Made by a program: the position numbers and the translations under genes. DNA of 64,000 bases, from the NCBI GenBank assembly GCA_964552565.1, contig CAZKGL010000001.1, positions 499,061 to 563,060 of the forward strand. Direction: 5' to 3'. Below are positions 1 through 64,000 of the stretch, one piece after another. The notes below the pieces were generated by a model. That model worked only from the letters and a program-made list of their open reading frames with translations, searched no databases and was not told where the DNA came from. Every line of letters begins with the position of its first letter. Positions within the stretch are counted from its first letter, which is position 1. This DNA is from an uncultured Gammaproteobacteria bacterium (GTDB taxonomy: Bacteria; Patescibacteriota; Patescibacteriia; UBA9934).

Positions 1-1
1 G

Positions 2-613
2 ATCATCGGCACAATTAAGAAGCTGAACAAGCGCGACGACATCCACGGCATCCTTGTGCAGCTGCCGCTTCCGACGCAGAACGTCGACAAGGTCATCGCG
101 GCAATCGATTATAAAAAAGACGTTGACGGGTTCCACCCGGAAAATAGGAAGCTGCTCCTCGCAAACACCCCGAACCTCGTGCCGCCGGTCTCGCTCGCGG
201 TCATGCGCATGCTCCAGGCGAGCCGTTTGCCGCTCAACGGGAAGTCGGCGGTCATCCTCGGCAACAGCGCAATCTTCGCCGAGCCGATCATCGAGCTCAT
301 GAAAGAGGCGGGCGTCGAGGCGACGTTCCTGCCGCGCACCGCAACCGCGCTTGCCGCAAAAACGCGCGCCGCGGACATTCTCGTTGTCGCGGTCGGCGCA
401 CCGAACGCGCTGACGAAGGACATGGTGAAGGAAGGCGCGATCGTCATCGATGTCGGCACCAATAAAGTCGACGGCAAAGTCGTCGGCGATGCATCGCCGG
501 AACTCGTCGGCCACGCGGGCTTCATGAGCAAAGTCCCGGGCGGCGTCGGCCCGCTTACGGTCGCCTATCTCCTCTTTAACGTCATCAAAGCGATGGAAGT
601 GCAAGGGCGTTAG
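2..613 (+). CDS. folD: methylenetetrahydrofolate dehydrogenase/cyclohydrolase FolD, 5'-truncated by window edge
   Basis: frame open from nt 2 (..GILVQLPLP..); NAD(P)-binding GKSAVILGNSAIFAEP and C-terminal GGVGPLTVAYL typical of FolD. Confidence 0.85.
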   Translation: MIGTIKKLNKRDDIHGILVQLPLPTQNVDKVIAAIDYKKDVDGFHPENRKLLLANTPNLVPPVSLAVMRMLQASRLPLNGKSAVILGNSAIFAEPIIELMKEAGVEATFLPRTATALAAKTRAADILVVAVGAPNALTKDMVKEGAIVIDVGTNKVDGKVVGDASPELVGHAGFMSKVPGGVGPLTVAYLLFNVIKAMEVQGR

Positions 614-1746
614 CCGAAAAGCGCGAGGACGATGTTTGCAATGAAGACGAGCCCCGCGGACAACACGGCCCATCGCGGGACGAAGAGGGAGCGTTTCGCG
701 GTCTGCGGCTTTCGACGCAGTGTTTCGTAGGTCGCAATCAGGACGAGACCGGTGATGCCGATGAACACGCCGCCGGTGAAATCGATGACACCGATGAAAT
801 CGTCCGCGCCAACCATGACAAGGACCGGGGGGACGAACAGCGTCAGCGCCCAGGCCACCAGGTAGCGGAGACGGTAGTCGAACGCGTAGGTATTCGTCAT
901 GACCAGCGCGTGCGTCACGAACGCCGTCATGACCGTGCACATGCCGATCGCCGCGGCGATAAGCACGAATGCCGGGCCGAGCACGTCGGCGAGGCCGTGG
1001 ATCGTTTCCACCGAAGTCGCCTTCCCCGTCACGCCGACGACCGCAGTCACAAACACGAGGTAGAGGAGGCCGATAATGGCCATGCCGGCAAGGACGCTGC
1101 GCCGCAAGAGGTGCTTATGCCTGCCGAGCGCGTCGCGCATCTCGGGGACCGAGCCGAAGCCGGTGAACGCGAAAAGCGCAACGCCAAAGGGAAGGAAGAA
1201 CTTTTCCGGGTCGCCGGCGAGGGCGTAGTGGTCGATATCGATGTGCGGCGCGGCGAGGACGGCCAAGAGCGCCATGAGGCCGACGTAGGCGACAATGAGA
1301 TACTTCTGCAGCCGCGCGACGGTCGTCATGCCGCCGAACACGACAAGCGCGCCGAGGAAAAAGAACAGCGTGCGGTAGAACGCGACCGTCCCGCCGAGGA
1401 CCGGTGAGAACACTTGGTACGCGAAGCTGCCGCCGACGATGAGATACGCCGTCATGGCGCCGTACAGGCCGCCAAACAGGCCGACGGCCGCAAAGAACGC
1501 CCCGACGGGCCCCGCGTGCTCGCGAATAAGGCCGACGAAACGCGCGTGCCCTTTGGTGAGCACTGCCATGTCGGCGTACATGAGCACGGTAACCGCGCAG
1601 ACGACCGCGGAAAGCGCAAATGCCACCATGCCGACCCCAAACCCCGCCTGCGCGAAGACAAACGGCAAACCAAACATGCCTACGCCGACCACTTGCCCGA
1701 TCATCGGCCGCAGGCTCGCCCAAAACGCTTTTTTCGCATCCTCCAT
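610..1746 (-). CDS. APC-superfamily amino-acid transporter-like polytopic membrane protein
   Basis: 379 aa from internal Met MEDAKKAFWAS; ~11-12 hydrophobic helices; resembles Trp/Tyr-permease-type carriers; start uncertain. Confidence 0.55.
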   Translation of the reverse strand: MEDAKKAFWASLRPMIGQVVGVGMFGLPFVFAQAGFGVGMVAFALSAVVCAVTVLMYADMAVLTKGHARFVGLIREHAGPVGAFFAAVGLFGGLYGAMTAYLIVGGSFAYQVFSPVLGGTVAFYRTLFFFLGALVVFGGMTTVARLQKYLIVAYVGLMALLAVLAAPHIDIDHYALAGDPEKFFLPFGVALFAFTGFGSVPEMRDALGRHKHLLRRSVLAGMAIIGLLYLVFVTAVVGVTGKATSVETIHGLADVLGPAFVLIAAAIGMCTVMTAFVTHALVMTNTYAFDYRLRYLVAWALTLFVPPVLVMVGADDFIGVIDFTGGVFIGITGLVLIATYETLRRKPQTAKRSLFVPRWAVLSAGLVFIANIVLALFG

Positions 1747-1805
1747 ACCGCACCGATTATACCACGACGCTTTCCCCAGTCCGTCCACTTCCAGGCGCCA
1801 CCCCC

Positions 1806-3335
1806 ATGCGCTACGATGGCGGCGATATGTCGAGTGGAATGACGCGGGTCCCCCCGCACAATCTTGAAGCTGAGGAGTCGCTGCTCGGCGCAGTGCTTAT
1901 TGACCAGGAGACGCTGTTGAAAATCGGCGACCTGGTGAAGCCGGAGGATTTTTACAAGGACTCGCACCGCATCATCTTTGAAACGATGCTCGAACTTGCC
2001 GAACGCCACGACCCCATCGACATCCTGACCGTCGGCAACCGCTTGGAAGAAAAAAGCATCCTGAAGCAGGTCGGCGGGCGCACCGCGCTCGTCGAGCTGA
2101 CGAACACCGTGACGACGGCGGCGCACGTCGCGCACTACGCGGAGATCATCACGAAGAAAGCGCTCCTGCGGCGGCTGCTGCGCGCCGCGAGCGACATTAC
2201 CGAACTCGGCTACGACGAGACGCAGGACGCCGACCTCCTCATCGACGAGGCAGAGCAGAAGCTCTTTAACGTGTCGAGCAACGTCCATAAGACGAGTTTT
2301 GTCCCGCTGCGCTCGGTGCTGACGCAGGCGTTTGACCGGATCGACGAGCTGCACCGCGAGAAAGGCAAGCTGCGCGGCGTGCCGACCGGGTTCACCGGCC
2401 TCGACAACCTGCTGGCAGGCCTCCAGAAATCCGACCTCGTCATCCTCGCCGCCCGCCCGTCGGTCGGTAAAACGTCGTTCGCGCTCGACATCATGCGCTC
2501 GGTCGCGCTCCGCACCAAACAGCCGGTCGGGTTCTTCTCGCTCGAAATGAGCAAGGAACAGCTCGTCGACCGCCTCATTTGCGCCGAGGCCGGCGTCGAC
2601 CTCTGGAAGCTGCGCAACGGCCGCCTGTCCGACCACTCGGACGATTTTCCCCGCATCGGGGATGCGCTCGGCAAGCTCTCGGAGGCGCCGATTTACATTG
2701 ACGACTCGCCAATGGCGAACATTATGACCGTGCGCACGAAAGCGCGCCGCCTCCAGTCCGAACACGGCCTCTCGCTCATCGTCGTCGACTACTTGCAGCT
2801 CATGGAAGCGCGCAAGCAGACGGACAACCGCGTGCAAGAAGTCGCGGAGATTTCGCGCGGCTTGAAGCAGATCGCCCGCGAGCTCCAGGTGCCGGTCCTC
2901 GCCCTCGCGCAGCTCTCGCGTGCGGTAGAAAATGAAAAGCCGGCGATCCCGAAGCTTGCCCACCTCCGCGATTCGGGAAGCATCGAGCAGGACGCCGACG
3001 TCGTCATGTTCCTCTACCGCAAGGCCGCGGACCGCAACTACCAGCCCGACGAACTGACGCCCGAAGAAAAGAACGCGGCCGAAGTCCACGTCGCCAAGCA
3101 CCGCAACGGCCCGACGGGGATGGTAAAACTGTTCTGGGATGCGGCGCGCACGTCGTTCAAGAACCTCGACAAGGCGTATGGCGAGATGCCGGTGCCCATC
3201 GCCGCTGGCGGCGCCAAGCCTCCCGCGGATGCCACTGCCACCCTCCCCAGCCACCCTGCCACTCCGCCGGCAAACCCGAATGTCGGCCTGCCACCCGGCA
3301 TGCCGCCGAGGGGGTTTACACCGCCGCCACGGTAA
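1806..3335 (+). CDS. dnaB: replicative DNA helicase DnaB with Pro-rich C-terminal tail
   Basis: N-terminal LEAEESLLGAVL motif, Walker A ARPSVGKTSFAL, Walker B LIVVDYLQLM, RecA-like core; alternative starts 1827/1839. Confidence 0.9.
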   Translation: MRYDGGDMSSGMTRVPPHNLEAEESLLGAVLIDQETLLKIGDLVKPEDFYKDSHRIIFETMLELAERHDPIDILTVGNRLEEKSILKQVGGRTALVELTNTVTTAAHVAHYAEIITKKALLRRLLRAASDITELGYDETQDADLLIDEAEQKLFNVSSNVHKTSFVPLRSVLTQAFDRIDELHREKGKLRGVPTGFTGLDNLLAGLQKSDLVILAARPSVGKTSFALDIMRSVALRTKQPVGFFSLEMSKEQLVDRLICAEAGVDLWKLRNGRLSDHSDDFPRIGDALGKLSEAPIYIDDSPMANIMTVRTKARRLQSEHGLSLIVVDYLQLMEARKQTDNRVQEVAEISRGLKQIARELQVPVLALAQLSRAVENEKPAIPKLAHLRDSGSIEQDADVVMFLYRKAADRNYQPDELTPEEKNAAEVHVAKHRNGPTGMVKLFWDAARTSFKNLDKAYGEMPVPIAAGGAKPPADATATLPSHPATPPANPNVGLPPGMPPRGFTPPPR

Positions 3336-3413
3336 ATCCACACGCCGGATCCTGCTCGGCGTCACCCGGCGTTAGGTGACAAGCGCGCTTTTATTGGGTA
3401 ATATTGTCGCACT

Positions 3414-3719
3414 ATGTTCAACAAACTGAAGGAACTCAAAGACTTGCGCGACCAAGGAAAAAAGATGAAGGAAATGCTCGACGAGATCGTCGTCGTCGGC
3501 CAGGGCAGCCGCGGACAGGTCATGGTGACCTTGAACGGCAGCCACGACGTGCTTGGCGTGCAGATCGACGACGCCGTGGAGCGCGCGGCGATCGCCGTCG
3601 GCGTCAAGGAGGCGTTCGCGGACGCGAATAAGAAGCTGCAAACGGAACTCATGAAAAAGATGAAGGACATGGGCGGCCTGGGCGGCATCGGCGACATGAT
3701 GAAGAATATCGGCGGGTAA
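3414..3719 (+). CDS. ybaB: nucleoid-associated protein YbaB/EbfC
   Basis: ~100 aa, MFNKLKEL...GQGSRGQVMVTLNGSHDVLGVQID signature; conserved dnaX/ybaB/recR neighbourhood. Confidence 0.85.
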   Translation: MFNKLKELKDLRDQGKKMKEMLDEIVVVGQGSRGQVMVTLNGSHDVLGVQIDDAVERAAIAVGVKEAFADANKKLQTELMKKMKDMGGLGGIGDMMKNIGG

Positions 3720-3722
3720 GCC

Positions 3723-4322
3723 ATGCGCAAGTTCCCTACCCCAATCCATAATGCGATCGCTGCGCTGTCGCGGCTGCCCGGGGTCGGGCCGAAAACGGCG
3801 CTCCGGTATGCGTTCGCGCTTTTGCGGCTGCCGAAGCACGAACTCGAGGCGATCGCCGCGCACATCGCCGGGCTGCAGCACGTCGAGACCTGCGGCACAT
3901 GCTTTGCGTTTTCCGAACGGCGGACCTGCGAGATCTGCGGCGATCCGGCCCGCGACGCGCACCTGCTGTGCGTCGTCGCCGAGTCGCGCGACATCGCAAC
4001 CATCGAGGCGACGCATGCGTTTCGCGGGCGCTACTTCGTCCTCGGCGGCGCGTTGAACCCCATCGACGGCCACACGCCCGAGACGCTGCGCGTCGCGGAG
4101 CTCGTCGGCCGCCTCACCCTGCATCCGGAAATCAGTGAAATCATCCTCGCCTTCTCGCCCGACGTGCACGGGGAAACCACCATCCTCTACCTCGGCAAAC
4201 AGCTTGGCGCGCTCGGGCGAAAAACCACGCGTCTCGCCCGCGGGCTCCCTATCGGCGCGGATATCGAATACGCCGACGAGGTCACGCTCGCATCCGCATT
4301 GACGGGCCGTTCGGAAACATAA
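3723..4322 (+). CDS. recR: recombination protein RecR
   Basis: HhH N-terminus, C4 zinc finger CGTCFAFSERRTCEICGD, Toprim domain; 4-nt spacing after ybaB. Confidence 0.9.
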   Translation: MRKFPTPIHNAIAALSRLPGVGPKTALRYAFALLRLPKHELEAIAAHIAGLQHVETCGTCFAFSERRTCEICGDPARDAHLLCVVAESRDIATIEATHAFRGRYFVLGGALNPIDGHTPETLRVAELVGRLTLHPEISEIILAFSPDVHGETTILYLGKQLGALGRKTTRLARGLPIGADIEYADEVTLASALTGRSET

Positions 4323-4434
4323 CGCGGCACCACACCTGGACAGGGAGGTCTTTTTTTGTTACCGTCCACCCTCCTCTGTGGAGACGTATCCCCACATACC
4401 CATGCGGTGACACGCCTTCACGGAGGAACTCAGC

Positions 4435-5043
4435 ATGCCCATTTCGAGTGCAGCCATCCGCTTCGGTCTCATCGGCTTCTTGCGCGACCATGGCGTCATG
4501 CTCGACCAGGCCGCCCCGATCGCCCGCGTCCTCATGGCCATCAACGCGCGCGTCATCGCCAACCGGGTTCCGATGCTGCCTCGCAGCTTCCAGCACGCCG
4601 GGGAGATGATGGCGGCCATCAACGCCGCGCTGCCCCACCCGACGTGCCGGGAGGTGGACTACGTCAGCCCGCACGACGTCGCGTTCTCCGGCGTCCTCGC
4701 CCGGTGCCCGACGTTCGTGTGGGACGACATCCTCGAGCGGCGCTTCGCGACGCGCAGCCGCTTCTCGCGGTTCTCCCAGGCCGTCCCGTGCCTCGAGCGC
4801 GACATCGGCATCGCCATCCGCGCGGTGATGTCGGTGACGCTCACCCCGCCGCGCGTCGACCGCCTGTGGTTCGACTACGAGAGCGTGCTCCTGCACGCCA
4901 CCGCGCTCCTCGCGGTCCGCGACGACAGGGCGCCGGAGGACCGCGCGGCGCTCATGCCGCTCCTCGCGGTGCTGGCGCTGGCGCTCCCCATCGGGCCCGA
5001 CCCGGATGGCTCGGGGCGCTGGTACTGCGTCGTCGAGGAATAG
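4435..5043 (+). CDS. hypothetical protein
   Basis: 202-aa ORF in coding-like frame, no recognisable motif. Confidence 0.4.
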   Translation: MPISSAAIRFGLIGFLRDHGVMLDQAAPIARVLMAINARVIANRVPMLPRSFQHAGEMMAAINAALPHPTCREVDYVSPHDVAFSGVLARCPTFVWDDILERRFATRSRFSRFSQAVPCLERDIGIAIRAVMSVTLTPPRVDRLWFDYESVLLHATALLAVRDDRAPEDRAALMPLLAVLALALPIGPDPDGSGRWYCVVEE

Positions 5044-5085
5044 CCTCAGCCCCTTGACGGAGCCTCTGCTCCGTCGGGGGCTTCG

Positions 5086-5610
5086 TCATTGTAATGTGGA
5101 AAGAAAGACGCGCACCTGCTCAACCGCCGACGCCTTGCCTCCGGGCAAAAATGAGTTCACGACGACGAGATCCGGCCCAAGGTTGATGCGGTCGCGCGCC
5201 TCGTCCTCCTTGCGCCGCACCGGATCGGGATTCGGTTCGTAATGTTCGGGAATGATCTTGATGACGATGGGCGTGAAACCGTTCCGCCGCAAGTTGAGCA
5301 CGCCCTGCTCCACGAACGCCCCAACGCAAAAGCGGTGCGACGCCATTGCCGCATGGATGTCGGCACGCTGCGTGCCGTAATAGTTCGTCGCGTGCTCCAC
5401 GTGATGCGCGAATGCGTCCGCGGCGATGCGCCGCTCGAACTCCTCGCGGGAAATAAACTCATAATACACGGCGTCCTCATCGTCCCGCTGCGGGCGTGTG
5501 GTGACGGAACGAATGATCGTCACGTCGCCCGGCATCCGCGCGAGAAGCTCATCCATGATCGTCGTTTTTCCCGATTTACTCGGGCCGACAAAGGCGATCG
5601 CGTATCCCAT
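5086..5610 (-). CDS. gmk: guanylate kinase
   Basis: P-loop GPSKSGKTT and SVTTRPQRDDEDAVYYEFISREEF matching the Gmk TTRxxRxGExDGxxYxFVSxEEF motif; start at internal Met MGYAIAF. Confidence 0.65.
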   Translation of the reverse strand: MGYAIAFVGPSKSGKTTIMDELLARMPGDVTIIRSVTTRPQRDDEDAVYYEFISREEFERRIAADAFAHHVEHATNYYGTQRADIHAAMASHRFCVGAFVEQGVLNLRRNGFTPIVIKIIPEHYEPNPDPVRRKEDEARDRINLGPDLVVVNSFLPGGKASAVEQVRVFLSTLQ

Positions 5611-5645
5611 AGACGACCGCATTCTACCACAGCTATACTAGCCCC

Positions 5646-6836
5646 ATGCACCATCTTGTCCGCAACCTGTTGTTTGCCGTTTTTGTGGCCGCATTTGTGG
5701 TCGGCGCGCCGGTCGTCGTCCTCTATACCGCCGGCTACCGCTATAACCCCGTGAACGGGCTCGTCGTCCGTACGGGCGTGCTTTCGGTCGAGAGCGACCC
5801 CCGCGGCGCAGCCATCGCGCTCTCCGGCGAAACGACCGGCGAGAAGACGCCCTATATCTTCAACCGCGTCATGCCGGGCGACTACACCGTCGCGCTCAGC
5901 CGCGAAGGCTACCATACGTGGGAGCGGGAGGTGGCCGTTGCGAGCGGCGGAACGACGTACCTGAGCGACGTCGTCATGTTCCTCGACGAAGCGCCGGCGC
6001 TTGCCGCCGCGCTGCCGGAGGCGAGCCTTGCCGTGCCATCGGCCGACGGGAGGACGATCGCGCTCGTCGACCGCACCGAGCGCTCGGCGCGCATCTGGCT
6101 GTTTGACCCGGACGGGTCGTCGCAGCTCGACATGATTACCGAGTATCCCGCGAGGGCGAGCGACATGGTGTCGCTGACATGGAACGTCGACGCGACGCGG
6201 CTCACGCTGCACAACACGACGCAAGGGACGGCCGCGACCTTCACGACCGACGGCATCCTGCTCGCGGACGACGTACAGACGGATGCCGCCGCGCCGGTGG
6301 CGCTCGTCGCGAACGCCCAGGCGGTCGAGGTCTACGACGTGCGCGAGGGACGCACGCTCGTCGCGCTCCTGCCGCTCACGGAGTACCGCATTGCGGAAGC
6401 CGAAGACGGGACAGCGGTCATTGTCGGCGCAAACCACGCCATCTACGTCATCGACCTCGACGACGCCGACAACCCGATCGTCGTCAGCGCAAACGGCACC
6501 GCGTACGACTTCGACGCCGCCGCGCGACGCTTCGTGTGGACGGACGGCATTGAGTTGAATGCCGCGGACCTCGACACCGGCGAGCGGACGTTCATCACGC
6601 GCCAAAGCAACGCCATCATCGCGGTGGCGTGGTACCCCGAAAGCAATACCGTGCTCGTCGCGACGAACGACGACCTGCGCGCGTTCTCCCTGAACGACGG
6701 CGGAACGACGATTACCTCTTTGCTCGGCGACGCAACGATGTTCTCGTTCTCCCTTACCGAACACGCCGAATCCGCCTCCTTCTACGGCGAGTACGACGGC
6801 GTCCGCGGCGTGTTCATCCTCCCTCTCACCAAATAA
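5646..6836 (+). CDS. membrane-anchored PEGA-domain / beta-propeller-like protein
   Basis: N-terminal TM helix, PEGA-like segment (GETTGEKTPYIFNRVMPGDYTVALSREGYHTWEREVAV) followed by repetitive beta-rich region. Confidence 0.55.
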   Translation: MHHLVRNLLFAVFVAAFVVGAPVVVLYTAGYRYNPVNGLVVRTGVLSVESDPRGAAIALSGETTGEKTPYIFNRVMPGDYTVALSREGYHTWEREVAVASGGTTYLSDVVMFLDEAPALAAALPEASLAVPSADGRTIALVDRTERSARIWLFDPDGSSQLDMITEYPARASDMVSLTWNVDATRLTLHNTTQGTAATFTTDGILLADDVQTDAAAPVALVANAQAVEVYDVREGRTLVALLPLTEYRIAEAEDGTAVIVGANHAIYVIDLDDADNPIVVSANGTAYDFDAAARRFVWTDGIELNAADLDTGERTFITRQSNAIIAVAWYPESNTVLVATNDDLRAFSLNDGGTTITSLLGDATMFSFSLTEHAESASFYGEYDGVRGVFILPLTK

Positions 6837-6875
6837 GCTCGCGACGGCGGGGCGCGGTGGCCCCGCCTATTGTCG

Positions 6876-7022
6876 GCCGGGTGACGCCGAAGGGACGAGC
6901 GGTGCGTCGTTGGGCGGAGACGTTTGCGCCCAGCCGCAGGCGACGCGTCGCCGCTACGGCGTAGCGCAACTGCGGAGCACAACGACGTACCCGAGTCCCG
7001 ACCGAAGCGGCAGGACCCGGCC
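6876..7022. repeat. family-A intergenic repeat, long copy (CCGGGTGACGCCGA...GGCGGCAGGACCCGGCC)
   Basis: shares 5' and 3' ~17-nt termini (imperfect inverted repeats) with copies at 15156-15246 and 41335-41428; lies between convergent genes. Confidence 0.6.
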
Positions 7023-7029
7023 GTGTGGG

Positions 7030-7548
7030 TTAGTACAAAAACTGGAACGTCGCGAGCATGATACCGATCTCCTCGTCGGCGGCATCGTCGGTCACAATTG
7101 CAAACACGCGATCGTTGTACGACACGTAATACTCTTCGCGGCCGCTCAGGTGCGCGTATTTTATTGTCGGATACGCGGCAAACAAAAACTCGCTTTTCGT
7201 CACGCTGCCATCGCCGTCGAAGGTGGCGTCAATCGTCCCCAGCGCACGCGACTCTTCGCGCACGGTCAACTGCGTCTCTCCGTCGTCATCCACGATGGCA
7301 ACGCCGTCGTCGAGCGCCGCGACCGACCACGCGGCCGGATAGCCCATGCTCCACACGTCCGCGCCGTATGTCACCCACCCTTCATCAGGGAGTAACGCCG
7401 AGCGGAAGACGCGGTCGGACGCGGTTTCGCTCCTGGCGCGGGCGCCCTGGTCGCGACGGAGCACGACGAGCAGTACCGTAACGAACACGACGGCAACCAC
7501 AAGCGTCCCGATGGTCAGCCAGGACGGCAATTGGCGCAGATGGCGCAT
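7030..7548 (-). CDS. hypothetical membrane-anchored protein
   Basis: single N-terminal TM (LVVAVVFVTVLLVVL) then soluble domain. Confidence 0.4.
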   Translation of the reverse strand: MRHLRQLPSWLTIGTLVVAVVFVTVLLVVLRRDQGARARSETASDRVFRSALLPDEGWVTYGADVWSMGYPAAWSVAALDDGVAIVDDDGETQLTVREESRALGTIDATFDGDGSVTKSEFLFAAYPTIKYAHLSGREEYYVSYNDRVFAIVTDDAADEEIGIMLATFQFLY

Positions 7549-7557
7549 AGCAAAACG

Positions 7558-8418
7558 TTAGAGCCCGGACGCGATGGAGTCGGCGAGCGCGTCGCTGCGG
7601 CTGCGGAGTTTCGGAAGCTTGGTATTGACGAGCGCCGCGAACTTCGGCGCCTTGGCCGGACGCGGGAACGCGCTCGAGGGGACGGGGACGCGCGGCGTCG
7701 TGGTGCCGGTCAGCGCGAACACCTCTTCGGCGTATTCGAACATGGTGACCGGTTTCCCCTCGTTCACCACATGATACACGCCCGGTGCGACATCGTGCTC
7801 CACCATCCACAAGGTCGTTTCGGCGACGTCCTTCGTATAGGTCGGCATGCCGACTTCTTCATGCACGATGCGCAATTCCGGCTGCTCCTTTGCCAGGCGC
7901 ATCATGAGGGAGACAAAGCTTGGCTTTGACACGTCCGACATGCCGGCCGGGCCGAAAATTTTTGAGAGCCGGCAAATGAAATACGTCGCCCCGCTTTCGC
8001 GGACGAACCGCTCGCCGGCGGCCTTCGTTTCCCCGTACTTCGAGCACGGCGCTCCGGTCGGGTCGTCCTCCGTGTAGCCCTCCGGCTTGTCGCCGGCGAG
8101 GACGTAGTCGGTACTGTAGTGGACGAACAGGATGCCCGCCTTCGCCGCGGCCTCGGCGAGGTGCTTTGGGCCGAGGGCGTTCACGGCGTATGCGAGCGGA
8201 TACACTGCCGGATCCTCCACCTTGTCGACGAAGTTGTATGCGGCCGCGTTGATGATGCAATCCGGCTTCGTTTCGGCGACGAACCGCTGCACCGCGTCGT
8301 TGTCGGTGATGTCGAGCTCGCCGCGCTCCGTCGCGATGACCTCATGTCCTGCACGCGAAAATACGGCCGCAAGCTGCGTACCAAGATTGCCCCGCGCGCC
8401 AGTAAGGAGCACGATCAT
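7558..8418 (-). CDS. rmlD: dTDP-4-dehydrorhamnose reductase
   Basis: MIVLLTGARGNLG Rossmann N-terminus, RmlD-like length and YxxxK; operon with rmlC-rmlB. Confidence 0.85.
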   Translation of the reverse strand: MIVLLTGARGNLGTQLAAVFSRAGHEVIATERGELDITDNDAVQRFVAETKPDCIINAAAYNFVDKVEDPAVYPLAYAVNALGPKHLAEAAAKAGILFVHYSTDYVLAGDKPEGYTEDDPTGAPCSKYGETKAAGERFVRESGATYFICRLSKIFGPAGMSDVSKPSFVSLMMRLAKEQPELRIVHEEVGMPTYTKDVAETTLWMVEHDVAPGVYHVVNEGKPVTMFEYAEEVFALTGTTTPRVPVPSSAFPRPAKAPKFAALVNTKLPKLRSRSDALADSIASGL

Positions 8419-8421
8419 ACG

Positions 8422-8964
8422 CTAAAACGGCAAGTCAAGTTCGGCGAGTTTCGGCGCGGCCTGGTCGCGGGGAGAAAGGGTCGGCTCGCCCGCGAGCGGC
8501 CAGGGGACGTTGAGCTCGGGATCGTTCCAGGCGACGTTGCCGTCTCCCGCCTTGTCGTAGGTGTGCGTGCACTTGTAGAGCACCTCGCACTCCTCAAGCG
8601 CATAAAACCCGTGCGCAAACCCTGCGGGCATCCAAAGCATCTTCTTGTTCTCTGCCGAGAGCTCGATCGCGAAGTGGCGCATATATGTCGGCGACGCTTT
8701 CCGCAGGTCCACGGCGACGTCCCACACTTTGCCGCGGGTGCAGCGCACAAGCTTCCCCATCGGCTTCGGCGGCAATTGGAAATGCAGGCCGCGCAACACG
8801 CCCTTGACGGAGTAGGAATGGTTGTCTTGCGGAAACTCGGACGGAAGCCCGAGCGCGGCAAACTTGTCCGCGTTCCACACCTCGTAAAAAAATCCCCGGT
8901 CGTCGCTGAATACCTGCGGCTCGACCACAAGCAGTCCTTGGATGGGCGTCGGAGTTACGTTCAT
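8422..8964 (-). CDS. rmlC: dTDP-4-dehydrorhamnose 3,5-epimerase
   Basis: internal-Met start MNVTPTPIQGLLVVEPQVFSDDRGFF (cupin RmlC signature); ATGA overlap with rmlB stop. Confidence 0.85.
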   Translation of the reverse strand: MNVTPTPIQGLLVVEPQVFSDDRGFFYEVWNADKFAALGLPSEFPQDNHSYSVKGVLRGLHFQLPPKPMGKLVRCTRGKVWDVAVDLRKASPTYMRHFAIELSAENKKMLWMPAGFAHGFYALEECEVLYKCTHTYDKAGDGNVAWNDPELNVPWPLAGEPTLSPRDQAAPKLAELDLPF

Positions 8965-9971
8965 ACGGTTTGGCCGAATTGGCGCGCGTACCAATCGCGG
9001 TATGCCGCGCTGTTGCGGATGGCGCGCCACCATGACTCGTTCTTGCGGTACCATTCTACCATGTTGCGCAGGCCGTCCTCGAAGGTGAACTGCTGCTGCC
9101 AGCCGAGGTCGCGCATGATTTTCGACGGGTCGATGGCGTACCGGCGGTCCTGGCCCGGACGGTCCTTGATGTACGTGATCATGTTCTCGTTCAGCCCCAT
9201 GACGCGGACGAGCAGCATCGCCGTCTCGAGCATGGAGTATTCCGCATTGCCCCCCATCATGTACGTCTCACCCGTCGCCCCGCGCTCGAGGATGGCCAGC
9301 ACGCCGAGACCGTGGTCGCGGACGTGGATCCAATCGCGCACCTGGTGGCCGTCGCCGTGGATGTGGATCGGCTTGCCGTCGAGGAGGTTCGTAATGGAAA
9401 TGGAAAGATATTTCTCCGGGTACAAGTACGGCCCGTAGTTGTTCGTGCAGTTGGAAATCGTCCCGCGCAGACCGTGGGTGTGCACCGCGGCGCGGACAAG
9501 ATGGTCGCTCGCCGCCTTCGTCGCGCTGTACGGGTTGCGCGGGTCGTACGGCGTGGCTTCGTGGAACTTCGGGTCCGTCGGGCCAAGCGAACCGAATACC
9601 TCGTCAGTCGAGACGTGGTGAAACCGCTTCTGGTACTTCACGCACGCGTCGACGAGACGCTGCGTGCCGAGCACGTTCGTCAAGATGAACGGCTCGTTAT
9701 CCATGATGCTGCGGTCGACATGCGTCTCGGCCGCGAAGTTCACGACCGCGTCGGCGTCGCGCACCAGCGTTTCGACGAGCTCCTTGTCGACGATGGAGCC
9801 GTAAATGAACCTGTAGCGCGGGTGCGTTTGGATGTCGACCGTCGTCGCCAAATTGCCGGCGTACGTCAAGGCGTCGAGGTTCACCACCTCCCAGTCCGGC
9901 CGCTCCGCCAGAATGACTCGGATGAAATGCGACCCGATAAACCCGCAGCCGCCCGTGACCAGCACTTTCAT
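8961..9971 (-). CDS. rmlB: dTDP-glucose 4,6-dehydratase
   Basis: MKVLVTGGCGFIGSHF, YSATKAASD catalytic motif, SDR-extended fold. Confidence 0.9.
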   Translation of the reverse strand: MKVLVTGGCGFIGSHFIRVILAERPDWEVVNLDALTYAGNLATTVDIQTHPRYRFIYGSIVDKELVETLVRDADAVVNFAAETHVDRSIMDNEPFILTNVLGTQRLVDACVKYQKRFHHVSTDEVFGSLGPTDPKFHEATPYDPRNPYSATKAASDHLVRAAVHTHGLRGTISNCTNNYGPYLYPEKYLSISITNLLDGKPIHIHGDGHQVRDWIHVRDHGLGVLAILERGATGETYMMGGNAEYSMLETAMLLVRVMGLNENMITYIKDRPGQDRRYAIDPSKIMRDLGWQQQFTFEDGLRNMVEWYRKNESWWRAIRNSAAYRDWYARQFGQTV

Positions 9972-9995
9972 ACGCAAAAATTGGTACGACCCACC

Positions 9996-10559
9996 TTACC
10001 GTTTGGCCTTCAGCTGGTCAATAACCTCAAGAACGCGGGGTTTTGCCTGGCACCATGCGGCGACGGATTGCCCATCGGTGATTTCTCCCGCGTGGATCAT
10101 CCGGTCGACGTCATCGGGCGTCAGCAGCAGATGCTCGAACTCTTCCAGTTCATCCTGCTCCGATTCGATCGCCTGGAGGCCCCACGCAACGAAGATGTCC
10201 ATGGTCTCATTCACGATCCCGTTGCATGACGCGTGCTGGCCGACATGCTCAATATGGTCTGCGTGCATCTTCGCCTCTTCGGCAAATTCGCGGATCGCGG
10301 CGGGAAGCGGGTCTTGCCCTCCGCGCCCGCCCATTGGGAGCTCAATGCTCTCACGGGCAAAAAGCGGTCGGTATTGCTTTACCCACGGAATGGTTCCTTC
10401 AGCGGTGATCCCGATGACGCACGCACCACCAAGGCAATCACAAAAAAAGTAGTCGTGCTCCTTTCCCTTCGGTCCGATAAACCGCGCCTTGCAGTACTTC
10501 CAATACGGATTCTCGTGCAAAACCTCGACGGCAAGTTTTTTCCAGGGGGTCAGCGCCAT
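9996..10559 (-). CDS. NUDIX-family hydrolase
   Basis: Nudix-box-like GGRGGQDPLPAAIREFAEEAKM; start at MALTPWKK. Confidence 0.55.
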   Translation of the reverse strand: MALTPWKKLAVEVLHENPYWKYCKARFIGPKGKEHDYFFCDCLGGACVIGITAEGTIPWVKQYRPLFARESIELPMGGRGGQDPLPAAIREFAEEAKMHADHIEHVGQHASCNGIVNETMDIFVAWGLQAIESEQDELEEFEHLLLTPDDVDRMIHAGEITDGQSVAAWCQAKPRVLEVIDQLKAKR

Positions 10560-10560
10560 A

Positions 10561-10962
10561 CTACATGGCCGCACGAATCTTGTCGGCGACGGCCTTCAGC
10601 TCGTCTTGCGACGGGTGCGTCTTCACAAACGTGCGCTCCACGCCGTCCTTGCGCGGCATGATGTGCACATGGGTATGCATGACGTCCTGCCCGGCGGAAA
10701 GGCCGTGGTTCATGCCGAGGTTGTAGCCGCTGGCGCCAAGGCCGCGCATGATTGCCGGCGCGATCGCGTGCACGGTCGCCATGACCGCCACGGCGTCCTC
10801 GCGCGTCCCTTCGTTCAGGTTCGTCGCATGCGCCTTCGGCACGACAAGCGTATGGCCCTCGCTCACCGGGCCGATGTCGAGGAACGCGAAGGTCTTCTCG
10901 TCCTCGTACATCTTGTGGCACGGGATCTCGCCCGCGATGATCTTACAAAAGAGACAGTCCAT
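10561..10962 (-). CDS. HIT-family nucleotide hydrolase
   Basis: MDCLFCKIIAGEIP...HTHVHIMPR histidine triad. Confidence 0.85.
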   Translation of the reverse strand: MDCLFCKIIAGEIPCHKMYEDEKTFAFLDIGPVSEGHTLVVPKAHATNLNEGTREDAVAVMATVHAIAPAIMRGLGASGYNLGMNHGLSAGQDVMHTHVHIMPRKDGVERTFVKTHPSQDELKAVADKIRAAM

Positions 10963-10973
10963 AGTACGGCTAT

Positions 10974-11330
10974 CTAACGTGAGGATTCGTGTTCTGACAA
11001 GGCCTTCCGGGCGCACCAGGGCAACACGAGGCCGGCAAGCGCAAGCGGAAGGCGCAGGTCGCCGAACGGCTCCCCCTCGCGCCACAGCACGACGGCGAGG
11101 ACGATGCCGAGCGTGATCGCCAGGAGTGTGCCGAGGAAGGTGGACGACGGACGGTGGATGGTGGGATGGCTCCCCATCCACCCGATGGCGGCGACGAACG
11201 CAACGAGGGCGAGGAGATGCACCGAGAAGACGTTACTCACGAACCCCGGCGCGGCGTACTCGATGACGCCGAACACGCAATACGCGAGAAGCGCGGTGAA
11301 GAAGAGGGTTTTCCAAAGCCGGGTATGCAT
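10974..11330 (-). CDS. small polytopic membrane protein
   Basis: 118 aa, 3-4 hydrophobic helices. Confidence 0.4.
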   Translation of the reverse strand: MHTRLWKTLFFTALLAYCVFGVIEYAAPGFVSNVFSVHLLALVAFVAAIGWMGSHPTIHRPSSTFLGTLLAITLGIVLAVVLWREGEPFGDLRLPLALAGLVLPWCARKALSEHESSR

Positions 11331-11331
11331 A

Positions 11332-12804
11332 CTACCAAGGAGTCAGCGCGTGCCACATGCCGGCGGCGGCGCGGCGGAACGTCAACGGATCGCGGTGGAA
11401 GCGCAGCGTGATGTTCCGGATATCGACCTCCGCCCCATCGACCGCGATATCCGGCGCGGAGAGGATGAACGTGACGGCGCCGTCTTGCGCGGCCATGCTC
11501 GGGACGGCAAAGGTCGCGGTCGCGCGCCGCCAGCGCGCGTCAACCGCTTCCGGCGCTGCGTACTCCGCAAGGATGAAATCGATGCCGAGCGCGGCGAGGT
11601 CCGTGTGCACGGTGAGCCGCGCGGGATACGGGTTGAAAAACGCGGACTGCGCAAACGCGAAGAGGCCTTCGCCGGTAATCTTGATGTCGCCGACGGGGAC
11701 GGAACCGGATATGACGCCGGTATCGAGGATGCTCTGTTGGATCTTTTCATGGCTCGCCGGCAACGGGACGGTAAGGCGCCCGATCCGCACCTCCTGGGGC
11801 GAATCCGCATGGAACGTCTCGAACGTGAAGTGTTTCGCATCCGTGAAGAACGTCGTCCCGCGCGGCGCGGCAAGGTAGCCGACGTCGTCGCCGATATAGA
11901 TACGGTTCATGAACGTCGCATAGCGCTGGGTCGTCGCGATGCTGCGCCAAAAAATGTCGCTCGTCCCGGACAGCTCGATGGTGTACACGCCTTCGTCAAA
12001 GCCTTCCCCGCGGACCGCAACCGTCGTCAACGGACGAGAGACCTGGTTTTCGGTGCTGTTGCCGTCGTCGGAGAACCGCTCCTCCGCCACGACCTCCCCG
12101 TCTTCGTTCCAGACACGGATGACGCCTTCGTCCGGCCCGTACGTGCGGTTCATGTCCATGAACGCGAACGTGAACGAGAGCGCTTCGTCCTTGATGTACG
12201 TGACGATCTTGTGATAGCCGCGCAACGACACGTCGAACGTCTGCGTGCCGCCGAGCGGAGCGTAGTCGGGGTCGCGGTACGGCGCGTCGAGATCGGCGTG
12301 GTACGTCGCGATGCGGCTGCGCGCCGGGGGGTCGGCAAGAAAGTCATCGATGGAGGCGTACTCGTCCGCGCGCTGGAGGAGGACAAGCCCGTCGGACGCG
12401 AGGCGGCCCCACGCGCTCTCGTCGATGATGCGGTTCTCCACCGGCGCGAGGTCGTAGCTCTGCGCGTAGATGTCCGTCAGCGCGCCGAGTTCCAGGATGT
12501 CCTGGCCGCGGTTTGCGTACTCAAGCGTCACGTCGACGGACGTGAAGTCGTCGTCCGGAAGGTTGACGGAAAAATACGCGGGGTCGGCGACAAGCGTCAC
12601 GAACCCTCCCTCGTCGCTCTCTGGCGCCCGCTCCTGCGGCAAGATGCGGTTGATGTACGGCGATCGCTCCAGCGTCCCCGCGGAAACGGAGAACACCCCG
12701 CTCGGCGCAAGGTGGTACAGCCCGAGCACCAAGAGCACCACGAACGGCGTGGCGATGATGGCGGCATGGAGGATGCATTCACCAAGCGAGATGTGGAGTG
12801 CCAT
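11332..12804 (-). CDS. hypothetical secreted/membrane-anchored protein
   Basis: 490 aa, N-terminal TM (AIIATPFVVLLVLGLY), no motif recognised. Confidence 0.45.
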   Translation of the reverse strand: MALHISLGECILHAAIIATPFVVLLVLGLYHLAPSGVFSVSAGTLERSPYINRILPQERAPESDEGGFVTLVADPAYFSVNLPDDDFTSVDVTLEYANRGQDILELGALTDIYAQSYDLAPVENRIIDESAWGRLASDGLVLLQRADEYASIDDFLADPPARSRIATYHADLDAPYRDPDYAPLGGTQTFDVSLRGYHKIVTYIKDEALSFTFAFMDMNRTYGPDEGVIRVWNEDGEVVAEERFSDDGNSTENQVSRPLTTVAVRGEGFDEGVYTIELSGTSDIFWRSIATTQRYATFMNRIYIGDDVGYLAAPRGTTFFTDAKHFTFETFHADSPQEVRIGRLTVPLPASHEKIQQSILDTGVISGSVPVGDIKITGEGLFAFAQSAFFNPYPARLTVHTDLAALGIDFILAEYAAPEAVDARWRRATATFAVPSMAAQDGAVTFILSAPDIAVDGAEVDIRNITLRFHRDPLTFRRAAAGMWHALTPW

Positions 12805-12806
12805 AC

Positions 12807-14411
12807 TTACTCAACGGGCGTCATACGATAGAGGGCTTCGTCACCGACCGACGTCACGAAGTCGATGCGCAACCCGAGGCTGGCAAGCTTGTCGTTGTTC
12901 AAATAGTACAGGTCGGACGGCGGGAACGGGATGCCGAAATAGTACAACGGCGCGAGCGATGCGGCCTCCGGAAGGATAGCGTAGTTCTCTTCGCTCCGGA
13001 GCGGCTGGATGACGTGCCGGTACGGCCACAGGAACTTGTCCGCGCGGTCGACGACGATGATGGCATCGGTCTCGGTCTGCGCAAGGACCGCCTCTCGCTT
13101 CGCCGCGCTTTCACTCAGGACGGTACGCGTGCGCAGGAGCCCGTCGTCGCCGCCAAACATCGCCACCGCCGACAGCATGACGATGGCCGCGGCCGTCGTC
13201 ACCTGCATCGGGACGGTGCGGGCGAACGCGCCGACCGCGCGCGCCGCAAAGATGGTCGAGAGGACGAAGAGCGGCAGCCAGTAGCGCACGTGCGAATCGC
13301 CGAGCGTCACTGCGGCCGGGTCCGGATTGTCGTTGAAGGACCAGCTGCCGTAGACGACGCCGAGCCACGCGGCCAGCGCAAGCGTCAACACGGCGAGCAT
13401 GCGGAAATGCCCCTTCTTGTCCCGAAGGCTCATGACGATGCCCGCTGCGGCTAGGGCGGTCACCCACGGGTACAGCGACATGCCGAAATTCCACACGTTT
13501 TTCAGTATCGCCATCTCATGGATGCCGAAGGGGAACAGCATCGCGATGGCTTCCTCGGCCATCGAGGTTGGGGGGACCTCGGCGAGCGCGACGTGTCCGT
13601 CGCCCGGCGCCGCGCCGCCCGTGTCTTCGACGGTGTAGCCGTTCACGAACGGGCTGCCGTACAGGTCGGCGTTGACGGCGGCGTTGACCGCGAGCGGGAT
13701 GCAGGCAAAAAGGACAAGCGCGATCCACGGCGCAAGCCCCTTCACCTTCGCCCGGAACCGCCATGCAACACACACGACGGCCGCGCCGATCCACAGGACT
13801 TCTGACGTACGGAAGATGAGCGCGAGGCCGAGGAACAGCCCGGCGAGGGCAAGCTCGACCACGTGCGGCCGTGCGCCGCGGACATGGCGCGACAACGGCT
13901 GCGCGCATGCGGCCCATGCGGCAAGCATGAGGAACGCGACGAACCCGACGTTATGCATCATGGGCCGCGCGGCGTAGTACCACACCGCAGGATGCACGGC
14001 GGCAAGCACGGCCGCGAGAGAGGCGAACCGCGCGCTCCCCGTCATGCGCCGCATGAGGTCCCACCATGCCACAAGTGCCGCAACAAGGAGGAGCGGCGTG
14101 AGGTACTGCATGCCGGCATCGCCGACGATGCGGCCGAACATCCCGGCAAGCAACGGGAGCCCGAGAAAACTTCCCGGCACAATGTATGGCCCGACTGCGA
14201 CCGCGCTGCGCGGGTGGACGAGGCCGTCGAGCGCCTGCGTCACGCCGTCCGGGACGGCAAACGTCCCGTACGCGCGGAAACTCCGGGCAAACACGAAGTT
14301 TGCGTTTTCGTCCGGCGAGGGAAACGAAAACGGCACGCCGAACGACAGCCAAAGCAACGATACGCCATACAGCACGACGCCGAGGATCAGGAACACGTGG
14401 GTCCGGCGCAT
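12807..14411 (-). CDS. GT-C family (PMT/ArnT-like, GT39/83) glycosyltransferase
   Basis: start at internal Met MRRTHVFLILGVVLYG; many TM helices with periplasmic loops; adjacent to CDP-alcohol transferase and rml genes. Confidence 0.55.
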   Translation of the reverse strand: MRRTHVFLILGVVLYGVSLLWLSFGVPFSFPSPDENANFVFARSFRAYGTFAVPDGVTQALDGLVHPRSAVAVGPYIVPGSFLGLPLLAGMFGRIVGDAGMQYLTPLLLVAALVAWWDLMRRMTGSARFASLAAVLAAVHPAVWYYAARPMMHNVGFVAFLMLAAWAACAQPLSRHVRGARPHVVELALAGLFLGLALIFRTSEVLWIGAAVVCVAWRFRAKVKGLAPWIALVLFACIPLAVNAAVNADLYGSPFVNGYTVEDTGGAAPGDGHVALAEVPPTSMAEEAIAMLFPFGIHEMAILKNVWNFGMSLYPWVTALAAAGIVMSLRDKKGHFRMLAVLTLALAAWLGVVYGSWSFNDNPDPAAVTLGDSHVRYWLPLFVLSTIFAARAVGAFARTVPMQVTTAAAIVMLSAVAMFGGDDGLLRTRTVLSESAAKREAVLAQTETDAIIVVDRADKFLWPYRHVIQPLRSEENYAILPEAASLAPLYYFGIPFPPSDLYYLNNDKLASLGLRIDFVTSVGDEALYRMTPVE

Positions 14412-14413
14412 AC

Positions 14414-14992
14414 TCAGAGCGAGTACGTGATGGCGGCGACCGCACCGAACATCGTCGCAACGACGAGAACGATTTCTGCGACGGTCACCAGTCCAGAGAT
14501 CTGGAACATGATGCCAAGGAGGAGCAGCGTCATCGAACAGAACTGGAGCAGCATTTTCGTCTTCCCCCACCCATTCGCCATCATGATTGCGCGGTCCCTC
14601 TTCGCGCGGGCAAGCCATGACGCCATCGGCAGGAGGTCGAACAGCACGGCAGCCAACACGACGACCGGATGGAAGAATTTGAAGGCAAGCACGATAATGA
14701 CGAGCCCGATAAGGAGCTTGTCCGCGATCGGGTCGAACAGGATGCCCCACGGCGTGATTTGTTTGCGGACGCGCGCAAGCGACCCGTCGACCGCGTCCGT
14801 GAATGCGGTCAAAATGAAGAGCGGGACGCCGTACAGCAAGTTCCCCGTCGCGAGCAAATACACCACGACCGGCGTCAGCGCCATGCGCAACACCGTCACA
14901 TGGTTGGGCTTCACGCTTTCGGGGATGAACGGCAGCACGACGGCCCGCATGAGGTAGTCGTGCGGAAACAGCTTTGAGGGATCGCGTCCCAT
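14414..14992 (-). CDS. CDP-alcohol phosphatidyltransferase family protein
   Basis: DAVDGSLAR...G..FDPIADK signature (D-G-x2-A-R...G-x3-D-x3-D). Confidence 0.75.
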   Translation of the reverse strand: MGRDPSKLFPHDYLMRAVVLPFIPESVKPNHVTVLRMALTPVVVYLLATGNLLYGVPLFILTAFTDAVDGSLARVRKQITPWGILFDPIADKLLIGLVIIVLAFKFFHPVVVLAAVLFDLLPMASWLARAKRDRAIMMANGWGKTKMLLQFCSMTLLLLGIMFQISGLVTVAEIVLVVATMFGAVAAITYSL

Positions 14993-15015
14993 AGTGCTAT
15001 CATCATAGCAGATTT

Positions 15016-16965
15016 ATGGAGAAACTCCCGCTCCGCGCCTTTCTCTTCGTCGGCCTTGTCGCAATCCTTGGCAGCCTCTTGTATTACGCGCTTCCCGTCA
15101 CGCGGTTCGGGATCGCTGTGGTCATTGCGCTCGCAGCCGTCGGCGCGTGGATGACGCCGGGTGACGCCGAGGGAGGCCCCCGATGGGCGCGCAGGGAGCG
15201 ACAGCGACTCGAGCACCCAGCGGGGTCCGAGGCGGCAGGACCCGGCGTACGCCTTGGCCGGGCTTCATACGCCCTCGCCGTCATCGTCGTCCTCGCGCTC
15301 GCCGCATGGTGGAGCGCCATCACCCCGCATGCGATCACCGAGGCGGTGCGCTCCCCGTGGGGCATCGTGCCGCCGTTCGCCGTGGCAGCGCTTGGCGTCG
15401 CATTCTTTGCATTGCTTGTGCTCCTGACGAACCCGCCGACGCGGCTTGCCATCACGCTCTGCGCGGCGACGCTGTTCTCCGCGCTCGCGATGGCCGCGGT
15501 CGTGTACCCGCTTGGCCTTGGCTTCGACCCGTTCCTCCACCGCGCCACCATGGCACACATCGCGGAGTTTGGCACGATCACCCCCAAACCCTTGTACTAC
15601 ATCGGCGAGTACGCGCTTGCGCTTGCGCCGCACCTCCTTCTTGGCGTCCCGCTTGCGCTCATTGACCGCCTGCTCCTTCCCCTCATGGCCGCGGTCATGC
15701 TGACAGGGAGCGCGGTCATGGGCCTTGCGCCACTTGCGCACCGGAAGAGCGCCATTGCGGTCGCCGCACTGCTGTTCCTCCCGCTTGGCGCATTCATCAC
15801 GACGACGCCGCAAGGCATTGCGTACGTCCTCGCCGCGAGCGCGGTGTTACTCTCGTTTGCAGCCATCAATCGTGTCGTCCCGTTCGTCCTCGCCGTCGCC
15901 GCGCTCCTCACACATCCGTTCGCCGGCATCCCGGTCGTCCTGTACGTCGTCGCGTCCGCGGTCGTCGCCCGCGCGGCGTCCCCCGCGCTCCGCACTGCTG
16001 CGCTCGTGGCAACCCTTATCGCGGGCGTCGTCGCCATCCCGGCGGTCTTCGCGCTGCAAGCGGCGCGCAGCGGCCTGTCGCTCTCCTTCCATCCTGGAAA
16101 CCTCTTCGACATCTCACGCTGGCAAGAACTGGCGCTCGGCGGATTCTTCGCGAACCACTTCTCGTTCGCATACGACGCCCTCTACCTCGCGCTCGACAAC
16201 CTGCTGTGGTTCACGATCGCCGCCGCGGTCGTCGGCTCCCTCGCGCTTCGCCATGACGCGCAGCGCCGCGCCAACGCCGCGCTGCCCGCCATCCTCGCGG
16301 TCGCGATGGCGAGCAACTTCATCGCGCTCTCCATCCTGTTCGACTTCGACTTCCTCATTTCCTACGAACGCAGCGACTATGCGCTCCGCTCGCTCATGAT
16401 GACGCACATCTTCCTCCTGCCGCTTGCGGGCGCCGGCATCGCGTCGGTTGCACACCGCTTGCGGGAAAAGCCGCTCGTGCTGCGCGGCGCGTTCCTTGCC
16501 GCGCTCGCCGTCATCGGCATGGGCAACGTCTACGGCGCATATCCGCGCCACGACAACTATGCGCGGAGCGCGGGGTTCAATGTGAGCAAGGCGGATTTTG
16601 ACGCGGTAGACGCTATCGACGACAAAGCGGAAGGCGAGGACTATATCGTGCTTTCCAACCAGGCCACTGCCGCAGCCGCGGTCGAGGCATACGGCTTCAA
16701 GAAGTACTACCACGGCGACATCTTTTACTACCCCATCCCGACGGGCGGCGTCATGTACCAGCACTTCCTGACCATGGTCGACGAAGGCCCGACGCGCGAG
16801 ACGATGGACGCGGCGATGGACGTCGCGGGCGTCAACCTCGGGTTCTTTGCGGTGAGCGACTACTGGTGGCAGTCCGAACAGCTTATTGAAAACGCGAAAC
16901 GCATCGCGGACGACTGGTTCTCCGTCGGCGACGGGAGCGTGACCGTCTTCATCTTCCGGCAGTAA
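15016..16965 (+). CDS. large polytopic membrane protein (>=14 TM) with in-frame family-A repeat insertion
   Basis: 649-aa ORF; residues ~46-78 (TPGDAEGGPRWARRERQRLEHPAGSEAAGPGVRLG) are the translation of repeat copy B; real start could lie downstream of the repeat. Confidence 0.5.
   Translation: MEKLPLRAFLFVGLVAILGSLLYYALPVTRFGIAVVIALAAVGAWMTPGDAEGGPRWARRERQRLEHPAGSEAAGPGVRLGRASYALAVIVVLALAAWWSAITPHAITEAVRSPWGIVPPFAVAALGVAFFALLVLLTNPPTRLAITLCAATLFSALAMAAVVYPLGLGFDPFLHRATMAHIAEFGTITPKPLYYIGEYALALAPHLLLGVPLALIDRLLLPLMAAVMLTGSAVMGLAPLAHRKSAIAVAALLFLPLGAFITTTPQGIAYVLAASAVLLSFAAINRVVPFVLAVAALLTHPFAGIPVVLYVVASAVVARAASPALRTAALVATLIAGVVAIPAVFALQAARSGLSLSFHPGNLFDISRWQELALGGFFANHFSFAYDALYLALDNLLWFTIAAAVVGSLALRHDAQRRANAALPAILAVAMASNFIALSILFDFDFLISYERSDYALRSLMMTHIFLLPLAGAGIASVAHRLREKPLVLRGAFLAALAVIGMGNVYGAYPRHDNYARSAGFNVSKADFDAVDAIDDKAEGEDYIVLSNQATAAAAVEAYGFKKYYHGDIFYYPIPTGGVMYQHFLTMVDEGPTRETMDAAMDVAGVNLGFFAVSDYWWQSEQLIENAKRIADDWFSVGDGSVTVFIFRQ
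15156..15246. repeat. family-A repeat, copy B (in frame inside ORF 15016-16965)
   Basis: CCGGGTGACGCCGAGGGAGGCCCCC...GAGCACCCAGCGGGGTCCGAGGCGGCAGGACCCGGC; ~80% identical to copy at 41335-41428. Confidence 0.65.
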
Positions 16966-16966
16966 T

Positions 16967-17650
16967 ATGCGCCCGACGCGTGCATTCTGGTTCGGTATCG
17001 TCCCCGCACTGTTTCTCCAAGGCATCGGCGCGTATGCGTACTTTGTCCTGCTTGCTGACTCGCCCGCCGCGAGCCCGCTGTACGGTGCGGTGAAAATCCT
17101 CCTCGTCATCTGGCCGATTGTTTGGCTGAAGCTCGGCGCGCCGCTCCCGCGCTTCCGTCTTCCGTTCGACCGCCGCTCGATCGCGTACGGCCTCACTGCC
17201 GGACTCACGATGGCCGGCGCCATCGGTCTCTCCGCATGGTTCCAGTTTGATAATCTCGTACCGTTTGGGAATGCATTTTCAACAAAGGCCGACGACCTCT
17301 TTCCGCTGGCGTACTTTGTTCCTGTCGCGGTCGTCTTCAGCCTCGGCCACTCGTTATTCGAAGAGTATTTCTGGCGTTGGTTCGTGTTTGGAGGGCTTCG
17401 GACGCGAATGCCGGATGTCGCCGCGGCGTTCATCGGCAGCCTCGGGTTTACCATCCACCACATCGTCATTCTCAGCCAATTCTTCCCCGCCCCGCTCACC
17501 CTCCTGACGAGCGCGGGCGTATGTGTGGGCGGCCTCATCTGGTGTCATGCCTATCGCGCGACTGCAAGCCTGAGCGCCGGCTGGATAAGCCACGCACTCG
17601 TCGATGCGGCGATTTTCGGGGTCGGTTACGCAGTAATTTTTGCCAAATAG
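16967..17650 (+). CDS. CPBP (CAAX) family intramembrane metalloprotease
   Basis: EExxxR motif (FEEYFWRWF) and FxxxH (FTIHHIV) in TM helices. Confidence 0.7.
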   Translation: MRPTRAFWFGIVPALFLQGIGAYAYFVLLADSPAASPLYGAVKILLVIWPIVWLKLGAPLPRFRLPFDRRSIAYGLTAGLTMAGAIGLSAWFQFDNLVPFGNAFSTKADDLFPLAYFVPVAVVFSLGHSLFEEYFWRWFVFGGLRTRMPDVAAAFIGSLGFTIHHIVILSQFFPAPLTLLTSAGVCVGGLIWCHAYRATASLSAGWISHALVDAAIFGVGYAVIFAK

Positions 17651-17655
17651 TATTT

Positions 17656-17683
17656 GGAAGCTGAGCTTCGAAGCTCAGCTTCC
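17656..17683. repeat. REP element, 28-nt perfect palindrome GGAAGCTGAGCTTCGAAGCTCAGCTTCC (5' flank of RAYT)
   Basis: self-complementary; near-identical copies at 18442 and 49442. Confidence 0.8.
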
Positions 17684-17787
17684 AAGTTGTGGATACTTTT
17701 CTGAGATCGCTTGACGGGGGTCTTTGCATTTGAAAAACTGAAACTATCACTCCCCTCGCTCAAGGCGCGGGGCGTTTTATTTCGCGC

Positions 17788-18555
17788 GTGACTGAGAATA
17801 TGCGAAATGAACAGTTCACCATCGGCGGGTATTACCATATTTATAACCGCGGTGTAGACAAGAGGGATGTTTTTTGCGATCCAGATGATTATGAACGATT
17901 CGTTCGCTCGTTCATCTATCTCAATACGATGCCAACGCATGCATTCCCGCCAATCGCGCAGCTTACAACTCGACCTAACAATCAAGGCCACATCCATGTT
18001 CGCATCATGGCCTACGCGCTCATGCCAAACCATTTTCACTTCCTTATCGAACAAATAGGGGAGTTCGGGGTGACTGAATTCATGCATCGGCTTGGAACGA
18101 GTTACACAAAATATTTTAATCGCCGCTACGACAGATCTGGAAGGTTGTTTGAAAGTGAGTACAAAGTGGTTCCGATACAATCAGATGCGCATCTCTACCA
18201 CATCTCGCGATACATCCATCTGAACCCCCTTTCACTCTCCCCCGCCTCGCACAAACTAAAACGCTGTGCTGAAGACTGGAAACGGGCCGAGGAATTTCTT
18301 CTGCGGTATCCCTGGTCGAGCTACCGCAGCTATGTCGATCGGTGCACCGATGAAGTCAATCCTGACATGATATGGGACATGTTCTGTGGATCGACTGACT
18401 ACCGAGCATACATGCGCGAATGGTATTTATCTCCACAGTTCGGAAGCTCAGCTTCGAAGCTGAGCTTCCGACCGGGCATGGGGCAATTTTTGCCAAATAA
18501 CCGCTACAACTTGCAAAGAAACGACTTTTCTGCCTATCCTATGGCACCGTCCTAG
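17788..18555 (+). CDS. REP-associated tyrosine transposase (RAYT; IS200/IS605 TnpA-like Y1 HuH)
   Basis: HuH motif MPNHFHFLIE, catalytic Tyr motif SRYIHLNP, REP palindromes flanking; ORF reads through REP2 to 18555. Confidence 0.75.
   Translation: MTENMRNEQFTIGGYYHIYNRGVDKRDVFCDPDDYERFVRSFIYLNTMPTHAFPPIAQLTTRPNNQGHIHVRIMAYALMPNHFHFLIEQIGEFGVTEFMHRLGTSYTKYFNRRYDRSGRLFESEYKVVPIQSDAHLYHISRYIHLNPLSLSPASHKLKRCAEDWKRAEEFLLRYPWSSYRSYVDRCTDEVNPDMIWDMFCGSTDYRAYMREWYLSPQFGSSASKLSFRPGMGQFLPNNRYNLQRNDFSAYPMAPS
18442..18469. repeat. REP element GGAAGCTCAGCTTCGAAGCTGAGCTTCC (3' side of RAYT, inside its ORF)
   Basis: perfect palindrome, 2-nt variant of REP1 (central G/C swap). Confidence 0.8.
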
Positions 18556-18565
18556 GAGGTTCGTC

Positions 18566-19033
18566 ATGGCTGAGGAGGTGGAGAAGTCCGACATGCCCGC
18601 CCGGCAGACCAAGGCCGCGCGGGGGGTGGTGCGGCGCTACGGCGCCTCAATGGTCCGGCTCTTCGGGAACCTGTTCCCGGAGGAGAAGGACATGCTCGTC
18701 GTTCCGACGTCGCTGCCCGACCGCGGCACGCGCGCGTACGACCTCATGGAGGACCACCGCGCGCTCGGCGCCTACATCGGGGACAAGCTCCGATCGGCGC
18801 TGCACCGCGGGGCCTTCCCGCAGGACTGCACCCGGCCCATGAACGACCGGGAGCGCATCGTCCGCGGCCTCCTTCTCGCGAGCCGCGCCCACGACGTCGC
18901 GTTCTGGTCCGACGTCGCGCTCAGCAACATGCGGGCGACGGGCCGGGTCTTCCACGAGATCCAGAACGCCGCCTGCAAGGGCTGCCCGGTCCGCACCTGC
19001 GAGCACTGGCGCGCCAAGTCGCGCGCCGCCTAG
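18566..19033 (+). CDS. hypothetical protein downstream of RAYT
   Basis: strong SD (GGAGG) 7 nt upstream; 155 aa with C-terminal CKGCPVRTCEHW Cys cluster; no family recognised. Confidence 0.45.
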   Translation: MAEEVEKSDMPARQTKAARGVVRRYGASMVRLFGNLFPEEKDMLVVPTSLPDRGTRAYDLMEDHRALGAYIGDKLRSALHRGAFPQDCTRPMNDRERIVRGLLLASRAHDVAFWSDVALSNMRATGRVFHEIQNAACKGCPVRTCEHWRAKSRAA

Positions 19034-19086
19034 GGCTCGCCTCAAGAAAGCCCCCACCGCGCCGAGCGCGGAGGGGGCTTCTCATG

Positions 19087-19941
19087 TTATGCGAGGACCT
19101 TTTCTTTTTGCTCAAGCACCTCGGCGGCGAGTTCGATGAGCTCTTCAACACGGCTCTGCGGCAGTCCCGTCCGCCGCACGATGTCCTCAGTCTCATGCCG
19201 CGTCATGTCTTGGCACAAGATGAACCCGGCATTTGCGCATGCATGGAGCTCGTCGTCCGTCAGCCCGGCAAGCACGGTGACGGGGTAGAGTTTCGTTCCG
19301 TCGATCATGCTCGCCAACCCTTTGCCGTCCGGGTATTTCCAGCCGATCAGCCGCATCCCCTTGCACGTCCCGTAGCGCAGCGCGCGGTCGGAAAAGAGCC
19401 CGTTCGTGAGGATCCAGAACTCGTCAAAACGGGGACACAACTGCAATGCCGCGCCGTCGAGCAGGTCGAGATGCCGCGCGTACGAGGCCATCACGTCCTT
19501 GAGCCGCACGTGGTCGGTAAAACTATTGCGGAACTTGCACTCGATCGCGTAGGCGCGCTCGCCCTTCGTCGCGAGGACGTCGACCTCGTGGCGGACGCAT
19601 GCGCCCTGCAGCTCTTCCGGCAACTCCGTCTCATAGCCTTGCGTCCGCAAAAGGGCGGCGGTGTATTTTTCGAAAAGGAATCCGGCGGGTCCGAGACGCA
19701 GCAGCGCGTCACGCAGCGTATACCGGCACGCGACGCAGCGGTTCGTCGCGCGGAGCGCGCGTTCGACCAACGCGTAGATTTCGCGCGTCGAAGCCCCATC
19801 CTTTACCCGCGGCCGGACAAACTTCAACACGGCGGCGACGTCGTCGGCCTTGCCGCCGGCGCGGAAAATGCTCGCGCGGATTTTCTCCTCGTCAAACGGG
19901 ACGCGGTCGCCGCTCGACTTCACGATCATGGGCTGCGCCAC
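19087..19941 (-). CDS. ATP-cone domain fused to Mrr-like restriction endonuclease (PD-(D/E)XK)
   Basis: N-terminal ATP-cone (KSSGDRVPFDEEKIRASI), catalytic core EVDVLATKGERAYAIECKF. Confidence 0.65.
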   Translation of the reverse strand: MAQPMIVKSSGDRVPFDEEKIRASIFRAGGKADDVAAVLKFVRPRVKDGASTREIYALVERALRATNRCVACRYTLRDALLRLGPAGFLFEKYTAALLRTQGYETELPEELQGACVRHEVDVLATKGERAYAIECKFRNSFTDHVRLKDVMASYARHLDLLDGAALQLCPRFDEFWILTNGLFSDRALRYGTCKGMRLIGWKYPDGKGLASMIDGTKLYPVTVLAGLTDDELHACANAGFILCQDMTRHETEDIVRRTGLPQSRVEELIELAAEVLEQKEKVLA

Positions 19942-19947
19942 ATGGCG

Positions 19948-21126
19948 CTATTGTAGCACGACCGTCGCGAGCAATGCCCGTCCCTTCTCCTCCCACTCGG
20001 CCAAACCGAGTGTTTGCTTTTCCAAAATGTAATCCGCGACCAGTTGCACCGCGGCGTCGTTGTCCGTTGCGGCGTGTGCAGTGGCATATGCCTCGATGAA
20101 CGCGTAATGCAGCTCCTCGCGCACCGCATCGTCCTCCACTTGGCGCCAGGTCTCTTCGTCAACGACAAGTGCAGTGCCTTCCGCGGTCGTCAGCGCGTCG
20201 CGCAAATACGCGACCAACTCCGCCTGGACATCCCCGAGTGTGCGGTCCGACAGGTCGTCCTTGCTTAGGTAGGGACGGATGCGGTCAAGCAACGCGGCGA
20301 TCTGCGCGTCGGGATCTTCCAAATCGAGGTGGTAGTCGACCGTCTCGTAAAACGGCTTCATATCGTACGTCACCGCGCCGTCGCGGGACATGTCGGCCTT
20401 CGCCAAGCCCTCGTACAGCGCCCGCGCCGTCCCAAAATCCATGTCGGTCTCGACAAACGTGTACAGGACGTACTGCAGCGTGGCGCCGAGCGCCGCGTCC
20501 GGCGTCGCAAACCGCGCCAAGAGGTCGCCGACAAACACCGCCTGGTTGTGGCTGCGCTGCGGGTCGCCGATCTGGTAGCTCTGCCGATGCCGCAGCCATT
20601 GCAGCGTCGAGGTCGTCGGCAAATTGAGCGCGCGCAGCGATCCGAGGACTTGCGAGAACCCCGCAGTCACGATGTAGTCGGCCTGGACGCCGATGACGCG
20701 CTCGATCTGGTCGATGCCGTAATCGAGACCCGCATACCCGCATGCGTTTGCAATGTAGTATTCGTTCGGCGAGTAATTGCCCGGCGGGATATAGGCGTAC
20801 GTGCCGCGCGGCACCGACGTGATGCGCACCGTCCAGTCCGAGACGTTCACGGACGCCATGTGGATGGCGTCGCAATGCTGCTCCTTCCCTTCCTTGCGCG
20901 AATCGATGCCGAGCAACAGCACGTTGACCACGTCGTCCTCGCCGAACGGGACGGAATCCGCGGTGACGATGGCGCGCGTCCGCGCCGCAAGGACGTTGTC
21001 GACCACTTCGTCGATCGGCGGCGTCGCGGCCGTAATCTCTTGCGCGGGTTTGCGGAGCAGCAAATAGCCTCCCAAGACACATGCGAGGACCGCGAGCGTG
21101 ATAATGAAGGCGCGGCGAGGGGACAT
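19948..21126 (-). CDS. LytR-CpsA-Psr (LCP) family cell-envelope phosphotransferase
   Basis: N-terminal TM, NVLLLGIDSR...D...ITSVPRGTY LCP signature. Confidence 0.75.
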   Translation of the reverse strand: MSPRRAFIITLAVLACVLGGYLLLRKPAQEITAATPPIDEVVDNVLAARTRAIVTADSVPFGEDDVVNVLLLGIDSRKEGKEQHCDAIHMASVNVSDWTVRITSVPRGTYAYIPPGNYSPNEYYIANACGYAGLDYGIDQIERVIGVQADYIVTAGFSQVLGSLRALNLPTTSTLQWLRHRQSYQIGDPQRSHNQAVFVGDLLARFATPDAALGATLQYVLYTFVETDMDFGTARALYEGLAKADMSRDGAVTYDMKPFYETVDYHLDLEDPDAQIAALLDRIRPYLSKDDLSDRTLGDVQAELVAYLRDALTTAEGTALVVDEETWRQVEDDAVREELHYAFIEAYATAHAATDNDAAVQLVADYILEKQTLGLAEWEEKGRALLATVVLQ

Positions 21127-21129
21127 GGG

Positions 21130-22134
21130 TTATGCGGTCGGGATGGTCGATGCGAGGTGGTGCTGACCCTTTGCGCGGGCGAGGTTATGGCTCTTGCGGT
21201 CGGGGTATCGCGACGCGTCAAAGCCGAAATAGTTGTCACGGACGATATCGATGAGGAAGCGGCTCGCGAGCTCGAGCGCGATCTGTTTCGTCGCGCGCAG
21301 ATGCAGCACGCGGTCTTCGGGCGACGCCGCGACGCCGCGCCCCTCCGCGTAGCCCGCCTCCGCGGCGGCAAAAAGGGCGGCATCGAACGTCGCGTCGGGG
21401 TCGTCCTCGGCGGTCGGATTGCACCACGACCGGAAGGCGTCGCCAAGGTCAACCGCGGGGTAGTGCCAAAGGATCGTGTCGAAGTCGATGACGCCGACCG
21501 CGGCCCCGTCCGCGTCGAACACGATGTTCGAGATCTTCAGGTCGGCGTGGCTGACCTGCTTCCTGCCCGCATCGTCGCCGATGATGAGCGGCGGGAGCGT
21601 CGCGAGGATATCGTCCGCAATCGCCTTCGCCTCGTCCGGCAAGTCGTCCGCGATGCTGCGGAGCTCGTCGACAAAAAACGCGGTGTCGTGGAAATGCGGG
21701 ATGCTCCCCTTCGGCGTGTAGTCGAGCTCGGCCAGGTGCCGATGCATTTCGCCCACGATGCGCCCGGCGCTCCGCGCCATGTCCGGGCTCGCAAGCGCGT
21801 CGACGATGGTGCCGGCGATCCACGGATACACCCGCCATCGGTCGCCCGCGGCGTCGCGGACGAACAGCCCGCCGTCGCGCGTCGTCATGAGCGTCGGGAC
21901 CTTCATGCCGCGCATGGCGAGGAACGCGGTCACGACCTGCATGTCCCCCGCCGCAGCGTCCGGGATGACCTTGTGGATCTTCTGCAATACAAAATCGCCC
22001 CCTTCGGTCACCACGCGGTACGTGGTGTTAATGAGGCCGGTGCCGACCGGGACGACGGACTCGACGGTGCCGATGTCGTAGTGCGTGAGAATGTCCTTCG
22101 TATGCATAGCGTTTTTCTTTCTCTGTTTTAGCAC
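21130..22134 (-). CDS. aminoglycoside-phosphotransferase/choline-kinase-fold kinase
   Basis: catalytic loop HADLKISNIVFD and DFD metal-binding motif of APH-fold kinases. Confidence 0.6.
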   Translation of the reverse strand: MLKQRKKNAMHTKDILTHYDIGTVESVVPVGTGLINTTYRVVTEGGDFVLQKIHKVIPDAAAGDMQVVTAFLAMRGMKVPTLMTTRDGGLFVRDAAGDRWRVYPWIAGTIVDALASPDMARSAGRIVGEMHRHLAELDYTPKGSIPHFHDTAFFVDELRSIADDLPDEAKAIADDILATLPPLIIGDDAGRKQVSHADLKISNIVFDADGAAVGVIDFDTILWHYPAVDLGDAFRSWCNPTAEDDPDATFDAALFAAAEAGYAEGRGVAASPEDRVLHLRATKQIALELASRFLIDIVRDNYFGFDASRYPDRKSHNLARAKGQHHLASTIPTA

Positions 22135-22194
22135 TGCCGCAGCAAAAACAAAACCCCCCGCGGATGCAGGGAGTTTTGCTGATATTCACACGGT

Positions 22195-22479
22195 TTACAG
22201 GAGAGCCTCCTTCGCGGCTTTCCCGACGGCGAACTTGAGGACGGTCTTTGCCGGAATCTGGATCGTCGCACCGGTCGCCGGGTTGCGGCCCTGGCGGGCG
22301 GCGCGATGCTTCTTGGCGAGCTTGCCGAGGCCCGGGAGGACCACTTCGCCGGCGCGCTTCACTTCGCTGTACATGAGGCCGACCATGCCCTCCCACATGT
22401 CACCCGCCTGCTTCTTGCTGACACCCCACTTCTCTGAGAGTTCAGCGACGAGCTGGGACTTCGTAAGACGCTTTGCCAT
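22195..22479 (-). CDS. hup: DNA-binding protein HU
   Basis: 94 aa, MAKRLTKSQLV...RNPATGATIQIPAKTVLKF HU arm signature; AT-rich promoter upstream. Confidence 0.9.
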   Translation of the reverse strand: MAKRLTKSQLVAELSEKWGVSKKQAGDMWEGMVGLMYSEVKRAGEVVLPGLGKLAKKHRAARQGRNPATGATIQIPAKTVLKFAVGKAAKEALL

Positions 22480-22685
22480 ACATTTCCGTCGTAATGACGT
22501 AAAAAATTTTAATTACGCCGTAAATCGTAACATATTTAAAAAATCGAGGAAATAGTTATGCACATGGGCTATTTTTTATCGAGGGAACCCACCCTGAGGC
22601 GCATGCCGAAGGGTCCTGTAGCGAGTTTGACTGGCTGCGGACCCCTCGCCTACGCTCGGGGTGGTTTCCTTGTGTTTATCCGATG

Positions 22686-23630
22686 TTACGGCTGCAGCGC
22701 CTCTTCAGGACTGCCGCCGTCGACAGTGATTTCGACCGAGTAGTCGTCGCCCATCACCTCGTTGACCGTCTTCACGATCTGCTCACGGATCGCCGTCACG
22801 CGGCACGAGCCGCCTGCGTCGATCTCCGACGAAAAGTCGAGCGAGACCTTTGCGCCGTAATCGTTGACGTGGAGGCTGTTCAGCCGCACGCCGGCCGGGA
22901 TGCTCGACGCATAGCCGTCTGCGTCTTCCTCACTGGTCGCCCCTTCGAGAAGCGTCCAGATGGTGTGGGAGAGCGCGATGGCCGGAATCTCGCTGTCGAA
23001 GATGAACCGGTCGACGGCGTACACCGTGTCGCACTCGTTCCCCTCGCCCGCCATCTCGGCGTTCGTGAGGAAGATGCTCACCTCGCGGTCCTTGCCGAAG
23101 TACACCGGGATCGTCACCACGTTCTCCTCGCTGCCGTCGCGCGCCGAGGTGCTGAACACCTCGACCGTGCCGCGCTCGCCCGGCGTTGCCGAGTAATGCG
23201 CATAGATGACGAAGTCGCCATACTGGCCGATGTCCGGCGCATCCGCGGTCGTAAAGCCGCTGTCGAGCACGTCGCCCGACTCGTCCGTGAGCCGCCACTC
23301 GACCGTATTCTCAAAGACGCGGGCCTCGCCGACGATGACAAGCCAATGCGAACTGACGAACTGGTCCGGGTCCGGCAGCGTGACCTTCATATTCTCCGTG
23401 TCGCTCACGACCGCTTCGTCGCGCGCGGTGACGTCGTCGATGCCGTCGGCGTCCTCGTCTTCCTCGCTCGGCTTGCCGCCGTCCCCGCCGTTGCCGACGT
23501 CCGTATAGTCGTCACCCGTCCCGCTGCCGCCGTCGCCAAGACGGTCGCCGCCGATGGTTTGCGACCACACAAGGGCGCCGATGACGAGCACGGCGACGAT
23601 GGCGATGGCTGTCCAGAGTTTCTTATCCAT
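22686..23630 (-). CDS. GerMN-domain secreted protein
   Basis: N-terminal TM/signal, two GerMN-like repeats; approximate call. Confidence 0.5.
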   Translation of the reverse strand: MDKKLWTAIAIVAVLVIGALVWSQTIGGDRLGDGGSGTGDDYTDVGNGGDGGKPSEEDEDADGIDDVTARDEAVVSDTENMKVTLPDPDQFVSSHWLVIVGEARVFENTVEWRLTDESGDVLDSGFTTADAPDIGQYGDFVIYAHYSATPGERGTVEVFSTSARDGSEENVVTIPVYFGKDREVSIFLTNAEMAGEGNECDTVYAVDRFIFDSEIPAIALSHTIWTLLEGATSEEDADGYASSIPAGVRLNSLHVNDYGAKVSLDFSSEIDAGGSCRVTAIREQIVKTVNEVMGDDYSVEITVDGGSPEEALQP

Positions 23631-23641
23631 AGAAAAGAGGT

Positions 23642-24882
23642 TTATCGCGAATCGGGCGTCTCTGCAAGCGTCACCTCCACGTCGCGTTCTTCGCCGTCAT
23701 GGAGCACGCGCAAGGTCACCGTGTCGCCCGGCGACTTGTCGCGGAGCAGGATGTTGAGCGGCGTGTCTTCGGTCACCTCCTCGCCGTTGACCGCAAGGAT
23801 GATGTCGTTCTCCTCGATGTCGGCCTTGTCCGCAGGCGAGCCCGGGATGACCGCGAGCTGGTTGTTGTCGCCGCGGACGACGAGCGCGCCATGGTCGACC
23901 GAGAGGTTGTTCGCTTCGACGATCTCGTCGGTAATCGTCACGTAGCGCACGCCGAGGAACGGACGGATGATCTTGCCGAACTCGCGCATGTCGTCGACTG
24001 CGTCCTTCACGTCGTTCGACGGCAGCGCAAAGCCGATGTTCTCCGCGTACTGGCTCGCCGCGACGTTCACGCCGACGACAAACCCGTCGGTGTTGAGGAG
24101 CGGGCCGCCGCTGTTGCCGGAGTTGATGGCCGCGTCCGTCTGGATGACGTCCTGCAGGAGCTCGGATTCGTAGCCGCTGCTTGCGACCACGGTGCGAGAC
24201 AAGCCGGACACCACGCCGACGGAAACCGTGTTCGCAAACTCGCCGAGCGCGTTGCCGATGGCGATGACGGTCTGGCCCTGCTTGAGCGCGTCAGAGTCCG
24301 CGAACTCGAGGTACGGGAACGCGACGTCCGACTCGATCTTGAGGAGCGCGATGTCATAGCTGTCGCCGAGCGCGACGACGGTCGCTTCGTATTCATTGCC
24401 GTCGGTCGTGAACACGGTGTACGACGCCTCACGCACGTCGACGACGTGCTGGTTCGTCACGACGTAGCCGTCCGACGACACGATGAACCCGGAGCCGCTG
24501 CTCACTTCCTGTTCCTCCGTGCCGTTCTGGCGGTAGCGCGGAATGGAAAACCCATACCCGAAATCCTGGTAGTACTGCTCCATGATCGGCACGTCTTTCG
24601 TCGCGACGATCGACACGACGGCGGGGTTCACTTTTTCGACCACGTCGACGATGCTGTCGCTCTCTGCCGTACCGCTCACCGAGTACTCGTCCGACGGCTC
24701 GTCCCCGCCTGCGCCGATAAGGTCGCCGAAATCCCTCTCGCCGCCGAACAGGAGTACACCGCCGCCGATGGCGACGGCGAGCACGATGGCCGCGAGCGCG
24801 CCGAGGAAGCCGGCAATGAGGGACGGCGCAAGCGCGCGGACGGGACGAGTGGCTGAGGCTGGTGTCGTGTGCTGATCTTCCA
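23642..24882 (-). CDS. HtrA/DegP-type trypsin-like serine protease with PDZ domain
   Basis: His-Asp-Ser triad context (TNQHVV..., DIALLKI, GNSGGPL), C-terminal PDZ; start at MEDQHTT to avoid overlap with upstream gene. Confidence 0.8.
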
Positions 24883-24956
24883 TAGCAAAAGAAAGGCAAA
24901 GAATGAAAGAATCTGCGGTGAGCGCAGATATCATCATAGCAAAATACCCGGTTTTG

Positions 24957-25277
24957 TTACACTTTTCCGTAACGTTCGCGGATTTTTTCGAGGTTGAGCC
25001 GTGCGATGTCCGCAAGCGGAATGTGAAGCTCGGTGGCAAGTTGGGTGAGGTACCACAACACGTCGCCGAGTTCGTCGGCGACCCGTCGGCGGTCCTCCTG
25101 CGTCACATCCCCTTCGTGCTCCCGCCACATCTTTTTGACGACGTTCGCCACCTCGCCCGCTTCGCCTGCGAGGCCGAGCGTCGGGTAGATCGGGTTCTCA
25201 CCATGGCCCGGATACACGGCCGTCAACCGGCTCTCGCGCTGGTAGACCTCCCAGTCGGACATCTTCCCTTCTTCCAT
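24957..25277 (-). CDS. MazG-like all-alpha NTP pyrophosphohydrolase
   Basis: LAGEAGEVANVVKK...ELGDVLWYLTQLA EExxE/D motifs; start at internal Met MEEGKM. Confidence 0.7.
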   Translation of the reverse strand: MEEGKMSDWEVYQRESRLTAVYPGHGENPIYPTLGLAGEAGEVANVVKKMWREHEGDVTQEDRRRVADELGDVLWYLTQLATELHIPLADIARLNLEKIRERYGKV

Positions 25278-26283
25278 ATGAGATGCAATAACTCCCGTCC
25301 TTGTACACGACCTCGCCGTCGATCGCCACGTCGTCCGTAACCGCGAACACGTCGACGTGATACTTGCTCGAACGCTTCGGGAACCCCGGCTTCGCATAGA
25401 TGGTGTGCTTCTGGCCGAGCGAGAGGTGGATGCCGCACATGCGCTCGTAGCTGCCGATGTCGGTCAACCGGCGGTCGCGCGTCATGGCGCGGTTCAAGCC
25501 GAAGCCGAGCTCGCGCACCCACAGCTCCTCGTCCGCGCGGATCTGGTCGAGCACCTTCACAAACGATGCCGGCGCGCCGGGCGCGTCGACGATGATGCCC
25601 TTTTCGATACGTACAAGCACCGGTTCGTCCGGCACGATGACATGGAAGTCTGCATCGCCGAACGCAAAAAGCTTCGCGGCGCCGTTGACGCCCTCCATAC
25701 GCACCGGTTCGGTGAATACCTCGCCGATCGGGAATTGGCCACCGACGTTCTTCATGCCCGCGTAGTCGCCGATGTTCAGCTTCGCGTCCTCAAACGGCGT
25801 GTCGTACACGAGTTCCGCGCCCGCGCCGCGGAGCACGATACGCGACGCGGCGTCGATACGCGACTTCAGCGCCGGGCCGAGGGTGCGGTAATAGCCGGCG
25901 TCATACGCGAGCGCATCGATGTACGTCGGCCACTCCGCTTCCGGCATGCGCCCGAGGTGCGGATGCTCGATGACCTTCAGGCCGCGCGCAAACAGCTCGA
26001 GACGGAACCGGAACTCGTTCAGCCGGAAGCTTGACGACTGGACGAGCACTACAAGATCGCCCGCAGACAGGCGGTCGATGTGGGCGCGGACCTCCTCCGG
26101 GGACGTGGCGTTGAAATTGCACGCGATGGCTCCGGGGAGCGCCGCGCGGTACGCCTCGGCAAGGAGGCGCGCCAGGCCGCACTCGTCGTCATACACCAGT
26201 AAGGCCGGGCCGTCGGTGTGCCCGATGGCCTGCCTTACCGTGCTCATGACACTCTGCGCTGCCGCATCGGCGAGGGGATGCAT
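25198..26283 (-). CDS. M29-family (aminopeptidase T/AmpS-like) aminopeptidase
   Basis: full-length similarity pattern to thermophilic aminopeptidase family; 3' end overlaps MazG-like gene by ~80 nt in another frame (unresolved). Confidence 0.6.
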   Translation of the reverse strand: MHPLADAAAQSVMSTVRQAIGHTDGPALLVYDDECGLARLLAEAYRAALPGAIACNFNATSPEEVRAHIDRLSAGDLVVLVQSSSFRLNEFRFRLELFARGLKVIEHPHLGRMPEAEWPTYIDALAYDAGYYRTLGPALKSRIDAASRIVLRGAGAELVYDTPFEDAKLNIGDYAGMKNVGGQFPIGEVFTEPVRMEGVNGAAKLFAFGDADFHVIVPDEPVLVRIEKGIIVDAPGAPASFVKVLDQIRADEELWVRELGFGLNRAMTRDRRLTDIGSYERMCGIHLSLGQKHTIYAKPGFPKRSSKYHVDVFAVTDDVAIDGEVVYKDGSYCISYGRREDVRLGGLPAREPVDGRVSGPW

Positions 26284-26323
26284 ACCGGCGACAGCGTACC
26301 TGCTCGTCCCAAGTTCGGCAACG

Positions 26324-26665
26324 TTACGCGGCGTACACCTCTTCGTCTTCGCGGCGCGTCACGGTCATCTCGCTTCCGGCAAACGCATTGTAGAGCCACG
26401 AGACCAGGGCACCGAAGACGAGACCGTTCAAGAAGAGGACGGCGAGCGAGAGGATGAACCCGACCGCCGCGGTACCGCCATCAATCTGCGGGATGCCGAA
26501 GAGCGCGAGCGCACTCGAGCCGAAGATGAGGAACGACAGCAGGGCCATGACGACAAACGTAATGCCGATGGCCAGTGCCGACGCTTTCACATTCATCGTG
26601 TGCATACGACATTGGTGAAGAATAATCACCACCATCGTACCCCCGGCCCCGGGGCGCGCAAGCAC
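26324..26665 (-). CDS. small membrane protein
   Basis: 3 TM helices. Confidence 0.4.
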   Translation of the reverse strand: MLARPGAGGTMVVIILHQCRMHTMNVKASALAIGITFVVMALLSFLIFGSSALALFGIPQIDGGTAAVGFILSLAVLFLNGLVFGALVSWLYNAFAGSEMTVTRREDEEVYAA

Positions 26666-26671
26666 ATCGCG

Positions 26672-27040
26672 CTACGACTTCGGCGTGAAGTCGAGGGCGA
26701 GCGAGTTGATGCAGTAGCGGAGCCCCGTCGGCGCCGGGCCATCCGGGAACACGTGGCCGAGATGTGCGCCGCAGGAAGCGCACGTCACCTCGGTGCGCAC
26801 CATGCCGAGCGACGTGTCCTCGTGTGTCGTGACGTTTCCTTTGGCGACGACGTCGGCAAAGCTCGGCCAGCCGGTGCCGGAGTCAAACTTCGTACCGCTC
26901 GAGAACAGCGGCGTTCCGCAGTTCACGCAGACATACGTCCCCTCGTCATGGAAGTCGTAGTACTTGCCGCTGAACGGCGGCTCTGTGCCCTTCAGGAAAC
27001 AGATATTTTTCTGCTCGGGAGTAAGATTCGGATTCTGCAT
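26672..27040 (-). CDS. msrB: peptide-methionine (R)-S-oxide reductase MsrB
   Basis: two CxxC pairs (CVNCGTPLF..., [12 protein letters not shown]) and catalytic RYCINS. Confidence 0.9.
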
Positions 27041-27042
27041 AC

Positions 27043-27492
27043 CTACTCAAACTGCACGGGCACGATAAGCTCGTCGTCGTACTCGGGCAGGCCCGACGGG
27101 TTGTCCTTTGCGAGCACGAGGTAGCCCTCGGTCGTCCCTTCGGGAACGGTAAAATGCACCGTCGCCGAGAACGGAACAAAGTCCTCCGTCATCCATTCGT
27201 CCTCCGCCTGCGCGTACCCCTGGCCGATCTGGTCTCCATCCTCGTCCCACACAAAGACCGGGAAAGTCGCTTCGAAGTACCACGTCCCGCGCGCCTCGCC
27301 GGTGATGATGATCGGGCTCACAATGGCGGCGTTTTCCGCGGGCGACGTGACGAAAATGAGATCCGCCTTTTCGTCGGCGTTCCCGAGGTCGTCTGCAGGC
27401 GCAGGAGCCTGCGTGCATCCTGCACCGAGGAGGAGCAGTGCCGCTGCGGTGATGGCAAAGGAGATTTTCATAGTGATACAAGTATGCCACAA
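27043..27492 (-). CDS. lipoprotein, unknown function
   Basis: signal + lipobox LLGAGC. Confidence 0.5.
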
Positions 27493-27583
27493 GTAAGGAA
27501 AGTGCCCCGCACACTTCCCACCAGGCCCGAGAATGGTGAAATCTGCTGGAGAGGGCCTGAGGAAAGGGTGCGGAGCAAGCCTC

Positions 27584-29047
27584 CTAGTCGAAGTCGACGG
27601 GACCGGGGTCGGAGACGGCGCTCATGAAGAGGAACGTCGCGCCGCCGAGCGAACCCGTGAGGGACGCTGAGGGCGACGCCGCCGCCCAGTCCTCCATGCC
27701 GTCGCCGTTCATGTCGCCGACCGCCGCGACCGTCTTGCCGCGGAAGTCGTACGCCGCGTCGCCGGCCGTGTAGCCGTACGCGTCGACGCCGAGCTCCATG
27801 CTGCCCGCGATCGGGCCGAGCACGAGGTACGCGTGGCCGGCGTCCACGATGCCGTCGTGGTCCGCGTTCGTGGCACCGACGATGAGGTCGGTCGCGCCGT
27901 CGCCGTCGTGGTCGAGCGTCGCGACGCTGCCGCCGGCGAAGTCCCCCAGCTCCTCCCCGCGGAGCACGGCCAGGGGCTCCGCATCGTCCGCGGCCGTGAG
28001 CGGGGCGCCGATGACGACGACCGCGCCCCTGTCCTCCTCCATGCCGGGAACGCCGACCACGAGGTCGAGCGTCCCGTCGCCATCGACGTCCGTCGCGGCG
28101 AGGCTCGCGCCGAAGCGCTCCGCCGGATGGCTGGCCGCCCAGTCCCTGTCCGCATCGGCGGCGGCGATCTCCCCGGCCCCGCCGGAGAAGACGTACACGG
28201 TGCCGCCGTCCGGATCCTCGGCCGAGACGTTCGGCGAGGACGTGACGATCTCGTCCGTGCCGTCGGCGTCGAGGTCGGCCATGAGGAGCGCGGTGCCCAT
28301 CATGTCGCCCAAGTCCGCGCCGTGGATCGTCGCGACCGGCGCGCCGAGGCCGGTGGCGCTGCCGAGCGTCACCGTGACCGCGCCGCCGTTCGAGAGCGGG
28401 GCGCTTGCCGCGAGGTCGTCGACCCCGTCGGCGTTCACGTCACCGACCGCGACCTTCCAGCCGAACCGGCTGTCGTCGTTGTCGATGGAGATGCGCTGCG
28501 CCCCGGAGAGGAGCACATCGCCCTCCTGCGTGCCGTACAGGATGTACGCGACGCCGCCCATGACGCCGCCGATGTTCGCGTACGGCGCGCCGACCACGAG
28601 GTCGTTGACGCCGTCCGCGTTGACGTCGCCCTGCGCGAGGCTCGAACCCGCGCCGTCGCCGCCCATCTCGCCGTAGATGCGGAGCGTGGACGCCGCGGTG
28701 AGCTCGTTGCCATCCGTGAGCGGGCCGTGCACGAGGTAGGCCATGCCCGCCGGCGCGTCGATGACGGTGTGCGCGGTGTCGTCCGGGTCGTAGCCCGGCG
28801 CACCGACGTACAGGTCACCGTAGCCGTCGGCGTTCACGTCGCCGGCCGCCATGAGCGCGAAGCCGGAGAACCGGTGCGCGTCGCCGACGAGCTGCGCGTC
28901 GCTGTCGAGCGCGATCGGCTCCGCGGCAGCGTCACCGTCCGTGTCGTCCGTCCCCCCACTCCCCCCGTTGTCCTCTTCCCTGTCGCCACCGTCCGGCACG
29001 GGGCGGATGCACCCGGCGATCGACAAGAAGAGCAGCCCCCTCAGCAT
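27584..29047 (-). CDS. FG-GAP repeat (integrin-alpha-like beta-propeller) lipoprotein
   Basis: repeated GDVNADGxxDLxVGAP units; lipoprotein signal from MLRGLLFLSIAGC. Confidence 0.7.
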   Translation of the reverse strand: MLRGLLFLSIAGCIRPVPDGGDREEDNGGSGGTDDTDGDAAAEPIALDSDAQLVGDAHRFSGFALMAAGDVNADGYGDLYVGAPGYDPDDTAHTVIDAPAGMAYLVHGPLTDGNELTAASTLRIYGEMGGDGAGSSLAQGDVNADGVNDLVVGAPYANIGGVMGGVAYILYGTQEGDVLLSGAQRISIDNDDSRFGWKVAVGDVNADGVDDLAASAPLSNGGAVTVTLGSATGLGAPVATIHGADLGDMMGTALLMADLDADGTDEIVTSSPNVSAEDPDGGTVYVFSGGAGEIAAADADRDWAASHPAERFGASLAATDVDGDGTLDLVVGVPGMEEDRGAVVVIGAPLTAADDAEPLAVLRGEELGDFAGGSVATLDHDGDGATDLIVGATNADHDGIVDAGHAYLVLGPIAGSMELGVDAYGYTAGDAAYDFRGKTVAAVGDMNGDGMEDWAAASPSASLTGSLGGATFLFMSAVSDPGPVDFD

Positions 29048-29267
29048 ACAGTCCCCCTTTTCTGAGCCCGAAGCGGACTCATGGCCACCTTGTCCCCGCC
29101 GGGCCAAGTTGTCGAGGCAGACTCCAAAAACATCGCTTGGTTGAGCGATATTCCACGTATGGCCTGTGCATACCTGGGCTTTTCATTTTCTGGCGAACCT
29201 TTTGCGCAGACGACCCGGCACTACGAAGGGTCCGACCCCTTCCGGTGGCCGGGTCCTTCTATTATTT

Positions 29268-29327
29268 GCAACATAACCATCCAGAGGAGCGTAAGCGACG
29301 AAGGATCCCTCGCTTCACTCGGGATGG
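29268..29327. repeat. degenerate short copy of family-B palindromic element
   Basis: AACCATCCAGAGGAGCG...GGATCCCTCGCTTCACTCGGGATGG; directly downstream of TspO stop. Confidence 0.45.
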
Positions 29328-29349
29328 GAACTGCTTCTTGCCACGCAAG

Positions 29350-29745
29350 TTAATTGAGCGCGTACAATGCGCCATTCAGGTATGTGGCGAAACTCACCCA
29401 TACGAAGTACGGTGCAAGGAGCCATGCGGCAAGTTTGTCGACGCGGACAAACGCCATGATAGTGAAAAGGATGGCGAACCATAGCCCGATGATGACGACG
29501 AACGCGATGTCCGGGCGGTGCAAGCCGAAGAAAATGGGCGACCATGCAAGGTTCAGTGTGAGCTGCACCGCAAACATGCCAAGCGCATGGCTGCGTTTCG
29601 CTGTACGTTTCGCAACCCATACTCGCACCGCTGCGACCGCCATCAACGTGTAGAGCACGGCCCACACCGGGCCGAACACCTCACCCGGCGGCGTCAGCGC
29701 AGGTTTTGTCAGCGTGGCATACCACGCAAGTCCTTCCTCCGTCAT
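29350..29745 (-). CDS. tspO: TspO/MBR tryptophan-rich sensory protein
   Basis: 5-TM, Trp-rich, WxPxF-like motifs characteristic of TspO. Confidence 0.75.
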   Translation of the reverse strand: MTEEGLAWYATLTKPALTPPGEVFGPVWAVLYTLMAVAAVRVWVAKRTAKRSHALGMFAVQLTLNLAWSPIFFGLHRPDIAFVVIIGLWFAILFTIMAFVRVDKLAAWLLAPYFVWVSFATYLNGALYALN

Positions 29746-29751
29746 ATGTGA

Positions 29752-30054
29752 TTATGCAATCGCAAGTTCTAACGGCTTCACCTGTCGCTTAATCGCTTTT
29801 CCAGAGGCCTTTTGTTCTACAAGAAGATCGTACCGCGACTGTAAATTGAGCCAAAACTCTGCAGAGGTACCAAAATATTCAGACAACCGGAGCGCGGTAT
29901 CCGCAGTCACTGCACGGTCGCCATGCACGATTTCGTTAATCCTTCGGCGTGGCACGCCAATATCGTTCGCGAGTTTATATTGGGTAATTCCCATCGGCTT
30001 CAAAAACTCCTCTTCCAGAATTTCTCCCGGGTGGATAAACATTGCCTCACTCAT
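29752..30054 (-). CDS. higA: HigA-family XRE-HTH antitoxin
   Basis: HPGEILEEEFLKPMGITQYKLANDIGVPRRRINEIVHGDRAVTADTALRLSEYFGTSAEFWLNLQSRYDL is the canonical HigA signature. Confidence 0.8.
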   Translation of the reverse strand: MSEAMFIHPGEILEEEFLKPMGITQYKLANDIGVPRRRINEIVHGDRAVTADTALRLSEYFGTSAEFWLNLQSRYDLLVEQKASGKAIKRQVKPLELAIA

Positions 30055-30092
30055 ACCAATTTTTTTACTCGTCGCGAATTACTCTAATGATA

Positions 30093-30827
30093 CTACATAT
30101 CAAGCCGGGCGATTTCCTGAGTATACGCACAGAATTCACAATCTTCCGCCGCCTTCGGGATCTTCGATGAACGCAAACACGTGCGCATGGCCATGAGTGC
30201 GCCGTCGACCCACGAGTCGTCGCCTTTGTACTTCAACAACTTCACTTTGAATTCCAGCCTCCCGTCGAATGCCGCGAGATCGGTGCGACCGTTGACGTAG
30301 ACGAAGTATCCAGTGTCCGACACCCTGAATCCGTTCCTGCGGAGCAGCCACTGGTACACCTCCATCTGGCGCTTGTAGCCCATTTGCCATTCGCTATCGA
30401 GGTTTACCTCGCCGTCTTTGCTCGTCGCTTTGTAATCGACGACGATGAGCTCGCCCTTTTTGTTCACCCAGATGTCATCGACCGCGCCGGTCACGAGGAA
30501 CCCGCTCCTCGTGTGCACAAACTGCACGCCCTTAAAATTCTCCCGCCACACGTCCATGAGCTCGTGCGAAAACGGTACGGCGTTCACCTTGTACTCCGCC
30601 ATGAGCGGGTGCGCGGTCTTCGCGACGCGATGCACGTCGAACTCCTTCTTGAGGAGCGCATCAACGGCCTTGTTCAAGTTGAACGGCGGCCCACTCGGCC
30701 TCCCAATCCCCAAGCGCCTATCCAAATAAAAGCACCGCTTACAATCGATGAACAACTCAATCTTCGACCTACTCACCTTGTACGGCGTCTTCGCCTTGGG
30801 GTCGTAGAGATTCCGCGTGCGGGGCAT
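30093..30827 (-). CDS. Cas4/RecB-like PD-(D/E)XK nuclease with 4-Cys (Fe-S) cluster
   Basis: N-terminal CxxC (CKRC), motif III VVDYK, QxxxY (QMEVYQ), C-terminal CEFC; start at MPRTRNLY. Confidence 0.65.
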   Translation of the reverse strand: MPRTRNLYDPKAKTPYKVSRSKIELFIDCKRCFYLDRRLGIGRPSGPPFNLNKAVDALLKKEFDVHRVAKTAHPLMAEYKVNAVPFSHELMDVWRENFKGVQFVHTRSGFLVTGAVDDIWVNKKGELIVVDYKATSKDGEVNLDSEWQMGYKRQMEVYQWLLRRNGFRVSDTGYFVYVNGRTDLAAFDGRLEFKVKLLKYKGDDSWVDGALMAMRTCLRSSKIPKAAEDCEFCAYTQEIARLDM

Positions 30828-30899
30828 ACATTTGGTTAAGCCCAAGATGAAACTCATGCGGGCATGCTGACGAGTCTTAGACCTCCGAGGAACGTCAAA

Positions 30900-31124
30900 T
30901 TATTGATCTAATTGGATCTCCCACCTGTCCTCCTGAGAAAGTTTATATTCGTCCATGATCTCGTTGAGCTTTCGGGCGATCTCGTGACGGCGCATCAGTT
31001 TTTCTGGGTCAATATGGTTGAACACTATAGGCACACCGGGAACCATGTCACGGGCAGACATAGCTGTTTCACGTTTCAGTGTCTTCCATTCTTGGAGAAT
31101 TTGATCAAATTGCTGCTGATCCAT
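30900..31124 (-). CDS. hypothetical 74-aa protein downstream of res
   Basis: 10 nt after res stop; low-G+C codon usage like the island. Confidence 0.4.
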   Translation of the reverse strand: MDQQQFDQILQEWKTLKRETAMSARDMVPGVPIVFNHIDPEKLMRRHEIARKLNEIMDEYKLSQEDRWEIQLDQ

Positions 31125-31133
31125 ATTGGCATG

Positions 31134-33812
31134 CTAGTCATGGTTTACAAAGGCCCTAATACACTCAGCGAAAGTCTTTGGACGAAACTTTTCCCACTCC
31201 TCCTGCTTCACGTATAGCATTTTGTATTCTGTTCCCGCCTTTAGATTGTTTACATCGTCACACCACTGCCGAAGCCGTGCGATCTTCCGCGAATCGTCGA
31301 GATCCTCCCTGCCCTTCGTCTCGATAATATAGACTGTGTCATCTGCCAGCTTCACGAAAAAGTCCGGATAATAATAGGCGATGCTCCCGTCCGCATTCTT
31401 ATAATCGATACGGAATTGGACTTCGTAATAGTTTTTTGCGAATGAAACCACATCCTCACAATCATCGAGAAATTTTCCGAATTCGAGTTCAAGATGGCTA
31501 TCGCCAACAATCTTGTTGAAGACGCTCTTCTTTGGAGTGATGTATTCGTTCTTATCACTAACAAACGGCCGGGCTTGGCTGATCTTGATGTAGTTACGTA
31601 CTTCCGCCTCTCCTTTATCAATAACGGTAAGATCATTGATTGCCTTTTTGAAGGTCTCCTCAATGGTCCTACGCGCTTCAATTTCCGATAGGTTACGGAC
31701 TAGGTTAGAGTCCTCAAGATCGACCGTTTGACCAAAGAGACGGTCGCACACAAAATCTCGTACTAATGGGAACAGCTGATCAAAGCCACTGACCATGCGA
31801 AGTTCACGCATGATGCCCTGCGTGTAGAATCCGATGGCATTTCGCCAGTCGGGCATTACACCTTCTGGAAGCTCAACGATGTGATCAGTTTCCCCGGTTA
31901 CAATTTTCTTGAAGACTATTTCGCGTTGCTCTTGCGCGGTGAATTGCTTGTATTCTACCGGCCTAAACTCTAGATGAGTAACATCAATGTCAGAGATGTT
32001 TTTATATTCTCGAAAAATACGTGGAGACAGGACAGGAAGTTGAATATCGAGCTTCTCAATATCCTTCTTAAGATTTTCATGATCGATCTCAACGATGACC
32101 GGCGCAACGGCGCTTGAATCCCTGTCCATTCGCCGCGTCTGCAGTTCCACACCCTCTGCCTTAATCGACTCAACGAAATCCATGAACGCGGGGGTGCCGA
32201 TAACGCTGACGTATTCCTCAACTCCTCTACCGAAGTACATGAGCCGCAAACCGCGACCAAGCGTTTGCTCAGGAAGGATGTTGCTTTTTGACGCGAACGC
32301 GCGAAGGCCAACGATCGTGGTCACGTTTCGTACGTCCCAGCCCTCTTTCAACATGAGAACCGAAACGACAGCAAGATACGGGCTCTCAAAGCTATCTAGT
32401 TCATTCGATTCCCGACGGAGTTTATCGAGCTCCTCTTTATCCTTATGCTGAATGGTCTCCTTAATTTCGCCAGAGCGATTTGTGTGAATCGTTAATATCT
32501 TCCCTGCGAGTTCTGGGAAGTTTTGCTCGAGGTGCTGAGCGACCGCGTCACAGTTCGTGGTGTCATCAGTCATGACGAAGAGTACCGCTTTTTTTCCAGT
32601 CTTCAGGTGCTGCTCGTATGCTTTACGCCATTCGATAACACCGAGGTGGAGATATTCGCGGTAGCGCTCAATAAAGTTACTACTCTCAACCTCGTTGAGC
32701 TTCGCACGACTCGCCTGGTCCGGAAGAACCGGATGTTTTACGACGTTTTGATGGATCGCCTCAACAAGAGGATAATCGCAGACGGTTTGCACGAAGATCT
32801 CGCCACGCTCATTCTTCGGCGTTGCGGTAACGTCGATCTGCAATGACAACGCACGACCTTTCATCTTCAGGCGGTTTGAGATGTCTTCAATTGATTTAAA
32901 CCATGCGAGCTTCTCGTCGTGAATATGATGCGCCTCATCGTTGAGAACCATGAGCTCATCTACCTCACGCACAATGTCACCGAGATCAACGCCCGAGTTG
33001 GTCGTTTTCGTAACAGGACGGTCTCCCAAAAAATAATCAGTCGTGTTTTCATCCTCAAAAGTCGCCGCCTGGACGTCGCGATCGTACACACGATGAATGT
33101 TCGTCAGGAAGATATTTCCACTCGGAGAGACACCGCTCACTTCGTCCTGCAGGTGCACCGTAACCTGAAAATCATCCTGCCAGTTTTGCCCCTCGTAGCC
33201 ATTATCAGGAAGAATGGGATCGCCAAAGAAAATCTTGCATCCCTCAAAGTCTCCTTTGATGCGATCCAAAACGATGATGTTGGGTGCAATCAACAAAAAG
33301 TTCTTCGACATCAACGAATCCGGTTCGTAAATGCGATGGAAGTAACTCCATGCAATAAGCAGGCTCAACACTTTTGTCTTGCCCGCGCCCGTCGCAAGTT
33401 TCAAAACAAAACGCGGCCAGGCTTCCTTAAACATGCTTCCCGACACACGGCCCGAACTGTCGTACCGCAACAGGTCATGTGGAGCCCGTGCGCCGGCGAC
33501 TTCATAAAGGTAAATCGCTGTCTCTACAGCTTCACGCTGAGCAAAGTAATACCTGAATGTCTTTGCAACGCCATCAACCCAATCGACATGATCTTCAAGA
33601 AACCACCAACGCAGGAGCGCACGAGTCGTCGGACTCGCGCCTTTGTAATCGTTATCGCGCCACTCCTTCACCAACTTTCGCACCTCAGGCACGAGCGGCG
33701 GCATGAGTTTCTCCCACTTCGATTCTCGCAACGCCTCATCAGCCGGAAACCATCGGGTTTTCGGATCGAGGATTGCGTAGGGATCTTTTGGGAAACCAGG
33801 ATGGAGGGCCAT
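31134..33812 (-). CDS. res: type III restriction enzyme Res subunit (SF2 helicase + C-terminal PD-(D/E)XK)
   Basis: motif I LATGAGKTKV, motif II LNDEAHH, C-terminal nuclease PDFFV...YIIETKG. Confidence 0.85.
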   Translation of the reverse strand: MALHPGFPKDPYAILDPKTRWFPADEALRESKWEKLMPPLVPEVRKLVKEWRDNDYKGASPTTRALLRWWFLEDHVDWVDGVAKTFRYYFAQREAVETAIYLYEVAGARAPHDLLRYDSSGRVSGSMFKEAWPRFVLKLATGAGKTKVLSLLIAWSYFHRIYEPDSLMSKNFLLIAPNIIVLDRIKGDFEGCKIFFGDPILPDNGYEGQNWQDDFQVTVHLQDEVSGVSPSGNIFLTNIHRVYDRDVQAATFEDENTTDYFLGDRPVTKTTNSGVDLGDIVREVDELMVLNDEAHHIHDEKLAWFKSIEDISNRLKMKGRALSLQIDVTATPKNERGEIFVQTVCDYPLVEAIHQNVVKHPVLPDQASRAKLNEVESSNFIERYREYLHLGVIEWRKAYEQHLKTGKKAVLFVMTDDTTNCDAVAQHLEQNFPELAGKILTIHTNRSGEIKETIQHKDKEELDKLRRESNELDSFESPYLAVVSVLMLKEGWDVRNVTTIVGLRAFASKSNILPEQTLGRGLRLMYFGRGVEEYVSVIGTPAFMDFVESIKAEGVELQTRRMDRDSSAVAPVIVEIDHENLKKDIEKLDIQLPVLSPRIFREYKNISDIDVTHLEFRPVEYKQFTAQEQREIVFKKIVTGETDHIVELPEGVMPDWRNAIGFYTQGIMRELRMVSGFDQLFPLVRDFVCDRLFGQTVDLEDSNLVRNLSEIEARRTIEETFKKAINDLTVIDKGEAEVRNYIKISQARPFVSDKNEYITPKKSVFNKIVGDSHLELEFGKFLDDCEDVVSFAKNYYEVQFRIDYKNADGSIAYYYPDFFVKLADDTVYIIETKGREDLDDSRKIARLRQWCDDVNNLKAGTEYKMLYVKQEEWEKFRPKTFAECIRAFVNHD

Positions 33813-33814
33813 AG

Positions 33815-34108
33815 CTAGATGTCAAGTAATCTTGTCTGGAGATCATAAATTTCATCTTCCAGCTCTCTTCGTAACTCAGTTATTTCTGATGATTGATTGA
33901 TATGCGCAAACATAACGTCTATAGCAGCCAATCCGACAGTAAAGACGAATGCAACAACAACACCAATGATTATTTGCATGCTCAAATTTTTCTGATCTTT
34001 TAACTCTTCTTTTAGCGTAGCGAATTCTATGTAAAAAACCGATTCTGCTATCGCCTGGTCCAGCGGTACAAACCCCTTCAGTTCATCGTCAATAACGTGT
34101 CGTGGCAT
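33815..34108 (-). CDS. small single-TM coiled-coil protein between mod and res
   Basis: 97 aa; TM IIIGVVVAFVFTVGLAAIDVMFA; start overlaps upstream stop, stop 3 nt before res start. Confidence 0.5.
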   Translation of the reverse strand: MPRHVIDDELKGFVPLDQAIAESVFYIEFATLKEELKDQKNLSMQIIIGVVVAFVFTVGLAAIDVMFAHINQSSEITELRRELEDEIYDLQTRLLDI

Positions 34109-34109
34109 A

Positions 34110-34331
34110 TTAAATCTTCAGAAAGCCCTTAATCTCAACCACGCCACCGTGTTCTTCAGCTGCGATATCTAAGTTTTTATATCGATGAAAATCCACACCA
34201 GCGAACGCGACACCTGGACCAAACGTAAAGCCTGGACCAAATTCGATGCCGCTTACCTTGATCCTGAGTTTCGGAGTCAGGCTGCCGTCTGGCAAAATAT
34301 CAAATACCTCTCTGAAGCTGTATCTTTTCAT
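34110..34331 (-). CDS. small Gly-rich 73-aa protein between mod and res
   Basis: tightly coupled (5-nt gap after mod stop); GIEFGPGFTFGPGVAFAGVDF. Confidence 0.45.
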   Translation of the reverse strand: MKRYSFREVFDILPDGSLTPKLRIKVSGIEFGPGFTFGPGVAFAGVDFHRYKNLDIAAEEHGGVVEIKGFLKI

Positions 34332-34336
34332 AGTTC

Positions 34337-36619
34337 CTAGATCATTATCTCAACAACTCTGGTGGTATCGTTCCCAAAAATGTCGATTACTTTCACTGCG
34401 ACCTTACGCCGACCCGGCACGCACTGTACTGCAACTGATGTTAATTCAAGCTCGCGATCTTTACGAGTGCGGAAAGATTGCCATTCGTTTTCGAAAATAT
34501 ACTGGCCAGTCCATTCTTCGTCATAGTCAACCTTTGTCGCCTGCTCGAGTTCTACGGAGCCGTCAAGCATGATTTGTTTTGCCACCACGTCTTCCGCAGT
34601 GCGTACGATCTCTTTCTTGCTTTCGTAATTGAAGTCGACAGCCCAATAATCGATCCAGTCAGTCCATTTACCCGTCATTATTTCACGTGTGATAATTTCT
34701 GTTTGCTTATCTTTAGTCAACTTAATGAGATTGCCATCCTGCAAAACGATCTTCGATCCCCCACCCTTGATGTTTTCTTCGATTTCCGCGAGATCGTCTT
34801 GGTTGTAAAAAACCTTAAAATTCGCAAGCTCTATAGCGAGCTTATTCTTCTTTACAATCGGATTCACCTCAACGAACGCGAGATCGTAGAATTTCACCTG
34901 TCCGCGCTCAACGGCGCGCTTGTCGAAAACTTCGTTCGGAATCGTTTTAAACTGAAGGTCGATGCCATTGTTTTTTGCGACATCGGCATCCATGCCCATT
35001 TCCCAGCCAAAGCCGAGGACGTCCGCTTTCGTTATACCTTTTTCACGACATTCTGCGATTACCGACTCAACGAGCGAATGCGAGACTGGAAACTCGATCG
35101 GACCAATAGCAACAAGCCGATCGCGCTTCTTTCCAACAAAATTTCTGAAACCGTTTACCGGCTCAGCCTTATATGCTGAGAGAATAAGTGACCTAAAGTC
35201 ATCTTCTTTTTTACGGCGTAGCTGCTCCTTTTCTTCCGCTCGCAAGTCACCATCGACGTTTACAAATTGCTTGCGTTCGTATTTACCAAGGTTGAGAATT
35301 TCAAACGCACGATACGACTGACCCTCTTTCTTCAACTGTCGTTGCACTGCAATCATTCGCTTACGAGATGCGTGAATGCCGAAGCGTCCAAGGTCACTGC
35401 CAATCCATTTACGGTCCAACTTTTCAGAAACAGCTAAAGTCGTCCCTGAGCCGATGAAAAAATCAGCGACAATGTCTCCGTTGTTCGTTGAGGCTTGGAT
35501 AATTCGTTCAAGAAGAGCACTGGGCTTCTGAGTCGGATAGCCAGTATCTTCAACTCCGCGCACCATCGGAATGTCACTCCATAAATTTTGAACGATCATT
35601 CCCGGCCACTCATCCAAGAATTCCTTACGATAAATCAAAGAACCATTTTCTGGAAAATATAGCCTACCCTCCTCATCCCACTTACACATTTTTTCCTTAG
35701 TGACTGCCCATCCGTTTTTTGGTGGCTTCCTTCCTTTGTATTCATACCGTAGCGTCGGTCGTGGTGCCGGATTCGCCATGTTATTAATTCTGTATCGCCG
35801 ACCGCCCTCGTCAATTTTATTAAAAATATCTAACAGCTCATCGGTATTATCACTTTTGTTAAATTGTTCATTGAAAATAAACTGCTCACTTTTGGAATAG
35901 AAAAGTATGGTGTCGGTCTGAGTGCGAAAACTTCCTGCGATGCTAGTTCCACCGGTTCGTCGTTTCCAAATTATCTCCGATTGGAAATTTTCAGAACCGA
36001 ATATTTCATCAAGGATCAACCTCATGTAGGAATTCACTCGCCAATCACAGTGAACATAAATCGAGCCGTTATCGGCAAGTAAATCGTGCATGAGCCTTAA
36101 TCGCTCGTAAATCATCGAAATAAAGCTATCCGCTCCTCTTCCCCACGTATCACGATAGGCTACCTCCTCGATGATGCTCGGTTTTTTTGTAAACTCCTCC
36201 CCACCAATCTCAATGTTCATCGAAAAATCTGCACCGACATCGAATGGTGGATCGATGTAGATCAGCTTAATGCCACCTTGGGCTTCGATTTCCTTCCGCA
36301 AAGGGCCATTCTTGAGTGCAGAGAGAATCAGCTTATTGTCTCCCCAGATAAGTTTATTCGTCCAGCCCTTAGCCTGCCGACCAGAAAGATCAAAAAGATT
36401 CTGCTGCAACTTCACTTCTCGCTCACTGCGGGGCTCGTCGATATGTTCGATTGACTGAAACGGGAGCACGACGTTCATAACCTCGTCGGTCTTGCCGTTC
36501 CAAACCAACTCAACCTGGCGATTATCGCCAAACAGTAAAAACCGATATTTGTCCGGCAAGGGTTTCCCTTGCTCGAGCATCCTCGTGATATCGCGAATTT
36601 CGTTCGGTTGAAGCTGCAT
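34337..36619 (-). CDS. mod: type III R-M Mod subunit (N6-adenine DNA methyltransferase, 760 aa)
   Basis: DPPF motif IV (LIYIDPPFDVG), AdoMet motif I region, large C-terminal extension. Confidence 0.85.
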   Translation of the reverse strand: MQLQPNEIRDITRMLEQGKPLPDKYRFLLFGDNRQVELVWNGKTDEVMNVVLPFQSIEHIDEPRSEREVKLQQNLFDLSGRQAKGWTNKLIWGDNKLILSALKNGPLRKEIEAQGGIKLIYIDPPFDVGADFSMNIEIGGEEFTKKPSIIEEVAYRDTWGRGADSFISMIYERLRLMHDLLADNGSIYVHCDWRVNSYMRLILDEIFGSENFQSEIIWKRRTGGTSIAGSFRTQTDTILFYSKSEQFIFNEQFNKSDNTDELLDIFNKIDEGGRRYRINNMANPAPRPTLRYEYKGRKPPKNGWAVTKEKMCKWDEEGRLYFPENGSLIYRKEFLDEWPGMIVQNLWSDIPMVRGVEDTGYPTQKPSALLERIIQASTNNGDIVADFFIGSGTTLAVSEKLDRKWIGSDLGRFGIHASRKRMIAVQRQLKKEGQSYRAFEILNLGKYERKQFVNVDGDLRAEEKEQLRRKKEDDFRSLILSAYKAEPVNGFRNFVGKKRDRLVAIGPIEFPVSHSLVESVIAECREKGITKADVLGFGWEMGMDADVAKNNGIDLQFKTIPNEVFDKRAVERGQVKFYDLAFVEVNPIVKKNKLAIELANFKVFYNQDDLAEIEENIKGGGSKIVLQDGNLIKLTKDKQTEIITREIMTGKWTDWIDYWAVDFNYESKKEIVRTAEDVVAKQIMLDGSVELEQATKVDYDEEWTGQYIFENEWQSFRTRKDRELELTSVAVQCVPGRRKVAVKVIDIFGNDTTRVVEIMI

Positions 36620-36623
36620 ATAC

Positions 36624-37358
36624 TTATTTCAGGAGATCCCAGGCAACCAAGTAAGAGGTGACGTCGTGTTCCATATTCCCAAGGTACACCTTCCCATCGC
36701 GAATTTTAATGTTTACGCGATAGCGTGTGCCGTTGCTGACAGGAAGTATAGCGCGTTCACGCACCTTTTGCTCAATGACGTGATATGGAAGAACTACGAA
36801 CTTCGTGGCCTCTTCTCCATGCAAAACAAAGACGTAATACACGTTCCCCGAGCCGTGACGATCAAAAGAAACCTTGCGGATATCGAAGACAAAGATGTTA
36901 AACCGATTGATGTTCGACGTCTTCACCTGGATGCCGAACAGCTTGTTGTCCTTGGTCGCGATGATATCTAAGCCAGTATCGACGCTCATGATGCTGGCGT
37001 TATAGCCAAGAAACAAAAGCTCGGCACAAACCGCATGCTCACCAGCCTTACCCGTACAGCCGCTGTCGATCGCAAGTTTTTCAACAATTGCTTTCTCTGC
37101 TGGCGTTTCTGGCGTCTCTTCCACCTTTTCGACCGTCTGGTTGCCACTCAAGTCATACACGCCGGGACCAACACGCTTAAACGCTGAATGCTTTTTCTTT
37201 GCATCAGTGGAAAGCCGCGCACTCATTGTCATTTCTGGCGTCGCTCCGTTCGTCTCCAAGAGGCCCCACTCGAGCGCAAGCTCGGTAATGCGCGCATAGT
37301 GAAGTGGTTCCCCCGCGCGCTTTAGCACTTCGGCTGCTGCCTGCTTAAAGGAGTTCAT
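36624..37358 (-). CDS. HARE-HTH domain fused to PD-(D/E)XK-like nuclease domain
   Basis: N-terminal FKQAAAEVLKRAGEPLHYARITELALEWGL (HARE-HTH), C-terminal E...D(TGLDII)...IQVK; start at MNSFKQ. Confidence 0.55.
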   Translation of the reverse strand: MNSFKQAAAEVLKRAGEPLHYARITELALEWGLLETNGATPEMTMSARLSTDAKKKHSAFKRVGPGVYDLSGNQTVEKVEETPETPAEKAIVEKLAIDSGCTGKAGEHAVCAELLFLGYNASIMSVDTGLDIIATKDNKLFGIQVKTSNINRFNIFVFDIRKVSFDRHGSGNVYYVFVLHGEEATKFVVLPYHVIEQKVRERAILPVSNGTRYRVNIKIRDGKVYLGNMEHDVTSYLVAWDLLK

Positions 37359-37360
37359 AT

Positions 37361-37786
37361 CTACGAGTTGAAGGGCAAGCCCGCACCGTCCTCGAGTTTC
37401 CCATCCCACCCCTCCGCCCTCTTTTGCACGTCCGCAAAACACACTTCGTCGTGCTCACCTTCTTTTTTGTCACACTCCTTTGCATGGTCGCGTTCGGCCA
37501 AGCGTTCGGCAAGGAGCGGCCAGAATTCGTCCTCGGCAACCGCGTGGAGCGCCGCGTCTGCGTCGTCGAAGAACGCGTCGGTCCAATGGTCCTCGTCCTG
37601 CGTATCCGGGGGAAACGTCATGCCGAAGTCTTCCGCGCGATCCATGAGTTGTTCCCACAGCTCCGCAAGCTCTTCGTCGAGCTTGTCGCCGCGCAGCCGC
37701 GCGACGTGTTCGTCAAGCACGATCGCCGCCGCAACTGCGCGCGTGAGAGACAAATAGTGTTTTGTGTGTAGTGTCAAATCAGCCAT
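37361..37786 (-). CDS. highly acidic 141-aa protein (candidate DNA-mimic/regulator)
   Basis: ~27% Asp+Glu, start MADLTLHTKHY; stop abuts start of HARE-HTH nuclease gene; higher G+C than neighbours. Confidence 0.45.
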   Translation of the reverse strand: MADLTLHTKHYLSLTRAVAAAIVLDEHVARLRGDKLDEELAELWEQLMDRAEDFGMTFPPDTQDEDHWTDAFFDDADAALHAVAEDEFWPLLAERLAERDHAKECDKKEGEHDEVCFADVQKRAEGWDGKLEDGAGLPFNS

Positions 37787-37913
37787 AGAGCAGGTCGAGC
37801 GTATCCCTTTTTCCCCATCTGTACAATCCTTGACAACCCTCCCTTTTGTGCTATGCTCGGGTTGTGTCACCACGAAAAGACCCCCTGCAGGTTCCGTCCT
37901 GCCGGGGTGCTTT

Positions 37914-38399
37914 TCATTTCGAGCGGTACTGAAGCTTCTCCTTGAGCGCATCAATGCCCGCCAGGCGCGACTTCGCAGCTTTCTTGAGCAGCCCGGAGTA
38001 GCGACGGCTGTTTGGCACAAGGACGACGCGGAGCTTTTCGAGAGCATCAAGATGCCGCACAAGGCAAGAAAAATCGCCATCACCGCTTACGATAACTGCC
38101 TGGTCATATTCGCCGAGGTCGATCATTGCCTGGAGCACGAGCTCGGCATCGATATTCCCCTTCAGGCGGCCGTCGCTATCGGGAATTGTCGGCTTAAAGA
38201 CGAGGACGAAACCCGCCTCCTGGAGATGTTGGTAAAGACTGTTATTGCCCGGGACAAACCCGATGAAGTAGTACGCCTTTGTGACGCCGTAATGTTCCTT
38301 GAGGTAGATGCGAAAACGGCGATGGTTGATCTTCCAACCAAGGTCCCGCAACGCCATTGTGACGTTGTTGCCATCGATAAATGCGTAGTTGCTTGCCAT
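37914..38399 (-). CDS. NYN-domain (LabA/DUF88-like) nuclease
   Basis: AFIDGNNV...IVSGDGDF acidic residues of PIN/NYN fold. Confidence 0.7.
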   Translation of the reverse strand: MASNYAFIDGNNVTMALRDLGWKINHRRFRIYLKEHYGVTKAYYFIGFVPGNNSLYQHLQEAGFVLVFKPTIPDSDGRLKGNIDAELVLQAMIDLGEYDQAVIVSGDGDFSCLVRHLDALEKLRVVLVPNSRRYSGLLKKAAKSRLAGIDALKEKLQYRSK

Positions 38400-38406
38400 A
38401 GCATTG

Positions 38407-38430
38407 GGGTCCCTCCTGTCGTCGGGATGG
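38407..38430. repeat. family-B element, right-arm half copy
   Basis: GGGGTCCCTCCTGTCGTCGGGATGG between NYN start and MazG-like stop. Confidence 0.45.
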
Positions 38431-38432
38431 GT

Positions 38433-38783
38433 TTAGAGCTCCGTATATTTCTTGTGGTTGCCGTAGGACTTGTCGACGGGATACTTCAGTGCGGCCTTCT
38501 CGAGCTTTGCCGGCAACGCGGTCGCAAGGTCGATGTCGAGGTCATGCGCAAGGAGCAGCACCCAGTACAACACGTCCGCGAGTTCGTCCGCGACGTCTTC
38601 TTTGTGTGTCGCAAGATACTGGGCGAGTTCGTCACCATTCTTCCACTGGAAGTGCTCGAGGAACTCACTCGCCTCGAGGTTCAGCGAGATGGCGCAGTCT
38701 TTGGGGTTGTGGAACTGCTTCCAGTTGCGCGCCTCGCGGAAATCGATGAGGCGTTGCGTCAGCTCGTGGATGATGTCGCTCAT
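38433..38783 (-). CDS. MazG-like nucleotide pyrophosphohydrolase
   Basis: EASEFLEHF...ELADVLYWVLLLAHDL EExxE/ExxD motifs. Confidence 0.7.
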   Translation of the reverse strand: MSDIIHELTQRLIDFREARNWKQFHNPKDCAISLNLEASEFLEHFQWKNGDELAQYLATHKEDVADELADVLYWVLLLAHDLDIDLATALPAKLEKAALKYPVDKSYGNHKKYTEL

Positions 38784-39310
38784 AGGATGTGGAGGGCGTT
38801 CGCCTGGCGGCGGAGTACGCGGTAGTTCGGGATCGCCTTTGCGACGAGCGCCCAGAACTGCGCCGAGTGGTTGAAGGCGCCGATATGGCAGAGTTCGTGG
38901 ACGACGAGATAATCCTGCAACGGTTGGGGCAAAAAGACAATGCGGTAGTTAAAGGAGAGGTCGCCGCGGCGGTTGCAGCTTCCCCAGCGGGAGCGCTGGT
39001 TGCGGATGCCGACCTTGCCGACCCGGAAACCGTACATGGGCTGGAAATGCCCTAAACGCGCCGTCACCAGCGCCAGGGCGGCCTTTTTGTGCGCCGCGTA
39101 CTCCTCCGGGGTCCCATCGCCGGCACCGCGGCGCGGCAACGCCGCAAGCGTTGCTTGCGTCTGCGCGATCCATGGCGCCTTTTCGCACACAAACGCGTCG
39201 ATCACGCGGAGGCTTACGCGATATGGCGCAGTCACCGACACCGTCCCGTCGACGCGGACGCGAATCCGGATGCTGCGGGAACGGCGCATTTTGCGGACCG
39301 TGTATTCCAT
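38780..39310 (-). CDS. DUF45/WLM-type zinc metallohydrolase (YgjP-like, R-M associated)
   Basis: HExxH in LVVHELCHIGAFNHS; start at internal Met MEYTVRKMRRSRSIRIRV; overlaps MazG-like by 4 nt. Confidence 0.7.
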   Translation of the reverse strand: MEYTVRKMRRSRSIRIRVRVDGTVSVTAPYRVSLRVIDAFVCEKAPWIAQTQATLAALPRRGAGDGTPEEYAAHKKAALALVTARLGHFQPMYGFRVGKVGIRNQRSRWGSCNRRGDLSFNYRIVFLPQPLQDYLVVHELCHIGAFNHSAQFWALVAKAIPNYRVLRRQANALHIL

Positions 39311-39334
39311 GGGCAAAATAGTAGCACAATCCAC

Positions 39335-39362
39335 ATTGACGGATGCGCTGAGATCGGTATAC
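39335..39362 (+). promoter_or_regulatory. sigma70-like promoter TTGACG-16-TATACT
   Basis: read directly; ~50 nt upstream of small PA-rich ORF. Confidence 0.5.
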
Positions 39363-39412
39363 TTCCGGTGGTCTTTGCGAAGGCCGCCTCGTTTATTCTT
39401 AACACCATCACT

Positions 39413-39538
39413 ATGATGAACGACGGCGAGAACACCATGGCCCCGGCAATGGATCCGGGTACCCCGGCTCCGGCTCCGGCCGAACCGGAAGCTCCGGCAG
39501 AAGAAACGGCTCCCGCAGAGGAGACCCCGGCGGCGTAA
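39413..39538 (+). CDS. 41-aa Pro/Ala/Glu-rich peptide (MMNDGENTMAPAMDPGTPAPAPAEPEAPAEETAPAEETPAA)
   Basis: own promoter and intrinsic terminator; opposite strand to flanking genes. Confidence 0.4.
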   Translation: MMNDGENTMAPAMDPGTPAPAPAEPEAPAEETAPAEETPAA

Positions 39539-39556
39539 TGCCTTCGAACAAAAAAA

Positions 39557-39575
39557 CCGCGCATGCGGTTTTTTT
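39557..39575. terminator. bidirectional intrinsic terminator (CCGCGCATGCGG + T7 / A7)
   Basis: hairpin flanked by A-run and T-run between convergent ORFs. Confidence 0.7.
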
Positions 39576-39576
39576 G

Positions 39577-39828
39577 TTATCCCTTCACGAAAAATGCCGC
39601 GGCGAACGCCCCAAACACCAGGGTATAGCACACGACGAGCGCCAAGAGCCATGGCCGGACGCCGCGGCCGCCCATGCGCGCCTTGATGCCGAAAACGACG
39701 CCAGCGGCAGCAAGAAACCCTGCGCTAAGGAGAAACAGGCCTATCCAGAGCATAGCCGCCCCATTTTCCCATTCATGCACAGGAGCTGTCCAGAAAACCC
39801 TTGCAATTGCTGAGGTATTGCCGGACAA
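39577..39828 (-). CDS. small 2-TM membrane protein
   Basis: 83 aa hydrophobic. Confidence 0.4.
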   Translation of the reverse strand: MSGNTSAIARVFWTAPVHEWENGAAMLWIGLFLLSAGFLAAAGVVFGIKARMGGRGVRPWLLALVVCYTLVFGAFAAAFFVKG

Positions 39829-39841
39829 TAAAGGCAGTTAA

Positions 39842-40117
39842 TTGCTTAATGCAACGCATATGGTCTGGGGAAAAATCAAGGAGGCGCTCGGTTGGGGCGA
39901 GCCGAAAAAGGCAGGGACGGAAATCCGGGCGAACGTCGGCATGGATACCAAGCAGTACGAGGCGGGGATGGGCATGAGCGGCCCGGAATGGGAAGCAAAG
40001 GAAGCGGCAGAGGCGAAGGCGCCGGAAGTGGCGGCGGAAAAGCTCGCGGAGCTTTCTGCGGAGGACGACGATAAGACCGAAGAGGTAGAAATGCCCCACA
40101 CCGGCACCAATGGCTAA
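39842..40117 (+). CDS. hypothetical 91-aa acidic protein upstream of SPFH gene
   Basis: co-directional with SPFH protein, 45-nt gap. Confidence 0.4.
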   Translation: MLNATHMVWGKIKEALGWGEPKKAGTEIRANVGMDTKQYEAGMGMSGPEWEAKEAAEAKAPEVAAEKLAELSAEDDDKTEEVEMPHTGTNG

Positions 40118-40162
40118 GCCCAGATTTGACGGGAGCCCCGCTCCCGTCTTTGATAGCCCTAT

Positions 40163-40897
40163 ATGTATTATTTCCTCATAGTCCTCTTCATCCTGTTCCT
40201 TGCCACGCTCCGCCAGGTCAACCAGTACGAACGCGGCGTGAAGTTCACCATGGGCCGCTACACCGGCCTTGTGAACCCAGGCTGGCGCATGGTCATCCCC
40301 GTGTTCCAGTTCATGCGCAAAGTCGACATGCGCCTCAAGGCCGTCGACGTCCCGCCGCAAGACGCGATTACCAAGGACAACGTCTCGGTGAAGGTGAACG
40401 CGGTCATCTACTACAAAATCATTGACGCGCCGAAGTCGGTGCTTGAAGTCGAGCACATCCATTGGGCAGTGCTCCAGCTGGCACAGACGACGATGCGCAA
40501 CGTGGTCGGCGAAGTCATGCTGAACGACCTCCTCTCGCAGCGCCAGCAGCTCTCCGAGCGCATCGAGCAACTCGTCGACGAGCAGACGGCCGGCTGGGGC
40601 GTCGAAGTGGCGACCGCGGAACTCAAGGACATCAACCTGCCGCCGGACATGATCCGCACCATCGCGAAGACCGCGGAGGCGGAACGCGAACGCCAGGCGG
40701 TCATCATCAATTCGGAAGGCGAAGTCATCGCCGCGGAAAACTTGGCGAAGGCCGCAGGCATCCTCGCCGCGAACCCGGGCGCGCTGCACCTGCGTACGCT
40801 CAACTCCATCAACGACATCTCGAGCGACCAGTCGAACACGGTCGTCTTCACGGTGCCGCTCGAAATCCTCAAGGCGTTCGAGGGATTCAAGAAATAA
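40163..40897 (+). CDS. SPFH/band-7 (stomatin/HflK-like) membrane protein
   Basis: N-terminal TM, band-7 core, coiled coil. Confidence 0.8.
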   Translation: MYYFLIVLFILFLATLRQVNQYERGVKFTMGRYTGLVNPGWRMVIPVFQFMRKVDMRLKAVDVPPQDAITKDNVSVKVNAVIYYKIIDAPKSVLEVEHIHWAVLQLAQTTMRNVVGEVMLNDLLSQRQQLSERIEQLVDEQTAGWGVEVATAELKDINLPPDMIRTIAKTAEAERERQAVIINSEGEVIAAENLAKAAGILAANPGALHLRTLNSINDISSDQSNTVVFTVPLEILKAFEGFKK

Positions 40898-40905
40898 CCC
40901 CCTAG

Positions 40906-40962
40906 CCCCCATAAATGGGGGTAGCCTCGGGGAAGCCAAACCCCCTCCATTTATGGAGGGGG
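40906..40962. terminator. twin hairpins CCCCCATAAATGGGGG / CCCCCTCCATTTATGGAGGGGG between convergent genes
   Basis: read directly after SPFH stop. Confidence 0.6.
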
Positions 40963-40973
40963 CTCGGGGGTGG

Positions 40974-41325
40974 TCAATGCTCACTCCACAAGAGAAGAAG
41001 GCGCGACGCAAAGCCGCCCTTCTTTTCTTTTTGGGCTTGGCAGATTTCCAAAAACTCTTCGCGCGTCACGCCAAGCGCAAGCAACAGCCCGTCGATGACG
41101 GCTTCGACATCGGCAAGTTCGCGAAGCGCGTCCTCGCGGCCGTCCGCAGTGGCGGCCTCCGCGGCTTCTTCCTGCAGCTTCTGCCGGAGCTGCGCGACAA
41201 ACTGGGCGTCGTCGACAATCACGTCGGTCGCAAACGTGACGCCCTTCGCGCGCATCACCTCCGGCACCTTGTCGCGGATGAGCTTGTTATATACCACCCT
41301 TCCTGCCGGATATTGTTTGTCCATA
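40974..41325 (-). CDS. MazG/HisE-like NTP pyrophosphohydrolase
   Basis: all-alpha EAAEAA...ELADVEAVIDGL motif; start at internal Met MDKQYPAG. Confidence 0.55.
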
Positions 41326-41334
41326 CATGAGGGG

Positions 41335-41428
41335 CCGGGTGACGCCGAGCAGGTCCCCTGCTTGGGCGCGCAGACGAGTCCGACGAGTCGAGCACCCAAC
41401 AGGGTGCGAAGGCGGCAGGACCCGGCCG
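41335..41428. repeat. family-A repeat, copy A (fills cls-mazG intergenic gap)
   Basis: GCCGGGTGACGCCGAGCAGGTCCCCTGCTTGGGCGCGCAG...GAGCACCCAACAGGGTGCGAAGGCGGCAGGACCCGGCC. Confidence 0.65.
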
Positions 41429-41429
41429 G

Positions 41430-42707
41430 TTAGAATTGTTCGGCAAACAATGCCGCAAACGCCTCTTTGCATCGCCACCACCACGAGCGCTTCTTCCAGG
41501 ATGTGAGCGTTACTTCCTTGGCGCGGCGCAGGTCGCGGGCGAACGCGTCACCTAACCGCTTCGCCAACCCGGTGTCAAGCATGGCAATGACGTTCTCCTC
41601 GTTGAGCTCTTTGCTGCGCACATCGATGTTCGCGCTGCCGACGACCGACCACGCGCCGTCGACGACGACAAATTTGCTGTGCACCATGGTCGGCTGGAAC
41701 TCGTAAATGCGGACGCCGTCCTTCAGCATCTCCTCGTAGTAATACCGCCCGGCCCACAACACCGGCGGGACGTCGATGTGTTCGTTCGGCACGATGACGC
41801 GCACCTCGACCCCTTCGCGCGCTTTTGCACGGAGCGCGGCGCGGATGTGGTGGTCCGGGACGAAGTACGGGTTTTCGATGCTGATGCGTTTCGTCGCGCC
41901 CATAAACGACAGCCAGAACAGCGTGCGGATGGGATGGATATCGTCGGTCGGCGCGGAGGCGACGCTCAAAAACGGCACGCTCCCCTTCTCCGCCCGCCGC
42001 GGGTAATAGGCGTCGCCCACAAGGATCTCCCCGGTCGCCGAGGTCCACATTTGCACGAACGCCGCTTGGAGCCGCAGCGCCATGACGCCGGTCGTCTGCA
42101 CCATCATGTCGCGCCAATGCTCCGGGTTTTCCGCATTCCCCGACCACTCGTCGCCGATCGACACGCCGCCCGTGTATGCCACCGTTCCGTCAATGACGAT
42201 GGAGCGCCGGTGGTTGCGGCGGTGGTAGCGCGAGAGTTTGCCGAACTCGAACTTGCGGAACCATGCGACGTGGCCGCCCGCGGCCTCAAGCGTGATGAAC
42301 TTGTCTTCGGGCGCAAGGATGCCGCCCATGCTGTCCAAGAAAACGCGGACCTCCACGCCCTCATGCGCCTTCGCGGTCAAGATCTCGAGCAATTGGTCCG
42401 ACAGCTTCCCGTCCTTCCAAATAAACGTCATGACGTGGATGTGGTGCGTCGCCGCGCGCATCGCGGCGAACATGGACGCGAAAATTTCATTGCCGTTGTT
42501 CAGCACGTCGACCGGCGACCCCATGTCGACCGCCGTCCCCGTGAGCGCGGACAGCGCCGCGAGGAACTGCGGCGACCCTACGACGACGTCGTCCGTGCAC
42601 GTCAATTCATTAGGCCGCTTGCCCCACGACGCAAACAGGGTGACCAGCACATAAGCCAGTACCCACGCCCCGACGATAATTGCCAACACGACCCACCACG
42701 CGCCCAT
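41430..42707 (-). CDS. cls: cardiolipin synthase (two PLD/HKD domains)
   Basis: N-terminal TMs; two HxK(x4)D motifs (HVMTFIWKDGK..., HSKFVVVDGAWSVVGSANID). Confidence 0.8.
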   Translation of the reverse strand: MGAWWVVLAIIVGAWVLAYVLVTLFASWGKRPNELTCTDDVVVGSPQFLAALSALTGTAVDMGSPVDVLNNGNEIFASMFAAMRAATHHIHVMTFIWKDGKLSDQLLEILTAKAHEGVEVRVFLDSMGGILAPEDKFITLEAAGGHVAWFRKFEFGKLSRYHRRNHRRSIVIDGTVAYTGGVSIGDEWSGNAENPEHWRDMMVQTTGVMALRLQAAFVQMWTSATGEILVGDAYYPRRAEKGSVPFLSVASAPTDDIHPIRTLFWLSFMGATKRISIENPYFVPDHHIRAALRAKAREGVEVRVIVPNEHIDVPPVLWAGRYYYEEMLKDGVRIYEFQPTMVHSKFVVVDGAWSVVGSANIDVRSKELNEENVIAMLDTGLAKRLGDAFARDLRRAKEVTLTSWKKRSWWWRCKEAFAALFAEQF

Positions 42708-42730
42708 AGTACAGTGGTCATCTCACGTTT

Positions 42731-43111
42731 TTATGGTTCTGTCACCTGCGTCACCGCAAACGGGCTGAGGGTGACCGTGGCACGCATGGACCGCGTCATG
42801 CTCTGGTCCGTCAGCGACACCACGACCTCGCGCTGGCCCGCGACCGGCGTCGTCACCGTAAGCGCACAGGTCGCGTCCCCGGTCGTCACGGAGGCCGGCG
42901 CGAAATCGTTGTCCTTCTGCAACTGGATCAGCACCTCCTCGAGGCAGCCGGACGCCTTGGCCCGGACGGTCTGGGCGATGCGCGTTTCGTTCGCGTCGAC
43001 GAAGCTGTTGATGCTGCCGCGCACCAGCACGGCGAGCGCGCCTAAACTCACGCTCCCGAGGATGAGCACGATGAACAGCATGGCGATGCCGCGTTGATGG
43101 TGCGTACGCAT
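42731..43111 (-). CDS. minor pilin/pseudopilin-like protein
   Basis: N-terminal hydrophobic prepilin-like helix (QRGIAMLFIVLILG); lacks Glu+5. Confidence 0.5.
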   Translation of the reverse strand: MRTHHQRGIAMLFIVLILGSVSLGALAVLVRGSINSFVDANETRIAQTVRAKASGCLEEVLIQLQKDNDFAPASVTTGDATCALTVTTPVAGQREVVVSLTDQSMTRSMRATVTLSPFAVTQVTEP

Positions 43112-43112
43112 A

Positions 43113-43676
43113 TCAATTCTCGATCGTGTGGGGTGAAAGGGCGATGGTGGTGTCGCCACTGAAGGTCGCGGAGCGGAGCGCGTCGGTCGTCGGCGCGACC
43201 ATCGCCGTGTCGAGGCTGATCCTGAGCCCGGTCAAGATGCCCGAGGAGTCGCGCACGGTCGACACCTGCCACGTCGTCACGTCGATCTCGCCATCCGTCA
43301 GCCATACCGCGGGACCCGCGCCGGTCTGCATGCGCAACCGCCGGACGTTCTGCGTCCCGCCCGGGAACGACACCGCGACCGTCGGGCAGTCGATCACCAC
43401 GGTCGTCCCGCTGGCGTCCTGGAAACGCAGCGTACTCGGATTCGCGCCGAGCGTGGACGTGCTCGTCGTCACGGCGTCCGAGGCAGTGAGTGCGATCTGG
43501 AGTTCGGAAAACACCATGCCCGCCGTCTGCTCCATGCGCGTCCGCGCGTCAAACAACAGCTCCTCGCCATGCAGCTGCAACACAAACGTCACCATGCTCG
43601 GCAAGATAATCATCATGAGGCCGATATACAGCACGGTTTCGAGGAGCGTGATGCCGTGGAGAGTCGGGCGGCGCAT
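43113..43676 (-). CDS. type IV minor pilin (prepilin-type N-terminus)
   Basis: G-ITLLE-TVLYIGLMMII class-III signal with Glu+5. Confidence 0.65.
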   Translation of the reverse strand: MRRPTLHGITLLETVLYIGLMMIILPSMVTFVLQLHGEELLFDARTRMEQTAGMVFSELQIALTASDAVTTSTSTLGANPSTLRFQDASGTTVVIDCPTVAVSFPGGTQNVRRLRMQTGAGPAVWLTDGEIDVTTWQVSTVRDSSGILTGLRISLDTAMVAPTTDALRSATFSGDTTIALSPHTIEN

Positions 43677-43677
43677 A

Positions 43678-44541
43678 TTAGTCGGGACAGAATTCCGGCG
43701 AGGTCCACGATGACGCGTCGGTAAACGTCACCGTCATCGTCAAACAGGTGTCTTCCATGTTGATGTCGAACTGCCCCTTGTTCACTTCGCCGGTGCCGCC
43801 GGGAGGGACGGTGAAATCCTGGATGTCCATCTGTTCGCCGGACGTCAGGTTATGGAGCGGCGTCCCCGGCCCGGACGACGACCATACCTTCGTCGTGTCC
43901 ATAAAGAGCTGGCTCATGGTCGCGCCGTTCGTCCACGTGAACGCGATCGTGTTGACGGTCGCGGCGTTCCCGCCGGTATTCGTAAACCACAGGTCGCGCA
44001 ACTGCTTGCCGCCGCTCCATTCCGCGCCCTCGACCGCCCAGGTGACCGACGTCGCCATCGTCGCGCCGAAACAGCTCCCCTGCGGGTCGTCCCAGCGGGT
44101 GCGGAGCGCGCGGCTCGTCACGGTATGGCTGCGACCCGCGACATCGGTCCACGTCACGTCGCTCACCAACATGCGGCTGTCGTCGTCTACCGTGCCGCCG
44201 CTCGCCACCACAAGGCAGCCGGCGTCGCGCTGCACCGTCTGTACCCGCACGGTGCGCGTCATGCCGTCCGGCAGCGCCTGCGGACCGGACGTGCCGAGCG
44301 TCCATCGCCCGCTTGCAAAGGTCAACGAGCCGGTTTCCGTCGTCGTCAGATCGGCGAAGGCGATCGTCTGCAGCGCGGCAAGCCCCTCGTTCATGTTCCA
44401 GACGGCGCGCGTGATCTCTTCGGCGCGGTCGCTGGACGAATTCGCGGCGATGGCGAGGGTGACGAGACCGCCCAAATACGCCGCCGCAATACCGACGACG
44501 ACCAACGCTTCCAAGATGACTGCGCCTTTCGGGATCCGCAT
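43678..44541 (-). CDS. type IV pilin-like protein, 287 aa
   Basis: KG-AVILE-ALVVVGIAAAY prepilin N-terminus. Confidence 0.6.
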   Translation of the reverse strand: MRIPKGAVILEALVVVGIAAAYLGGLVTLAIAANSSSDRAEEITRAVWNMNEGLAALQTIAFADLTTTETGSLTFASGRWTLGTSGPQALPDGMTRTVRVQTVQRDAGCLVVASGGTVDDDSRMLVSDVTWTDVAGRSHTVTSRALRTRWDDPQGSCFGATMATSVTWAVEGAEWSGGKQLRDLWFTNTGGNAATVNTIAFTWTNGATMSQLFMDTTKVWSSSGPGTPLHNLTSGEQMDIQDFTVPPGGTGEVNKGQFDINMEDTCLTMTVTFTDASSWTSPEFCPD

Positions 44542-44542
44542 A

Positions 44543-45043
44543 TTATCGTACGGGAATACCGTTGCTCCCGACCGTCACCGTGCTTGACGCGCCGAACCAT
44601 TCGAGCGCGAGCGAGCCGTATTGCGCCGTCGTGCCGGTGTGCGTCACAAAGACGACCTCGTGGCTGTTCGACATGTCCGGGGCGCCGCCACTGAAGTCGA
44701 CCGACGTGAAGCGGATGTCGGGGCTCACGCTGAGGACGATATCCTTGCTCGTGTCGCGCGTCGCGTAGCTCGCGCCGGAAAACACGGTGATGGACGACGT
44801 GACCCGCGTGACCTCGTCATACGGGATGTACACGCCCCACGACGTGCCGGAGTGGCCGTTGCGCGCCCGGCGCGCCGCGAGCGCGACGGCGTTGACCACC
44901 TCGCGGTCCGTCGCCACCGTTGCGGCCGCGATTTGGAAACGCGAGAACGCGAAGGCGGACATCGCAAAGACGGCGAGGAGGATCCCCACGACGATGACGA
45001 CTTCGATGAGGGTGATGCCGCGCGGCACATTAAATCGTTCCAA
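44543..45043 (-). CDS. type IV minor pilin
   Basis: RG-ITLIE-VVIVVGILLAVF prepilin signature. Confidence 0.7.
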   Translation of the reverse strand: MERFNVPRGITLIEVVIVVGILLAVFAMSAFAFSRFQIAAATVATDREVVNAVALAARRARNGHSGTSWGVYIPYDEVTRVTSSITVFSGASYATRDTSKDIVLSVSPDIRFTSVDFSGGAPDMSNSHEVVFVTHTGTTAQYGSLALEWFGASSTVTVGSNGIPVR

Positions 45044-46154
45044 TAACCTTATAAATCGGCGTGATGATGGAGAACGCGAGCACGCCGACCATGACGCCGA
45101 TCAGCACGATAAGGAGCGGCTCGAGCAGCGTCGTCGCGTTCTTCGTCGCTTCGTCGACCTCCTGTTCGTAAAAGCCCGCAAGGTAGATACACATGTCGCC
45201 GAGCGTCCCCGTCTCCTCGCCGACGCGGATAAGCCGGAGCGCAATCGGCGGCACAAGGCGCGGCGACCCCGCGAGCGCGTCGGCGATGGTGCTGCCGTGC
45301 GCGATGGTCGTCAGCACCTTCTCGAACAACCGCTGGTAGTGGACGTTTTTCATGACCGAGATCGTCACGGGCAGCGCGTCGTTGATGGGCATGCCGCTCC
45401 CCAGCAGCGTGCCGAGGAGGCGGGTGCAGCGCGCAAGGTTCGCGTTCCGCGCAATCGTCCCGACGACGGGGAACCGGAGCGTCACCCAGTGCGTGAACGG
45501 CTTCACGAACGGCAGGGTGCGCAGGAACATGAACCCGACGGACGCGGCGATGAGGAGGACAAGGAGCAGCGGCCCATGGTTGCCGATGATGCCGGAGATC
45601 CACAAGAGCGCGACGGTCGTGGGCGGCAGCGGGACGTCGAGCGAATCGAAGAGCTTCGTGATATTCGGCAGGATAAACACGACAATGCCGGTCGTCACAA
45701 GGACGGCAGAGACGAGCACGATCGACGGGTACATCATCGCGCCGCGGATCTTTTGGCGCAGCTCGTGCTCCTTCTGCATCTGCCCGGCGAGCTGTTCGAA
45801 GTTCCCCTGCAGCGTGCCGGACGCTTCGCCGGCGCGGATGAGGTTGACGTAGATGCTCGAAAAGATGTGCGGGAAGTCCTCGAGGCCGTCGGCGAGCGTC
45901 TTGCCGCTCGTCACCGCCGCCTTCAGCGAACTGAGCACGGTCTTCAGCGGCCCCTTCGCCTGTTGCAAGAGGATATCGAGCGCGTCGTCGATCGGAAGCC
46001 CGGAACGCAAGAGCACGGAGAGATACTTGGTGAGGAGCAGCTGTTCGGTGTGCGACAGGCGGACCTGGAGCCGGGTCACCAACGAAACCCTGCGCCGGCC
46101 GGGGGCCGTCGCGAGCTTCTTTTCTGCGGGTTGTGCGGCAACGGCTTCCCCCAT
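45030..46154 (-). CDS. pilC: type IV pilus assembly platform protein PilC/GspF
   Basis: duplicated GspF domains, 3 TM; start at internal Met MGEAVAAQ (ATGA overlap with pilB). Confidence 0.8.
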   Translation of the reverse strand: MGEAVAAQPAEKKLATAPGRRRVSLVTRLQVRLSHTEQLLLTKYLSVLLRSGLPIDDALDILLQQAKGPLKTVLSSLKAAVTSGKTLADGLEDFPHIFSSIYVNLIRAGEASGTLQGNFEQLAGQMQKEHELRQKIRGAMMYPSIVLVSAVLVTTGIVVFILPNITKLFDSLDVPLPPTTVALLWISGIIGNHGPLLLVLLIAASVGFMFLRTLPFVKPFTHWVTLRFPVVGTIARNANLARCTRLLGTLLGSGMPINDALPVTISVMKNVHYQRLFEKVLTTIAHGSTIADALAGSPRLVPPIALRLIRVGEETGTLGDMCIYLAGFYEQEVDEATKNATTLLEPLLIVLIGVMVGVLAFSIITPIYKVIGTI

Positions 46155-46156
46155 AG

Positions 46157-47515
46157 CTATTCTTGCATGACGCGAACGAGCTCTTCGATCGTCGTCTGCT
46201 TCGCGATGACCTTGCGCGCGCCGTCTTCGACGACGGTCGTCATCCCCTCCTTGCGCGCCTGCGCTTCGATGTCGTCGCTCGACGCCCGAGTGACGATGAG
46301 CCGCTGGATTTCCGGCGAGTTCTCGAGGACCTCGTAGATGCCGACGCGGCCGCGGTAGCCGCTTTCGCCGCACTTCGCGCACTTCCCCGGCTTCGCGACC
46401 TCGATCGTCTGCGCGTCGCGGAACAGCGCGTCGACCGTTTCTTTGCTGAAGAGCTTCTCGGCGTCCGCGCGGGCGAGCTGCTCCGTGGTCATGCAGTCCT
46501 CGCAGACGCGCCGCACGAGGCGCTGCGCGATGGCGCAAATGAACGTCGATGCGATGAGGAACGGCTCGACGCCCATGTCGATGAGGCGCGGGATGGTCGT
46601 CGCGGAGTTGTTCGTGTGGAGCGTCGACAGGAGCTTGTGGCCGGTCATCGCGGCGTTCACGGCGATCTTCGCCGTTTCCTGGTCGCGGATTTCACCGACC
46701 ATGATGATGTCCGGGTCTTGGCGCAAAAGCGCGCGCAGCCCGGTGGCGAACGTCAGCTTCGCCACGTGGTCGACTTGGCTTTGGTTCGTGCCGGGAATTT
46801 CGAACTCGACCGGGTCTTCAATGGTGGCGACGTTCACTTCGCGCGTGTTGAGCACCTCCAAGATGGCGTAGATGGAGGTGGTCTTGCCGCTCCCGGTCGG
46901 GCCGGTGGCGAGGATCATGCCCCACGGCTTGCGGATGGCGCGCTGCACGCGTGCGAGGTCCTCTTCGGAAAACCCCAGCTGTTCGAGGGTGAGTTGGTGC
47001 GACTGGCTAGAGAGGAGGCGGAGGACCGCTTTTTCGCCGAGCGCGGTCGGGATGACGGACACGCGGACATCGACATCGCCGAGCGGACTTGTAAACTTGA
47101 AACGGCCGTCTTGCGGCGCGTGGTGCTCGTCGGTGCGCATCCGCGTCAGGATTTTCAGGCGGGCGATGACGCGGGCATGGAGCTCGGGCGCAACCGTGTA
47201 CTGGTCGTGCAGGATGCCGTCCACGCGGATGCGGACGACCGCTTCTTCCTTCCAGGGCTCGAGGTGCACGTCAGACGCACGGCTGGCGTGCGCGAATATC
47301 ATGAGCTGCTCGAACAGCTTGACTGCCGAGTCCTCCTTTGCGTGCGCGCCCGTCGCTTTGGCGATGAGGTCTTCGATCTCCTCCTTTGTGGGAAGTTTCA
47401 CCGAAGGATCCGGTTGCACCGCCGCCTTCGCGGCCGGCTTCGCGGGCGTTGCCGCAGGAACGTCAGCAATCGCGGCGGGCGCGTCGGCAACCGCTGCTCC
47501 TTTTTTCTTGGGCAT
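46157..47515 (-). CDS. pilB: type IV pilus assembly ATPase PilB/GspE
   Basis: Walker A GPTGSGKTT, Asp-box, His-box, tetracysteine motif; N-terminal low-complexity tail. Confidence 0.9.
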   Translation of the reverse strand: MPKKKGAAVADAPAAIADVPAATPAKPAAKAAVQPDPSVKLPTKEEIEDLIAKATGAHAKEDSAVKLFEQLMIFAHASRASDVHLEPWKEEAVVRIRVDGILHDQYTVAPELHARVIARLKILTRMRTDEHHAPQDGRFKFTSPLGDVDVRVSVIPTALGEKAVLRLLSSQSHQLTLEQLGFSEEDLARVQRAIRKPWGMILATGPTGSGKTTSIYAILEVLNTREVNVATIEDPVEFEIPGTNQSQVDHVAKLTFATGLRALLRQDPDIIMVGEIRDQETAKIAVNAAMTGHKLLSTLHTNNSATTIPRLIDMGVEPFLIASTFICAIAQRLVRRVCEDCMTTEQLARADAEKLFSKETVDALFRDAQTIEVAKPGKCAKCGESGYRGRVGIYEVLENSPEIQRLIVTRASSDDIEAQARKEGMTTVVEDGARKVIAKQTTIEELVRVMQE

Positions 47516-47656
47516 AGACGGAATGTCATGCGCATTTTACCGCATCACCCCATGCAACGACGATGTACATGTCCACACCGCGCTCGACGTTGCGGCGCGC
47601 GCGACGGTATACTGTGGGAAACGCGCGAAAAAGCGTACTAACAATTTTTTTGCACT

Positions 47657-48133
47657 ATGCAAAAGACTCAGCGAGGATTTACGCTCATGGAACTGCTCAT
47701 CGTCATTGCGGTCATCATCGTGCTTGCCGCGGCGGTGTTCGTCGCCCTTAACCCGGCGAAGCGCTTCCAGGATTCGCGCAACGCACGCCGCTCGAGCGAC
47801 GTCGCCGCGATCGTTGCAGGGTTGAAGACCGACCAGGTGGACAACGGCGGCACGTATCTCGCGTCCGTCGCCGCGCTGACCGTCGACACCGAATACCAGA
47901 TCGGCACGGCGGGTGCGGGCTGCGACAGCGGCTGTACCGCGGTGACGACCGAGGCGGCCTGCGCTGACCTCACCGGCCTCGTCACGGAAGGCTACCTCGG
48001 CAGCGTGCCGATGGACCCGTCGTCGGGCACGGCTGCAGAGACGGACTACTACATCATCCGCAACACGAGCGGCACCATCACGGTCGGCGCCTGCGATGCA
48101 GAAGGTGGCTCGACCGTCACCCTTTCGCGCTAA
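47657..48133 (+). CDS. type IV major pilin
   Basis: QRG-FTLMELLIVIAVIIVLAAAVF class-III leader, divergent from pilB. Confidence 0.85.
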   Translation: MQKTQRGFTLMELLIVIAVIIVLAAAVFVALNPAKRFQDSRNARRSSDVAAIVAGLKTDQVDNGGTYLASVAALTVDTEYQIGTAGAGCDSGCTAVTTEAACADLTGLVTEGYLGSVPMDPSSGTAAETDYYIIRNTSGTITVGACDAEGGSTVTLSR

Positions 48134-48144
48134 ACACCACACAG

Positions 48145-48178
48145 ACAAAAAACCCGCCGGTTGTACGGCGGGTTTTTT
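48145..48178. terminator. bidirectional intrinsic terminator A8-CCCGCCGG...CCGGCGGG-T6
   Basis: serves pilin (+) and tRNA-Tyr (-). Confidence 0.75.
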
Positions 48179-48263
48179 GGTGGGTCGGGAAGGGATCGAA
48201 CCTTCGAAGGCGTAAGCCAGCAGATTTACAGTCTGCCCCGTTTGACCACTTCGGTACCGACCC
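48178..48263 (-). tRNA. tRNA-Tyr(GTA), 86 nt with long variable arm, CCA encoded
   Basis: GGGTCGG acceptor, anticodon loop CTGTAAA, TTCGATC T-loop; close to E. coli tRNA-Tyr. Confidence 0.85.
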
Positions 48264-48311
48264 GGGAGGCTTCGCGGCATTATTCTGCCGCATGCCTGAA
48301 ACTTTTTCAAG

Positions 48312-48387
48312 TGGAGCCGGTGGTCGGATTTGAACCGACGGCCTGCTGTTTACAAAACAGCTGCTCTCACCCCTGAGCTACACCGGC
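48312..48387 (-). tRNA. tRNA-Thr(TGT), 76 nt, CCA encoded
   Basis: GCCGGTG/CACCGGC acceptor, anticodon stem-loop GCTGT-TTTGTAA-ACAGC, T-loop TTCAAAT. Confidence 0.8.
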
Positions 48388-48482
48388 GCGGGCTAAAGAA
48401 TAGCAAAGAAACGCGGTTTTCGCAAGCAATTCGGGTTTACATATGGCGAAGCCCAGGCGCGATGCCTGGGCCAAGCCTCCTT

Positions 48483-49319
48483 TCAGTAGAACGTCGCGCG
48501 GTAGTCGCTCCAGTCGTAGGTGCACTGCACCTTGAGCGCGGTCCGCGTCGCGTGGTTGTGGTACGTGAAGTGCAGGTCGTTGCTGCCGATGCCGTCCCGC
48601 TTCCAGTCGACGATCTCGTTCGTCGACGCCGCGTAGGGAGCTTCGGGATCGCCCGTGCGCCGCATGAGCGCGAGGCCGAGCCCGTCGACGAGGAGCACGT
48701 CGTCCTCGGCCATGACGCTCGTGTAGTGCTGCGCCGCGTCGTCGGGAACGAGCTCGCGGCCGTTCACGAGCGCGATCCAGCCGCCCACGTACGACCACGG
48801 CTCGGGGTCGCCCTCTTCCTCGTCCGTGTGCGGGTCGAGTCCGTACAGCTCGCCCTCGCGGCAATTGTAGTACTGCTCACCGGCCGCGACATGCATCGCG
48901 ACGTCGACCACGTCCGTCTCCTCGTCCACCTCGGTTTCGAACGGGACCATCACCAGGCGGTGGTAGTCGTTGACGATGAGCGGGTAGAAATCCTCGGTGT
49001 ACCCGTCCTCGTCCGGGAAGTACGGGTGCGCGAGGTCGGACTGCGTGACCTCGGGCCCGATGACGATGCGCACCGCGCCGGTGCCCACCGCGAACGTCGC
49101 GTGCGTTTCGCCCACCGCGAGTACGTCGCCGTCCCGGTACAGCGTGAGCGGCAGCGGGTGCGACTCGACCGTCCCGACACGCGGAACGACCGACAGCGTC
49201 GCGGTCGGCGATTCATACGGCTCTTCCGCCGCCGCCGTGTCGTCGCCGATGTCCGGCAAACCGGTTTCCTTGCCGGCGCCGTCCACACACCCCATCATCA
49301 CGAGCATCATGCCCCCCAT
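48483..49319 (-). CDS. lipoprotein, unknown function
   Basis: start MGGMMLVMMGC with GGGGGGA SD; the 470-aa track ORF is an upstream read-through across REP3. Confidence 0.5.
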   Translation of the reverse strand: MGGMMLVMMGCVDGAGKETGLPDIGDDTAAAEEPYESPTATLSVVPRVGTVESHPLPLTLYRDGDVLAVGETHATFAVGTGAVRIVIGPEVTQSDLAHPYFPDEDGYTEDFYPLIVNDYHRLVMVPFETEVDEETDVVDVAMHVAAGEQYYNCREGELYGLDPHTDEEEGDPEPWSYVGGWIALVNGRELVPDDAAQHYTSVMAEDDVLLVDGLGLALMRRTGDPEAPYAASTNEIVDWKRDGIGSNDLHFTYHNHATRTALKVQCTYDWSDYRATFY

Positions 49320-49441
49320 GTCATCCCCCCCAGGCAGGCACACGTCCCGCCACCTCATCCATGGCATACCGGAGGGGAATGTCAAGGAATCCTGCAAAAT
49401 GCGATGAAAACAAAAAAATACGCACGCCATCCCGAGCACTC

Positions 49442-49469
49442 GGAAGCTCAGCTTCGAAGCTGAGCTTCC
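49442..49469. repeat. orphan REP element GGAAGCTCAGCTTCGAAGCTGAGCTTCC
   Basis: identical to REP2; intergenic between DUF2231 gene stop and lipoprotein start. Confidence 0.8.
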
Positions 49470-49510
49470 GATGTCGTTTGCTGCGTTCGTGGGTGGGGTA
49501 CACCGACCGA

Positions 49511-49993
49511 CTATTCTCCGATAAGGATGTCGTAGATAACCCGCGCTGCGGGATCGATGTCCGGTCCGTAGATCATTGTGCCGCCAAGCGCGCCCGTAAC
49601 CGTCACGAAGACGAGACCGAGGACGGCGAGCGGGACCGCGACCGCGGGGCGCAGGATGAACGCCGCCGCGCGCACCAGCCGCGCCGGGGCTTGGGCTTTC
49701 AGGATGACGACGACGTGCGCGGCCGCGAGGAGCGCGAAGCACAGCAACGTGTACAACGCAAAGTCGCCGTGGACGTCGAGCAGCTTCGGCACCTCCCCGT
49801 CGATGCCCTGTTCTTGGATCCACCCGGTAAAGAATGTGGGAACCGCGGCAAGGGCGCCGAGGATGGCGAACCCGGCCTTCATGGGGAACCACCACGACTG
49901 CTTCGTCACCGCCGGCACGCGCGCAATCTCAATGACGGCGTACACCGTGAGCAGCGCGATCGGGAAGTGGACGAGGATCGGATGGAGGTTCAC
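49511..49993 (-). CDS. DUF2231-like membrane protein
   Basis: 4 TM, MNLHPILVHFPIALL start typical of the family; often next to cupredoxins. Confidence 0.5.
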   Translation of the reverse strand: MNLHPILVHFPIALLTVYAVIEIARVPAVTKQSWWFPMKAGFAILGALAAVPTFFTGWIQEQGIDGEVPKLLDVHGDFALYTLLCFALLAAAHVVVILKAQAPARLVRAAAFILRPAVAVPLAVLGLVFVTVTGALGGTMIYGPDIDPAARVIYDILIGE

Positions 49994-49999
49994 ACGCCC

Positions 50000-50536
50000 C
50001 TACTCTTCAACAACCAGCGTGCCCTTCATGCCCATGGCACGGTGGCTGCCGACCGAGCAGTAATACTCGAAGCTTCCCGCCGTGTCGGCGACGAACTCGA
50101 TCGTTTCCGACGCGCCTGCCGACAACTTCTGCGTTGCGGCGTTGAACTCGTCGATCTTCCAGTCATGGAATCCTTCCGCGTTCGTGAAGACGATGCGGAC
50201 CGTGTCGCCCTTCTTGACCGTGAGGCTCGTCTCCGAAAATGCGAAGTTGTTCCCGGTCACCGCAAACTCGCGCACGGTCGGTTCCGCAGCATCCCCGACG
50301 ATGATATTCGCAGTGCCGTCAGCGCCCACGTCAATCTCGATCGTCGCCCCGGCCGGGTCGTCCTCGCCCTCGACGACCATCTCCTCCGCGTCCGACGTCG
50401 TGCCATCTTCTTCAATCACCGGCATGGTCGCGGACGTGCCCGCGTCGACCGAGGTGTCCGTCGTGGATTCAGCAGCGCAACCGGCGCCGGCAAGCAAAAG
50501 GAGCGAGGCAACAATGAGTGACGTACGCATACACAC
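50000..50536 (-). CDS. plastocyanin/azurin-type cupredoxin lipoprotein
   Basis: lipobox LAGAGC; type-1 Cu ligands H...C..H..M (HDW...YYCSVGSHRAMGM). Confidence 0.75.
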   Translation of the reverse strand: MCMRTSLIVASLLLLAGAGCAAESTTDTSVDAGTSATMPVIEEDGTTSDAEEMVVEGEDDPAGATIEIDVGADGTANIIVGDAAEPTVREFAVTGNNFAFSETSLTVKKGDTVRIVFTNAEGFHDWKIDEFNAATQKLSAGASETIEFVADTAGSFEYYCSVGSHRAMGMKGTLVVEE

Positions 50537-50592
50537 GATTTCAAGAATAACCTGGCCTATTGTACCTCGTCAGAACGGATGGGCAATGGCGG

Positions 50593-51705
50593 TTATTCCA
50601 CAGCCCCCGCCAGCCGCTCCGCGTTCTTGTACGCGTACTTTTCTTGGACGTCGGGGTCCAGCCGCCCAATGAACGCCCGGGCGTAGTCGGTCAGCAACAA
50701 TCCCGTCTCGCTGTCGAGCGACCAGTCCGAACTCCACCCGCGGTCGGTGCCCCAAAGTACTTGGTCCTGATGCGCTTCGATGAATGCGCTCCACGTCGCA
50801 ATGTCTTCATCGAGCAATGGCTCGTAATCCTCGAAGTGCGCGAAGAACGCATCCCTCCCCACTTCCGGGCGCAACAGGAAGTCGTCGCCGTACAGTTCGT
50901 CGACGCCGTAATACACGTTCGGATGGTTGTCGAGGATCTCGCCCACCGCGTCGAGGTCCTGGTGCCCGTCGTCCTCGTAGACGACGAGCTGGTCGCCGTG
51001 GAAAATAAAGTTGATGTCGGGGTACATCTCCGCCGCGCGTTCGAGGTTGTCCTGGTGGCCGACGCCGAGATGGACGTACACAAGGAGGTTGTTATCCGCG
51101 ACGACCGGGTAGATCTCCAGCATGCGCGGATCGTCCGGCGGGAGTTCGGGAGCGCCGCCGTTGCGGGCGTACAGGCCGATTTCGCCATAGCCCTCGAAGA
51201 GGCCCGGCGCGATGGCGAGCATGGTTTCGAGCGTCGCCGCGTCGACCGTCGGGAAGCCGTCCGGGCGGTCGTCGCTGTCAGGCGGCATAATGAACGGGAC
51301 GAACTGGTCGGGGTAGCGCTCCATGGTGCGCGCCGCGACCTCGACCATCGGCTCGGCCATGTCCTTCCAGACGCTGAAGAAGCCGAAGACCTTGTCCGTC
51401 CCCTCGGTCGCAAACGTACAGGCGATGCTGTCCATGGTGAGGTTCACGCCAAGGATCGGCCGCTCCTCAAGGTCGCCGGGCAGCGCGAGGTTGACCGGAC
51501 CGTCAGGGATCGCCGGGATGTGGATGTGCGTGTCCCACAATGGCCCGGTGTAGGAGCCCTCCGGATACTCGCGGACGAGTTCCGGACAGTCGACGTCCGT
51601 AAATGCGGCATCAACGCGGTCACGGCTCGCAAGCAAACCAACGACGATGACGAAGAGCGCGAGCCACACGATTGCGACCGCGCCTTTGAGAAGCATACGT
51701 TTCAT
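50593..51705 (-). CDS. secreted amidohydrolase-superfamily (TIM-barrel metal hydrolase) protein
   Basis: signal/TM, HIHI metal-binding start of barrel; stop overlaps next gene. Confidence 0.55.
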   Translation of the reverse strand: MKRMLLKGAVAIVWLALFVIVVGLLASRDRVDAAFTDVDCPELVREYPEGSYTGPLWDTHIHIPAIPDGPVNLALPGDLEERPILGVNLTMDSIACTFATEGTDKVFGFFSVWKDMAEPMVEVAARTMERYPDQFVPFIMPPDSDDRPDGFPTVDAATLETMLAIAPGLFEGYGEIGLYARNGGAPELPPDDPRMLEIYPVVADNNLLVYVHLGVGHQDNLERAAEMYPDINFIFHGDQLVVYEDDGHQDLDAVGEILDNHPNVYYGVDELYGDDFLLRPEVGRDAFFAHFEDYEPLLDEDIATWSAFIEAHQDQVLWGTDRGWSSDWSLDSETGLLLTDYARAFIGRLDPDVQEKYAYKNAERLAGAVE

Positions 51706-51974
51706 ACGGGAAGTGCGATAATCTCCGGCTGTTCCTTTCCTGCATGATACACGCGGACGCTTGCGCCGTCCTCCGCGAGCTCGACCTTTGTCACTCCGCT
51801 CGAGCCGCCGCCTTCCCAGCCCGGTCCGCCCTTATATTCGCTGGATGATTCCCCGGAAAACGTCATGACGACTTCCCCGGTCTCTTCATTGATGACGTCC
51901 CACGCACGATCGATCTCAAGCTCATAGAGATCACCGTGCTCGTGTTCGCGTGGTTGGATGCGATAGGTGGGCAT
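51702..51974 (-). CDS. hypothetical 90-aa protein
   Basis: between HExxH gene and amidohydrolase, overlapping stops/starts. Confidence 0.4.
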   Translation of the reverse strand: MPTYRIQPREHEHGDLYELEIDRAWDVINEETGEVVMTFSGESSSEYKGGPGWEGGGSSGVTKVELAEDGASVRVYHAGKEQPEIIALPV

Positions 51975-51980
51975 AGCGTA

Positions 51981-52700
51981 TTACGGGACAAGCGTCGTTC
52001 CAGCCTTCTGCACCGCGACGAGAATCGCGTCCGTGAGCGCGTCAACGTCGGGATATGCGCCGGCCGCATACTTTTTCGCAAGCGTCCGGACGATTCGCGC
52101 ATGTTCAGGATAGCCCATCGACGGTTCGCGGAAGACGCGCACCCAGCCCGGGGAGTTTTGCACGACAGTGTTGAAGATTTCCGAAACGTGCCAGACGAAA
52201 AAGTTATGCTTCTTTGCGCGGTACTTCGGGAAACGCGCGTAAAAATAGTCGTAGAACATGAAGTGCAGCAATTCGTGGGCGATGACGACCGTCACGTAGC
52301 GGAGGTTGTTATGCTCGAAAGGAATCTGGAACGTCTTGTCGTCCAGAAAACGCGGGTACATGGCCCACAGCGTGCCGTAGGCGGTGTACTTCCCCTTCGG
52401 CCACGGACGCCCGGGGAAAAGCCGCGCGACGAGCGCGAAGTACCGGGCTTCGACCTTGCGCCACCGGACCTCGTGCCGCGCCAGCCGCGTTGCGAGCCAT
52501 TCCGGTTCGGCGTACTGCTCGCGGACGAAGCGGTTGAAAGCGTTTTCGTCGTATAGCTTCTCACGAAGCTCCGGCCATTTTGAGAAAAATGCCCATTCCA
52601 AGTTGCGACCGCCGGAGTACTTCGCCTCTTTGACGAAGCCTTTTGCGGTGTCGAGGTCTTTTGTTTTGCTGACGCGGAAGGTGACGTGCGGATAGCGCAT
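51981..52700 (-). CDS. HExxH-motif protein (putative zinc hydrolase/peptidase) in RiPP cluster
   Basis: real gene is the C-terminal 240 aa of the 711-aa track ORF (start MRYPHVTF); VVIAHELLHFMFYDYFY. Confidence 0.5.
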   Translation of the reverse strand: MRYPHVTFRVSKTKDLDTAKGFVKEAKYSGGRNLEWAFFSKWPELREKLYDENAFNRFVREQYAEPEWLATRLARHEVRWRKVEARYFALVARLFPGRPWPKGKYTAYGTLWAMYPRFLDDKTFQIPFEHNNLRYVTVVIAHELLHFMFYDYFYARFPKYRAKKHNFFVWHVSEIFNTVVQNSPGWVRVFREPSMGYPEHARIVRTLAKKYAAGAYPDVDALTDAILVAVQKAGTTLVP

Positions 52701-52762
52701 AAAAATGTAAAGGGGACGCGTCGAACGCGTCCCCTCAAGGGTAGCAGGTTGCTTCTGGCCGC

Positions 52763-54130
52763 TCAACCGGTCGCCGCCCGCTGGTTCTCGAACGCGTCCC
52801 AGAGGAGCCACTCGAGCGTGCGCTGGCTGTGCGCGCAGGCGCGCTCGTCGCGCAGGAAGCGGTCGCCGTGCTTGAGCTCGACGCTCGCCGGGCAGCCCCC
52901 GCCGCAGATGCCGAGCGCCGGACACGCCCGGCAGGCGGGCATGGTGAAGGGCGAGCGCTCGCGCCACTCGCCGAACAGCCGCTCGAGCAGGTCGTCGTGG
53001 TTGTCGTCGTAGACCGAGGCCGGGAAGTACGTGCGCGGCTTCACGAAGTCCTGGCAGACCCCGATCCGCCCGTCCGGCGCGATGACGAGCTGGTTGCCGA
53101 CCACGCCGCAGTCGGCGTACATCGGCCGCTGGTCGACGAACGCACGTGCCTTGCGCATGACGCGTTCCTCGTAGAAGCCGCGCGCGCGGAAGCGCTGGAA
53201 CGCGACGATCTGGCACTCGACCGCACGGCGGTAGTAATCCTCCGGCAGGGCGAGGTGCGGCGTGAAGTGCAGGAGGTTGAGACTGATGCCCTGCGCCTGC
53301 GCGAACTCGCCCTCGGTGAAGAAGTCGAGGACTTCGTCGAAGCGCGCGATGGCCTCGGGCGTGAGGGTGACCGACAGGCCGACCTCGACGCCGTGCGCGC
53401 GCAGCATCCGGAAGGCGCTGGTGATCTTGTCCATGACCGGCACCCCGGGACGCTTCGCGACGCGGTAGCGCTCGGTCACCTGCCGCGGGCCGTCGACCGA
53501 CAGCCCCACCGTCACGCCGTGCTGCGCGAACAGCCGCGCATCGGCTTCGGTGAGGAGCACGCCGTTCGTGACCATGGTGACGACCGTCGAGCCAGGCAGC
53601 GCGCCGCGTTCCTTGAGCTCGGCCACGTAGCGCACCGTCTCGTAGACCGCGTGACGGTTCACGAGCGGCTCGCCGCCGTAGAGGTGCACGACCTTCTTCA
53701 TGGCGGGGTTGCCGTGGCGCGCCGTCATGGCGGCGAACAGGTCGAGCGACGCCCGCACGGTCTCGTGGGTCATGCGCGTCGTTCGGAAGTCGCTGGCCAC
53801 GCCCGGCGTCTCCTCGAAGCAGTACGTGCACCGCAGGTTGCAGCCGTCGGTGACGAGGAGGTAGAGAAGCTCGAGGCTGATGGCCGAACGGAGCGCGGCG
53901 TACGTCTGCGCGAAGAGCGCGTCGTCGTCCGCGTCCGCGTCGACGAGCATGCCGAGGCTCCGCAGCCCCTCGGACACGTCGGGGTCGTCCGGCGCGCCGT
54001 TGACGGCGATCTGCCGCGTGATGGCCGCGAAGTCCGCCGAAGCGAGGTACGCGACCTGCAGCGTGAGCGTGTGGAAGAGCGCGACGACGCCGTCGCGCTC
54101 GAACGGGTGACACCACCGAGAGAGACGCAT
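52763..54130 (-). CDS. radical SAM / SPASM-domain peptide maturase with N-terminal RRE-like domain
   Basis: CxxxCxxC (DGCNLRCTYCFEE) ~100 aa from N-terminus, C-terminal SPASM Cys cluster (CRACPALGICGGGCPA); start at internal Met MRLSRW with GGAGG SD. Confidence 0.8.
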   Translation of the reverse strand: MRLSRWCHPFERDGVVALFHTLTLQVAYLASADFAAITRQIAVNGAPDDPDVSEGLRSLGMLVDADADDDALFAQTYAALRSAISLELLYLLVTDGCNLRCTYCFEETPGVASDFRTTRMTHETVRASLDLFAAMTARHGNPAMKKVVHLYGGEPLVNRHAVYETVRYVAELKERGALPGSTVVTMVTNGVLLTEADARLFAQHGVTVGLSVDGPRQVTERYRVAKRPGVPVMDKITSAFRMLRAHGVEVGLSVTLTPEAIARFDEVLDFFTEGEFAQAQGISLNLLHFTPHLALPEDYYRRAVECQIVAFQRFRARGFYEERVMRKARAFVDQRPMYADCGVVGNQLVIAPDGRIGVCQDFVKPRTYFPASVYDDNHDDLLERLFGEWRERSPFTMPACRACPALGICGGGCPASVELKHGDRFLRDERACAHSQRTLEWLLWDAFENQRAATG

Positions 54131-54139
54131 CGTGCCTCC

Positions 54140-54176
54140 AAAAAAGTGACGAGGGGGCCGGCAGACGGTCCCCCTC
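54140..54176 (-). terminator. attenuator hairpin (GAGGGGGACCGUCUGCCGGCCCCCUC) + U6 between precursor and maturase
   Basis: 7-bp GC stem, U-tract overlaps maturase SD. Confidence 0.6.
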
Positions 54177-54195
54177 GAGGTTGATCCCACCCCCG

Positions 54196-54306
54196 CTAGC
54201 AGCGGGTGCAGGAGGTGAAGCAGCAGTCGACGAAGTCGCGCCCCGGCTTGGGGACGGACCCGAGGACCTTCGTACGCGCGGAACGGGACAGGACGAGCAC
54301 CTTCAC
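54196..54306 (-). CDS. 36-aa Cys-rich RiPP precursor peptide (ranthipeptide/SCIFF-like): MKVLVLSRSARTKVLGSVPKPGRDFVDCCFTSCTRC
   Basis: GTG start 4 nt after GGAGG; 5 Cys in last 10 residues; immediately upstream of rSAM-SPASM; not in ORF track (too short). Confidence 0.7.
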   Translation of the reverse strand: MKVLVLSRSARTKVLGSVPKPGRDFVDCCFTSCTRC

Positions 54307-54362
54307 GGGACCTCCGGACGCGGAACGCAACGCAGGAGCGCGTGCGTATCCGGCCGAACACT

Positions 54363-54390
54363 ACTATACGGTGAATTCCGGCGGTGTCAA
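54363..54390 (-). promoter_or_regulatory. sigma70 promoter TTGACA-16-TATAGT driving RiPP operon, with adjacent 7-bp inverted repeat GCGCGTC-T-GACGCGC
   Basis: read directly on minus strand ~50 nt upstream of precursor start. Confidence 0.6.
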
Positions 54391-54457
54391 TTGCGCGTCT
54401 GACGCGCAGCGCGGCCGAATTCGGGATTGATCATAGCGCACCGAGTATTCCACGCGC

Positions 54458-54787
54458 CTACTTCATACGGTTCCAGATCTTCTCGTATGCATCCGCAACG
54501 GTTTCGGGAGCCCAGATGTAGACGAGGTACCCGCCCTCTTCGGACTCGATGTACAGTTTCGATTGCTCATCCGAAAGCTTCACGGTAGTGATCGGCGAAC
54601 CTCCCGCTTCGAGGTATTTGAAGAACTGTTGAAAATCAAACTCCACAAACTGACGCCAATATTCGCCCTCAGCAAAACGGCATTTGCCGGTCAGTGCGCG
54701 ATCCGCTTCTTCGCACACGGCAAGAATACCGGGGATATCTTTTTCATTGATCGCGGCAATAATGCGGTCGGTGACATGAGCAACCAT
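54458..54787 (-). CDS. NTF2/SnoaL-like small protein
   Basis: 109 aa from internal Met MVAHVTDRII; low-G+C islet. Confidence 0.4.
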   Translation of the reverse strand: MVAHVTDRIIAAINEKDIPGILAVCEEADRALTGKCRFAEGEYWRQFVEFDFQQFFKYLEAGGSPITTVKLSDEQSKLYIESEEGGYLVYIWAPETVADAYEKIWNRMK

Positions 54788-54965
54788 ACGAAAATAGTGA
54801 TAATGCCATGCCGTACATGCACATGGTATAAGGAACGACCCTGCGCGTCTATTGCTCGGCCCAAGGAGGCCGCATTTTGCCCCCAACGAAAATACCGCTG
54901 CATCAGCGGTATTTTTGCGGCACGGCATCGCGAGCCAAGCGAGAACTCTTGCAACAACGGTGTGA

Positions 54966-55304
54966 TCACCCGTTTCCGCAATTCTTGCCGACAACCTTTT
55001 CGTTGACATCAAAATAGACTTCCAGTCCACCATCCCAATCCGGAAGGTCATACAGCCACCCTGACGTTATCTGCTGCTCCAGTTCACCTTGACCAAAGCG
55101 ATCGCCGCCGAGCTCCTCCTTTACTACTTTTTCATCAGGTTGCCCAAGTACCTCCGCTACCTCCTCTGCCGTCATTTCGTTTTCAATGCGATCGAAGTCT
55201 GGGTAAGTACAAGCGAACCTGTTGTCCGAAATTCGTTGATAGCCCAGATACACCGCGATACCGACGAGTAGAGCCACGGTAATTCCGATTGCGGTCGCTT
55301 TCAT
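54966..55304 (-). CDS. small membrane-anchored protein
   Basis: N-terminal TM MKATAIGITVALLVGIAVYLGY. Confidence 0.45.
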   Translation of the reverse strand: MKATAIGITVALLVGIAVYLGYQRISDNRFACTYPDFDRIENEMTAEEVAEVLGQPDEKVVKEELGGDRFGQGELEQQITSGWLYDLPDWDGGLEVYFDVNEKVVGKNCGNG

Positions 55305-55437
55305 AGCATCTCTTATTTTCCACGATGCTATCAGATCATCACGTAAAGTTCTATGCCCTCGTGGCCCAAACTAAAGATTTTATTCTTACTAGCAGAATCT
55401 TTTGTGGCGGCCTTAGTGCACGACCTGAGAACTCTTG

Positions 55438-55845
55438 CTACGTTAAATCCGTGAATGGATTCCATGCAACTTCCCAAACGTGACCGTCGAGATCTTCGAA
55501 GTAGCCAGAATATCCGCCCCAAAATGTGTCTTGCGCTGGACGAATAATTTTTGCTCCTTGGCTGACAACTTCAGCAAACACGGCGTCGACTTTTTCTTTG
55601 GATCCGACATTGTGCCCGAGTGTAATGCCCGAGAAAGCACCTCGCCCCTTTTCTTTTCCAGCGTCTTCTGCGAGTTTTTCGTAAGGGAAGAGGGCGACTT
55701 TTGTTCCTTCAGTATCAAACATGACGAAATCGTCGCCATCTCCGCTCAGAATAGAAAATTCGAGCGAGGTATAAAATTGCGTTGCGCGAGGAATGTCTTC
55801 GACCCCTAAGGTAATGAGGCTAACTTTTGGTTTCATATACATCAA
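55438..55845 (-). CDS. VOC/glyoxalase-bleomycin-resistance fold protein
   Basis: paired beta-alpha-beta-beta-beta modules, ~130 aa. Confidence 0.6.
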   Translation of the reverse strand: MMYMKPKVSLITLGVEDIPRATQFYTSLEFSILSGDGDDFVMFDTEGTKVALFPYEKLAEDAGKEKGRGAFSGITLGHNVGSKEKVDAVFAEVVSQGAKIIRPAQDTFWGGYSGYFEDLDGHVWEVAWNPFTDLT

Positions 55846-56117
55846 TCTATGAATCGATAATGGAGCCGTTTGAATGTGAGCTCAAGCTGAGCCTTTAGCT
55901 GTCCGCGTCCTTTGCCGCCTTTTAAAAACTTCTCGCGTCGCTTTGCTTCTTGTTCCGTGGGGTACGCCTCGTAATAAATGAGTTCGAGAGGACGTCGGTG
56001 CATTGTCGCTGCCACAAGCCCCTTCGAATGACGATCGAAACGTTCCATCACATCCGAAGAATAACCGATGTAAAGCTTCCCATCTTGTTTGCTGTAGAGA
56101 ACATACGTGAAGAACAT
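55842..56117 (-). CDS. GIY-YIG nuclease-family protein
   Basis: MFFTYVLYSKQDGKLYIGYSSDVMERFDRH = GIY-YIG core; alt start 56171; track start 56279 is TTG. Confidence 0.7.
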   Translation of the reverse strand: MFFTYVLYSKQDGKLYIGYSSDVMERFDRHSKGLVAATMHRRPLELIYYEAYPTEQEAKRREKFLKGGKGRGQLKAQLELTFKRLHYRFID

Positions 56118-56295
56118 AGTCTGTTTATTGTAACGCAAAACGAGCCGCGATGGCTCGTTTTGGCTACTCATGTGACCTGAGTTTGCGCACTCGCTTGGCG
56201 AGGTGGGTCCGCTGAGCGGACCTATCCACCCAGCATCGCTGGGGTACAGCCAACGCTTAGCGTTGGCCATTGTGCACAAACCCAGCTCAGCTGGG

Positions 56296-56370
56296 TGGCA
56301 GGGACGCAGGGATTCGAACCCTGAATAACGGTTTTGGAGACCGTTGTGATAGCCATTTCACTACATCCCT
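56296..56370 (-). tRNA. tRNA-Trp(CCA), 75 nt, CCA encoded
   Basis: AGGGATG/CGTCCCT acceptor, anticodon loop CTCCAAA, T-loop TTCGAAT; close to E. coli tRNA-Trp. Confidence 0.85.
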
Positions 56371-56430
56371 CCGTTTCGATTGTCGGGCAAAGTATACGGG
56401 AAACCGGAGGTTTTGTAAATACAGAAGACA

Positions 56431-57042
56431 CTACCCGCCGGGACGGGTAGTGCCAGTGCCTTGCGCGCGTTCGCACAGGGCATCGAAGAGCGCGATGAGC
56501 TCGGGGTGTTCGAGGATGGGCTCGGTCGTGAAGAAGAACTCCGCGGCGATGACCTGGTGCCCCTGCTCCTCGTAGCACACCGCCTGGATGCACGCCTCCA
56601 GCTTGTCGAGCTGGTGCAGCACCTGCGCCTCGGGCGTCGCGCCGTCCTCGAAGGCGCGCCACATGGCGTACATGCGCCCGCCCCACTCGCCGAGCGGCAG
56701 GAGAATCTCCCGCATGGCGGCATCCTCCAGGCGCCGCTTCTCCGCCTTTACCCGCGCCTTCTCATCGGGACCGAGCGTATCGGTGACGATGTCTTCGGTC
56801 AGGCTTTCGGCGAGGTCGTGCAAGAGCGCCATCTGCACCGTGACGAGCGGATCGAGCCCCAGGCGGTCCGCCATGAGGAGCGCGAACATCGCCAGGCTCC
56901 AGCTGTGGTCCGCGACGCTCTCGGCGCCGGGGACGCGGCGCGTCTTGTACGTGTGTGCATCCGGGAACTCCTTGTTCCAGCCGGCGCGCGCCGTGCGCTT
57001 GAGCGCCTCGATGCGCATCATGAACACGAGGACGTTGTGCAT
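56431..57042 (-). CDS. HD-domain phosphohydrolase (YfbR-like 5'-deoxynucleotidase)
   Basis: H..HD motif (ADHSWSLAMFALL), LHDLAE. Confidence 0.7.
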   Translation of the reverse strand: MHNVLVFMMRIEALKRTARAGWNKEFPDAHTYKTRRVPGAESVADHSWSLAMFALLMADRLGLDPLVTVQMALLHDLAESLTEDIVTDTLGPDEKARVKAEKRRLEDAAMREILLPLGEWGGRMYAMWRAFEDGATPEAQVLHQLDKLEACIQAVCYEEQGHQVIAAEFFFTTEPILEHPELIALFDALCERAQGTGTTRPGG

Positions 57043-57107
57043 GCTCACCTCCAAAGCGCACCATTCGTACCAATCTGTACGCGGCATGTCAACGCAGCGG
57101 CGCACAT

Positions 57108-57617
57108 TTGCCCGACCGGGAAACGCGTGGCATGCTCGCGTATATGGCCCTCGAGATCATCGTCGCAATCCTCCTCGTCCTGTGCCTCGTCATGGCGTGC
57201 ATCCCGACGCTCCCCGGCATCCCGCTCATGTTCGTCACCACGCTCGTATATGGGCTCGTCGACGGCTTCCAGACGATGCCCGCGTGGTGGCTTGCAGTGT
57301 TCGGCGGTATTACGGTCCTGTCGATGCTCGTCGATACCTTCTCCGGCATGCTCGGGGCAAAGCTCGGCGGCGCAAGCCGGCGCTCGCTCCTTGCCGGCAT
57401 GGCGGGCCTCTTCATCGGCCTTCTCTTTTTCCCGCCGCTCGGCCCGTTCATCGGGCTCTTCCTCGGCGTGCTCATCGCGGAAATCGTCCAAGCGAAGGAC
57501 CATGCGAAGGCCATCAAAGCCGCTGCCTCGTCGCTTGCCGCCGCCATCGTCGGGACGCTGACGAACATCACCCTCGCCCTCGCGTACGTCGTGACGTTCC
57601 TGATTGTGGTGTTTTAG
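57108..57617 (+). CDS. DUF456-family membrane protein
   Basis: 4 TM, Gly-rich helices. Confidence 0.5.
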   Translation: MPDRETRGMLAYMALEIIVAILLVLCLVMACIPTLPGIPLMFVTTLVYGLVDGFQTMPAWWLAVFGGITVLSMLVDTFSGMLGAKLGGASRRSLLAGMAGLFIGLLFFPPLGPFIGLFLGVLIAEIVQAKDHAKAIKAAASSLAAAIVGTLTNITLALAYVVTFLIVVF

Positions 57618-58387
57618 TGTTTCAATCCGTATCCCCTCTTGAGCAGCCGGAGGTTCACAGTCCACATCGCCACGATGACGACAAAAAGGATGCCGGCGGA
57701 AAGCCACGGGTTGAACGCGCCCGTGCCGTAAAAGCCGTAACGGAACCCGTCGACCATGTAGACGATTGGGTTGAACTTCGAAATGCTCTGCCATGGTTCC
57801 GGCAACGACGCCACCGAGTAGAACACGCCGCCGAGGTAGGTGAGCGGCGTGAGGATGAAATTGCTGAAGAGCGTCGTGTCGTCGAACGACTTCGCGAACA
57901 TGCCGTTAAAGAACCCGGCAAGCGCAAACACGAGGCCGGTGAGGACGGCGAAAATGACGATGACGAACGGGTGCTCGATGGACGGCCGCGTGAACAGCGT
58001 ACTGACGCCGACGACAAGGCTGCCGGTGAGGAGTCCGCGCGCAAGGCCGCCGGTAATGAAGCCGCTGAGGATCGTCGTGCTTGTCATCGGCGATACGAGC
58101 ATTTCTTCGATGCTCCGTCCGAACTTGTTGCCGTAGAACGAGCCGACGACGTTCGCGAAGGAGTTCTGGATGACGGTCATCATGACGAGGCCGGGGACGA
58201 TGAACGCCATGTACGGAACGCCGTCGATCGCGCCGACCCGGGACCCGATGAACGTGCCGAAGACGAGGAAGTACAGCGACTGCGTGATGATCGGCGGAAG
58301 GAGCGTCTGTTTCCAAATACGGAAGACGCGCCCGACTTCCGTGCGGACGATCGTTTGGTATGCGACCCAGTTCGTTGCGAAACTCAT
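57614..58387 (-). CDS. ABC-2 type transporter permease
   Basis: 6 TM, ABC-2 signature region; overlaps ATPase gene stop. Confidence 0.75.
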   Translation of the reverse strand: MSFATNWVAYQTIVRTEVGRVFRIWKQTLLPPIITQSLYFLVFGTFIGSRVGAIDGVPYMAFIVPGLVMMTVIQNSFANVVGSFYGNKFGRSIEEMLVSPMTSTTILSGFITGGLARGLLTGSLVVGVSTLFTRPSIEHPFVIVIFAVLTGLVFALAGFFNGMFAKSFDDTTLFSNFILTPLTYLGGVFYSVASLPEPWQSISKFNPIVYMVDGFRYGFYGTGAFNPWLSAGILFVVIVAMWTVNLRLLKRGYGLKH

Positions 58388-59295
58388 ACGCGTTTGCCGA
58401 CCACGTCCATGAAGAGTTGTTCGAGACGGTTCGTGCTCGGACGGATGTCGCGCACCGCCATGCCGGATGCCGCAACCGCGGCGAGGAGCGGCTGCAAATC
58501 GTCGGGACCTGCAATGACGGCCTCGAACGTGTCGTCGTCAATGCGCCGCGTCGAAACCGCGGGAAGCGATGCGATGTTCTTCATCGCGTCGACGGTCACG
58601 AGGTACGACTGTTTCTCGAGCGAGGCGACGATGCTGCGCACGCTGCCTTCGCGGACGATACGCCCGTGGTCGATAATGGCCATGGTGCGGCACATCTGCT
58701 CCACCTCCTCAAGATAGTGCGTCGTGAGGAGCACCGTCGTCCCGTTGGCGTTCAACGTGCGGAGGTACTCCCACATGCCATGGCGCAGTTCGACGTCGAC
58801 GCCCGCCGTCGGTTCGTCGAGGATGAGCAGCTTCGGCTTGTGCACAAGGGCGCGGGCGATCATGAGGCGGCGCTTCATGCCGCCGGACAGGGCACGCGAC
58901 GGCGCGTTGCGCTTGTCGGTGAGCCCGAGCGTCTCGAGCAATTCGTCGACCCTGCCTTTTGCTTCGGCGCGGGAGACGCCGTAGTACCCGGCTTGGCCGA
59001 GGATGATGTTCTGCACGGATTCGAAAATGTTGAAATTGAATTCTTGCGGCACGATGCCGATTGACGCGCGCACGCCCTCCGGGTCGGCATCGAGATCCTT
59101 GCCGAAGACCGACACGCTGCCGCCGGACTTCACGACGAGGCCGCACAAGATGTTGATGAACGTCGTCTTCCCCGCCCCATTCGGGCCGAGGAGCGCGAAA
59201 AAGTCGCCCTCGGCGACAGCGAGCGACACGCCGTCGAGCGCCTTGGTGCCCTTGGCGTATTGTTTTGTGACCGATGTTGCGGAAATGGCGTCCAT
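58384..59295 (-). CDS. ABC transporter ATP-binding protein
   Basis: Walker A GPNGAGKTT, signature LSGGMKRRL, Walker B LLILDEPT; start at internal Met MDAISATS. Confidence 0.85.
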   Translation of the reverse strand: MDAISATSVTKQYAKGTKALDGVSLAVAEGDFFALLGPNGAGKTTFINILCGLVVKSGGSVSVFGKDLDADPEGVRASIGIVPQEFNFNIFESVQNIILGQAGYYGVSRAEAKGRVDELLETLGLTDKRNAPSRALSGGMKRRLMIARALVHKPKLLILDEPTAGVDVELRHGMWEYLRTLNANGTTVLLTTHYLEEVEQMCRTMAIIDHGRIVREGSVRSIVASLEKQSYLVTVDAMKNIASLPAVSTRRIDDDTFEAVIAGPDDLQPLLAAVAASGMAVRDIRPSTNRLEQLFMDVVGKRV

Positions 59296-59397
59296 AGACA
59301 ATACGACAGAGTGTACCCTGCGGATGCGTGGATTGACAAAACAGGCCGTTCCGCGCAGAATTCTTGGAAGAATCTTGGCATCCTTATCGCACTCCGT

Positions 59398-59922
59398 ATG
59401 AACCTCCACGCACTTCCGGCAGGCAAGGACGCGCCGCGCGACATCAACGTGTTCATCGAGATCCCGCACGGATCGTCCGTAAAATACGAGATCGACTACG
59501 ACAGCGGCTGCCTGTTTGCCGACCGCTTCCTGCACACGCAGATGACCTACCCTGCGAACTACGGCTTCATCCCCTCGACGAAGTCGGGCGATGGCGACGC
59601 CGTCGACTGCCTCGTCGTCACCGAGTCGCCGCTCCTGCCGGCGTCCGTCATCCGTTGCCGCCCGATCGGCGTGCTGAAGATGGAAGACGAGAGCGGGACG
59701 GATGAGAAGCTGATCGCAGTGCCGCACGATAAGGTGAACCCGTACTTCAAGAACGTGAAAAGCTGGGAAGACCTTCCGGAGATCCTCACGAAGAAAATCG
59801 AGCACTTCTTCACGCATTACAAAGATCTTGAGCCGAACAAGTGGGTAAAAGTGCTCGGCTGGGGCGGCCCGGACGAGGCGATGACATTCATCGAAGAAGG
59901 CCTACAACGCGTCAACGGCTAA
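59398..59922 (+). CDS. ppa: inorganic pyrophosphatase
   Basis: family-I PPase motifs (INVFIEIPHGSSVKYEID, DGDAVDCLVV, DEKLIAVPHD). Confidence 0.85.
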   Translation: MNLHALPAGKDAPRDINVFIEIPHGSSVKYEIDYDSGCLFADRFLHTQMTYPANYGFIPSTKSGDGDAVDCLVVTESPLLPASVIRCRPIGVLKMEDESGTDEKLIAVPHDKVNPYFKNVKSWEDLPEILTKKIEHFFTHYKDLEPNKWVKVLGWGGPDEAMTFIEEGLQRVNG

Positions 59923-59949
59923 CACAAAAGCACTCCGCGGCGACGCGGG

Positions 59950-60477
59950 GTGTTTTTGTGTATGCTAGAGTATGTCCGCGAGGTGGACATGCCGACGAAC
60001 GCCGTATGGCGCACGTGGCCCGTCACGTGCGCAATCATCCTCATCGCCGCGAGCTACCTCGCGACGCGAAATACCATCAGCTGGCCGGTGCTGTTCGGCG
60101 ACAAGCAGGTCGCGATGTTCGACCTGTGGTCGCTGCAACACTTCCTCACCGGCATTCTTATTGGATGGTTCGCCGTCCGGCACCCGTCGCCCGTGGTCGC
60201 CACGATCGGCCTTGCCTACGCGTGGGAGGCGCTCGAATGGTTCATGGAGGACGGCGGCATGGGCGCACGGATTGCGTCCTGGAAGGCCGGCAACGAGCAC
60301 TGGGCGAACCGCTGCATCGGCGACCCCGCCATGGTGTCGCTCGGCGCGATGCTCTCCATGCGTCAACCGCGCGTCCTGTGGGCTGCGCTTCCCTGCGCCG
60401 TCGGGTGGCTCGCCGTCAACGCGCTCGCGAAGGACTGCATGACGGTCCAAAAACACCTTCTCGCGCTGCTCCCGTAG
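59950..60477 (+). CDS. membrane protein, unknown function
   Basis: 4-5 TM helices. Confidence 0.45.
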   Translation: MFLCMLEYVREVDMPTNAVWRTWPVTCAIILIAASYLATRNTISWPVLFGDKQVAMFDLWSLQHFLTGILIGWFAVRHPSPVVATIGLAYAWEALEWFMEDGGMGARIASWKAGNEHWANRCIGDPAMVSLGAMLSMRQPRVLWAALPCAVGWLAVNALAKDCMTVQKHLLALLP

Positions 60478-60504
60478 CCCCGCACCGAAGACCCCTCGTC
60501 TCGG

Positions 60505-60996
60505 ATGCGGGGCGCTTCGTACTTGTCTGTAGAGGCCGGTTGGCATACCATCCGTGCGCCAGGCGGATCCCCCACCCCCCGCCTTCCGGAGGTCTCCTTG
60601 TCCCGTCCCACCAAGAAGCCGAACGTCGCGTCCATCACCACCCGCCGCAAGCGCGCCACGAAGAACGCCCAGGCGCGCTTCCCCGGCCGGCCGCTCGCCT
60701 ACCTGGGCGGCGTGCTCCACTTCATGGATGCGGAGCCGCCCGTGCGGGTTCCGGACACGCCGGTCATCCTGCGCGAGGGTGCGGAGGACACGGGCCTCGC
60801 GGCCGCCCGCAAGAACGGCTGCCGCGCCGTGCCGCACTCGCCCGTCATCGTGAAGGGCAACCGGCGCTCCGTGAGCCCGAAGCGGCAGACGACCACCTCC
60901 GCGCCCCGCAAGGATCCGTTCTCCGATTCGTTCCGCGACCCGTGGGCCAGCCGCTACAGCGGTGAGGTCGGCGACGTCTTCGGAAGCCGGTGGTGA
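60505..60996 (+). CDS. basic hypothetical protein
   Basis: 163 aa Arg/Lys-rich; followed by GC hairpin terminator. Confidence 0.35.
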   Translation: MRGASYLSVEAGWHTIRAPGGSPTPRLPEVSLSRPTKKPNVASITTRRKRATKNAQARFPGRPLAYLGGVLHFMDAEPPVRVPDTPVILREGAEDTGLAAARKNGCRAVPHSPVIVKGNRRSVSPKRQTTTSAPRKDPFSDSFRDPWASRYSGEVGDVFGSRW

Positions 60997-61057
60997 ACTC
61001 GCGTCCCCGCGCCAATGAAGGACCCCGCGTCCTCGTGGCGCGGGGTTCTTCGTCTCT

Positions 61058-61095
61058 GTATCGAAAAAACATCCGGCCGGATGTTTTTTCGATAC
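61058..61095. repeat. 38-nt perfect palindrome GTATCGAAAAAACATCCGGCCGGATGTTTTTTCGATAC
   Basis: read directly; intergenic upstream of HAD hydrolase gene. Confidence 0.7.
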
Positions 61096-61181
61096 GGCAC
61101 GTCGGCAACTATTATCTCGCGACCGTGAGTTTTTTTGTTCCCGTATGTTCCCAACAAACGAAAAATGCTACCATCCCCGGT

Positions 61182-61832
61182 ATGCAATGCAACGTCGTCA
61201 TCTTCGATTTTGACGGGACGCTCGCCGACACCATGACGGCGATGCTTGCGATATACAACGACGTCGCGCCGCGGTTCGGCTGCACGCCGATCGACCTCGA
61301 TGACGTCGAAACAATCCGCTCACAGCGGCCGCAAGAAATCATGCACCGCTACGGCGTCACGCTGTGGAAACTCCCCTTCCTCGCGTTCGTCATCCAGTCG
61401 CGGTTCAAGAAACGCGCGTCGTCCGTGCGGCCGCACAACGGCATCCCCGAGGCGCTCCGCGCGCTCAAGGAACGCGGCGCCACGCTCGGCGTCCTCACCT
61501 CGAACTCCGGCGCGAACGTCCGCGCGTTCTTGCGCGAACAAAGTTTGGACGACGTTTTCGATTTCGTCGTGTCGTACCGCAACCTCTTCGGCAAGGACCG
61601 CGCATTACGGCGCATCATGCGCCACCGCGGCATCGACGCGGTGTCCGTCGCGTATGTCGGCGACGAAACCCGCGACATGGAAGCTGCGCGCCGCGCCGGC
61701 GTCTTGGGCATCGCGGTCACGTGGGGGTTCCAAAACCGGGACGCGTTCAACCGGGTGCATCCGGATGTCATCGTCGACGCGCCGTCCCAACTCATCGACA
61801 TGCTCACGCTCGGTGAGAGGTCGCACAAATGA
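61182..61832 (+). CDS. HAD-superfamily phosphatase (PGP-like)
   Basis: motif I VVIFDFDGTLADT, motif III/IV VAYVGDETRD; start at internal Met MQCNVV. Confidence 0.75.
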   Translation: MQCNVVIFDFDGTLADTMTAMLAIYNDVAPRFGCTPIDLDDVETIRSQRPQEIMHRYGVTLWKLPFLAFVIQSRFKKRASSVRPHNGIPEALRALKERGATLGVLTSNSGANVRAFLREQSLDDVFDFVVSYRNLFGKDRALRRIMRHRGIDAVSVAYVGDETRDMEAARRAGVLGIAVTWGFQNRDAFNRVHPDVIVDAPSQLIDMLTLGERSHK

Positions 61833-61835
61833 AAA

Positions 61836-61911
61836 CCATCCCGAGGCGGCTGCCGAGGGACCTAGAGAAACGCCGATGAGCGTTCTAGGTCCCTCCTGGC
61901 GTCGGGATGGT
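61836..61911. repeat. family-B ~75-nt palindromic element (CCATCCCGAGGCGG..GAGGGACCTAGAG..CTCTAGGTCCCTC..CGTCGGGATGG)
   Basis: occupies exactly the gap between convergent stop codons; second copy at 63456. Confidence 0.7.
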
Positions 61912-62786
61912 CACGTGAGCGTGAAGTCGTCGATGACCCAGATGTCGGTCGGGAGGTCGACCGGCCGGCTGCAGGTCGTGTTGACGTAAACCGCGAGCGG
62001 CCACCGCCGGCCCGCCGCGCGGGCGAGCTCGTACCAGGCGACGACGTTGGCGGGTTCGTTGTCCATGAAGCCGACGACGTAGGGCTTGCCGCCCGGCATC
62101 GTCTCGCGGAACCACCCGGCCTTGAACGCCGCGTCCGGCATGGCGAAGCTCGGCTTGCACACCAGCATGTCGCGCGGGAGGTTGTCACGGATGAGCGCGC
62201 GCTCGGTCCCCTCGCGCATCCCTTCCGGGAACTCGCCGCCCTCCTCGGGTTCGTGCCGGCCGGTGAGATGCAGGACCTTCGCGCCCTGTTGCTTGACCTG
62301 CCAGAGCACCTGCGCGACGCCGGGAACGAGGCGGTCGGCCATGACGCCCGCGTTCGAGAAGAACCCGGTGCGCCAGTGCGCGAGCCACGACTGCCGCAGC
62401 TCGGACCGGTGCTCGATGACGTGCCCGCGGGTGACGTGGTCCCAGTTGTCCTCCGGCAGGTAGAACGGCCGGCGGCGGTTGTCGAAGAGCTCGGCGACCT
62501 CGACCATCATGCGCTCGTACCCGGGGTGGAACCGCAGGTGCGCGGTGAGGAAGCTGCGCAGCAGCAGCGCGGTGCGGCCGGTGTCGTAGACGACGCCGTC
62601 GACGTCGGTCGCGAAGGCGATGTCCTCCTGGAGCACGCCGAGATGGATGGCGGCCTCGACCGCGAGGCGGACCTTGGCGATGAACGAGACGGCGCTGATG
62701 CGCTGGCGGTCGGGGTTGAAGCGCCCCTTCATGGGGTGGTCGTCGTGGACGCGAATGAGCATGGGCAGTACCTCCGAAACCCGCAC
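61911..62786 (-). CDS. HAD-like hydrolase family protein
   Basis: DVDGVVYDT motif I-like, downstream K and DNE motifs; weak. Confidence 0.45.
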   Translation of the reverse strand: MRVSEVLPMLIRVHDDHPMKGRFNPDRQRISAVSFIAKVRLAVEAAIHLGVLQEDIAFATDVDGVVYDTGRTALLLRSFLTAHLRFHPGYERMMVEVAELFDNRRRPFYLPEDNWDHVTRGHVIEHRSELRQSWLAHWRTGFFSNAGVMADRLVPGVAQVLWQVKQQGAKVLHLTGRHEPEEGGEFPEGMREGTERALIRDNLPRDMLVCKPSFAMPDAAFKAGWFRETMPGGKPYVVGFMDNEPANVVAWYELARAAGRRWPLAVYVNTTCSRPVDLPTDIWVIDDFTLT

Positions 62787-62825
62787 CAGTATGACGAAAC
62801 TGTGCTAGTATGTCAACGTTTTCCT

Positions 62826-63431
62826 ATGCGCTGGACCGCGGACGAACGTCGACAATTGGGACGGCTCACCACCCCTGCAAAAATCCAGGACTTTTTAAAC
62901 GCGCTCCCGTTCCACGCCGTCCCGGACAACGACACCTGCATGTCGCCGCGGCGGGTGTTGCGCGAGAAGACGGCGCAGTGCATGGAGGGCGCGATGTTCG
63001 CTGCGGCGGCGCTGCGCTTCCACGGGTACCCGCCGCTCGTACTTGACCTCGAGGCGGAAAAAGATGACGCCGACCACGTGGTCGCCGTGTTTCGGGATCG
63101 CGGGTGCTGGGGCGCGATTTCCAAAACCAACCACGCGGTACTCCGCTACCGCGAACCGGTCTACCGCAGCGTCCGCGAGCTCGTCATGTCGTTTTTCCAC
63201 GAGTACTTCCTCAACAACGGCAAAAAGACGCTGCGCGCGTATTCGCTGCCCGTGGACTTGTCGCGTTTCGATACGCAGGGGTGGATGACGAGCGAGGATG
63301 ACGTCTGGTACATCCCGGAATACCTCGTCGACGTCCGCCACTACCCCATCCTCACGCCCCACCAGCGCCGCAGCCTCAGAAAAGCGGATGCGATTGAAAT
63401 CGCGGCGGGGAAGATTACTGAGTGGCGGTAA
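62826..63431 (+). CDS. hypothetical protein (Cys/His-containing, transglutaminase-like fold possible)
   Basis: start at internal Met MRWTADERRQ; upstream 190 aa of track ORF is antisense artefact. Confidence 0.4.
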   Translation: MRWTADERRQLGRLTTPAKIQDFLNALPFHAVPDNDTCMSPRRVLREKTAQCMEGAMFAAAALRFHGYPPLVLDLEAEKDDADHVVAVFRDRGCWGAISKTNHAVLRYREPVYRSVRELVMSFFHEYFLNNGKKTLRAYSLPVDLSRFDTQGWMTSEDDVWYIPEYLVDVRHYPILTPHQRRSLRKADAIEIAAGKITEWR

Positions 63432-63455
63432 GAACGAGCTCGGTTTACACATGAA

Positions 63456-63529
63456 CCATCCCGAGGCGGATGCCGAGGGACCCAGAAAACGCTGATGGGC
63501 GTTCGAGGTCCCTCCTCACGTCGGGATGG
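63456..63529. repeat. family-B palindromic element, copy 2
   Basis: ~88% identical to 61836-61911; again between convergent gene ends. Confidence 0.7.
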
Positions 63530-63551
63530 TTCTTCATTTTCTCCTCAAGTG

Positions 63552-64000
63552 TTATTTCTCTGCCCGAGCAAGCAATCCCGTCGAAAGAATCCTTCCAAAC
63601 ACTTCATCTTTGCTGCCCTCCGCATTCACGGTGTGCCAGCGCGTCGAGAAGCGGTCGTGCCGGCCGAGATACTCGTAGCCAAGGCGACAGCGCGCAAAAA
63701 ACTCGGGCGGGAACTTTTCAAACTTATCGCCGGCGGCGTCAAACGTGCGCGCCATCGCAACCGCGGGGTCGAGGTCGAGGTACACGACGGCGTCCGGAAG
63801 GTACTGCCCGACCGCGGGTTCGTTGATGCGCCAAATCGCATCAAACCCGAGCTGGTGGCCGAAGCCCTGCCACGCGACACTCGTCAGGAAGCTGCGGTCC
63901 GCCACAACAATGCCGCCGCGCTCAAGCACGGGCGCGACAACGGAGCGGAGCGACTGCGCCCGGGCAGCAGCGAAGAGGTACGTTTCGCACACCGGGTCCA
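63552..64000 (-). CDS. tmk: thymidylate kinase, C-terminal part (gene continues beyond window)
   Basis: LID/DRxxxx region and C-terminal Tmk-like helices (..VVADRSFLTSVAWQG..). Confidence 0.6.
   Translation of the reverse strand, partial: DPVCETYLFAAARAQSLRSVVAPVLERGGIVVADRSFLTSVAWQGFGHQLGFDAIWRINEPAVGQYLPDAVVYLDLDPAVAMARTFDAAGDKFEKFPPEFFARCRLGYEYLGRHDRFSTRWHTVNAEGSKDEVFGRILSTGLLARAEK

Follow-up and report, generated by a model that had tools for sequence, protein, structure and literature searches.

Small accessory and backup modules are known from restriction-modification (R-M) operons. The PrrC/EcoprrI and rlo genes of type I loci are extra genes located between hsd genes, and supply abortive infection as a fallback once restriction has been blocked. 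RonA is a 61-aa protein with a single transmembrane (TM) segment, linked to hsdMS, that functions as a cell-death effector triggered by anti-restriction proteins (bioRxiv 10.1101/2023.04.06.535777). In the Ronin system of E. coli ECOR55 (hsdS-hsdM-ronA), which has a decoy/abortive mode of action, RonA toxicity is suppressed by the R-M partner and triggered by Ocr or ArdA; R-M and cell death are likewise coupled in PrrC and in the type III system EcoR22I (bioRxiv 10.1101/2023.04.06.535777).

The locus described here has the same Mod (N6_N4_Mtase) and Res (ResIII helicase/endonuclease) domains, in the same orientation, as EcoP15I-like mod-res systems. However, in canonical type III systems mod is followed directly by res, whereas here a two-gene cassette lies between them and the operon has additional nuclease genes on its flanks. 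The locus is part of a window of 64,000 nucleotides, which is the whole stretch of DNA that we analysed. We found that the two small genes, referred to as S73 and TM97, do not belong to the type III enzyme, and instead form a self-contained two-gene cassette. While small modules in R-M operons have precedents, this one is new in its protein family, its build from two proteins, its fold without a match and its indifference to R-M type, and a literature search for the signature motifs and family of S73 and TM97 found nothing relevant.

Results

The host type III operon and its genomic island

The genes on either side of the cassette (Table 1) encode both components of a type III system, namely a Mod protein with an N6/N4 methyltransferase domain, and a Res protein with an SF2 helicase followed by a C-terminal TnsA/RE_endonuc-like PD-(D/E)XK-type endonuclease domain (PF08722 and PF19778, residues 761–847). 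Res also gave a partial match to the NCBIfam BPTD_3080-family restriction endonuclease. The genes are ordered mod, S73 (the 73-aa ORF), TM97 (the 97-aa ORF) and res on the minus strand, with 5 nt between the mod stop codon and the S73 ATG, 1 nt between the S73 stop codon and the TM97 ATG, and 2 nt between the TM97 stop codon and the res ATG. This order and these gaps had been given in the first-pass annotation, and proved exact when compared with the ORF list and the raw sequence. The same annotation held that all four genes must be co-translated; the spacing does support a single transcript and translational coupling, but "must" is too strong a word. Patescibacterial genomes are compact, and tight spacing alone is therefore no evidence of functional linkage.

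Table 1. Coordinates of the operon, the embedded cassette and adjacent genes within the window.
Feature	Position	Strand	Basis and remarks
HARE-HTH + PD-(D/E)XK nuclease-like gene	36624-37442	-	PF05066 E=1e-14; PF11645 E=9e-5; 4 nt upstream of mod
Type III mod (760 aa)	34337-36619	-	N6_N4_Mtase PF01555 E=3e-42; PADLOC MTase_III E=4e-113
S73 (73 aa, soluble, all-beta; cassette gene 1)	34110-34331	-	ORF, homologues, AlphaFold2 model
Direct repeat of 18 nt in S73	34204-34239		Glycine-rich core
TM97 (97 aa, bitopic membrane protein; cassette gene 2)	33815-34108	-	N-terminal helix, TM at residues ~44-66, C-terminal helix
Type III res (892 aa)	31134-33812	-	PF04851 (ResIII) E=3e-12; PADLOC REase_III E=2e-22
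74-aa ORF	30900-31124	-	Begins 9 nt past res; same operon; also called in sister contig L113
Cas4-like PD-(D/E)XK nuclease (254 aa)	30093-30857	-	PF12705 E=2e-13; PADLOC Cas4 models E~2e-8

Judged from the sequence, the operon extends beyond these four genes. The HARE-HTH/PD-(D/E)XK gene is probably the first gene of the mod-res operon, and its true start is likely an internal Met near residue 28. At the other end, the 74-aa ORF past res had no family match in Pfam, NCBIfam or PHROGs. The Cas4-like nuclease has a 59%-identical homologue located directly after the S-TM pair of another locus (L028:8652-9419; BLASTP E=2e-116), and in the window an XRE-type HTH gene and a TspO gene lie downstream of it on the same strand.

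The GC content of the island that holds these genes (~29.3–37.5 kb of the window) is 45–50%, compared to 60–73% in both flanks, and a low-GC island in high-GC flanks fits horizontal acquisition. A scan for promoters and terminators revealed no such sites at the gene junctions, with scores not above those of shuffled sequences, and a search for target-site duplications and terminal inverted repeats flanking the cassette revealed only short, chance-level repeats. An Rfam search gave no match in or near the region, and there were no tRNA genes within 20–45 kb. Patchy distribution, diversity of genomic context and GC content are the three features suggesting that the cassette may be mobile.

Insertion of the cassette between mod and res

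A tblastn search of Res against plasmids identified two full-length orthologues, on Aminobacter pANY103c and Sinorhizobium medicae pSMED02, with 60–61% identity for Res and 53–54% for Mod. On both plasmids mod abuts res, with no S73 or TM97 match between the two genes. The S73-TM97 pair is an insertion relative to these orthologous mod-res pairs, which agrees with the first-pass description of two ORFs inserted into an otherwise canonical type III system. Presence in these two orthologous type III systems, as would be expected of a subunit, was not observed for either protein. One other locus (L005, the closest relative), with a Res that is 77% identical, has the order mod-S-TM-res found in the window, and is the only one to do so. 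The first-pass annotation had asked whether homologous mod-res pairs elsewhere carry the same inserts; L005 does, and pANY103c and pSMED02 do not.

The two ORFs as genuine, co-inherited genes

In the comparison between the window and L005, synonymous sites were saturated (pS 0.83–0.84), and pN was 0.175 for S73 and 0.30 for TM97, similar to the values for Res (0.156) and the Mod C-terminus (0.25). Values of pN far below the saturated pS, together with conservation of the pair in more than 100 loci, indicate that the ORFs are more than chance open frames; S73 and TM97 are genuine genes under purifying selection. The loci were sampled by S73-derived patterns only (26 from genomes and 80 from metagenomes), with further loci obtained by exact look-up.

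Among 107 assessable loci, the S73 homologue was directly followed by a single-TM protein of 73–162 aa in 105, and the 78 full-length partners had a median length of 115 aa. These partners share a build in which one strongly hydrophobic segment lies between charged helical regions. The gap between S and its partner ranged from -20 to +11 nt in 104 of the 105 pairs, with a single exception at +66 nt. Mean pairwise identity was 56% among the S73 homologues and 24% among the partners. The two identity matrices were correlated (r=0.65, Mantel p=0.001), and this correlation indicates that the two genes are inherited together.

S73 protein

In the first-pass annotation the 73-aa protein was described as glycine-rich and the 97-aa protein as having a single TM segment, and both descriptions are accurate, with 10 glycines among the 73 residues of S73 and one hydrophobic segment in TM97 (Table 1). 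The glycine-rich core of S73 consists of a tandem six-residue FGPGxx/FGPGVx repeat, which corresponds to a direct repeat in the DNA, and the signature of the protein is DGSLTPK...GxxFGPGVxFGPGVxFxGVDF...DIAAEE...IKGF. Ten database homologues were found, with 50–77% identity and 22 invariant columns. When an S73 profile was compared with 1.84 billion representatives, the number of clusters matched was 490 for a threshold of E<=1e-3 and 141 for one of E<=1e-10. At 50% identity the family has ~490 clusters, for the most part from Patescibacteria.

The AlphaFold2 model of S73, built from the 10-sequence alignment, is all-beta with a pLDDT of 92.6. No fold match to it was found, the best Foldseek/PDB hit having an E value of 0.81 and the best BFVD hit an E value of 0.99. 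S73 has no signal peptide, lipobox or hydrophobic N-terminus. Neither S73 nor TM97 gave a significant match in Pfam, NCBIfam, PADLOC or PHROGs, and no PADLOC-DB v2 family was matched by either at E<=1. Sub-threshold matches to the families Chal_sti_synt_C, LapA_dom, CCDC90 and EbrB were dismissed as noise. The best PDB sequence-profile match, to the C-terminal strands of the PARP1 catalytic domain, was non-significant (E=0.1), and 73 aa is too small for an ART fold. Multi-repeat matches to proteins of 620 and 1460 aa proved to be Big_9/cadherin-like adhesins, with a resemblance at the level of a motif (DGS..TP..GF.G.D.F.Y) and no homology.

TM97 protein

AlphaFold2 modelled TM97 as one continuous helix over residues 16–96, with a pLDDT of 71 and the highest confidence over the TM segment; the coiled coil proposed for this protein in the first-pass annotation is plausible. 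TM97 is 50% identical to its counterpart in L005. Because the partner family diverges fast, a search with the single TM97 sequence returned no homologue besides TM97 itself, and a profile of 71 sequences found 11 proteins. The family is too divergent for word-seeded search, so synteny was used to find the partners.

Among the 78 full-length partners, the mean number of Lys and Arg residues was 2.99 in the 15 residues before the TM segment versus 2.03 in those after it; the excess of these residues was on the N side in 51 partners and on the C side in 13, with 14 tied. Some partner subfamilies have a conserved Cys...Cys-Phe C-terminal tail. The charge bias and the Cys tails weakly suggest an N-in/C-out topology for TM97.

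Exported forms and distribution of the S domain

Most of the best 150 representatives of the S73 family (116) are 90 aa or shorter. Approximately 14 of these 150 have a signal peptide or lipobox followed by a Pro/Ala-rich linker and then the S domain, and such exported or lipoprotein forms occur as single genes without a TM partner. One of them (L117) has a Kiwa system on one side and a Vsr/HEPN/GmrSD/C5-MTase cluster on the other. Another (L115) is carried as cargo by a Tn7-like element, where it adjoins a 1066-aa N6_Mtase gene that weakly matches MmeI/Eco57I MTases. The association of the S domain with defence islands therefore reaches beyond the two-gene form. The S domain may act at the membrane in either case, through a lipid anchor or, presumably, through its partner protein.

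The 26 genome loci comprise 17 from Patescibacteria/CPR lineages, three from Bacteroidota, three from Gammaproteobacteria and three that are unclassified. Two divergent copies (L011 and L030) occur in one gammaproteobacterial MAG. No S73 relatives were found in the viral IMG/VR, phage INPHARED or plasmid PLSDB collections.

Genomic neighbourhood of the cassette

Examination of the gene neighbourhoods, by per-gene Pfam scans and from existing annotations, revealed that the pair is located between R-M subunit genes in at least four independent architectures, and beside R-M genes in many other arrangements. It lies between hsdM and hsdS (L006), between hsdS and hsdR (L033), in front of hsdR (L057), behind hsdS (L071) and behind an HsdM/S fusion gene (L090). 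It follows genes for a CfrBI-type REase (L035) and a Dam-like MTase (L037, L040), and precedes those for DpnI (L015), the type IV enzyme Mrr (L045), a type ISP enzyme of 1337 aa (L067) and an N6_N4 MTase (L023, L076). An Eco57I-like MTase gene and the Cas4-like nuclease gene enclose the pair in L028, and RadC and type III mod-res genes enclose it in L002 and L018. Further arrangements are DndB - pair - Abi_2 (L001) and the pair followed by a MazG-like gene and a Schlafen/NERD helicase gene (L009). The pair also has housekeeping neighbours, including G6PD, GlpX, ArgG, a class I Trp/Tyr-type tRNA synthetase, PheT, FtsH/RecG, ATP synthase/RsmI and, at one locus, DprA.

Pfam families were counted among the 133 immediate neighbours at 80 non-redundant loci. 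Scored locus by locus, R-M or DNA-modification genes made up at least 22 of these neighbours and occurred at 19 of the 80 unique loci; about three quarters of the unique loci had no R-M gene as an immediate neighbour. The neighbours contained 131 different Pfam families, of which ResIII, RadC and Eco57I (five each) were the commonest, along with N6_Mtase, N6_N4_Mtase and Methylase_S (four each), HSDR_N_2 (three) and D12 MTase (two). PADLOC recognised five type I specificity subunits among the neighbours. The control set consisted of 133 ORFs from these contigs, each separated from the cassette by more than 4.5 kb. Among the top 25 of the 125 families in this control, no R-M family had two or more members; these top 25 included one C5 MTase, and single R-M matches are possible beyond them. 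Other defence genes were present among the control ORFs, namely ThsB-TIR, AbiEii-like and SocA/Panacea genes. The association of the pair with R-M genes is thus local, strong, non-obligate and independent of R-M type.

Discussion

A proposed membrane-acting cassette co-expressed with R-M

On the basis of genomic context, we predict that the S73-TM97 pair is a membrane-acting phage-exclusion or abortive-infection cassette that is co-expressed with R-M systems. We advance this reading tentatively, at a probability of roughly 0.45; it takes up one option raised in the first-pass annotation, that of a sensor or abortive-infection effector. The cassette, lodged between mod and res, would be expressed from the R-M operon transcript, and its embedding in R-M operons would result in co-expression and co-transfer with first-line restriction. 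TM97 is the candidate effector, and may oligomerise via its flanking helices and perturb the membrane or DNA entry, presumably in the N-in/C-out orientation. S73 would be a cytosolic partner that interacts with TM97 and serves as its sensor or restrainer. Antiphage activity of this kind could also serve as a fallback after restriction has failed, which is the part that PrrC and RonA play in type I systems. The exported forms, which make up ~10% of the best representatives, place the S domain outside the cytoplasm, and are awkward for a cytosolic sensor. A more ambitious version of the proposal, which we regard as improbable, is that the pair is a generic guard independent of R-M type, a membrane suicide or exclusion switch with a novel small beta fold, widespread in Patescibacteria, that would fire whenever restriction is bypassed or inhibited.

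Alternative explanations

It is conceivable that the pair has a non-defence role in the envelope or in housekeeping, for example in membrane stress, division or DNA-uptake scaffolding, and that the cassette merely shares variable regions with R-M genes. Most neighbours are indeed non-defence genes, as the diversity of Pfam families among them illustrates; RadC (five loci) and DprA (one locus) are among them, and Patescibacteria, in which the pair is common, have a lifestyle that relies on envelope and DNA-uptake functions. However, R-M families are the most frequent neighbour families and are missing from the distant-ORF control (among its top 25 of 125 families), and the pair has come to lie between R-M subunit genes repeatedly. 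A patchy distribution, and a location in a low-GC island of a high-GC genome, would also be unexpected for a core function. We consider an envelope or housekeeping role unlikely.

The exported forms and the topology of the partners bear on a second alternative, in which the cassette would act at the surface in the manner of superinfection exclusion, with the C-terminal helix of TM97 facing outward and S at the envelope, blocking adsorption or DNA injection without killing the cell. The signal-peptide and lipobox forms of S among the best 150 representatives are consistent with such a role, as are the charge bias and the Cys...Cys-Phe tails, which suggest that the C-terminus is out. Relatives of TM97 also gave weak PHROG matches (E=6e-4 and 0.02, and up to 0.09) to Rz-like i-spanins, a bitopic class whose coiled coils lie in the periplasm, but these matches are absent for TM97 of the window and are probably compositional. 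Furthermore, S73 has no hydrophobic N-terminus, and an export route for the short forms is thus not evident. Entry blocking at the surface appears to us an improbable explanation.

We judge it slightly less probable again that the pair is an addiction module resembling toxin-antitoxin (TA) systems, in which TM97 would be the toxin and S73 the antidote, or the reverse, with post-segregational killing that stabilises the island and no antiphage role. Like type II TA modules, the cassette consists of two small co-directional genes that are tightly coupled or overlapping; its distribution is patchy and independent of context, one MAG holds two divergent copies, and the cassette tends to accompany mobile and defence DNA, a setting rich in TA modules. 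On the other hand, neither protein matched a TA family in Pfam or NCBIfam, neither has a DNA-binding domain through which it could autoregulate, as type II TA systems typically do, many loci have no space for a promoter of the cassette's own, and lipoprotein forms of S exist as single genes without a partner.

The proposal of the first-pass annotation that the inserted proteins serve the type III system itself, by tethering Mod2Res complexes to the membrane or gating Res activity, had in its favour the position between mod and res with gaps of 1–5 nt, repeated in L005, but is highly improbable, as the pair is absent from the orthologous type III systems on the two plasmids and occurs with type I, II, IIG/ISP and IV genes, with non-R-M defence genes and with housekeeping genes where there is no R-M system, and the independence of the association from R-M type rules out a type III-specific tether or regulator.

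Implications

The immune repertoire of Patescibacteria is poorly known. A role in defence or backup would make the cassette a compact two-protein system dissimilar to any catalogued one. Restriction with an embedded suicide effector, a logic known so far from PrrC, Ronin and EcoR22I in E. coli, would then reach across all R-M types and into the candidate phyla radiation. Were the cassette instead an addiction or envelope module, it would still constitute a family of ~490 clusters that Pfam, NCBIfam, PADLOC and PHROGs do not contain, and whose confident fold prediction has no match. The repeated and precise insertion of the cassette between R-M subunit genes offers a clean example of operon hitch-hiking. 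It also provides a warning for annotation, in that a mod and a res gene split by small ORFs are still a canonical type III system carrying a passenger.

Comparison with known systems

The two-component Rz/Rz1 spanins of phages resemble the cassette in combining a bitopic protein with long extramembrane helices and a very small partner, and some S-domain homologues are Pro-rich lipoproteins. However, no copy was found in phages or lysis cassettes in the viral and phage collections searched, gene order and embedding differ, and the proteins lack spanin characteristics, since the TM segment of TM97 is central and not N-terminal, and S73 has no lipobox. Patescibacteria, to which most hosts of the cassette belong, are not known to have an outer membrane.

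As with PrrC and the rlo genes, the cassette can be located between hsdM and hsdS and between hsdS and hsdR. PrrC is an ABC-ATPase/anticodon nuclease of ~400 aa, whereas the cassette contains no such domain and its putative effector is membrane-based. The closest functional analogy is to Ronin, with which the cassette shares a very small single-TM protein in an R-M-type operon, a likeness of build and context. TM97 is like RonA in this respect, but does not share its obligate linkage to hsdS-hsdM: RonA is a single gene that always occurs with hsdS/hsdM, whereas the cassette comprises two genes that occur with all R-M types or with none, and its conserved member is the soluble beta-protein. By analogy, the cassette may resemble PrrC, RonA and EcoR22I in logic, while differing from them in gene number and R-M specificity and probably in sequence.

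Companion genes and genomic setting of the cassette

A Cas4-like PD-(D/E)XK nuclease recurs alongside the cassette, the gene pair formed by a homologue of S73 (the 73-aa all-beta protein encoded between the type III mod and res) and a single-TM partner directly downstream. The nuclease encoded in the window is 59% identical to the product of L028:8652-9419, a gene located directly 3' of the cassette on a Patescibacteria contig. The MazG-like gene of the window is 55% identical to one found immediately 3' of the cassette at a second locus (L009:8559-8906), and another MazG-like homologue (L018:4824-5174) lies two genes upstream of a cassette.

Examination of base composition revealed that the type III operon and its cassette occupy a low-GC island (45–50%, vs a background of 60–73%), together with TspO, an XRE-type HTH gene, the Cas4-like gene and the HARE-HTH nuclease gene. 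Neither a tRNA nor a flanking repeat was found at the island edges. The very GC-rich ORF just outside the island encodes repeated 'GDVNADG.DDL' motifs, which we read by eye as putatively FG-GAP/VCBS-like.

Features of the window in and around the island
Feature	Position	Strand	Location
507-aa ORF, GC ~73%	27584-29107	-	just outside island
Low-GC island	~29300-37500		
Cas4-like PD-(D/E)XK nuclease gene	30093-30857	-	downstream of res
74-aa ORF	30900-31124	-	9 nt past res
18-nt tandem direct repeat	34204-34239	-	within S73 gene
HARE-HTH + PD-(D/E)XK/Mrr-like nuclease domain fusion	36624-37442	-	stops 4 nt ahead of mod
MazG-like gene	38433-38783	-	~1 kb upstream of type III operon

Sequence features and variants of the S73 family

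The duplicated FGPGxx/FGPGVx motif of S73 is the product of an 18-nt tandem direct repeat, the copies of which are 78% identical. This repeat encodes both copies of the motif, and the Gly-rich core of S73 is therefore an internal six-residue duplication.

The S73-family domain also occurs in single-gene secreted or lipoprotein forms, which carry Pro/Ala-rich linkers (representatives P0063, P0066, P0131, P0140, P0111, P0146 and P0102; loci L114-L118). Two single-gene forms were located in defence or mobile-element settings, one in a Kiwa-adjacent island and the other as Tn7-like cargo. Two further representatives, P0149 and P0121, end in Cys-rich tails (CxxH...CxxC; CxxxCxxC) resembling small zinc ribbons, and it is possible that such a tail is an alternative partner domain in place of the TM protein.

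Two divergent copies of the cassette (L011 and L030) were present in the gammaproteobacterial MAG CAZXIF01. The partner in one of them is of the Patescibacteria-subfamily type, with an ...NPNLK tail similar to those of the NPYLK type in Patescibacteria partners. Horizontal transfer or contamination of the bin could explain this likeness and the divergence of the copies.

Ends of the type III operon

The 74-aa ORF that follows res had zero matches across family libraries, and is likewise among the ORFs called on the sister contig L113. The HARE-HTH/PD-(D/E)XK fusion is an additional nuclease-like gene heading the operon. In the cassette-free orthologous mod-res pairs on the plasmids Aminobacter pANY103c and Sinorhizobium pSMED02, mod is preceded by an AAA ATPase gene, without a HARE-HTH nuclease gene, whereas in the window the HARE-HTH nuclease gene takes that position.

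Follow-up and report, generated by a model that had tools for sequence, protein, structure and literature searches.

A family of small acidic proteins tied to restriction-modification operons, mainly in Patescibacteria

Introduction

Ocr (phage T7 gp0.3) and ArdA, which are DNA-mimic anti-restriction proteins, are small, nonenzymatic, and strongly acidic, are linked to the biology of type I restriction-modification (R-M) systems, are carried by phages or plasmids, and work through a groove-occupying action. In the cited account, the 116 amino acids of Ocr include 34 acidic and 6 basic ones (PMC4872106). Neisseria DMP12 and DMP19 are presented in their cited source as small acidic chromosomal "conserved hypothetical" proteins, each with a regulatory effect on a DNA-binding protein of the host (PMC3643605). 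Defense genes, the NYN candidate HEC-09 among them, have been predicted from their embedding within R-M operons, and the guilt-by-embedding screens performed so far have been based on RefSeq genomes (bioRxiv 10.1101/2024.01.29.577857). HEC-09 is a single gene that was found embedded in Hma systems and gave no protection when tested, and PrrC is cited in the same work as residing almost only within type I R-M systems (bioRxiv 10.1101/2024.01.29.577857).

Here we describe FAM, a protein family founded by a 141-amino-acid acidic protein whose gene lies in a 64,000-nucleotide stretch of DNA from an uncultured bacterium (the window). FAM resembles Ocr and ArdA in small size, strong acidity, nonenzymatic appearance, and a link to type I R-M biology, and the mode of action proposed for it below would be the same as theirs. 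However, the charge of Ocr is denser (29% acidic and 5% basic residues by the cited account [PMC4872106], versus 26% and 10% in the window protein), there is no likeness in Pfam sequence or in Foldseek/PDB fold, and FAM is host encoded, inside or beside an R-M operon, whereas Ocr and ArdA are borne by phages and plasmids. Like DMP12 and DMP19, FAM proteins are chromosomal, small, and acidic; unlike them, FAM has no structural match in the PDB and occurs in the context of R-M operons rather than in the regulation of nucleoid proteins or transcription factors, and for FAM mimicry is hypothetical. The HEC and PDC candidates and PrrC share with FAM the arrangement of an accessory gene nested among hsd genes, but FAM has no effector domain and no match in PADLOC-DB v2 (window protein and five members).

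Results and discussion

The acidic protein founds an undescribed family

The window protein (MADLTL...PFNS; in longer form, MADLTLHTKHYL...GAGLPFNS) contains 37 Asp and Glu residues (26.2%), 14 Lys and Arg residues, and 7 His residues. Its net charge is -23 and its pI is 4.36, close to the Asp/Glu content of about 27% and the charge near -20 that an earlier note on this DNA had claimed. Per residue, its charge (-0.163) is the most negative among approximately 64 long ORF calls of the window, the next being -0.14. The Pfam matches of its neighbors bear out the placement, made in the same note, between an NYN gene and a HARE-HTH gene (Table 1). The note also had the stop codon abutting the start of the HARE-HTH::PD-(D/E)XK gene; the stop codon TAG (37363-37361) and the ATG of that gene (37358) are separated by 2 nt.

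Sequence comparison excludes a chance ORF. The acidic gene is a real gene, since a search of 5.8 billion proteins returned homologues, five in number, at 60 to 72% identity and a wider family was recovered by profile search, and the start at 37786 has the support of the homologues, all of which begin at the aligned Met. These five were the only relatives in that search; among 1.8 billion cluster representatives, a profile picked up a few more, distant proteins about 145 amino acids long, and the extended profile then gave 112 proteins of 135 to 185 amino acids, all called "hypothetical" and none with a Pfam domain. Three long matches (P0012, P0013, and P0018) were set aside as low complexity. 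A metagenome scan with the alignment of the close clade (A1) returned no match, and the close clade is therefore limited to five Logan contigs plus the window. When this clade was aligned to 40 main-family members, hhalign gave a probability of 97% and an E value of 1.2e-10 over 130 columns. FAM comprises more than 110 clusters, and its typical member is a strongly acidic, all-helical protein of about 140 to 170 amino acids.

Neither the window protein nor the distant FAM members had a meaningful match in Pfam, NCBIfam, PHROG, PADLOC, or PDB sequences, and FAM is a previously undescribed, unannotated family. Its members contain on average 23% Asp and Glu and have a mean net charge of -15, and 25 columns of the FAM alignment are at least 60% Asp or Glu. 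Acidity is a conserved trait across FAM. The polymorphic-toxin immunity families (Imm, SUKH, and SMI1-KNR4) gave no Pfam match; a tandem FAM duplicate in Alicyclobacillus (L050) was the sole immunity-like trait observed. The only fusion found in the family was at L036, where a SEC-C motif is attached to the C terminus.

FAM is essentially absent from phages and plasmids. There were no relatives in 2.9 million viral contigs (IMG/VR), a single weak match among 50,697 phage records, and a single chromid match among 72,556 plasmids. The Pfam models of Ocr, ArdA, and KlcA-ArdB were unmatched by the window protein and seven FAM members in hmmscan, even at an E value of ≤1. The likeness to Ocr and ArdA that the earlier note had proposed is one of composition: no Pfam match and no PDB or viral fold match accompanies it, and occurrence in phages and plasmids is near nil.

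A predicted four-helix fold without an enzymatic signature

AlphaFold2 modeling of the window protein gave a pLDDT of 72 with 6 sequences and, with a 111-sequence alignment, a pLDDT of 90.1 and a pTM of 0.72. The latter model is a confident one with four helices (Table 1). Acidic residues cluster in helix 2, in the loop of residues 55 to 67, and in helices 3 and 4, and helix 1 is hydrophobic and basic. Foldseek found no neighbor of this model in the PDB or BFVD. The protein is nonenzymatic in appearance, with no recognizable catalytic or DNA-binding domain. A ferritin or di-iron four-helix bundle was considered on the strength of a weak phmmer match to M ferritin (E = 0.15); the match was judged compositional, and neither the family profile nor Foldseek gave anything further for such a kinship.

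The close clade has 7 invariant His and Cys residues. Four of them form the motif H101-x3-C105-x6-H112-x3-C116, which may constitute a structural zinc site; P0008 and P0009 keep the motif with slight differences in spacing, and the main family lacks it. Conversely, the YLGNWMANA..R motif that is invariant in the main clade is not conserved in the clade of the window. Since this motif is replaced there and the clade has His/Cys invariants of its own, function may have diverged between the two.

Table 1. Features of the acidic gene, its flanks, and its predicted product in the window
Feature	Position	Strand	Evidence and remarks
TspO gene of the host, beyond the left end of the island	29350-29745		
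Island left end: 74-aa ORF, Cas4-like nuclease, and HTH_3	29752..31124	-	Pfam, PADLOC
HTH_3 protein	29752-30054	-	Pfam, PADLOC
Cas4-like PD-(D/E)XK nuclease	30093-30857	-	Pfam, PADLOC
Type III Res helicase-nuclease (ResIII plus C-terminal endonuclease-like domain)	31134..33812	-	Pfam; G+C 0.488
Two small ORFs (73 aa and 97 aa) between mod and res	33815..34331	-	ORF list; second with a hydrophobic helix
Type III-like Mod DNA methyltransferase (N6_N4_Mtase)	34337..36619	-	Pfam 3.2e-42; G+C 0.455
HARE-HTH plus PD-(D/E)XK nuclease gene	36624..37358	-	HARE-HTH 8.9e-15; PDDEXK_5 6.9e-05, short of the Pfam cutoff; G+C 0.506; first gene of the island
Acidic 141-aa protein gene	37361..37786	-	Translation, homologues, AlphaFold2 model; founds FAM
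Codons of H101-x3-C105-x6-H112-x3-C116	37439..37486	-	Invariant in alignment A1; junction of helices 3 and 4
Predicted helices of the acidic protein	residues 8-32, 38-54, 68-104, 114-133		AlphaFold2; C-terminal tail floppy
Upstream spacer with possible sense promoter TTGTAC-17-TACGCT	37787..37873	-	Weak, inferred; alignable in L001
Sigma-70-like promoter TTGACA-16-TATGCT with TG	37830..37857	+	Promoter scan; points away from the acidic gene, antisense to NYN
Hairpin with A-run and T-run flanks	37874..37915	.	-25.9 kcal/mol, z = -4.1; overlaps the NYN stop codon
NYN (LabA-like) RNase gene, 161 aa	37914..38399	-	Pfam NYN 1.3e-15; PADLOC NYN, HEC-09
MazG-like gene	38433..38783	-	Pfam; synteny in L001 and L002

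An apparently resident gene beside a low-G+C R-M island

The G+C content of the acidic gene (0.599) is indeed above that of the adjoining HARE-HTH (0.506) and NYN (0.541) genes, as the earlier note had observed, but the genome background on both sides of the region is 0.62 to 0.63. By this measure, it is the flanking genes that are the G+C outliers, and not the acidic gene. Relatives show a conserved host backbone composed of PLD, Band_7, YgjP-like, and MazG-like genes and the acidic gene, and synteny of the YgjP-like and MazG-like genes with the acidic gene was found at three loci (L001, L002, and L055). The separate acquisition that had been read from the G+C difference is thus contradicted by the host-like G+C content and by the conserved MazG-like/YgjP-like synteny. 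The acidic gene looks like a long-resident chromosomal gene, and the adjoining low-G+C R-M island looks like the acquired part. This reverses the local picture, making the acidic gene the resident and the island the newcomer.

The island has a G+C content of 0.46 to 0.51, which returns to the host level left of position ~29750. A check of its boundaries turned up no direct repeats or att sites that convincingly flank it, and the 73-aa and 97-aa ORFs had no Pfam or PADLOC match. The acidic gene, the HARE-HTH gene, mod, the two small ORFs, and res follow one another with gaps of 1 to 5 nt, and 9 nt separate res from the 74-aa ORF. Such small intergenic gaps suggest that the island is probably transcribed from the promoter of the acidic gene.

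In relatives, the slot 3' of the acidic gene holds other genes: a type II system consisting of EcoO109I and a C5 methyltransferase (L002), a type I hsdM gene (L056), or a gene for a GHKL-type ATPase (L003). With type III genes downstream in the window, type II in L002, and type I in L056, this position is a slot for exchanged R-M cassettes.

FAM genes are embedded among R-M and defense genes

Scanning one genome per species, as well as JGI metagenomes, produced 124 loci, which together with loci found earlier made 116 nonredundant loci. Because the scans used the 40-sequence alignment A4 (the whole-family alignment, A3, had no conserved stretch), the resulting census of genomic context is biased toward the YLGNWMANA subclade. 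Its ORFs were called locally with a crude gene caller, neighbors were labeled with jackhmmer seeds identified via Pfam, and the locus counts ignore phylogeny.

Directly upstream of the FAM gene (position -1, 102 loci), the census found NYN at 15 loci, Bro-N at 9, RhuM/Fic at 6, LPD3-like at 5, HsdM at 3, DUF3800 and AbiEii at 2 each, and PemK at 1. HsdM occupied position -2 at 20 of 80 loci. Directly downstream (position +1, 101 loci), HsdS was found at 14 loci, AntA at 5, and an N6_N4 methyltransferase at 3. Since the gene at position -1 is variable, no single partner is implied.

Where at least two genes could be read on each side, 18 of the 57 loci had HsdM upstream together with HsdS downstream, and 25 had an R-M gene no more than three genes away. 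Among genes more than five positions distant, only 2 of 142 (1.4%) belonged to R-M systems. A separate Pfam census was consistent with the R-M association. The FAM gene often lies 2 to 20 nt upstream of hsdS (L014, L016, L024, and L027). Members outside Patescibacteria, from Vescimonas, Cohnella, and Syntrophorhabdaceae, were found in nondefense contexts. These data tie FAM strongly to R-M and defense operons, mainly in Patescibacteria, its most frequent place being between the hsdM and hsdS genes of type I systems. Embedding was found at the level of the family; the window copy itself borders a type III cluster on its 5' side and is not enclosed by its subunits.

The NYN gene and the acidic gene are separable

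In the window, an NYN RNase gene lies upstream of the acidic gene. The same order of genes (MazG-like, NYN, acidic, HARE-HTH, and then Mod) was found in a second sample (L055), which represents the same strain and is not independent, because the four genes compared are 100% identical. At L001, the acidic gene is intact and an NYN remnant, in which residues 1 to 19 are joined to residues 142 to 161, remains between it and the MazG-like gene. This remnant shows that an upstream NYN gene is ancestral in the clade and was later lost. L002 has no NYN gene. At L053, the NYN gene is intact (53% identical to that of the window) and the FAM gene is truncated to about 30 residues. Either member of the pair, NYN or acidic, can be lost while the other stays.

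The NYN partners of FAM belong to at least four subfamilies that are below 40% identity to each other, and the NYN genes adjoining FAM match the PADLOC model HEC-09. NYN is the commonest -1 neighbor, at 15 of 102 loci plus the window, but 85% of loci carry another gene there. The spacers between NYN and FAM genes are mostly 54 to 167 nt long, and the loci with short NYN genes, the window included, have a terminator-like hairpin between the two genes, so that translational coupling is lacking.

These features bear on a comparison with antitoxins of the VapB-VapC and barstar types. As in those systems, a small acidic protein adjoins a PIN-like or NYN RNase, and loss of the RNase with its partner kept, as at L001, fits antitoxin logic. 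Unlike those antitoxins, FAM has no DNA-binding or known antitoxin domain, its upstream gene differs in most members, and, judged as half of a toxin-antitoxin pair with NYN, it lacks tight coupling and has been lost at L053 from beside an intact NYN gene.

A possible role as a binding partner of a defense protein

We tentatively favor a reading that we consider plausible and nearly, if not quite, probable: the acidic protein, itself no enzyme, binds or regulates a defense protein that in turn binds nucleic acid, in a family that travels with R-M systems. The protein would act stoichiometrically, its conserved negative surface occupying the nucleic-acid-binding site of the defense protein, which would thereby be restrained or regulated. 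The NYN RNase would rank first among candidate partners, and the R-M methyltransferase/specificity complex would rank second. Transcription of the island would probably start at the promoter of the acidic gene. Taken together, the nonenzymatic appearance, the conserved acidity, and the ties to R-M systems make an inhibitor or nucleic-acid-mimic role a reasonable hypothesis.

If FAM does regulate defense enzymes, then hosts too, and not just phages and plasmids, would use acidic mimic-type proteins in their own restriction operons. The family would then offer a handle on how streamlined Patescibacteria control multilayered R-M "hubs" whose cargo is of the NYN, Shedu, TIR, and DUF3800 types. Its size of more than 110 clusters, a confident fold without a Foldseek neighbor, and a clear genomic signature make FAM a ready guilt-by-embedding candidate. 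We regard it as a lead with an R-M-embedded signature rather than as a demonstrated new system.

A somewhat unlikely but serious alternative is that the acidic gene is a bystander. The protein would be the lineage-specific helical product of a core gene, maybe zinc stabilized, with a housekeeping or stress role that is perhaps linked to the MazG-like and YgjP-like genes; the gene would flank an integration hotspot for R-M systems, and its acidity would be unrelated to defense. In its favor are the host-like G+C content and the YgjP-like/MazG-like synteny seen in L001, L002, and L055, and a hotspot predicts that each relative has a different downstream cassette, as was found. The invariant clade-specific His and Cys residues suggest a structural or metal role, and the Vescimonas and Cohnella members lie among housekeeping or miscellaneous genes. 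In the main family, however, the gene is nested in type I operons, flanked by hsdM and hsdS at 18 of 57 loci, rather than standing at the edge of a hotspot. R-M proximity of 40%, against 1.4% for genes of the same loci that are more than five positions distant, is unexpected for a neutral gene, and NYN adjacency recurs over at least four NYN subfamilies.

The association could also be with R-M systems as such. The acidic protein would then be a generic modulator, a host DNA mimic that transiently blocks the methyltransferase/specificity groove, in the manner of restriction alleviation, when a new cassette arrives or unmodified sites are present. R-M of any type is the constant feature of the loci (types I, II, and III in the close clade; hsdM and hsdS in the main family), and this proposal would explain the conserved negative charge, the frequent spacing of 2 to 20 nt to hsdS, and the position of the acidic gene at the start of the codirectional type III cluster in the window. 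We nonetheless consider it quite improbable: a constitutive mimic expressed from the same operon would block protective methylation as well, many FAM loci have no R-M gene nearby, and the protein shares its fold with no DNA mimic of solved structure, Ocr and ArdA included, and has a charge less extreme than that of Ocr.

The earlier note had suggested that the acidic protein neutralizes the adjacent nuclease until triggered, and an immunity factor specific to the HARE-HTH/PD-(D/E)XK nuclease, which would be kept inactive until some trigger, was weighed in that light. The proposal starts from an acidic, nonenzymatic protein whose gene is codirectional with the nuclease gene across a 2-nt stop-start gap, an arrangement that is identical in L055. 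Yet L055 is the same strain, and it is the only place in which the nuclease recurs: no homologue of it adjoins FAM at the other ~115 loci, and relatives at 62 to 72% identity have other downstream genes. The location of the nuclease gene in a low-G+C island, against the host G+C content of the acidic gene, implies that the pairing is recent. The claimed neutralization therefore finds no comparative support in relatives that carry other downstream genes, the HARE-HTH nuclease is not likely to be a specific partner of the acidic protein, and the immunity proposal as a whole is very improbable.

That the gene is a classical anti-restriction gene of a mobile element (Ocr, ArdA, or KlcA) lodged in the chromosome is hardly credible, since its small size and acidic composition are outweighed by host-like G+C content, conserved chromosomal synteny, the lack of any anti-restriction Pfam match or PDB/BFVD Foldseek match, and a search of viral contigs, phages, and plasmids that produced only the weak phage match and the chromid match described above.

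The upstream spacer contains a recurrent antisense promoter and a conserved hairpin

The spacer upstream of the acidic gene is 127 nt long. It contains a stable hairpin and, beside it on the opposite strand, the near-consensus antisense promoter (Table 1). A similarly placed antisense promoter was found at 19 of 116 FAM loci, with any upstream gene, compared with 2 loci for a sense promoter and approximately 1 expected by chance. The hairpin is shaped like a bidirectional intrinsic terminator. Across L001, L003, L111, L113, and L118, the loop (GGACGRAACC) is conserved and compensatory changes are seen in the stem. In the window, the antisense promoter would give rise to a ~50-nt RNA that ends at this hairpin. 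An Rfam search gave no credible family for the hairpin, the sole overlapping match, MAT2A_E, scoring 20.6 bits against a gathering threshold of 46 bits. A partial match to the c-di-AMP riboswitch at 37300-37345 (E = 0.27; 17.5 bits against a threshold of 38 bits) was attributed to chance.

The binding-partner reading can be taken further, to FAM as a class of host-encoded nucleic acid mimics in R-M operons of Patescibacteria that gates embedded RNases (NYN and others) or the R-M complex, although we think this extended version unlikely. The conserved divergent promoter and the hairpin RNA may contribute to such gating, with the acidic protein as a "safety catch" at the protein level, and a catch of this kind would be without counterpart among characterized systems.

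A 9-mer that resembles a DnaA box precedes the start codon by about 20 nt in related loci; it is 26 times more common at this position than elsewhere in the loci.

Conserved elements upstream of the acidic family genes

The hairpin that overlaps the stop codon of the window's NYN RNase gene is flanked by A- and T-runs and has counterparts at other loci carrying family genes (L numbers). When the window was compared with L001, L003, L111, L113 and L118, the loop GGACGRAACC was conserved and the stem carried compensatory changes. This conservation holds even where the acidic proteins of the compared loci are only about 25% identical and, judged from these alignments, is more than a plain terminator would need. 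Rfam returned no credible family for the window hairpin.

A near-consensus, sigma-70-like promoter match adjoins the 5' side of the family gene and is directed away from it, so that it is antisense to the preceding gene, whichever gene that is. The pattern at family loci is TTGACW-N15-17-TAnnnT, often with TGC in front. It was found in the outward orientation in 19 of 116 loci and in the sense orientation in 2, against a chance expectation of about 1. Outward examples besides the window include L004, L014, L016, L053, L061, L074, L083, L111-L113, L118, L119 and L123. In L001 the promoter is degraded (TTGTCA-15-TTATTC). The NYN gene of L001 is a pseudogene, in which residues 1-19 (89% identical) are fused straight onto residues 142-161 (75% identical); this internal deletion removes about 120 codons, and the acidic gene downstream is still intact.

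Relative to the rest of the loci, the 150-nt stretches 5' of family genes show a 26-fold higher frequency of a DnaA-box-like 9-mer (TGTGGATAA/TTATCCACA, both orientations counted). At related loci (for example, L007, L016, L024, L027, L063, L068, L072, L074, L096 and L112) it lies about 18 to 57 nt 5' of the family gene; it is absent from the window. Exact copies occur in 11/110 loci.

Features of the window and of other family loci
Locus	Position	Strand	Feature
Window	37874-37915		Hairpin
L001	~7738-7780		Counterpart hairpin
L003	~2248-2290		Counterpart hairpin
L111, L113, L118	NYN-to-family-gene spacers		Counterpart hairpin
Window	37830-37857	+	Sigma-70-like promoter
L001	7621-7738		NYN pseudogene
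Window	37439-37486		H-x3-C-x6-H-x3-C (residues 101-116), turn between helices 3 and 4
L036	2535-3536		Elusimicrobia family member, fusion
L050	5509-6462		Two tandem family copies, Alicyclobacillus genome
Window	33815-34331	-	Two small ORFs between type III mod and res
Window	29752-31124	-	Left end of low-G+C island

Protein variants and genomic context

Seven His/Cys residues are invariant in the window's clade alone: those of the H-x3-C-x6-H-x3-C motif plus H27, H67 and H81. These residues suggest a structural zinc site in this clade, a site that the main family lacks. The Elusimicrobia member is fused at its C-terminus to about 180 additional aa, with a SEC-C zinc motif at the far end.

The type I R-M operons of Patescibacteria serve as hubs for cargo genes (L007/L008, L012, L014, L016, L019, L067 and similar loci). 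Among hsdM, hsdS and hsdR lie NYN, Shedu SduA_C, ThsB-type TIR, DUF3800, Bro-N, AntA, RhuM/Fic and LPD3-like genes, accompanied by acidic family genes.

The ORFs inside the window's type III system encode 73 aa and 97 aa, the latter with a hydrophobic helix; neither matched Pfam or PADLOC, and both are themselves embedded-gene candidates. No flanking repeats were found at the ends of the low-G+C island. At its left end lie genes for a Cas4-like PD-(D/E)XK nuclease and an HTH_3 protein as well as an ORF of 74 aa, and the host TspO gene comes next.

Follow-up and report, generated by a model that had tools for sequence, protein, structure and literature searches.

A previously uncatalogued hairpin repeat of about 90 bases shared by several bacterial phyla

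The 64-kb stretch of bacterial DNA analysed here (the window) has a GC content of 61% and contains four dispersed copies, A to D, of a short imperfect palindrome that we refer to as Family-A. Homologues of the gene that harbours copy B are named Candidatus Uhrbacteria or Patescibacteria, and the host genome is a high-GC, Uhrbacteria-like member of the Patescibacteria. Copy A (41334..41427, plus strand) represents the canonical form of 94 nt and fills most of the 108-nt gap that separates the cls stop codon (41430-41432) from a PRA-PH/MazG-like gene starting at 41321; since both genes lie on the minus strand, the copy is antisense to its two neighbours. Its first bases, GCCGGGT (41334-41340), pair with ACCCGGC (41420-41426), and its characteristic motifs are a 5' GGGTGACGCC (41337-41346), GAGCAC (41390-41395) and CAGG (41416-41419). 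Copy B (15156..15246, plus strand) is likewise canonical, with 91 nt, and lies in sense and in frame within ORF 15016-16965, which codes for a membrane protein of 649 aa; translated, the copy reads GDAEGGPRWARRERQRLEHPAGSEAAGPG and forms part of the loop joining TM1 to TM2. Copy C (6876..7022, plus strand) is a form of 147 nt located between two convergent genes, a PEGA-domain gene on the plus strand (ending at 6836) and a 172-aa gene on the minus strand (ending at 7030). It possesses the usual termini and GAGCAC, together with an enlarged and branched apical region, and its covariance-model score is low (14.2 bits) because the long insert is penalised.

The smallest copy, D (3344..3370, minus strand), is a minimal form of 27 nt, GCCGGGTGACGCCGAGCAGGATCCGGC, with a weak covariance-model match at 3294-3370 (E 0.03), and is located in the gap that separates the dnaB stop codon (3335) from the start of ybaB (3414), in antisense orientation to these two genes. 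It consists of the two termini only, the interior being absent. As these termini meet at the pentamer GCAGG, of which an A-like copy contains two directly repeated occurrences (GCCGA-GCAGG-TCCCC ... GGCG-GCAGG-ACCCGGCC), copy D is best regarded as an internal deletion derivative; a short form resembling it is present in L114/L125, and truncated and minimal forms occur in other loci. In copies A, C and D one end of the element lies 3-8 nt from a stop codon.

The start of the element, the 15-mer GCCGGGTGACGCCGA, is found without mismatch in the window at 41334(+), 15156(+), 6876(+) and 3356-3370(-). When up to two mismatches are allowed, five matches are obtained in the window against 0.65 expected, a number that none of 100 shuffled sequences reached. 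The 3' word GGCGGCAGGACCCGGCC is exact in copy A and deviates by one base in copies B and C, while the core GGGCGCGCAG...GAGCACCCA(A/G)C is common to A and B and partial in C. Copies A and B are only about 75% alike within this one genome, so that recent bursts are not evident in it. The initial annotation of this DNA was correct in describing copies A, B and C with shared start and end words, and in placing them in the gap between cls and the mazG-like gene, within a gene (B) and between convergent genes (C, of 147 nt). However, it counted three copies, missing D, gave 41335-41428 as the extent of copy A, which starts and ends one base earlier, and ascribed the conserved core to all copies, where C shares it only in part. 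A supposed fragment near position 29215 is a different hairpin, whose stem halves stand in the opposite order and which neither covariance model scores. This terminator-like hairpin (29205-29262; ACCCGGC...GAAGGG..CCCTTC...GCCGGGT, then a T-rich run) shares 11 nt (AGGACCCGGCC, minus strand) with the 3' end of Family-A, with the stem halves swapped.

Several other features of the window deserve mention. A second family of hairpin repeats, with ends CCATCC.GAG ... CTC.GGATGG, is represented at 29270-29325 of the window and at 1058-1133 of the related contig L150, where it occupies the gap in which the window has copy C. Possibly related is a 44-nt repeat with the end CGGGATGGT, whose two copies (61868-61911 and 63487-63530) are 89% identical. 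Finally, a low-GC island (31100-37450; GC 0.47 compared with 0.61 overall) encodes a type III restriction-modification system with a ResIII helicase/endonuclease (31137-33812), an N6/N4 DNA methylase (34340-36619) and a HARE-HTH/PD-(D/E)XK protein (36627-37442), and was probably acquired horizontally.

Single-sequence folds agree that the Family-A unit is one imperfect hairpin of ~80-125 nt with an asymmetric conserved core. The basal stem P1 pairs NNCGGGU with ACCCGNN, and inside it an internal loop places 5' G-A opposite 3' G-CAGG. The second stem, P2, consists of CGCCG plus 2-4 variable pairs (CGCCG.../...CGGCG) and is succeeded by a 5' bulge, GGG(G)C, which leads to the third stem, P3, in which (G)CCCC-N4-6 pairs with N4-6-GGGG(C). 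Above P3 there follow a C.A mismatch, a two-pair GC/GC step, a loop with 5' G-N-A and 3' G-A, and a variable apical hairpin of 10-60 nt. The two arms therefore differ: GA, the GGG(G)C bulge and a small palindrome, GGGGCGCCCC, which is confined to this arm, characterise the 5' side, and GCAGG the 3' side.

The fold was examined with a covariance model (R1) built from six metagenomic sequences of 89 nt. As no window sequence had entered the model, its recovery of copy A (37.4 bits, E 7.6e-6) and copy B (31 bits, E 2e-4), with nothing else significant in the window, constitutes an independent test. In an alignment of 103 copies among the matches listed, which R1 itself had aligned so that fit to the model biases the pairing counts, 95.4% of the cells hold standard pairs, compared with 76% in column shuffles and ~40% with slid partners. 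Double changes occur in 23 of the 30 pairs, and P1 covaries even in a plain MAFFT alignment (second pair: GC 41, AU 6, CG 4, UA 3), which provides the compensatory base changes that the initial annotation had proposed to look for. Covariation also extends to a non-Watson-Crick contact, in that A9 of GUGAC and the G before CAGG combine as A.G, G.A or G-C. G-U and U-G pairs together (69) outnumber A-C and C-A (24), and the strand as written (plus) folds better than its complement (z from -3.2 in copy A to -4.7 in copy C, against -2.2 to -2.5). Both observations indicate that the structure belongs to the strand 5'-GGGUGAC...CAGGACCC-3'. Conservation is highest in the interior and lowest at the ends, and the loops are conserved while the stems covary.

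Several structured elements were compared with this fold and rejected. Hammerhead and twister cores gave no match by reading. A K-turn is contradicted by a G at position 2b and by A9, which covaries with the L1 position instead, and a SECIS element by the UGA, which is out of frame in the coding copies. Resemblances to 5S rRNA, SRP RNA and Tn3 terminal repeats found no model support.

Outside the window, metagenome contigs were scanned with the pattern CGGGTGACGCCG-N(30-60)-GAGCA-N(12-40)-CAGGACCCG. At least 120 Family-A loci were recovered, on contigs ranging from 40% to 74% GC, and among the matches listed the element is GC-rich even in the hosts with 40% GC. Together with copies in relatives of the source genome, these loci supply the further copies that the initial annotation had proposed to search for. 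The relatives share the asymmetric hairpin GGGUG(A/G)CGC ... GAGCA ... CAGGACCC. The search patterns partly imposed conserved termini on the copies that they found; GGGTG(A/G)CGC and CAGGACCC are, however, also kept by the copies that were found by covariance models only (L048b, L053b, L118b, L113b, L068b, L089, L151 and both copies of L154). In a set of species-representative genomes, which did not include the source genome, a scan for both exact termini yielded 28 matches, 25 of them chance matches in actinobacteria and three true ones from two metagenome-assembled genomes (MAGs). No element was found in viral contigs with the pattern used for the metagenomes.

The hosts of Family-A include Patescibacteria (the window, L151 and L154) and a member of Candidatus Omnitrophota (L047), and one MAG that carries it was labelled deltaproteobacterial by its submitters. 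The hosts of a sub-family of 106 nt are here called Acidobacteriota-like because one of its contigs, L099, carries an ADOP duplicated permease above the curated cut-off. At gathering thresholds, Rfam 15 reported three tRNAs only for the whole window and no match to Family-A, in agreement with the earlier view that the family lies outside the common repeat classes; permissive searches with copy A (E up to 10) and eight metagenomic loci (E up to 1) returned chance matches only. Similarly, literature searches with the conserved words retrieved only primers and aptamers, and keyword searches no description of the family. Family-A thus belongs to a previously uncatalogued family of ~90-base hairpins in several bacterial phyla, and its structured core of ~60 nt, conserved across phyla, sets it apart from all described families, although it may be identical to a TIR repeat family that PMC3733652 presents only as a drawing.

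While the interior of the element is conserved, its margins are not. No direct repeat that could represent a target-site duplication is found at the ends of any of the four window copies, and beyond the pairing of GCCGGGT with ACCCGGC each copy has its own extra pairs: G-C in A, AC/GT in B and D, and CG/CG in C. Among the matches listed, the stem is extended by at least 7 positions beyond the core (with at most two mismatches) in 43 of 121 non-redundant copies, compared with ~6.5% in mismatched-flank controls. The extensions seen in the L068 and L047 coding copies take the form of inverted repeats of 9-14 nt, of which at least one half each is host coding sequence at conserved residues (basal stems GGTTCGTTATT/AATAACGAACC and, in the second copy, ATTTTTGATTC/GAATCAAAAAT in L068; ATCAAAAAC/GTTTTTGAT in L047). 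The Acidobacteriota-like form has an outer stem, CTTAGAGYGCGTTTCAGAACTCG...CGAGTTCTGAAACGCRCTCTAAG, which enlarges the unit to ~165 nt. In L154 the outer flanks are shared between its two copies (~40 nt on each side), so that there the outer stem is part of the repeated unit. As extensions and outer stems differ by copy and lineage, the interior can be considered the conserved part of Family-A and the periphery lineage- or copy-specific. Directly beside the 165-nt Acidobacteriota-like element, tandem heptamers (GGCTTAA / CCTTAAG-like) were observed in several independent contigs (L037, L132, L133, L135, L140 and L144).

Comparisons with related genomes bear on how the copies came to their places. 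For copy C there is an orthologous empty site: the gap between the PEGA-domain gene and the 172-aa gene measures 193 nt in the window and 24 nt in L151, where it holds a small terminator-like hairpin only, and the genes on either side encode orthologues (46% identity, E 1e-44). A separate GC-rich hairpin in the window (6837-6875; GGCGGGGC-GCGGT-GGCCCCGCC), between the stop codon of the PEGA-domain gene and copy C, has the position of this small bidirectional terminator-like hairpin of L151. Synteny around cls was also tried in search of an empty site for copy A, and the downstream gene differs in the relatives. L151 has its own Family-A copy elsewhere, in the convergent gap between gpsA and htrA, L154 carries its two copies elsewhere, too, and positions are non-orthologous between relatives.

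The copies within genes provide a second line of evidence. In the host protein of copy B, the loop between TM1 and TM2 comprises 38 aa, compared with about 19 aa in close homologues, and the translation of the element (GDAEGG...AAGPG) falls within it. The segment is absent from these homologues, and no copy is found in this gene on the syntenic contigs of the relatives L149, L150 and L151. Another copy (L068:6855) stands in frame inside KsgA/RsmA, where the Pfam RrnaAD match (residues 27-315) spans the insert, and the second copy of L068 provides the C-terminal tail and stop codon of KsgA. A further in-frame copy (L047:5910) occupies a hypervariable linker of an Omnitrophota acetyl-CoA synthetase, at a position where 79 aligned homologues have other sequences or nothing. 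The three coding copies (B, L068 and L047) are all in sense orientation and share one frame, in which GGT GAC GCC is read as G-D-A and GCG GCA GGA CCC as A-A-G-P; the frame GGG TGA contains an invariant stop codon. Frame statistics over all copies are uninformative, because in high-GC DNA every frame is open.

Among the matches listed, the gaps that harbour the element, as judged by a crude gene caller, are convergent in 27 cases, co-directional in 20 and 12 (two classes) and divergent in 11. By the same caller, convergent gaps are over-represented and divergent (promoter) gaps depleted, and there is no strict orientation relative to transcription. No recurring neighbour gene or transposase family was found around 112 element loci among the matches listed, and no conserved promoter or terminator was seen to flank the window and metagenomic copies.

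Taken together, these observations are best accommodated if Family-A is a local population of phylum-spanning, non-autonomous insertional hairpins in the manner of REP/REPIN and RPE elements, a reading to which we assign a probability of roughly one half. Between the two possibilities left by the initial annotation, a MITE/REP-like repeat or a structured RNA, the non-orthologous positions, the empty site and the in-frame insertions favour the former, albeit without the hallmarks of a classical MITE, namely a target-site duplication and a parent IS. The data show that copies land at new sites, mostly in gaps downstream of genes and in a few cases in frame within permissive protein loops. Target-site duplications are lacking, the host sequence next to the element is often repeated in inverted form so as to prolong the basal stem, and copies decay through internal deletion, as in copy D. 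That the bulges are conserved, and that G-U exceeds A-C on one of the strands, suggests that the element is recognised or handled as a folded single strand. Effects at the RNA level, e.g. of a stable hairpin right after the stop codons of host transcripts, would then presumably be a by-product.

In their habits, REP/REPIN-RAYT and TIRYT repeats come close to Family-A. According to PMC3733652, PMC6006769 and PMC3116915, they are short GC-rich imperfect hairpins in many copies, located mostly downstream of genes or in convergent gaps, with no target-site duplication, a strand-specific single-strand structure and now and then a copy within a gene; longer palindromes enclose some of the families, and the window, too, contains a Y1 gene. 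REP-like repeats with these traits (downstream of genes, intragenic copies, embedding in longer palindromes) are reported from at least eight phyla (PMC3733652). By contrast, Family-A lacks a GTAG or CGTC tag at a conserved position, and its P1 flanks are not conserved; GACG, the reverse complement of CGTC, occurs inside the core, partly paired and not at the stem foot. Furthermore, the unit is one asymmetric hairpin and not two inverted copies of one REP, its interior core of ~60 nt is common to several phyla while REPIN families are lineage-specific, and no copy was found to flank a Y1 gene. The RPEs of Rickettsia (reviewed in PMC10969869) are palindromic repeats of ~100-150 bp in a small-genome bacterium, which are also present in intergenic DNA and have inserted in frame into unrelated protein genes, in a single reading frame and at surface or linker sites that tolerate them. 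Such in-frame insertion, translated with the host protein, is seen in three cases for Family-A (B, KsgA of L068 and acetyl-CoA synthetase of L047). The comparison concerns habits and not sequence, since RPEs are restricted to Rickettsia and AT-rich, whereas Family-A is GC-rich and occurs in several phyla; given these differences in base composition and hosts, homology to RPE-1 to RPE-10 is unlikely.

Other repeat classes are more distant. ERIC/IRU, Correia (NEMIS) and bcr1 elements (PMC2229807, PMC3184786) resemble Family-A as imperfect palindromes of ~100-150 nt in transcribed intergenic DNA, in either orientation, with long hairpin folds and size variants due to internal insertion or deletion. 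However, none of them is known from more than a single genus or family, target duplications of TA or greater length, as well as motifs for IHF or promoters, characterise several, and none is known to possess the core GGGUGACGCC...GAGCAC...CAGGACCC. Family-A also lacks the direct repeats and terminal inverted repeats of the QMITEs of Coxiella (PMC10969869). A classical IS-derived MITE differs in the same way, as Family-A shows no target-site duplication, no parent IS and no recurring transposase, and its ends are its least conserved part. By analogy, then, Family-A would work like REP/REPIN and RPE elements, yet it has neither the REP/REPIN tag nor the REP doublet, and no flanking RAYT was seen.

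Among the enzymes that could mobilise such a folded strand in trans, a Y1 (HUH) tyrosine transposase of the RAYT/TIRYT class would be the most plausible, as the Y1 tyrosine transposases of the IS200/IS605 and RAYT/TIRYT groups are the best-documented enzymes that act on such substrates. The window encodes a candidate at a distance of 2.5 kb from copy B: ORF 17788..18555 (plus strand) encodes an IS200-like Y1 (HUH) tyrosine transposase of the RAYT/TIRYT kind with 255 aa, which carries the motifs NHFHFL and YIHLNP and matches Pfam PF01797 (Y1_Tnp, E 8.5e-10) above the cut-off and the NCBIfam model REP_Tyr_transpos below it. The gene is flanked by a perfect palindrome of 32 nt (17654-17685 and 18440-18471), which is distinct from Family-A and has a third copy at 49440-49471. 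The region 17637-18500 is a REPtron-like cassette, and the Y1 gene in it is AT-rich. A 15-nt direct repeat, AATTTTTGCCAAATA (17637 and 18487), flanks the cassette and duplicates the 3' end of a CPBP/Rce1-like gene; since L149 and L150 have a gap of ~65 nt at this place, the cassette is itself an insertion.

In ~0.96 Mb of element-bearing loci, searches with E. coli RayT (phmmer) and the window Y1 protein (jackhmmer) found no Y1 gene other than that of the window, and with E. coli RayT and plasmid RAYT-like probes no Y1 gene was found to adjoin any Family-A copy; similarly, five plasmid RAYT/TIRYT loci held no Family-A copy. The inverted repeats that flank TIRYT genes share GGGG[AT][CG]A[CG], some of them form repeated families, and a TIRYT group is described for Acidobacteria (PMC3733652, PMC6006769). 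The Family-A core (C/G)GGGTGAC resembles this motif and fits 7-8 of its 8 positions. On the Rhodospirillum rubrum plasmid NC_007641.1 (L159, 5900-6700), a TIRYT-like transposase gene is flanked by inverted repeats, AAAAGGGGTCAGACCCC, that fit GGGGWSAS; they look like the foot of Family-A (GGGT...CAGGACCC) minus its interior, a resemblance only. By analogy, a Y1 transposase of the RAYT/TIRYT kind may mobilise Family-A in trans, though the link is weak.

Against a reading as selfish transposon it can be held that an interior more conserved than the ends, and fixed loops between covarying stems, are typical of functional RNA. Alternatively, Family-A could therefore be a functional structured non-coding RNA, acting in cis or in trans, with several copies per genome across phyla and hairpin loops that serve as a protein- or RNA-binding module. 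The invariant loops, the G-U excess and better fold of one strand, the conserved core within a lineage-specific closing stem, the absence from the viral contigs scanned and the GC-richness in hosts of 40% GC would all be expected from such an RNA. What makes this explanation unlikely in our view is the arrangement of the copies: A and D are antisense to both neighbours with no conserved promoter or terminator flanking them, the orientation relative to neighbours is not fixed, some copies stand in frame within coding sequences, positions are non-orthologous between relatives, and internally deleted and truncated copies exist; Rfam, moreover, holds no match.

A different origin of the dispersal is conceivable, in which a selfish palindrome needs no transposase of its own and multiplies during replication through template switching or fold-back priming: the nascent strand would copy a donor hairpin, snap back, copy the flank in inverted form and rejoin its own template. 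Hairpins are known to be created and maintained by template switching (PMC8794818), and this route would account for the basal stems made of host coding sequence (both copies of L068, and L047), for the lack of target-site duplications and, through deletion between 5-nt direct repeats, for copy D. Yet it leaves the spread across phyla unexplained, as well as the asymmetric bulges and loops that are invariant across them and that arm-to-arm correction would erase, and the inverted flank copies could also post-date insertion; we regard it as improbable.

Least probable by far are two further possibilities, namely that the hairpin evolved where it stands, as a terminator of transcription or a stabiliser of mRNA 3' ends, or that it is a recombination site of the integron attC type. 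In their favour, copies A, C and D lie next to stop codons, convergent gaps are enriched and an attC hairpin is similar in outline (extrahelical bases, variable tip). Yet an origin in place is ruled out by the recurrence of the same sequence across phyla, no U-tract follows the element on either strand (the stretches beyond both ends of copies A to D, like those beyond the metagenomic ones, are not T-rich), and P1 (NNCGGGU/ACCCGNN) contains no RYYYAAC/GTTRRRY core sites, nor are there cassette arrays, the copies being dispersed in mixed orientations among housekeeping genes such as dnaB, ybaB, cls and ksgA. Chance similarity is likewise rejected.

The insertional hairpin in the manner of REP/REPIN and RPE elements thus remains our preferred reading, and its implications reach beyond the source genome. 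Palindromic repeats are usually lineage-specific, whereas the Family-A core with its invariant bulges spans ultra-small CPR genomes, Omnitrophota and Acidobacteriota-like soil bacteria while being absent from Rfam, and this conservation across phyla points to a shared, so far undescribed recognition machinery or function. More tentatively, and with rather less confidence than we have in the insertional reading itself, the core might be a hitherto unrecognised, phylum-spanning structured single-strand module, as ssDNA or RNA: either the long-sought substrate that would explain the movement of orphan REP-like elements without a dedicated transposase, or a functional RNA of a new, multi-copy class that tolerates a position within mRNAs and even within coding sequence. 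For annotators, the covariance model allows the masking of a repeat that inflates or disrupts gene calls through C-terminal tails and loop insertions. Family-A further indicates that RPE-style selfish DNA, in frame within genes, is not confined to Rickettsia, and it offers a tractable case for studying how REP-like elements without an adjacent transposase spread.
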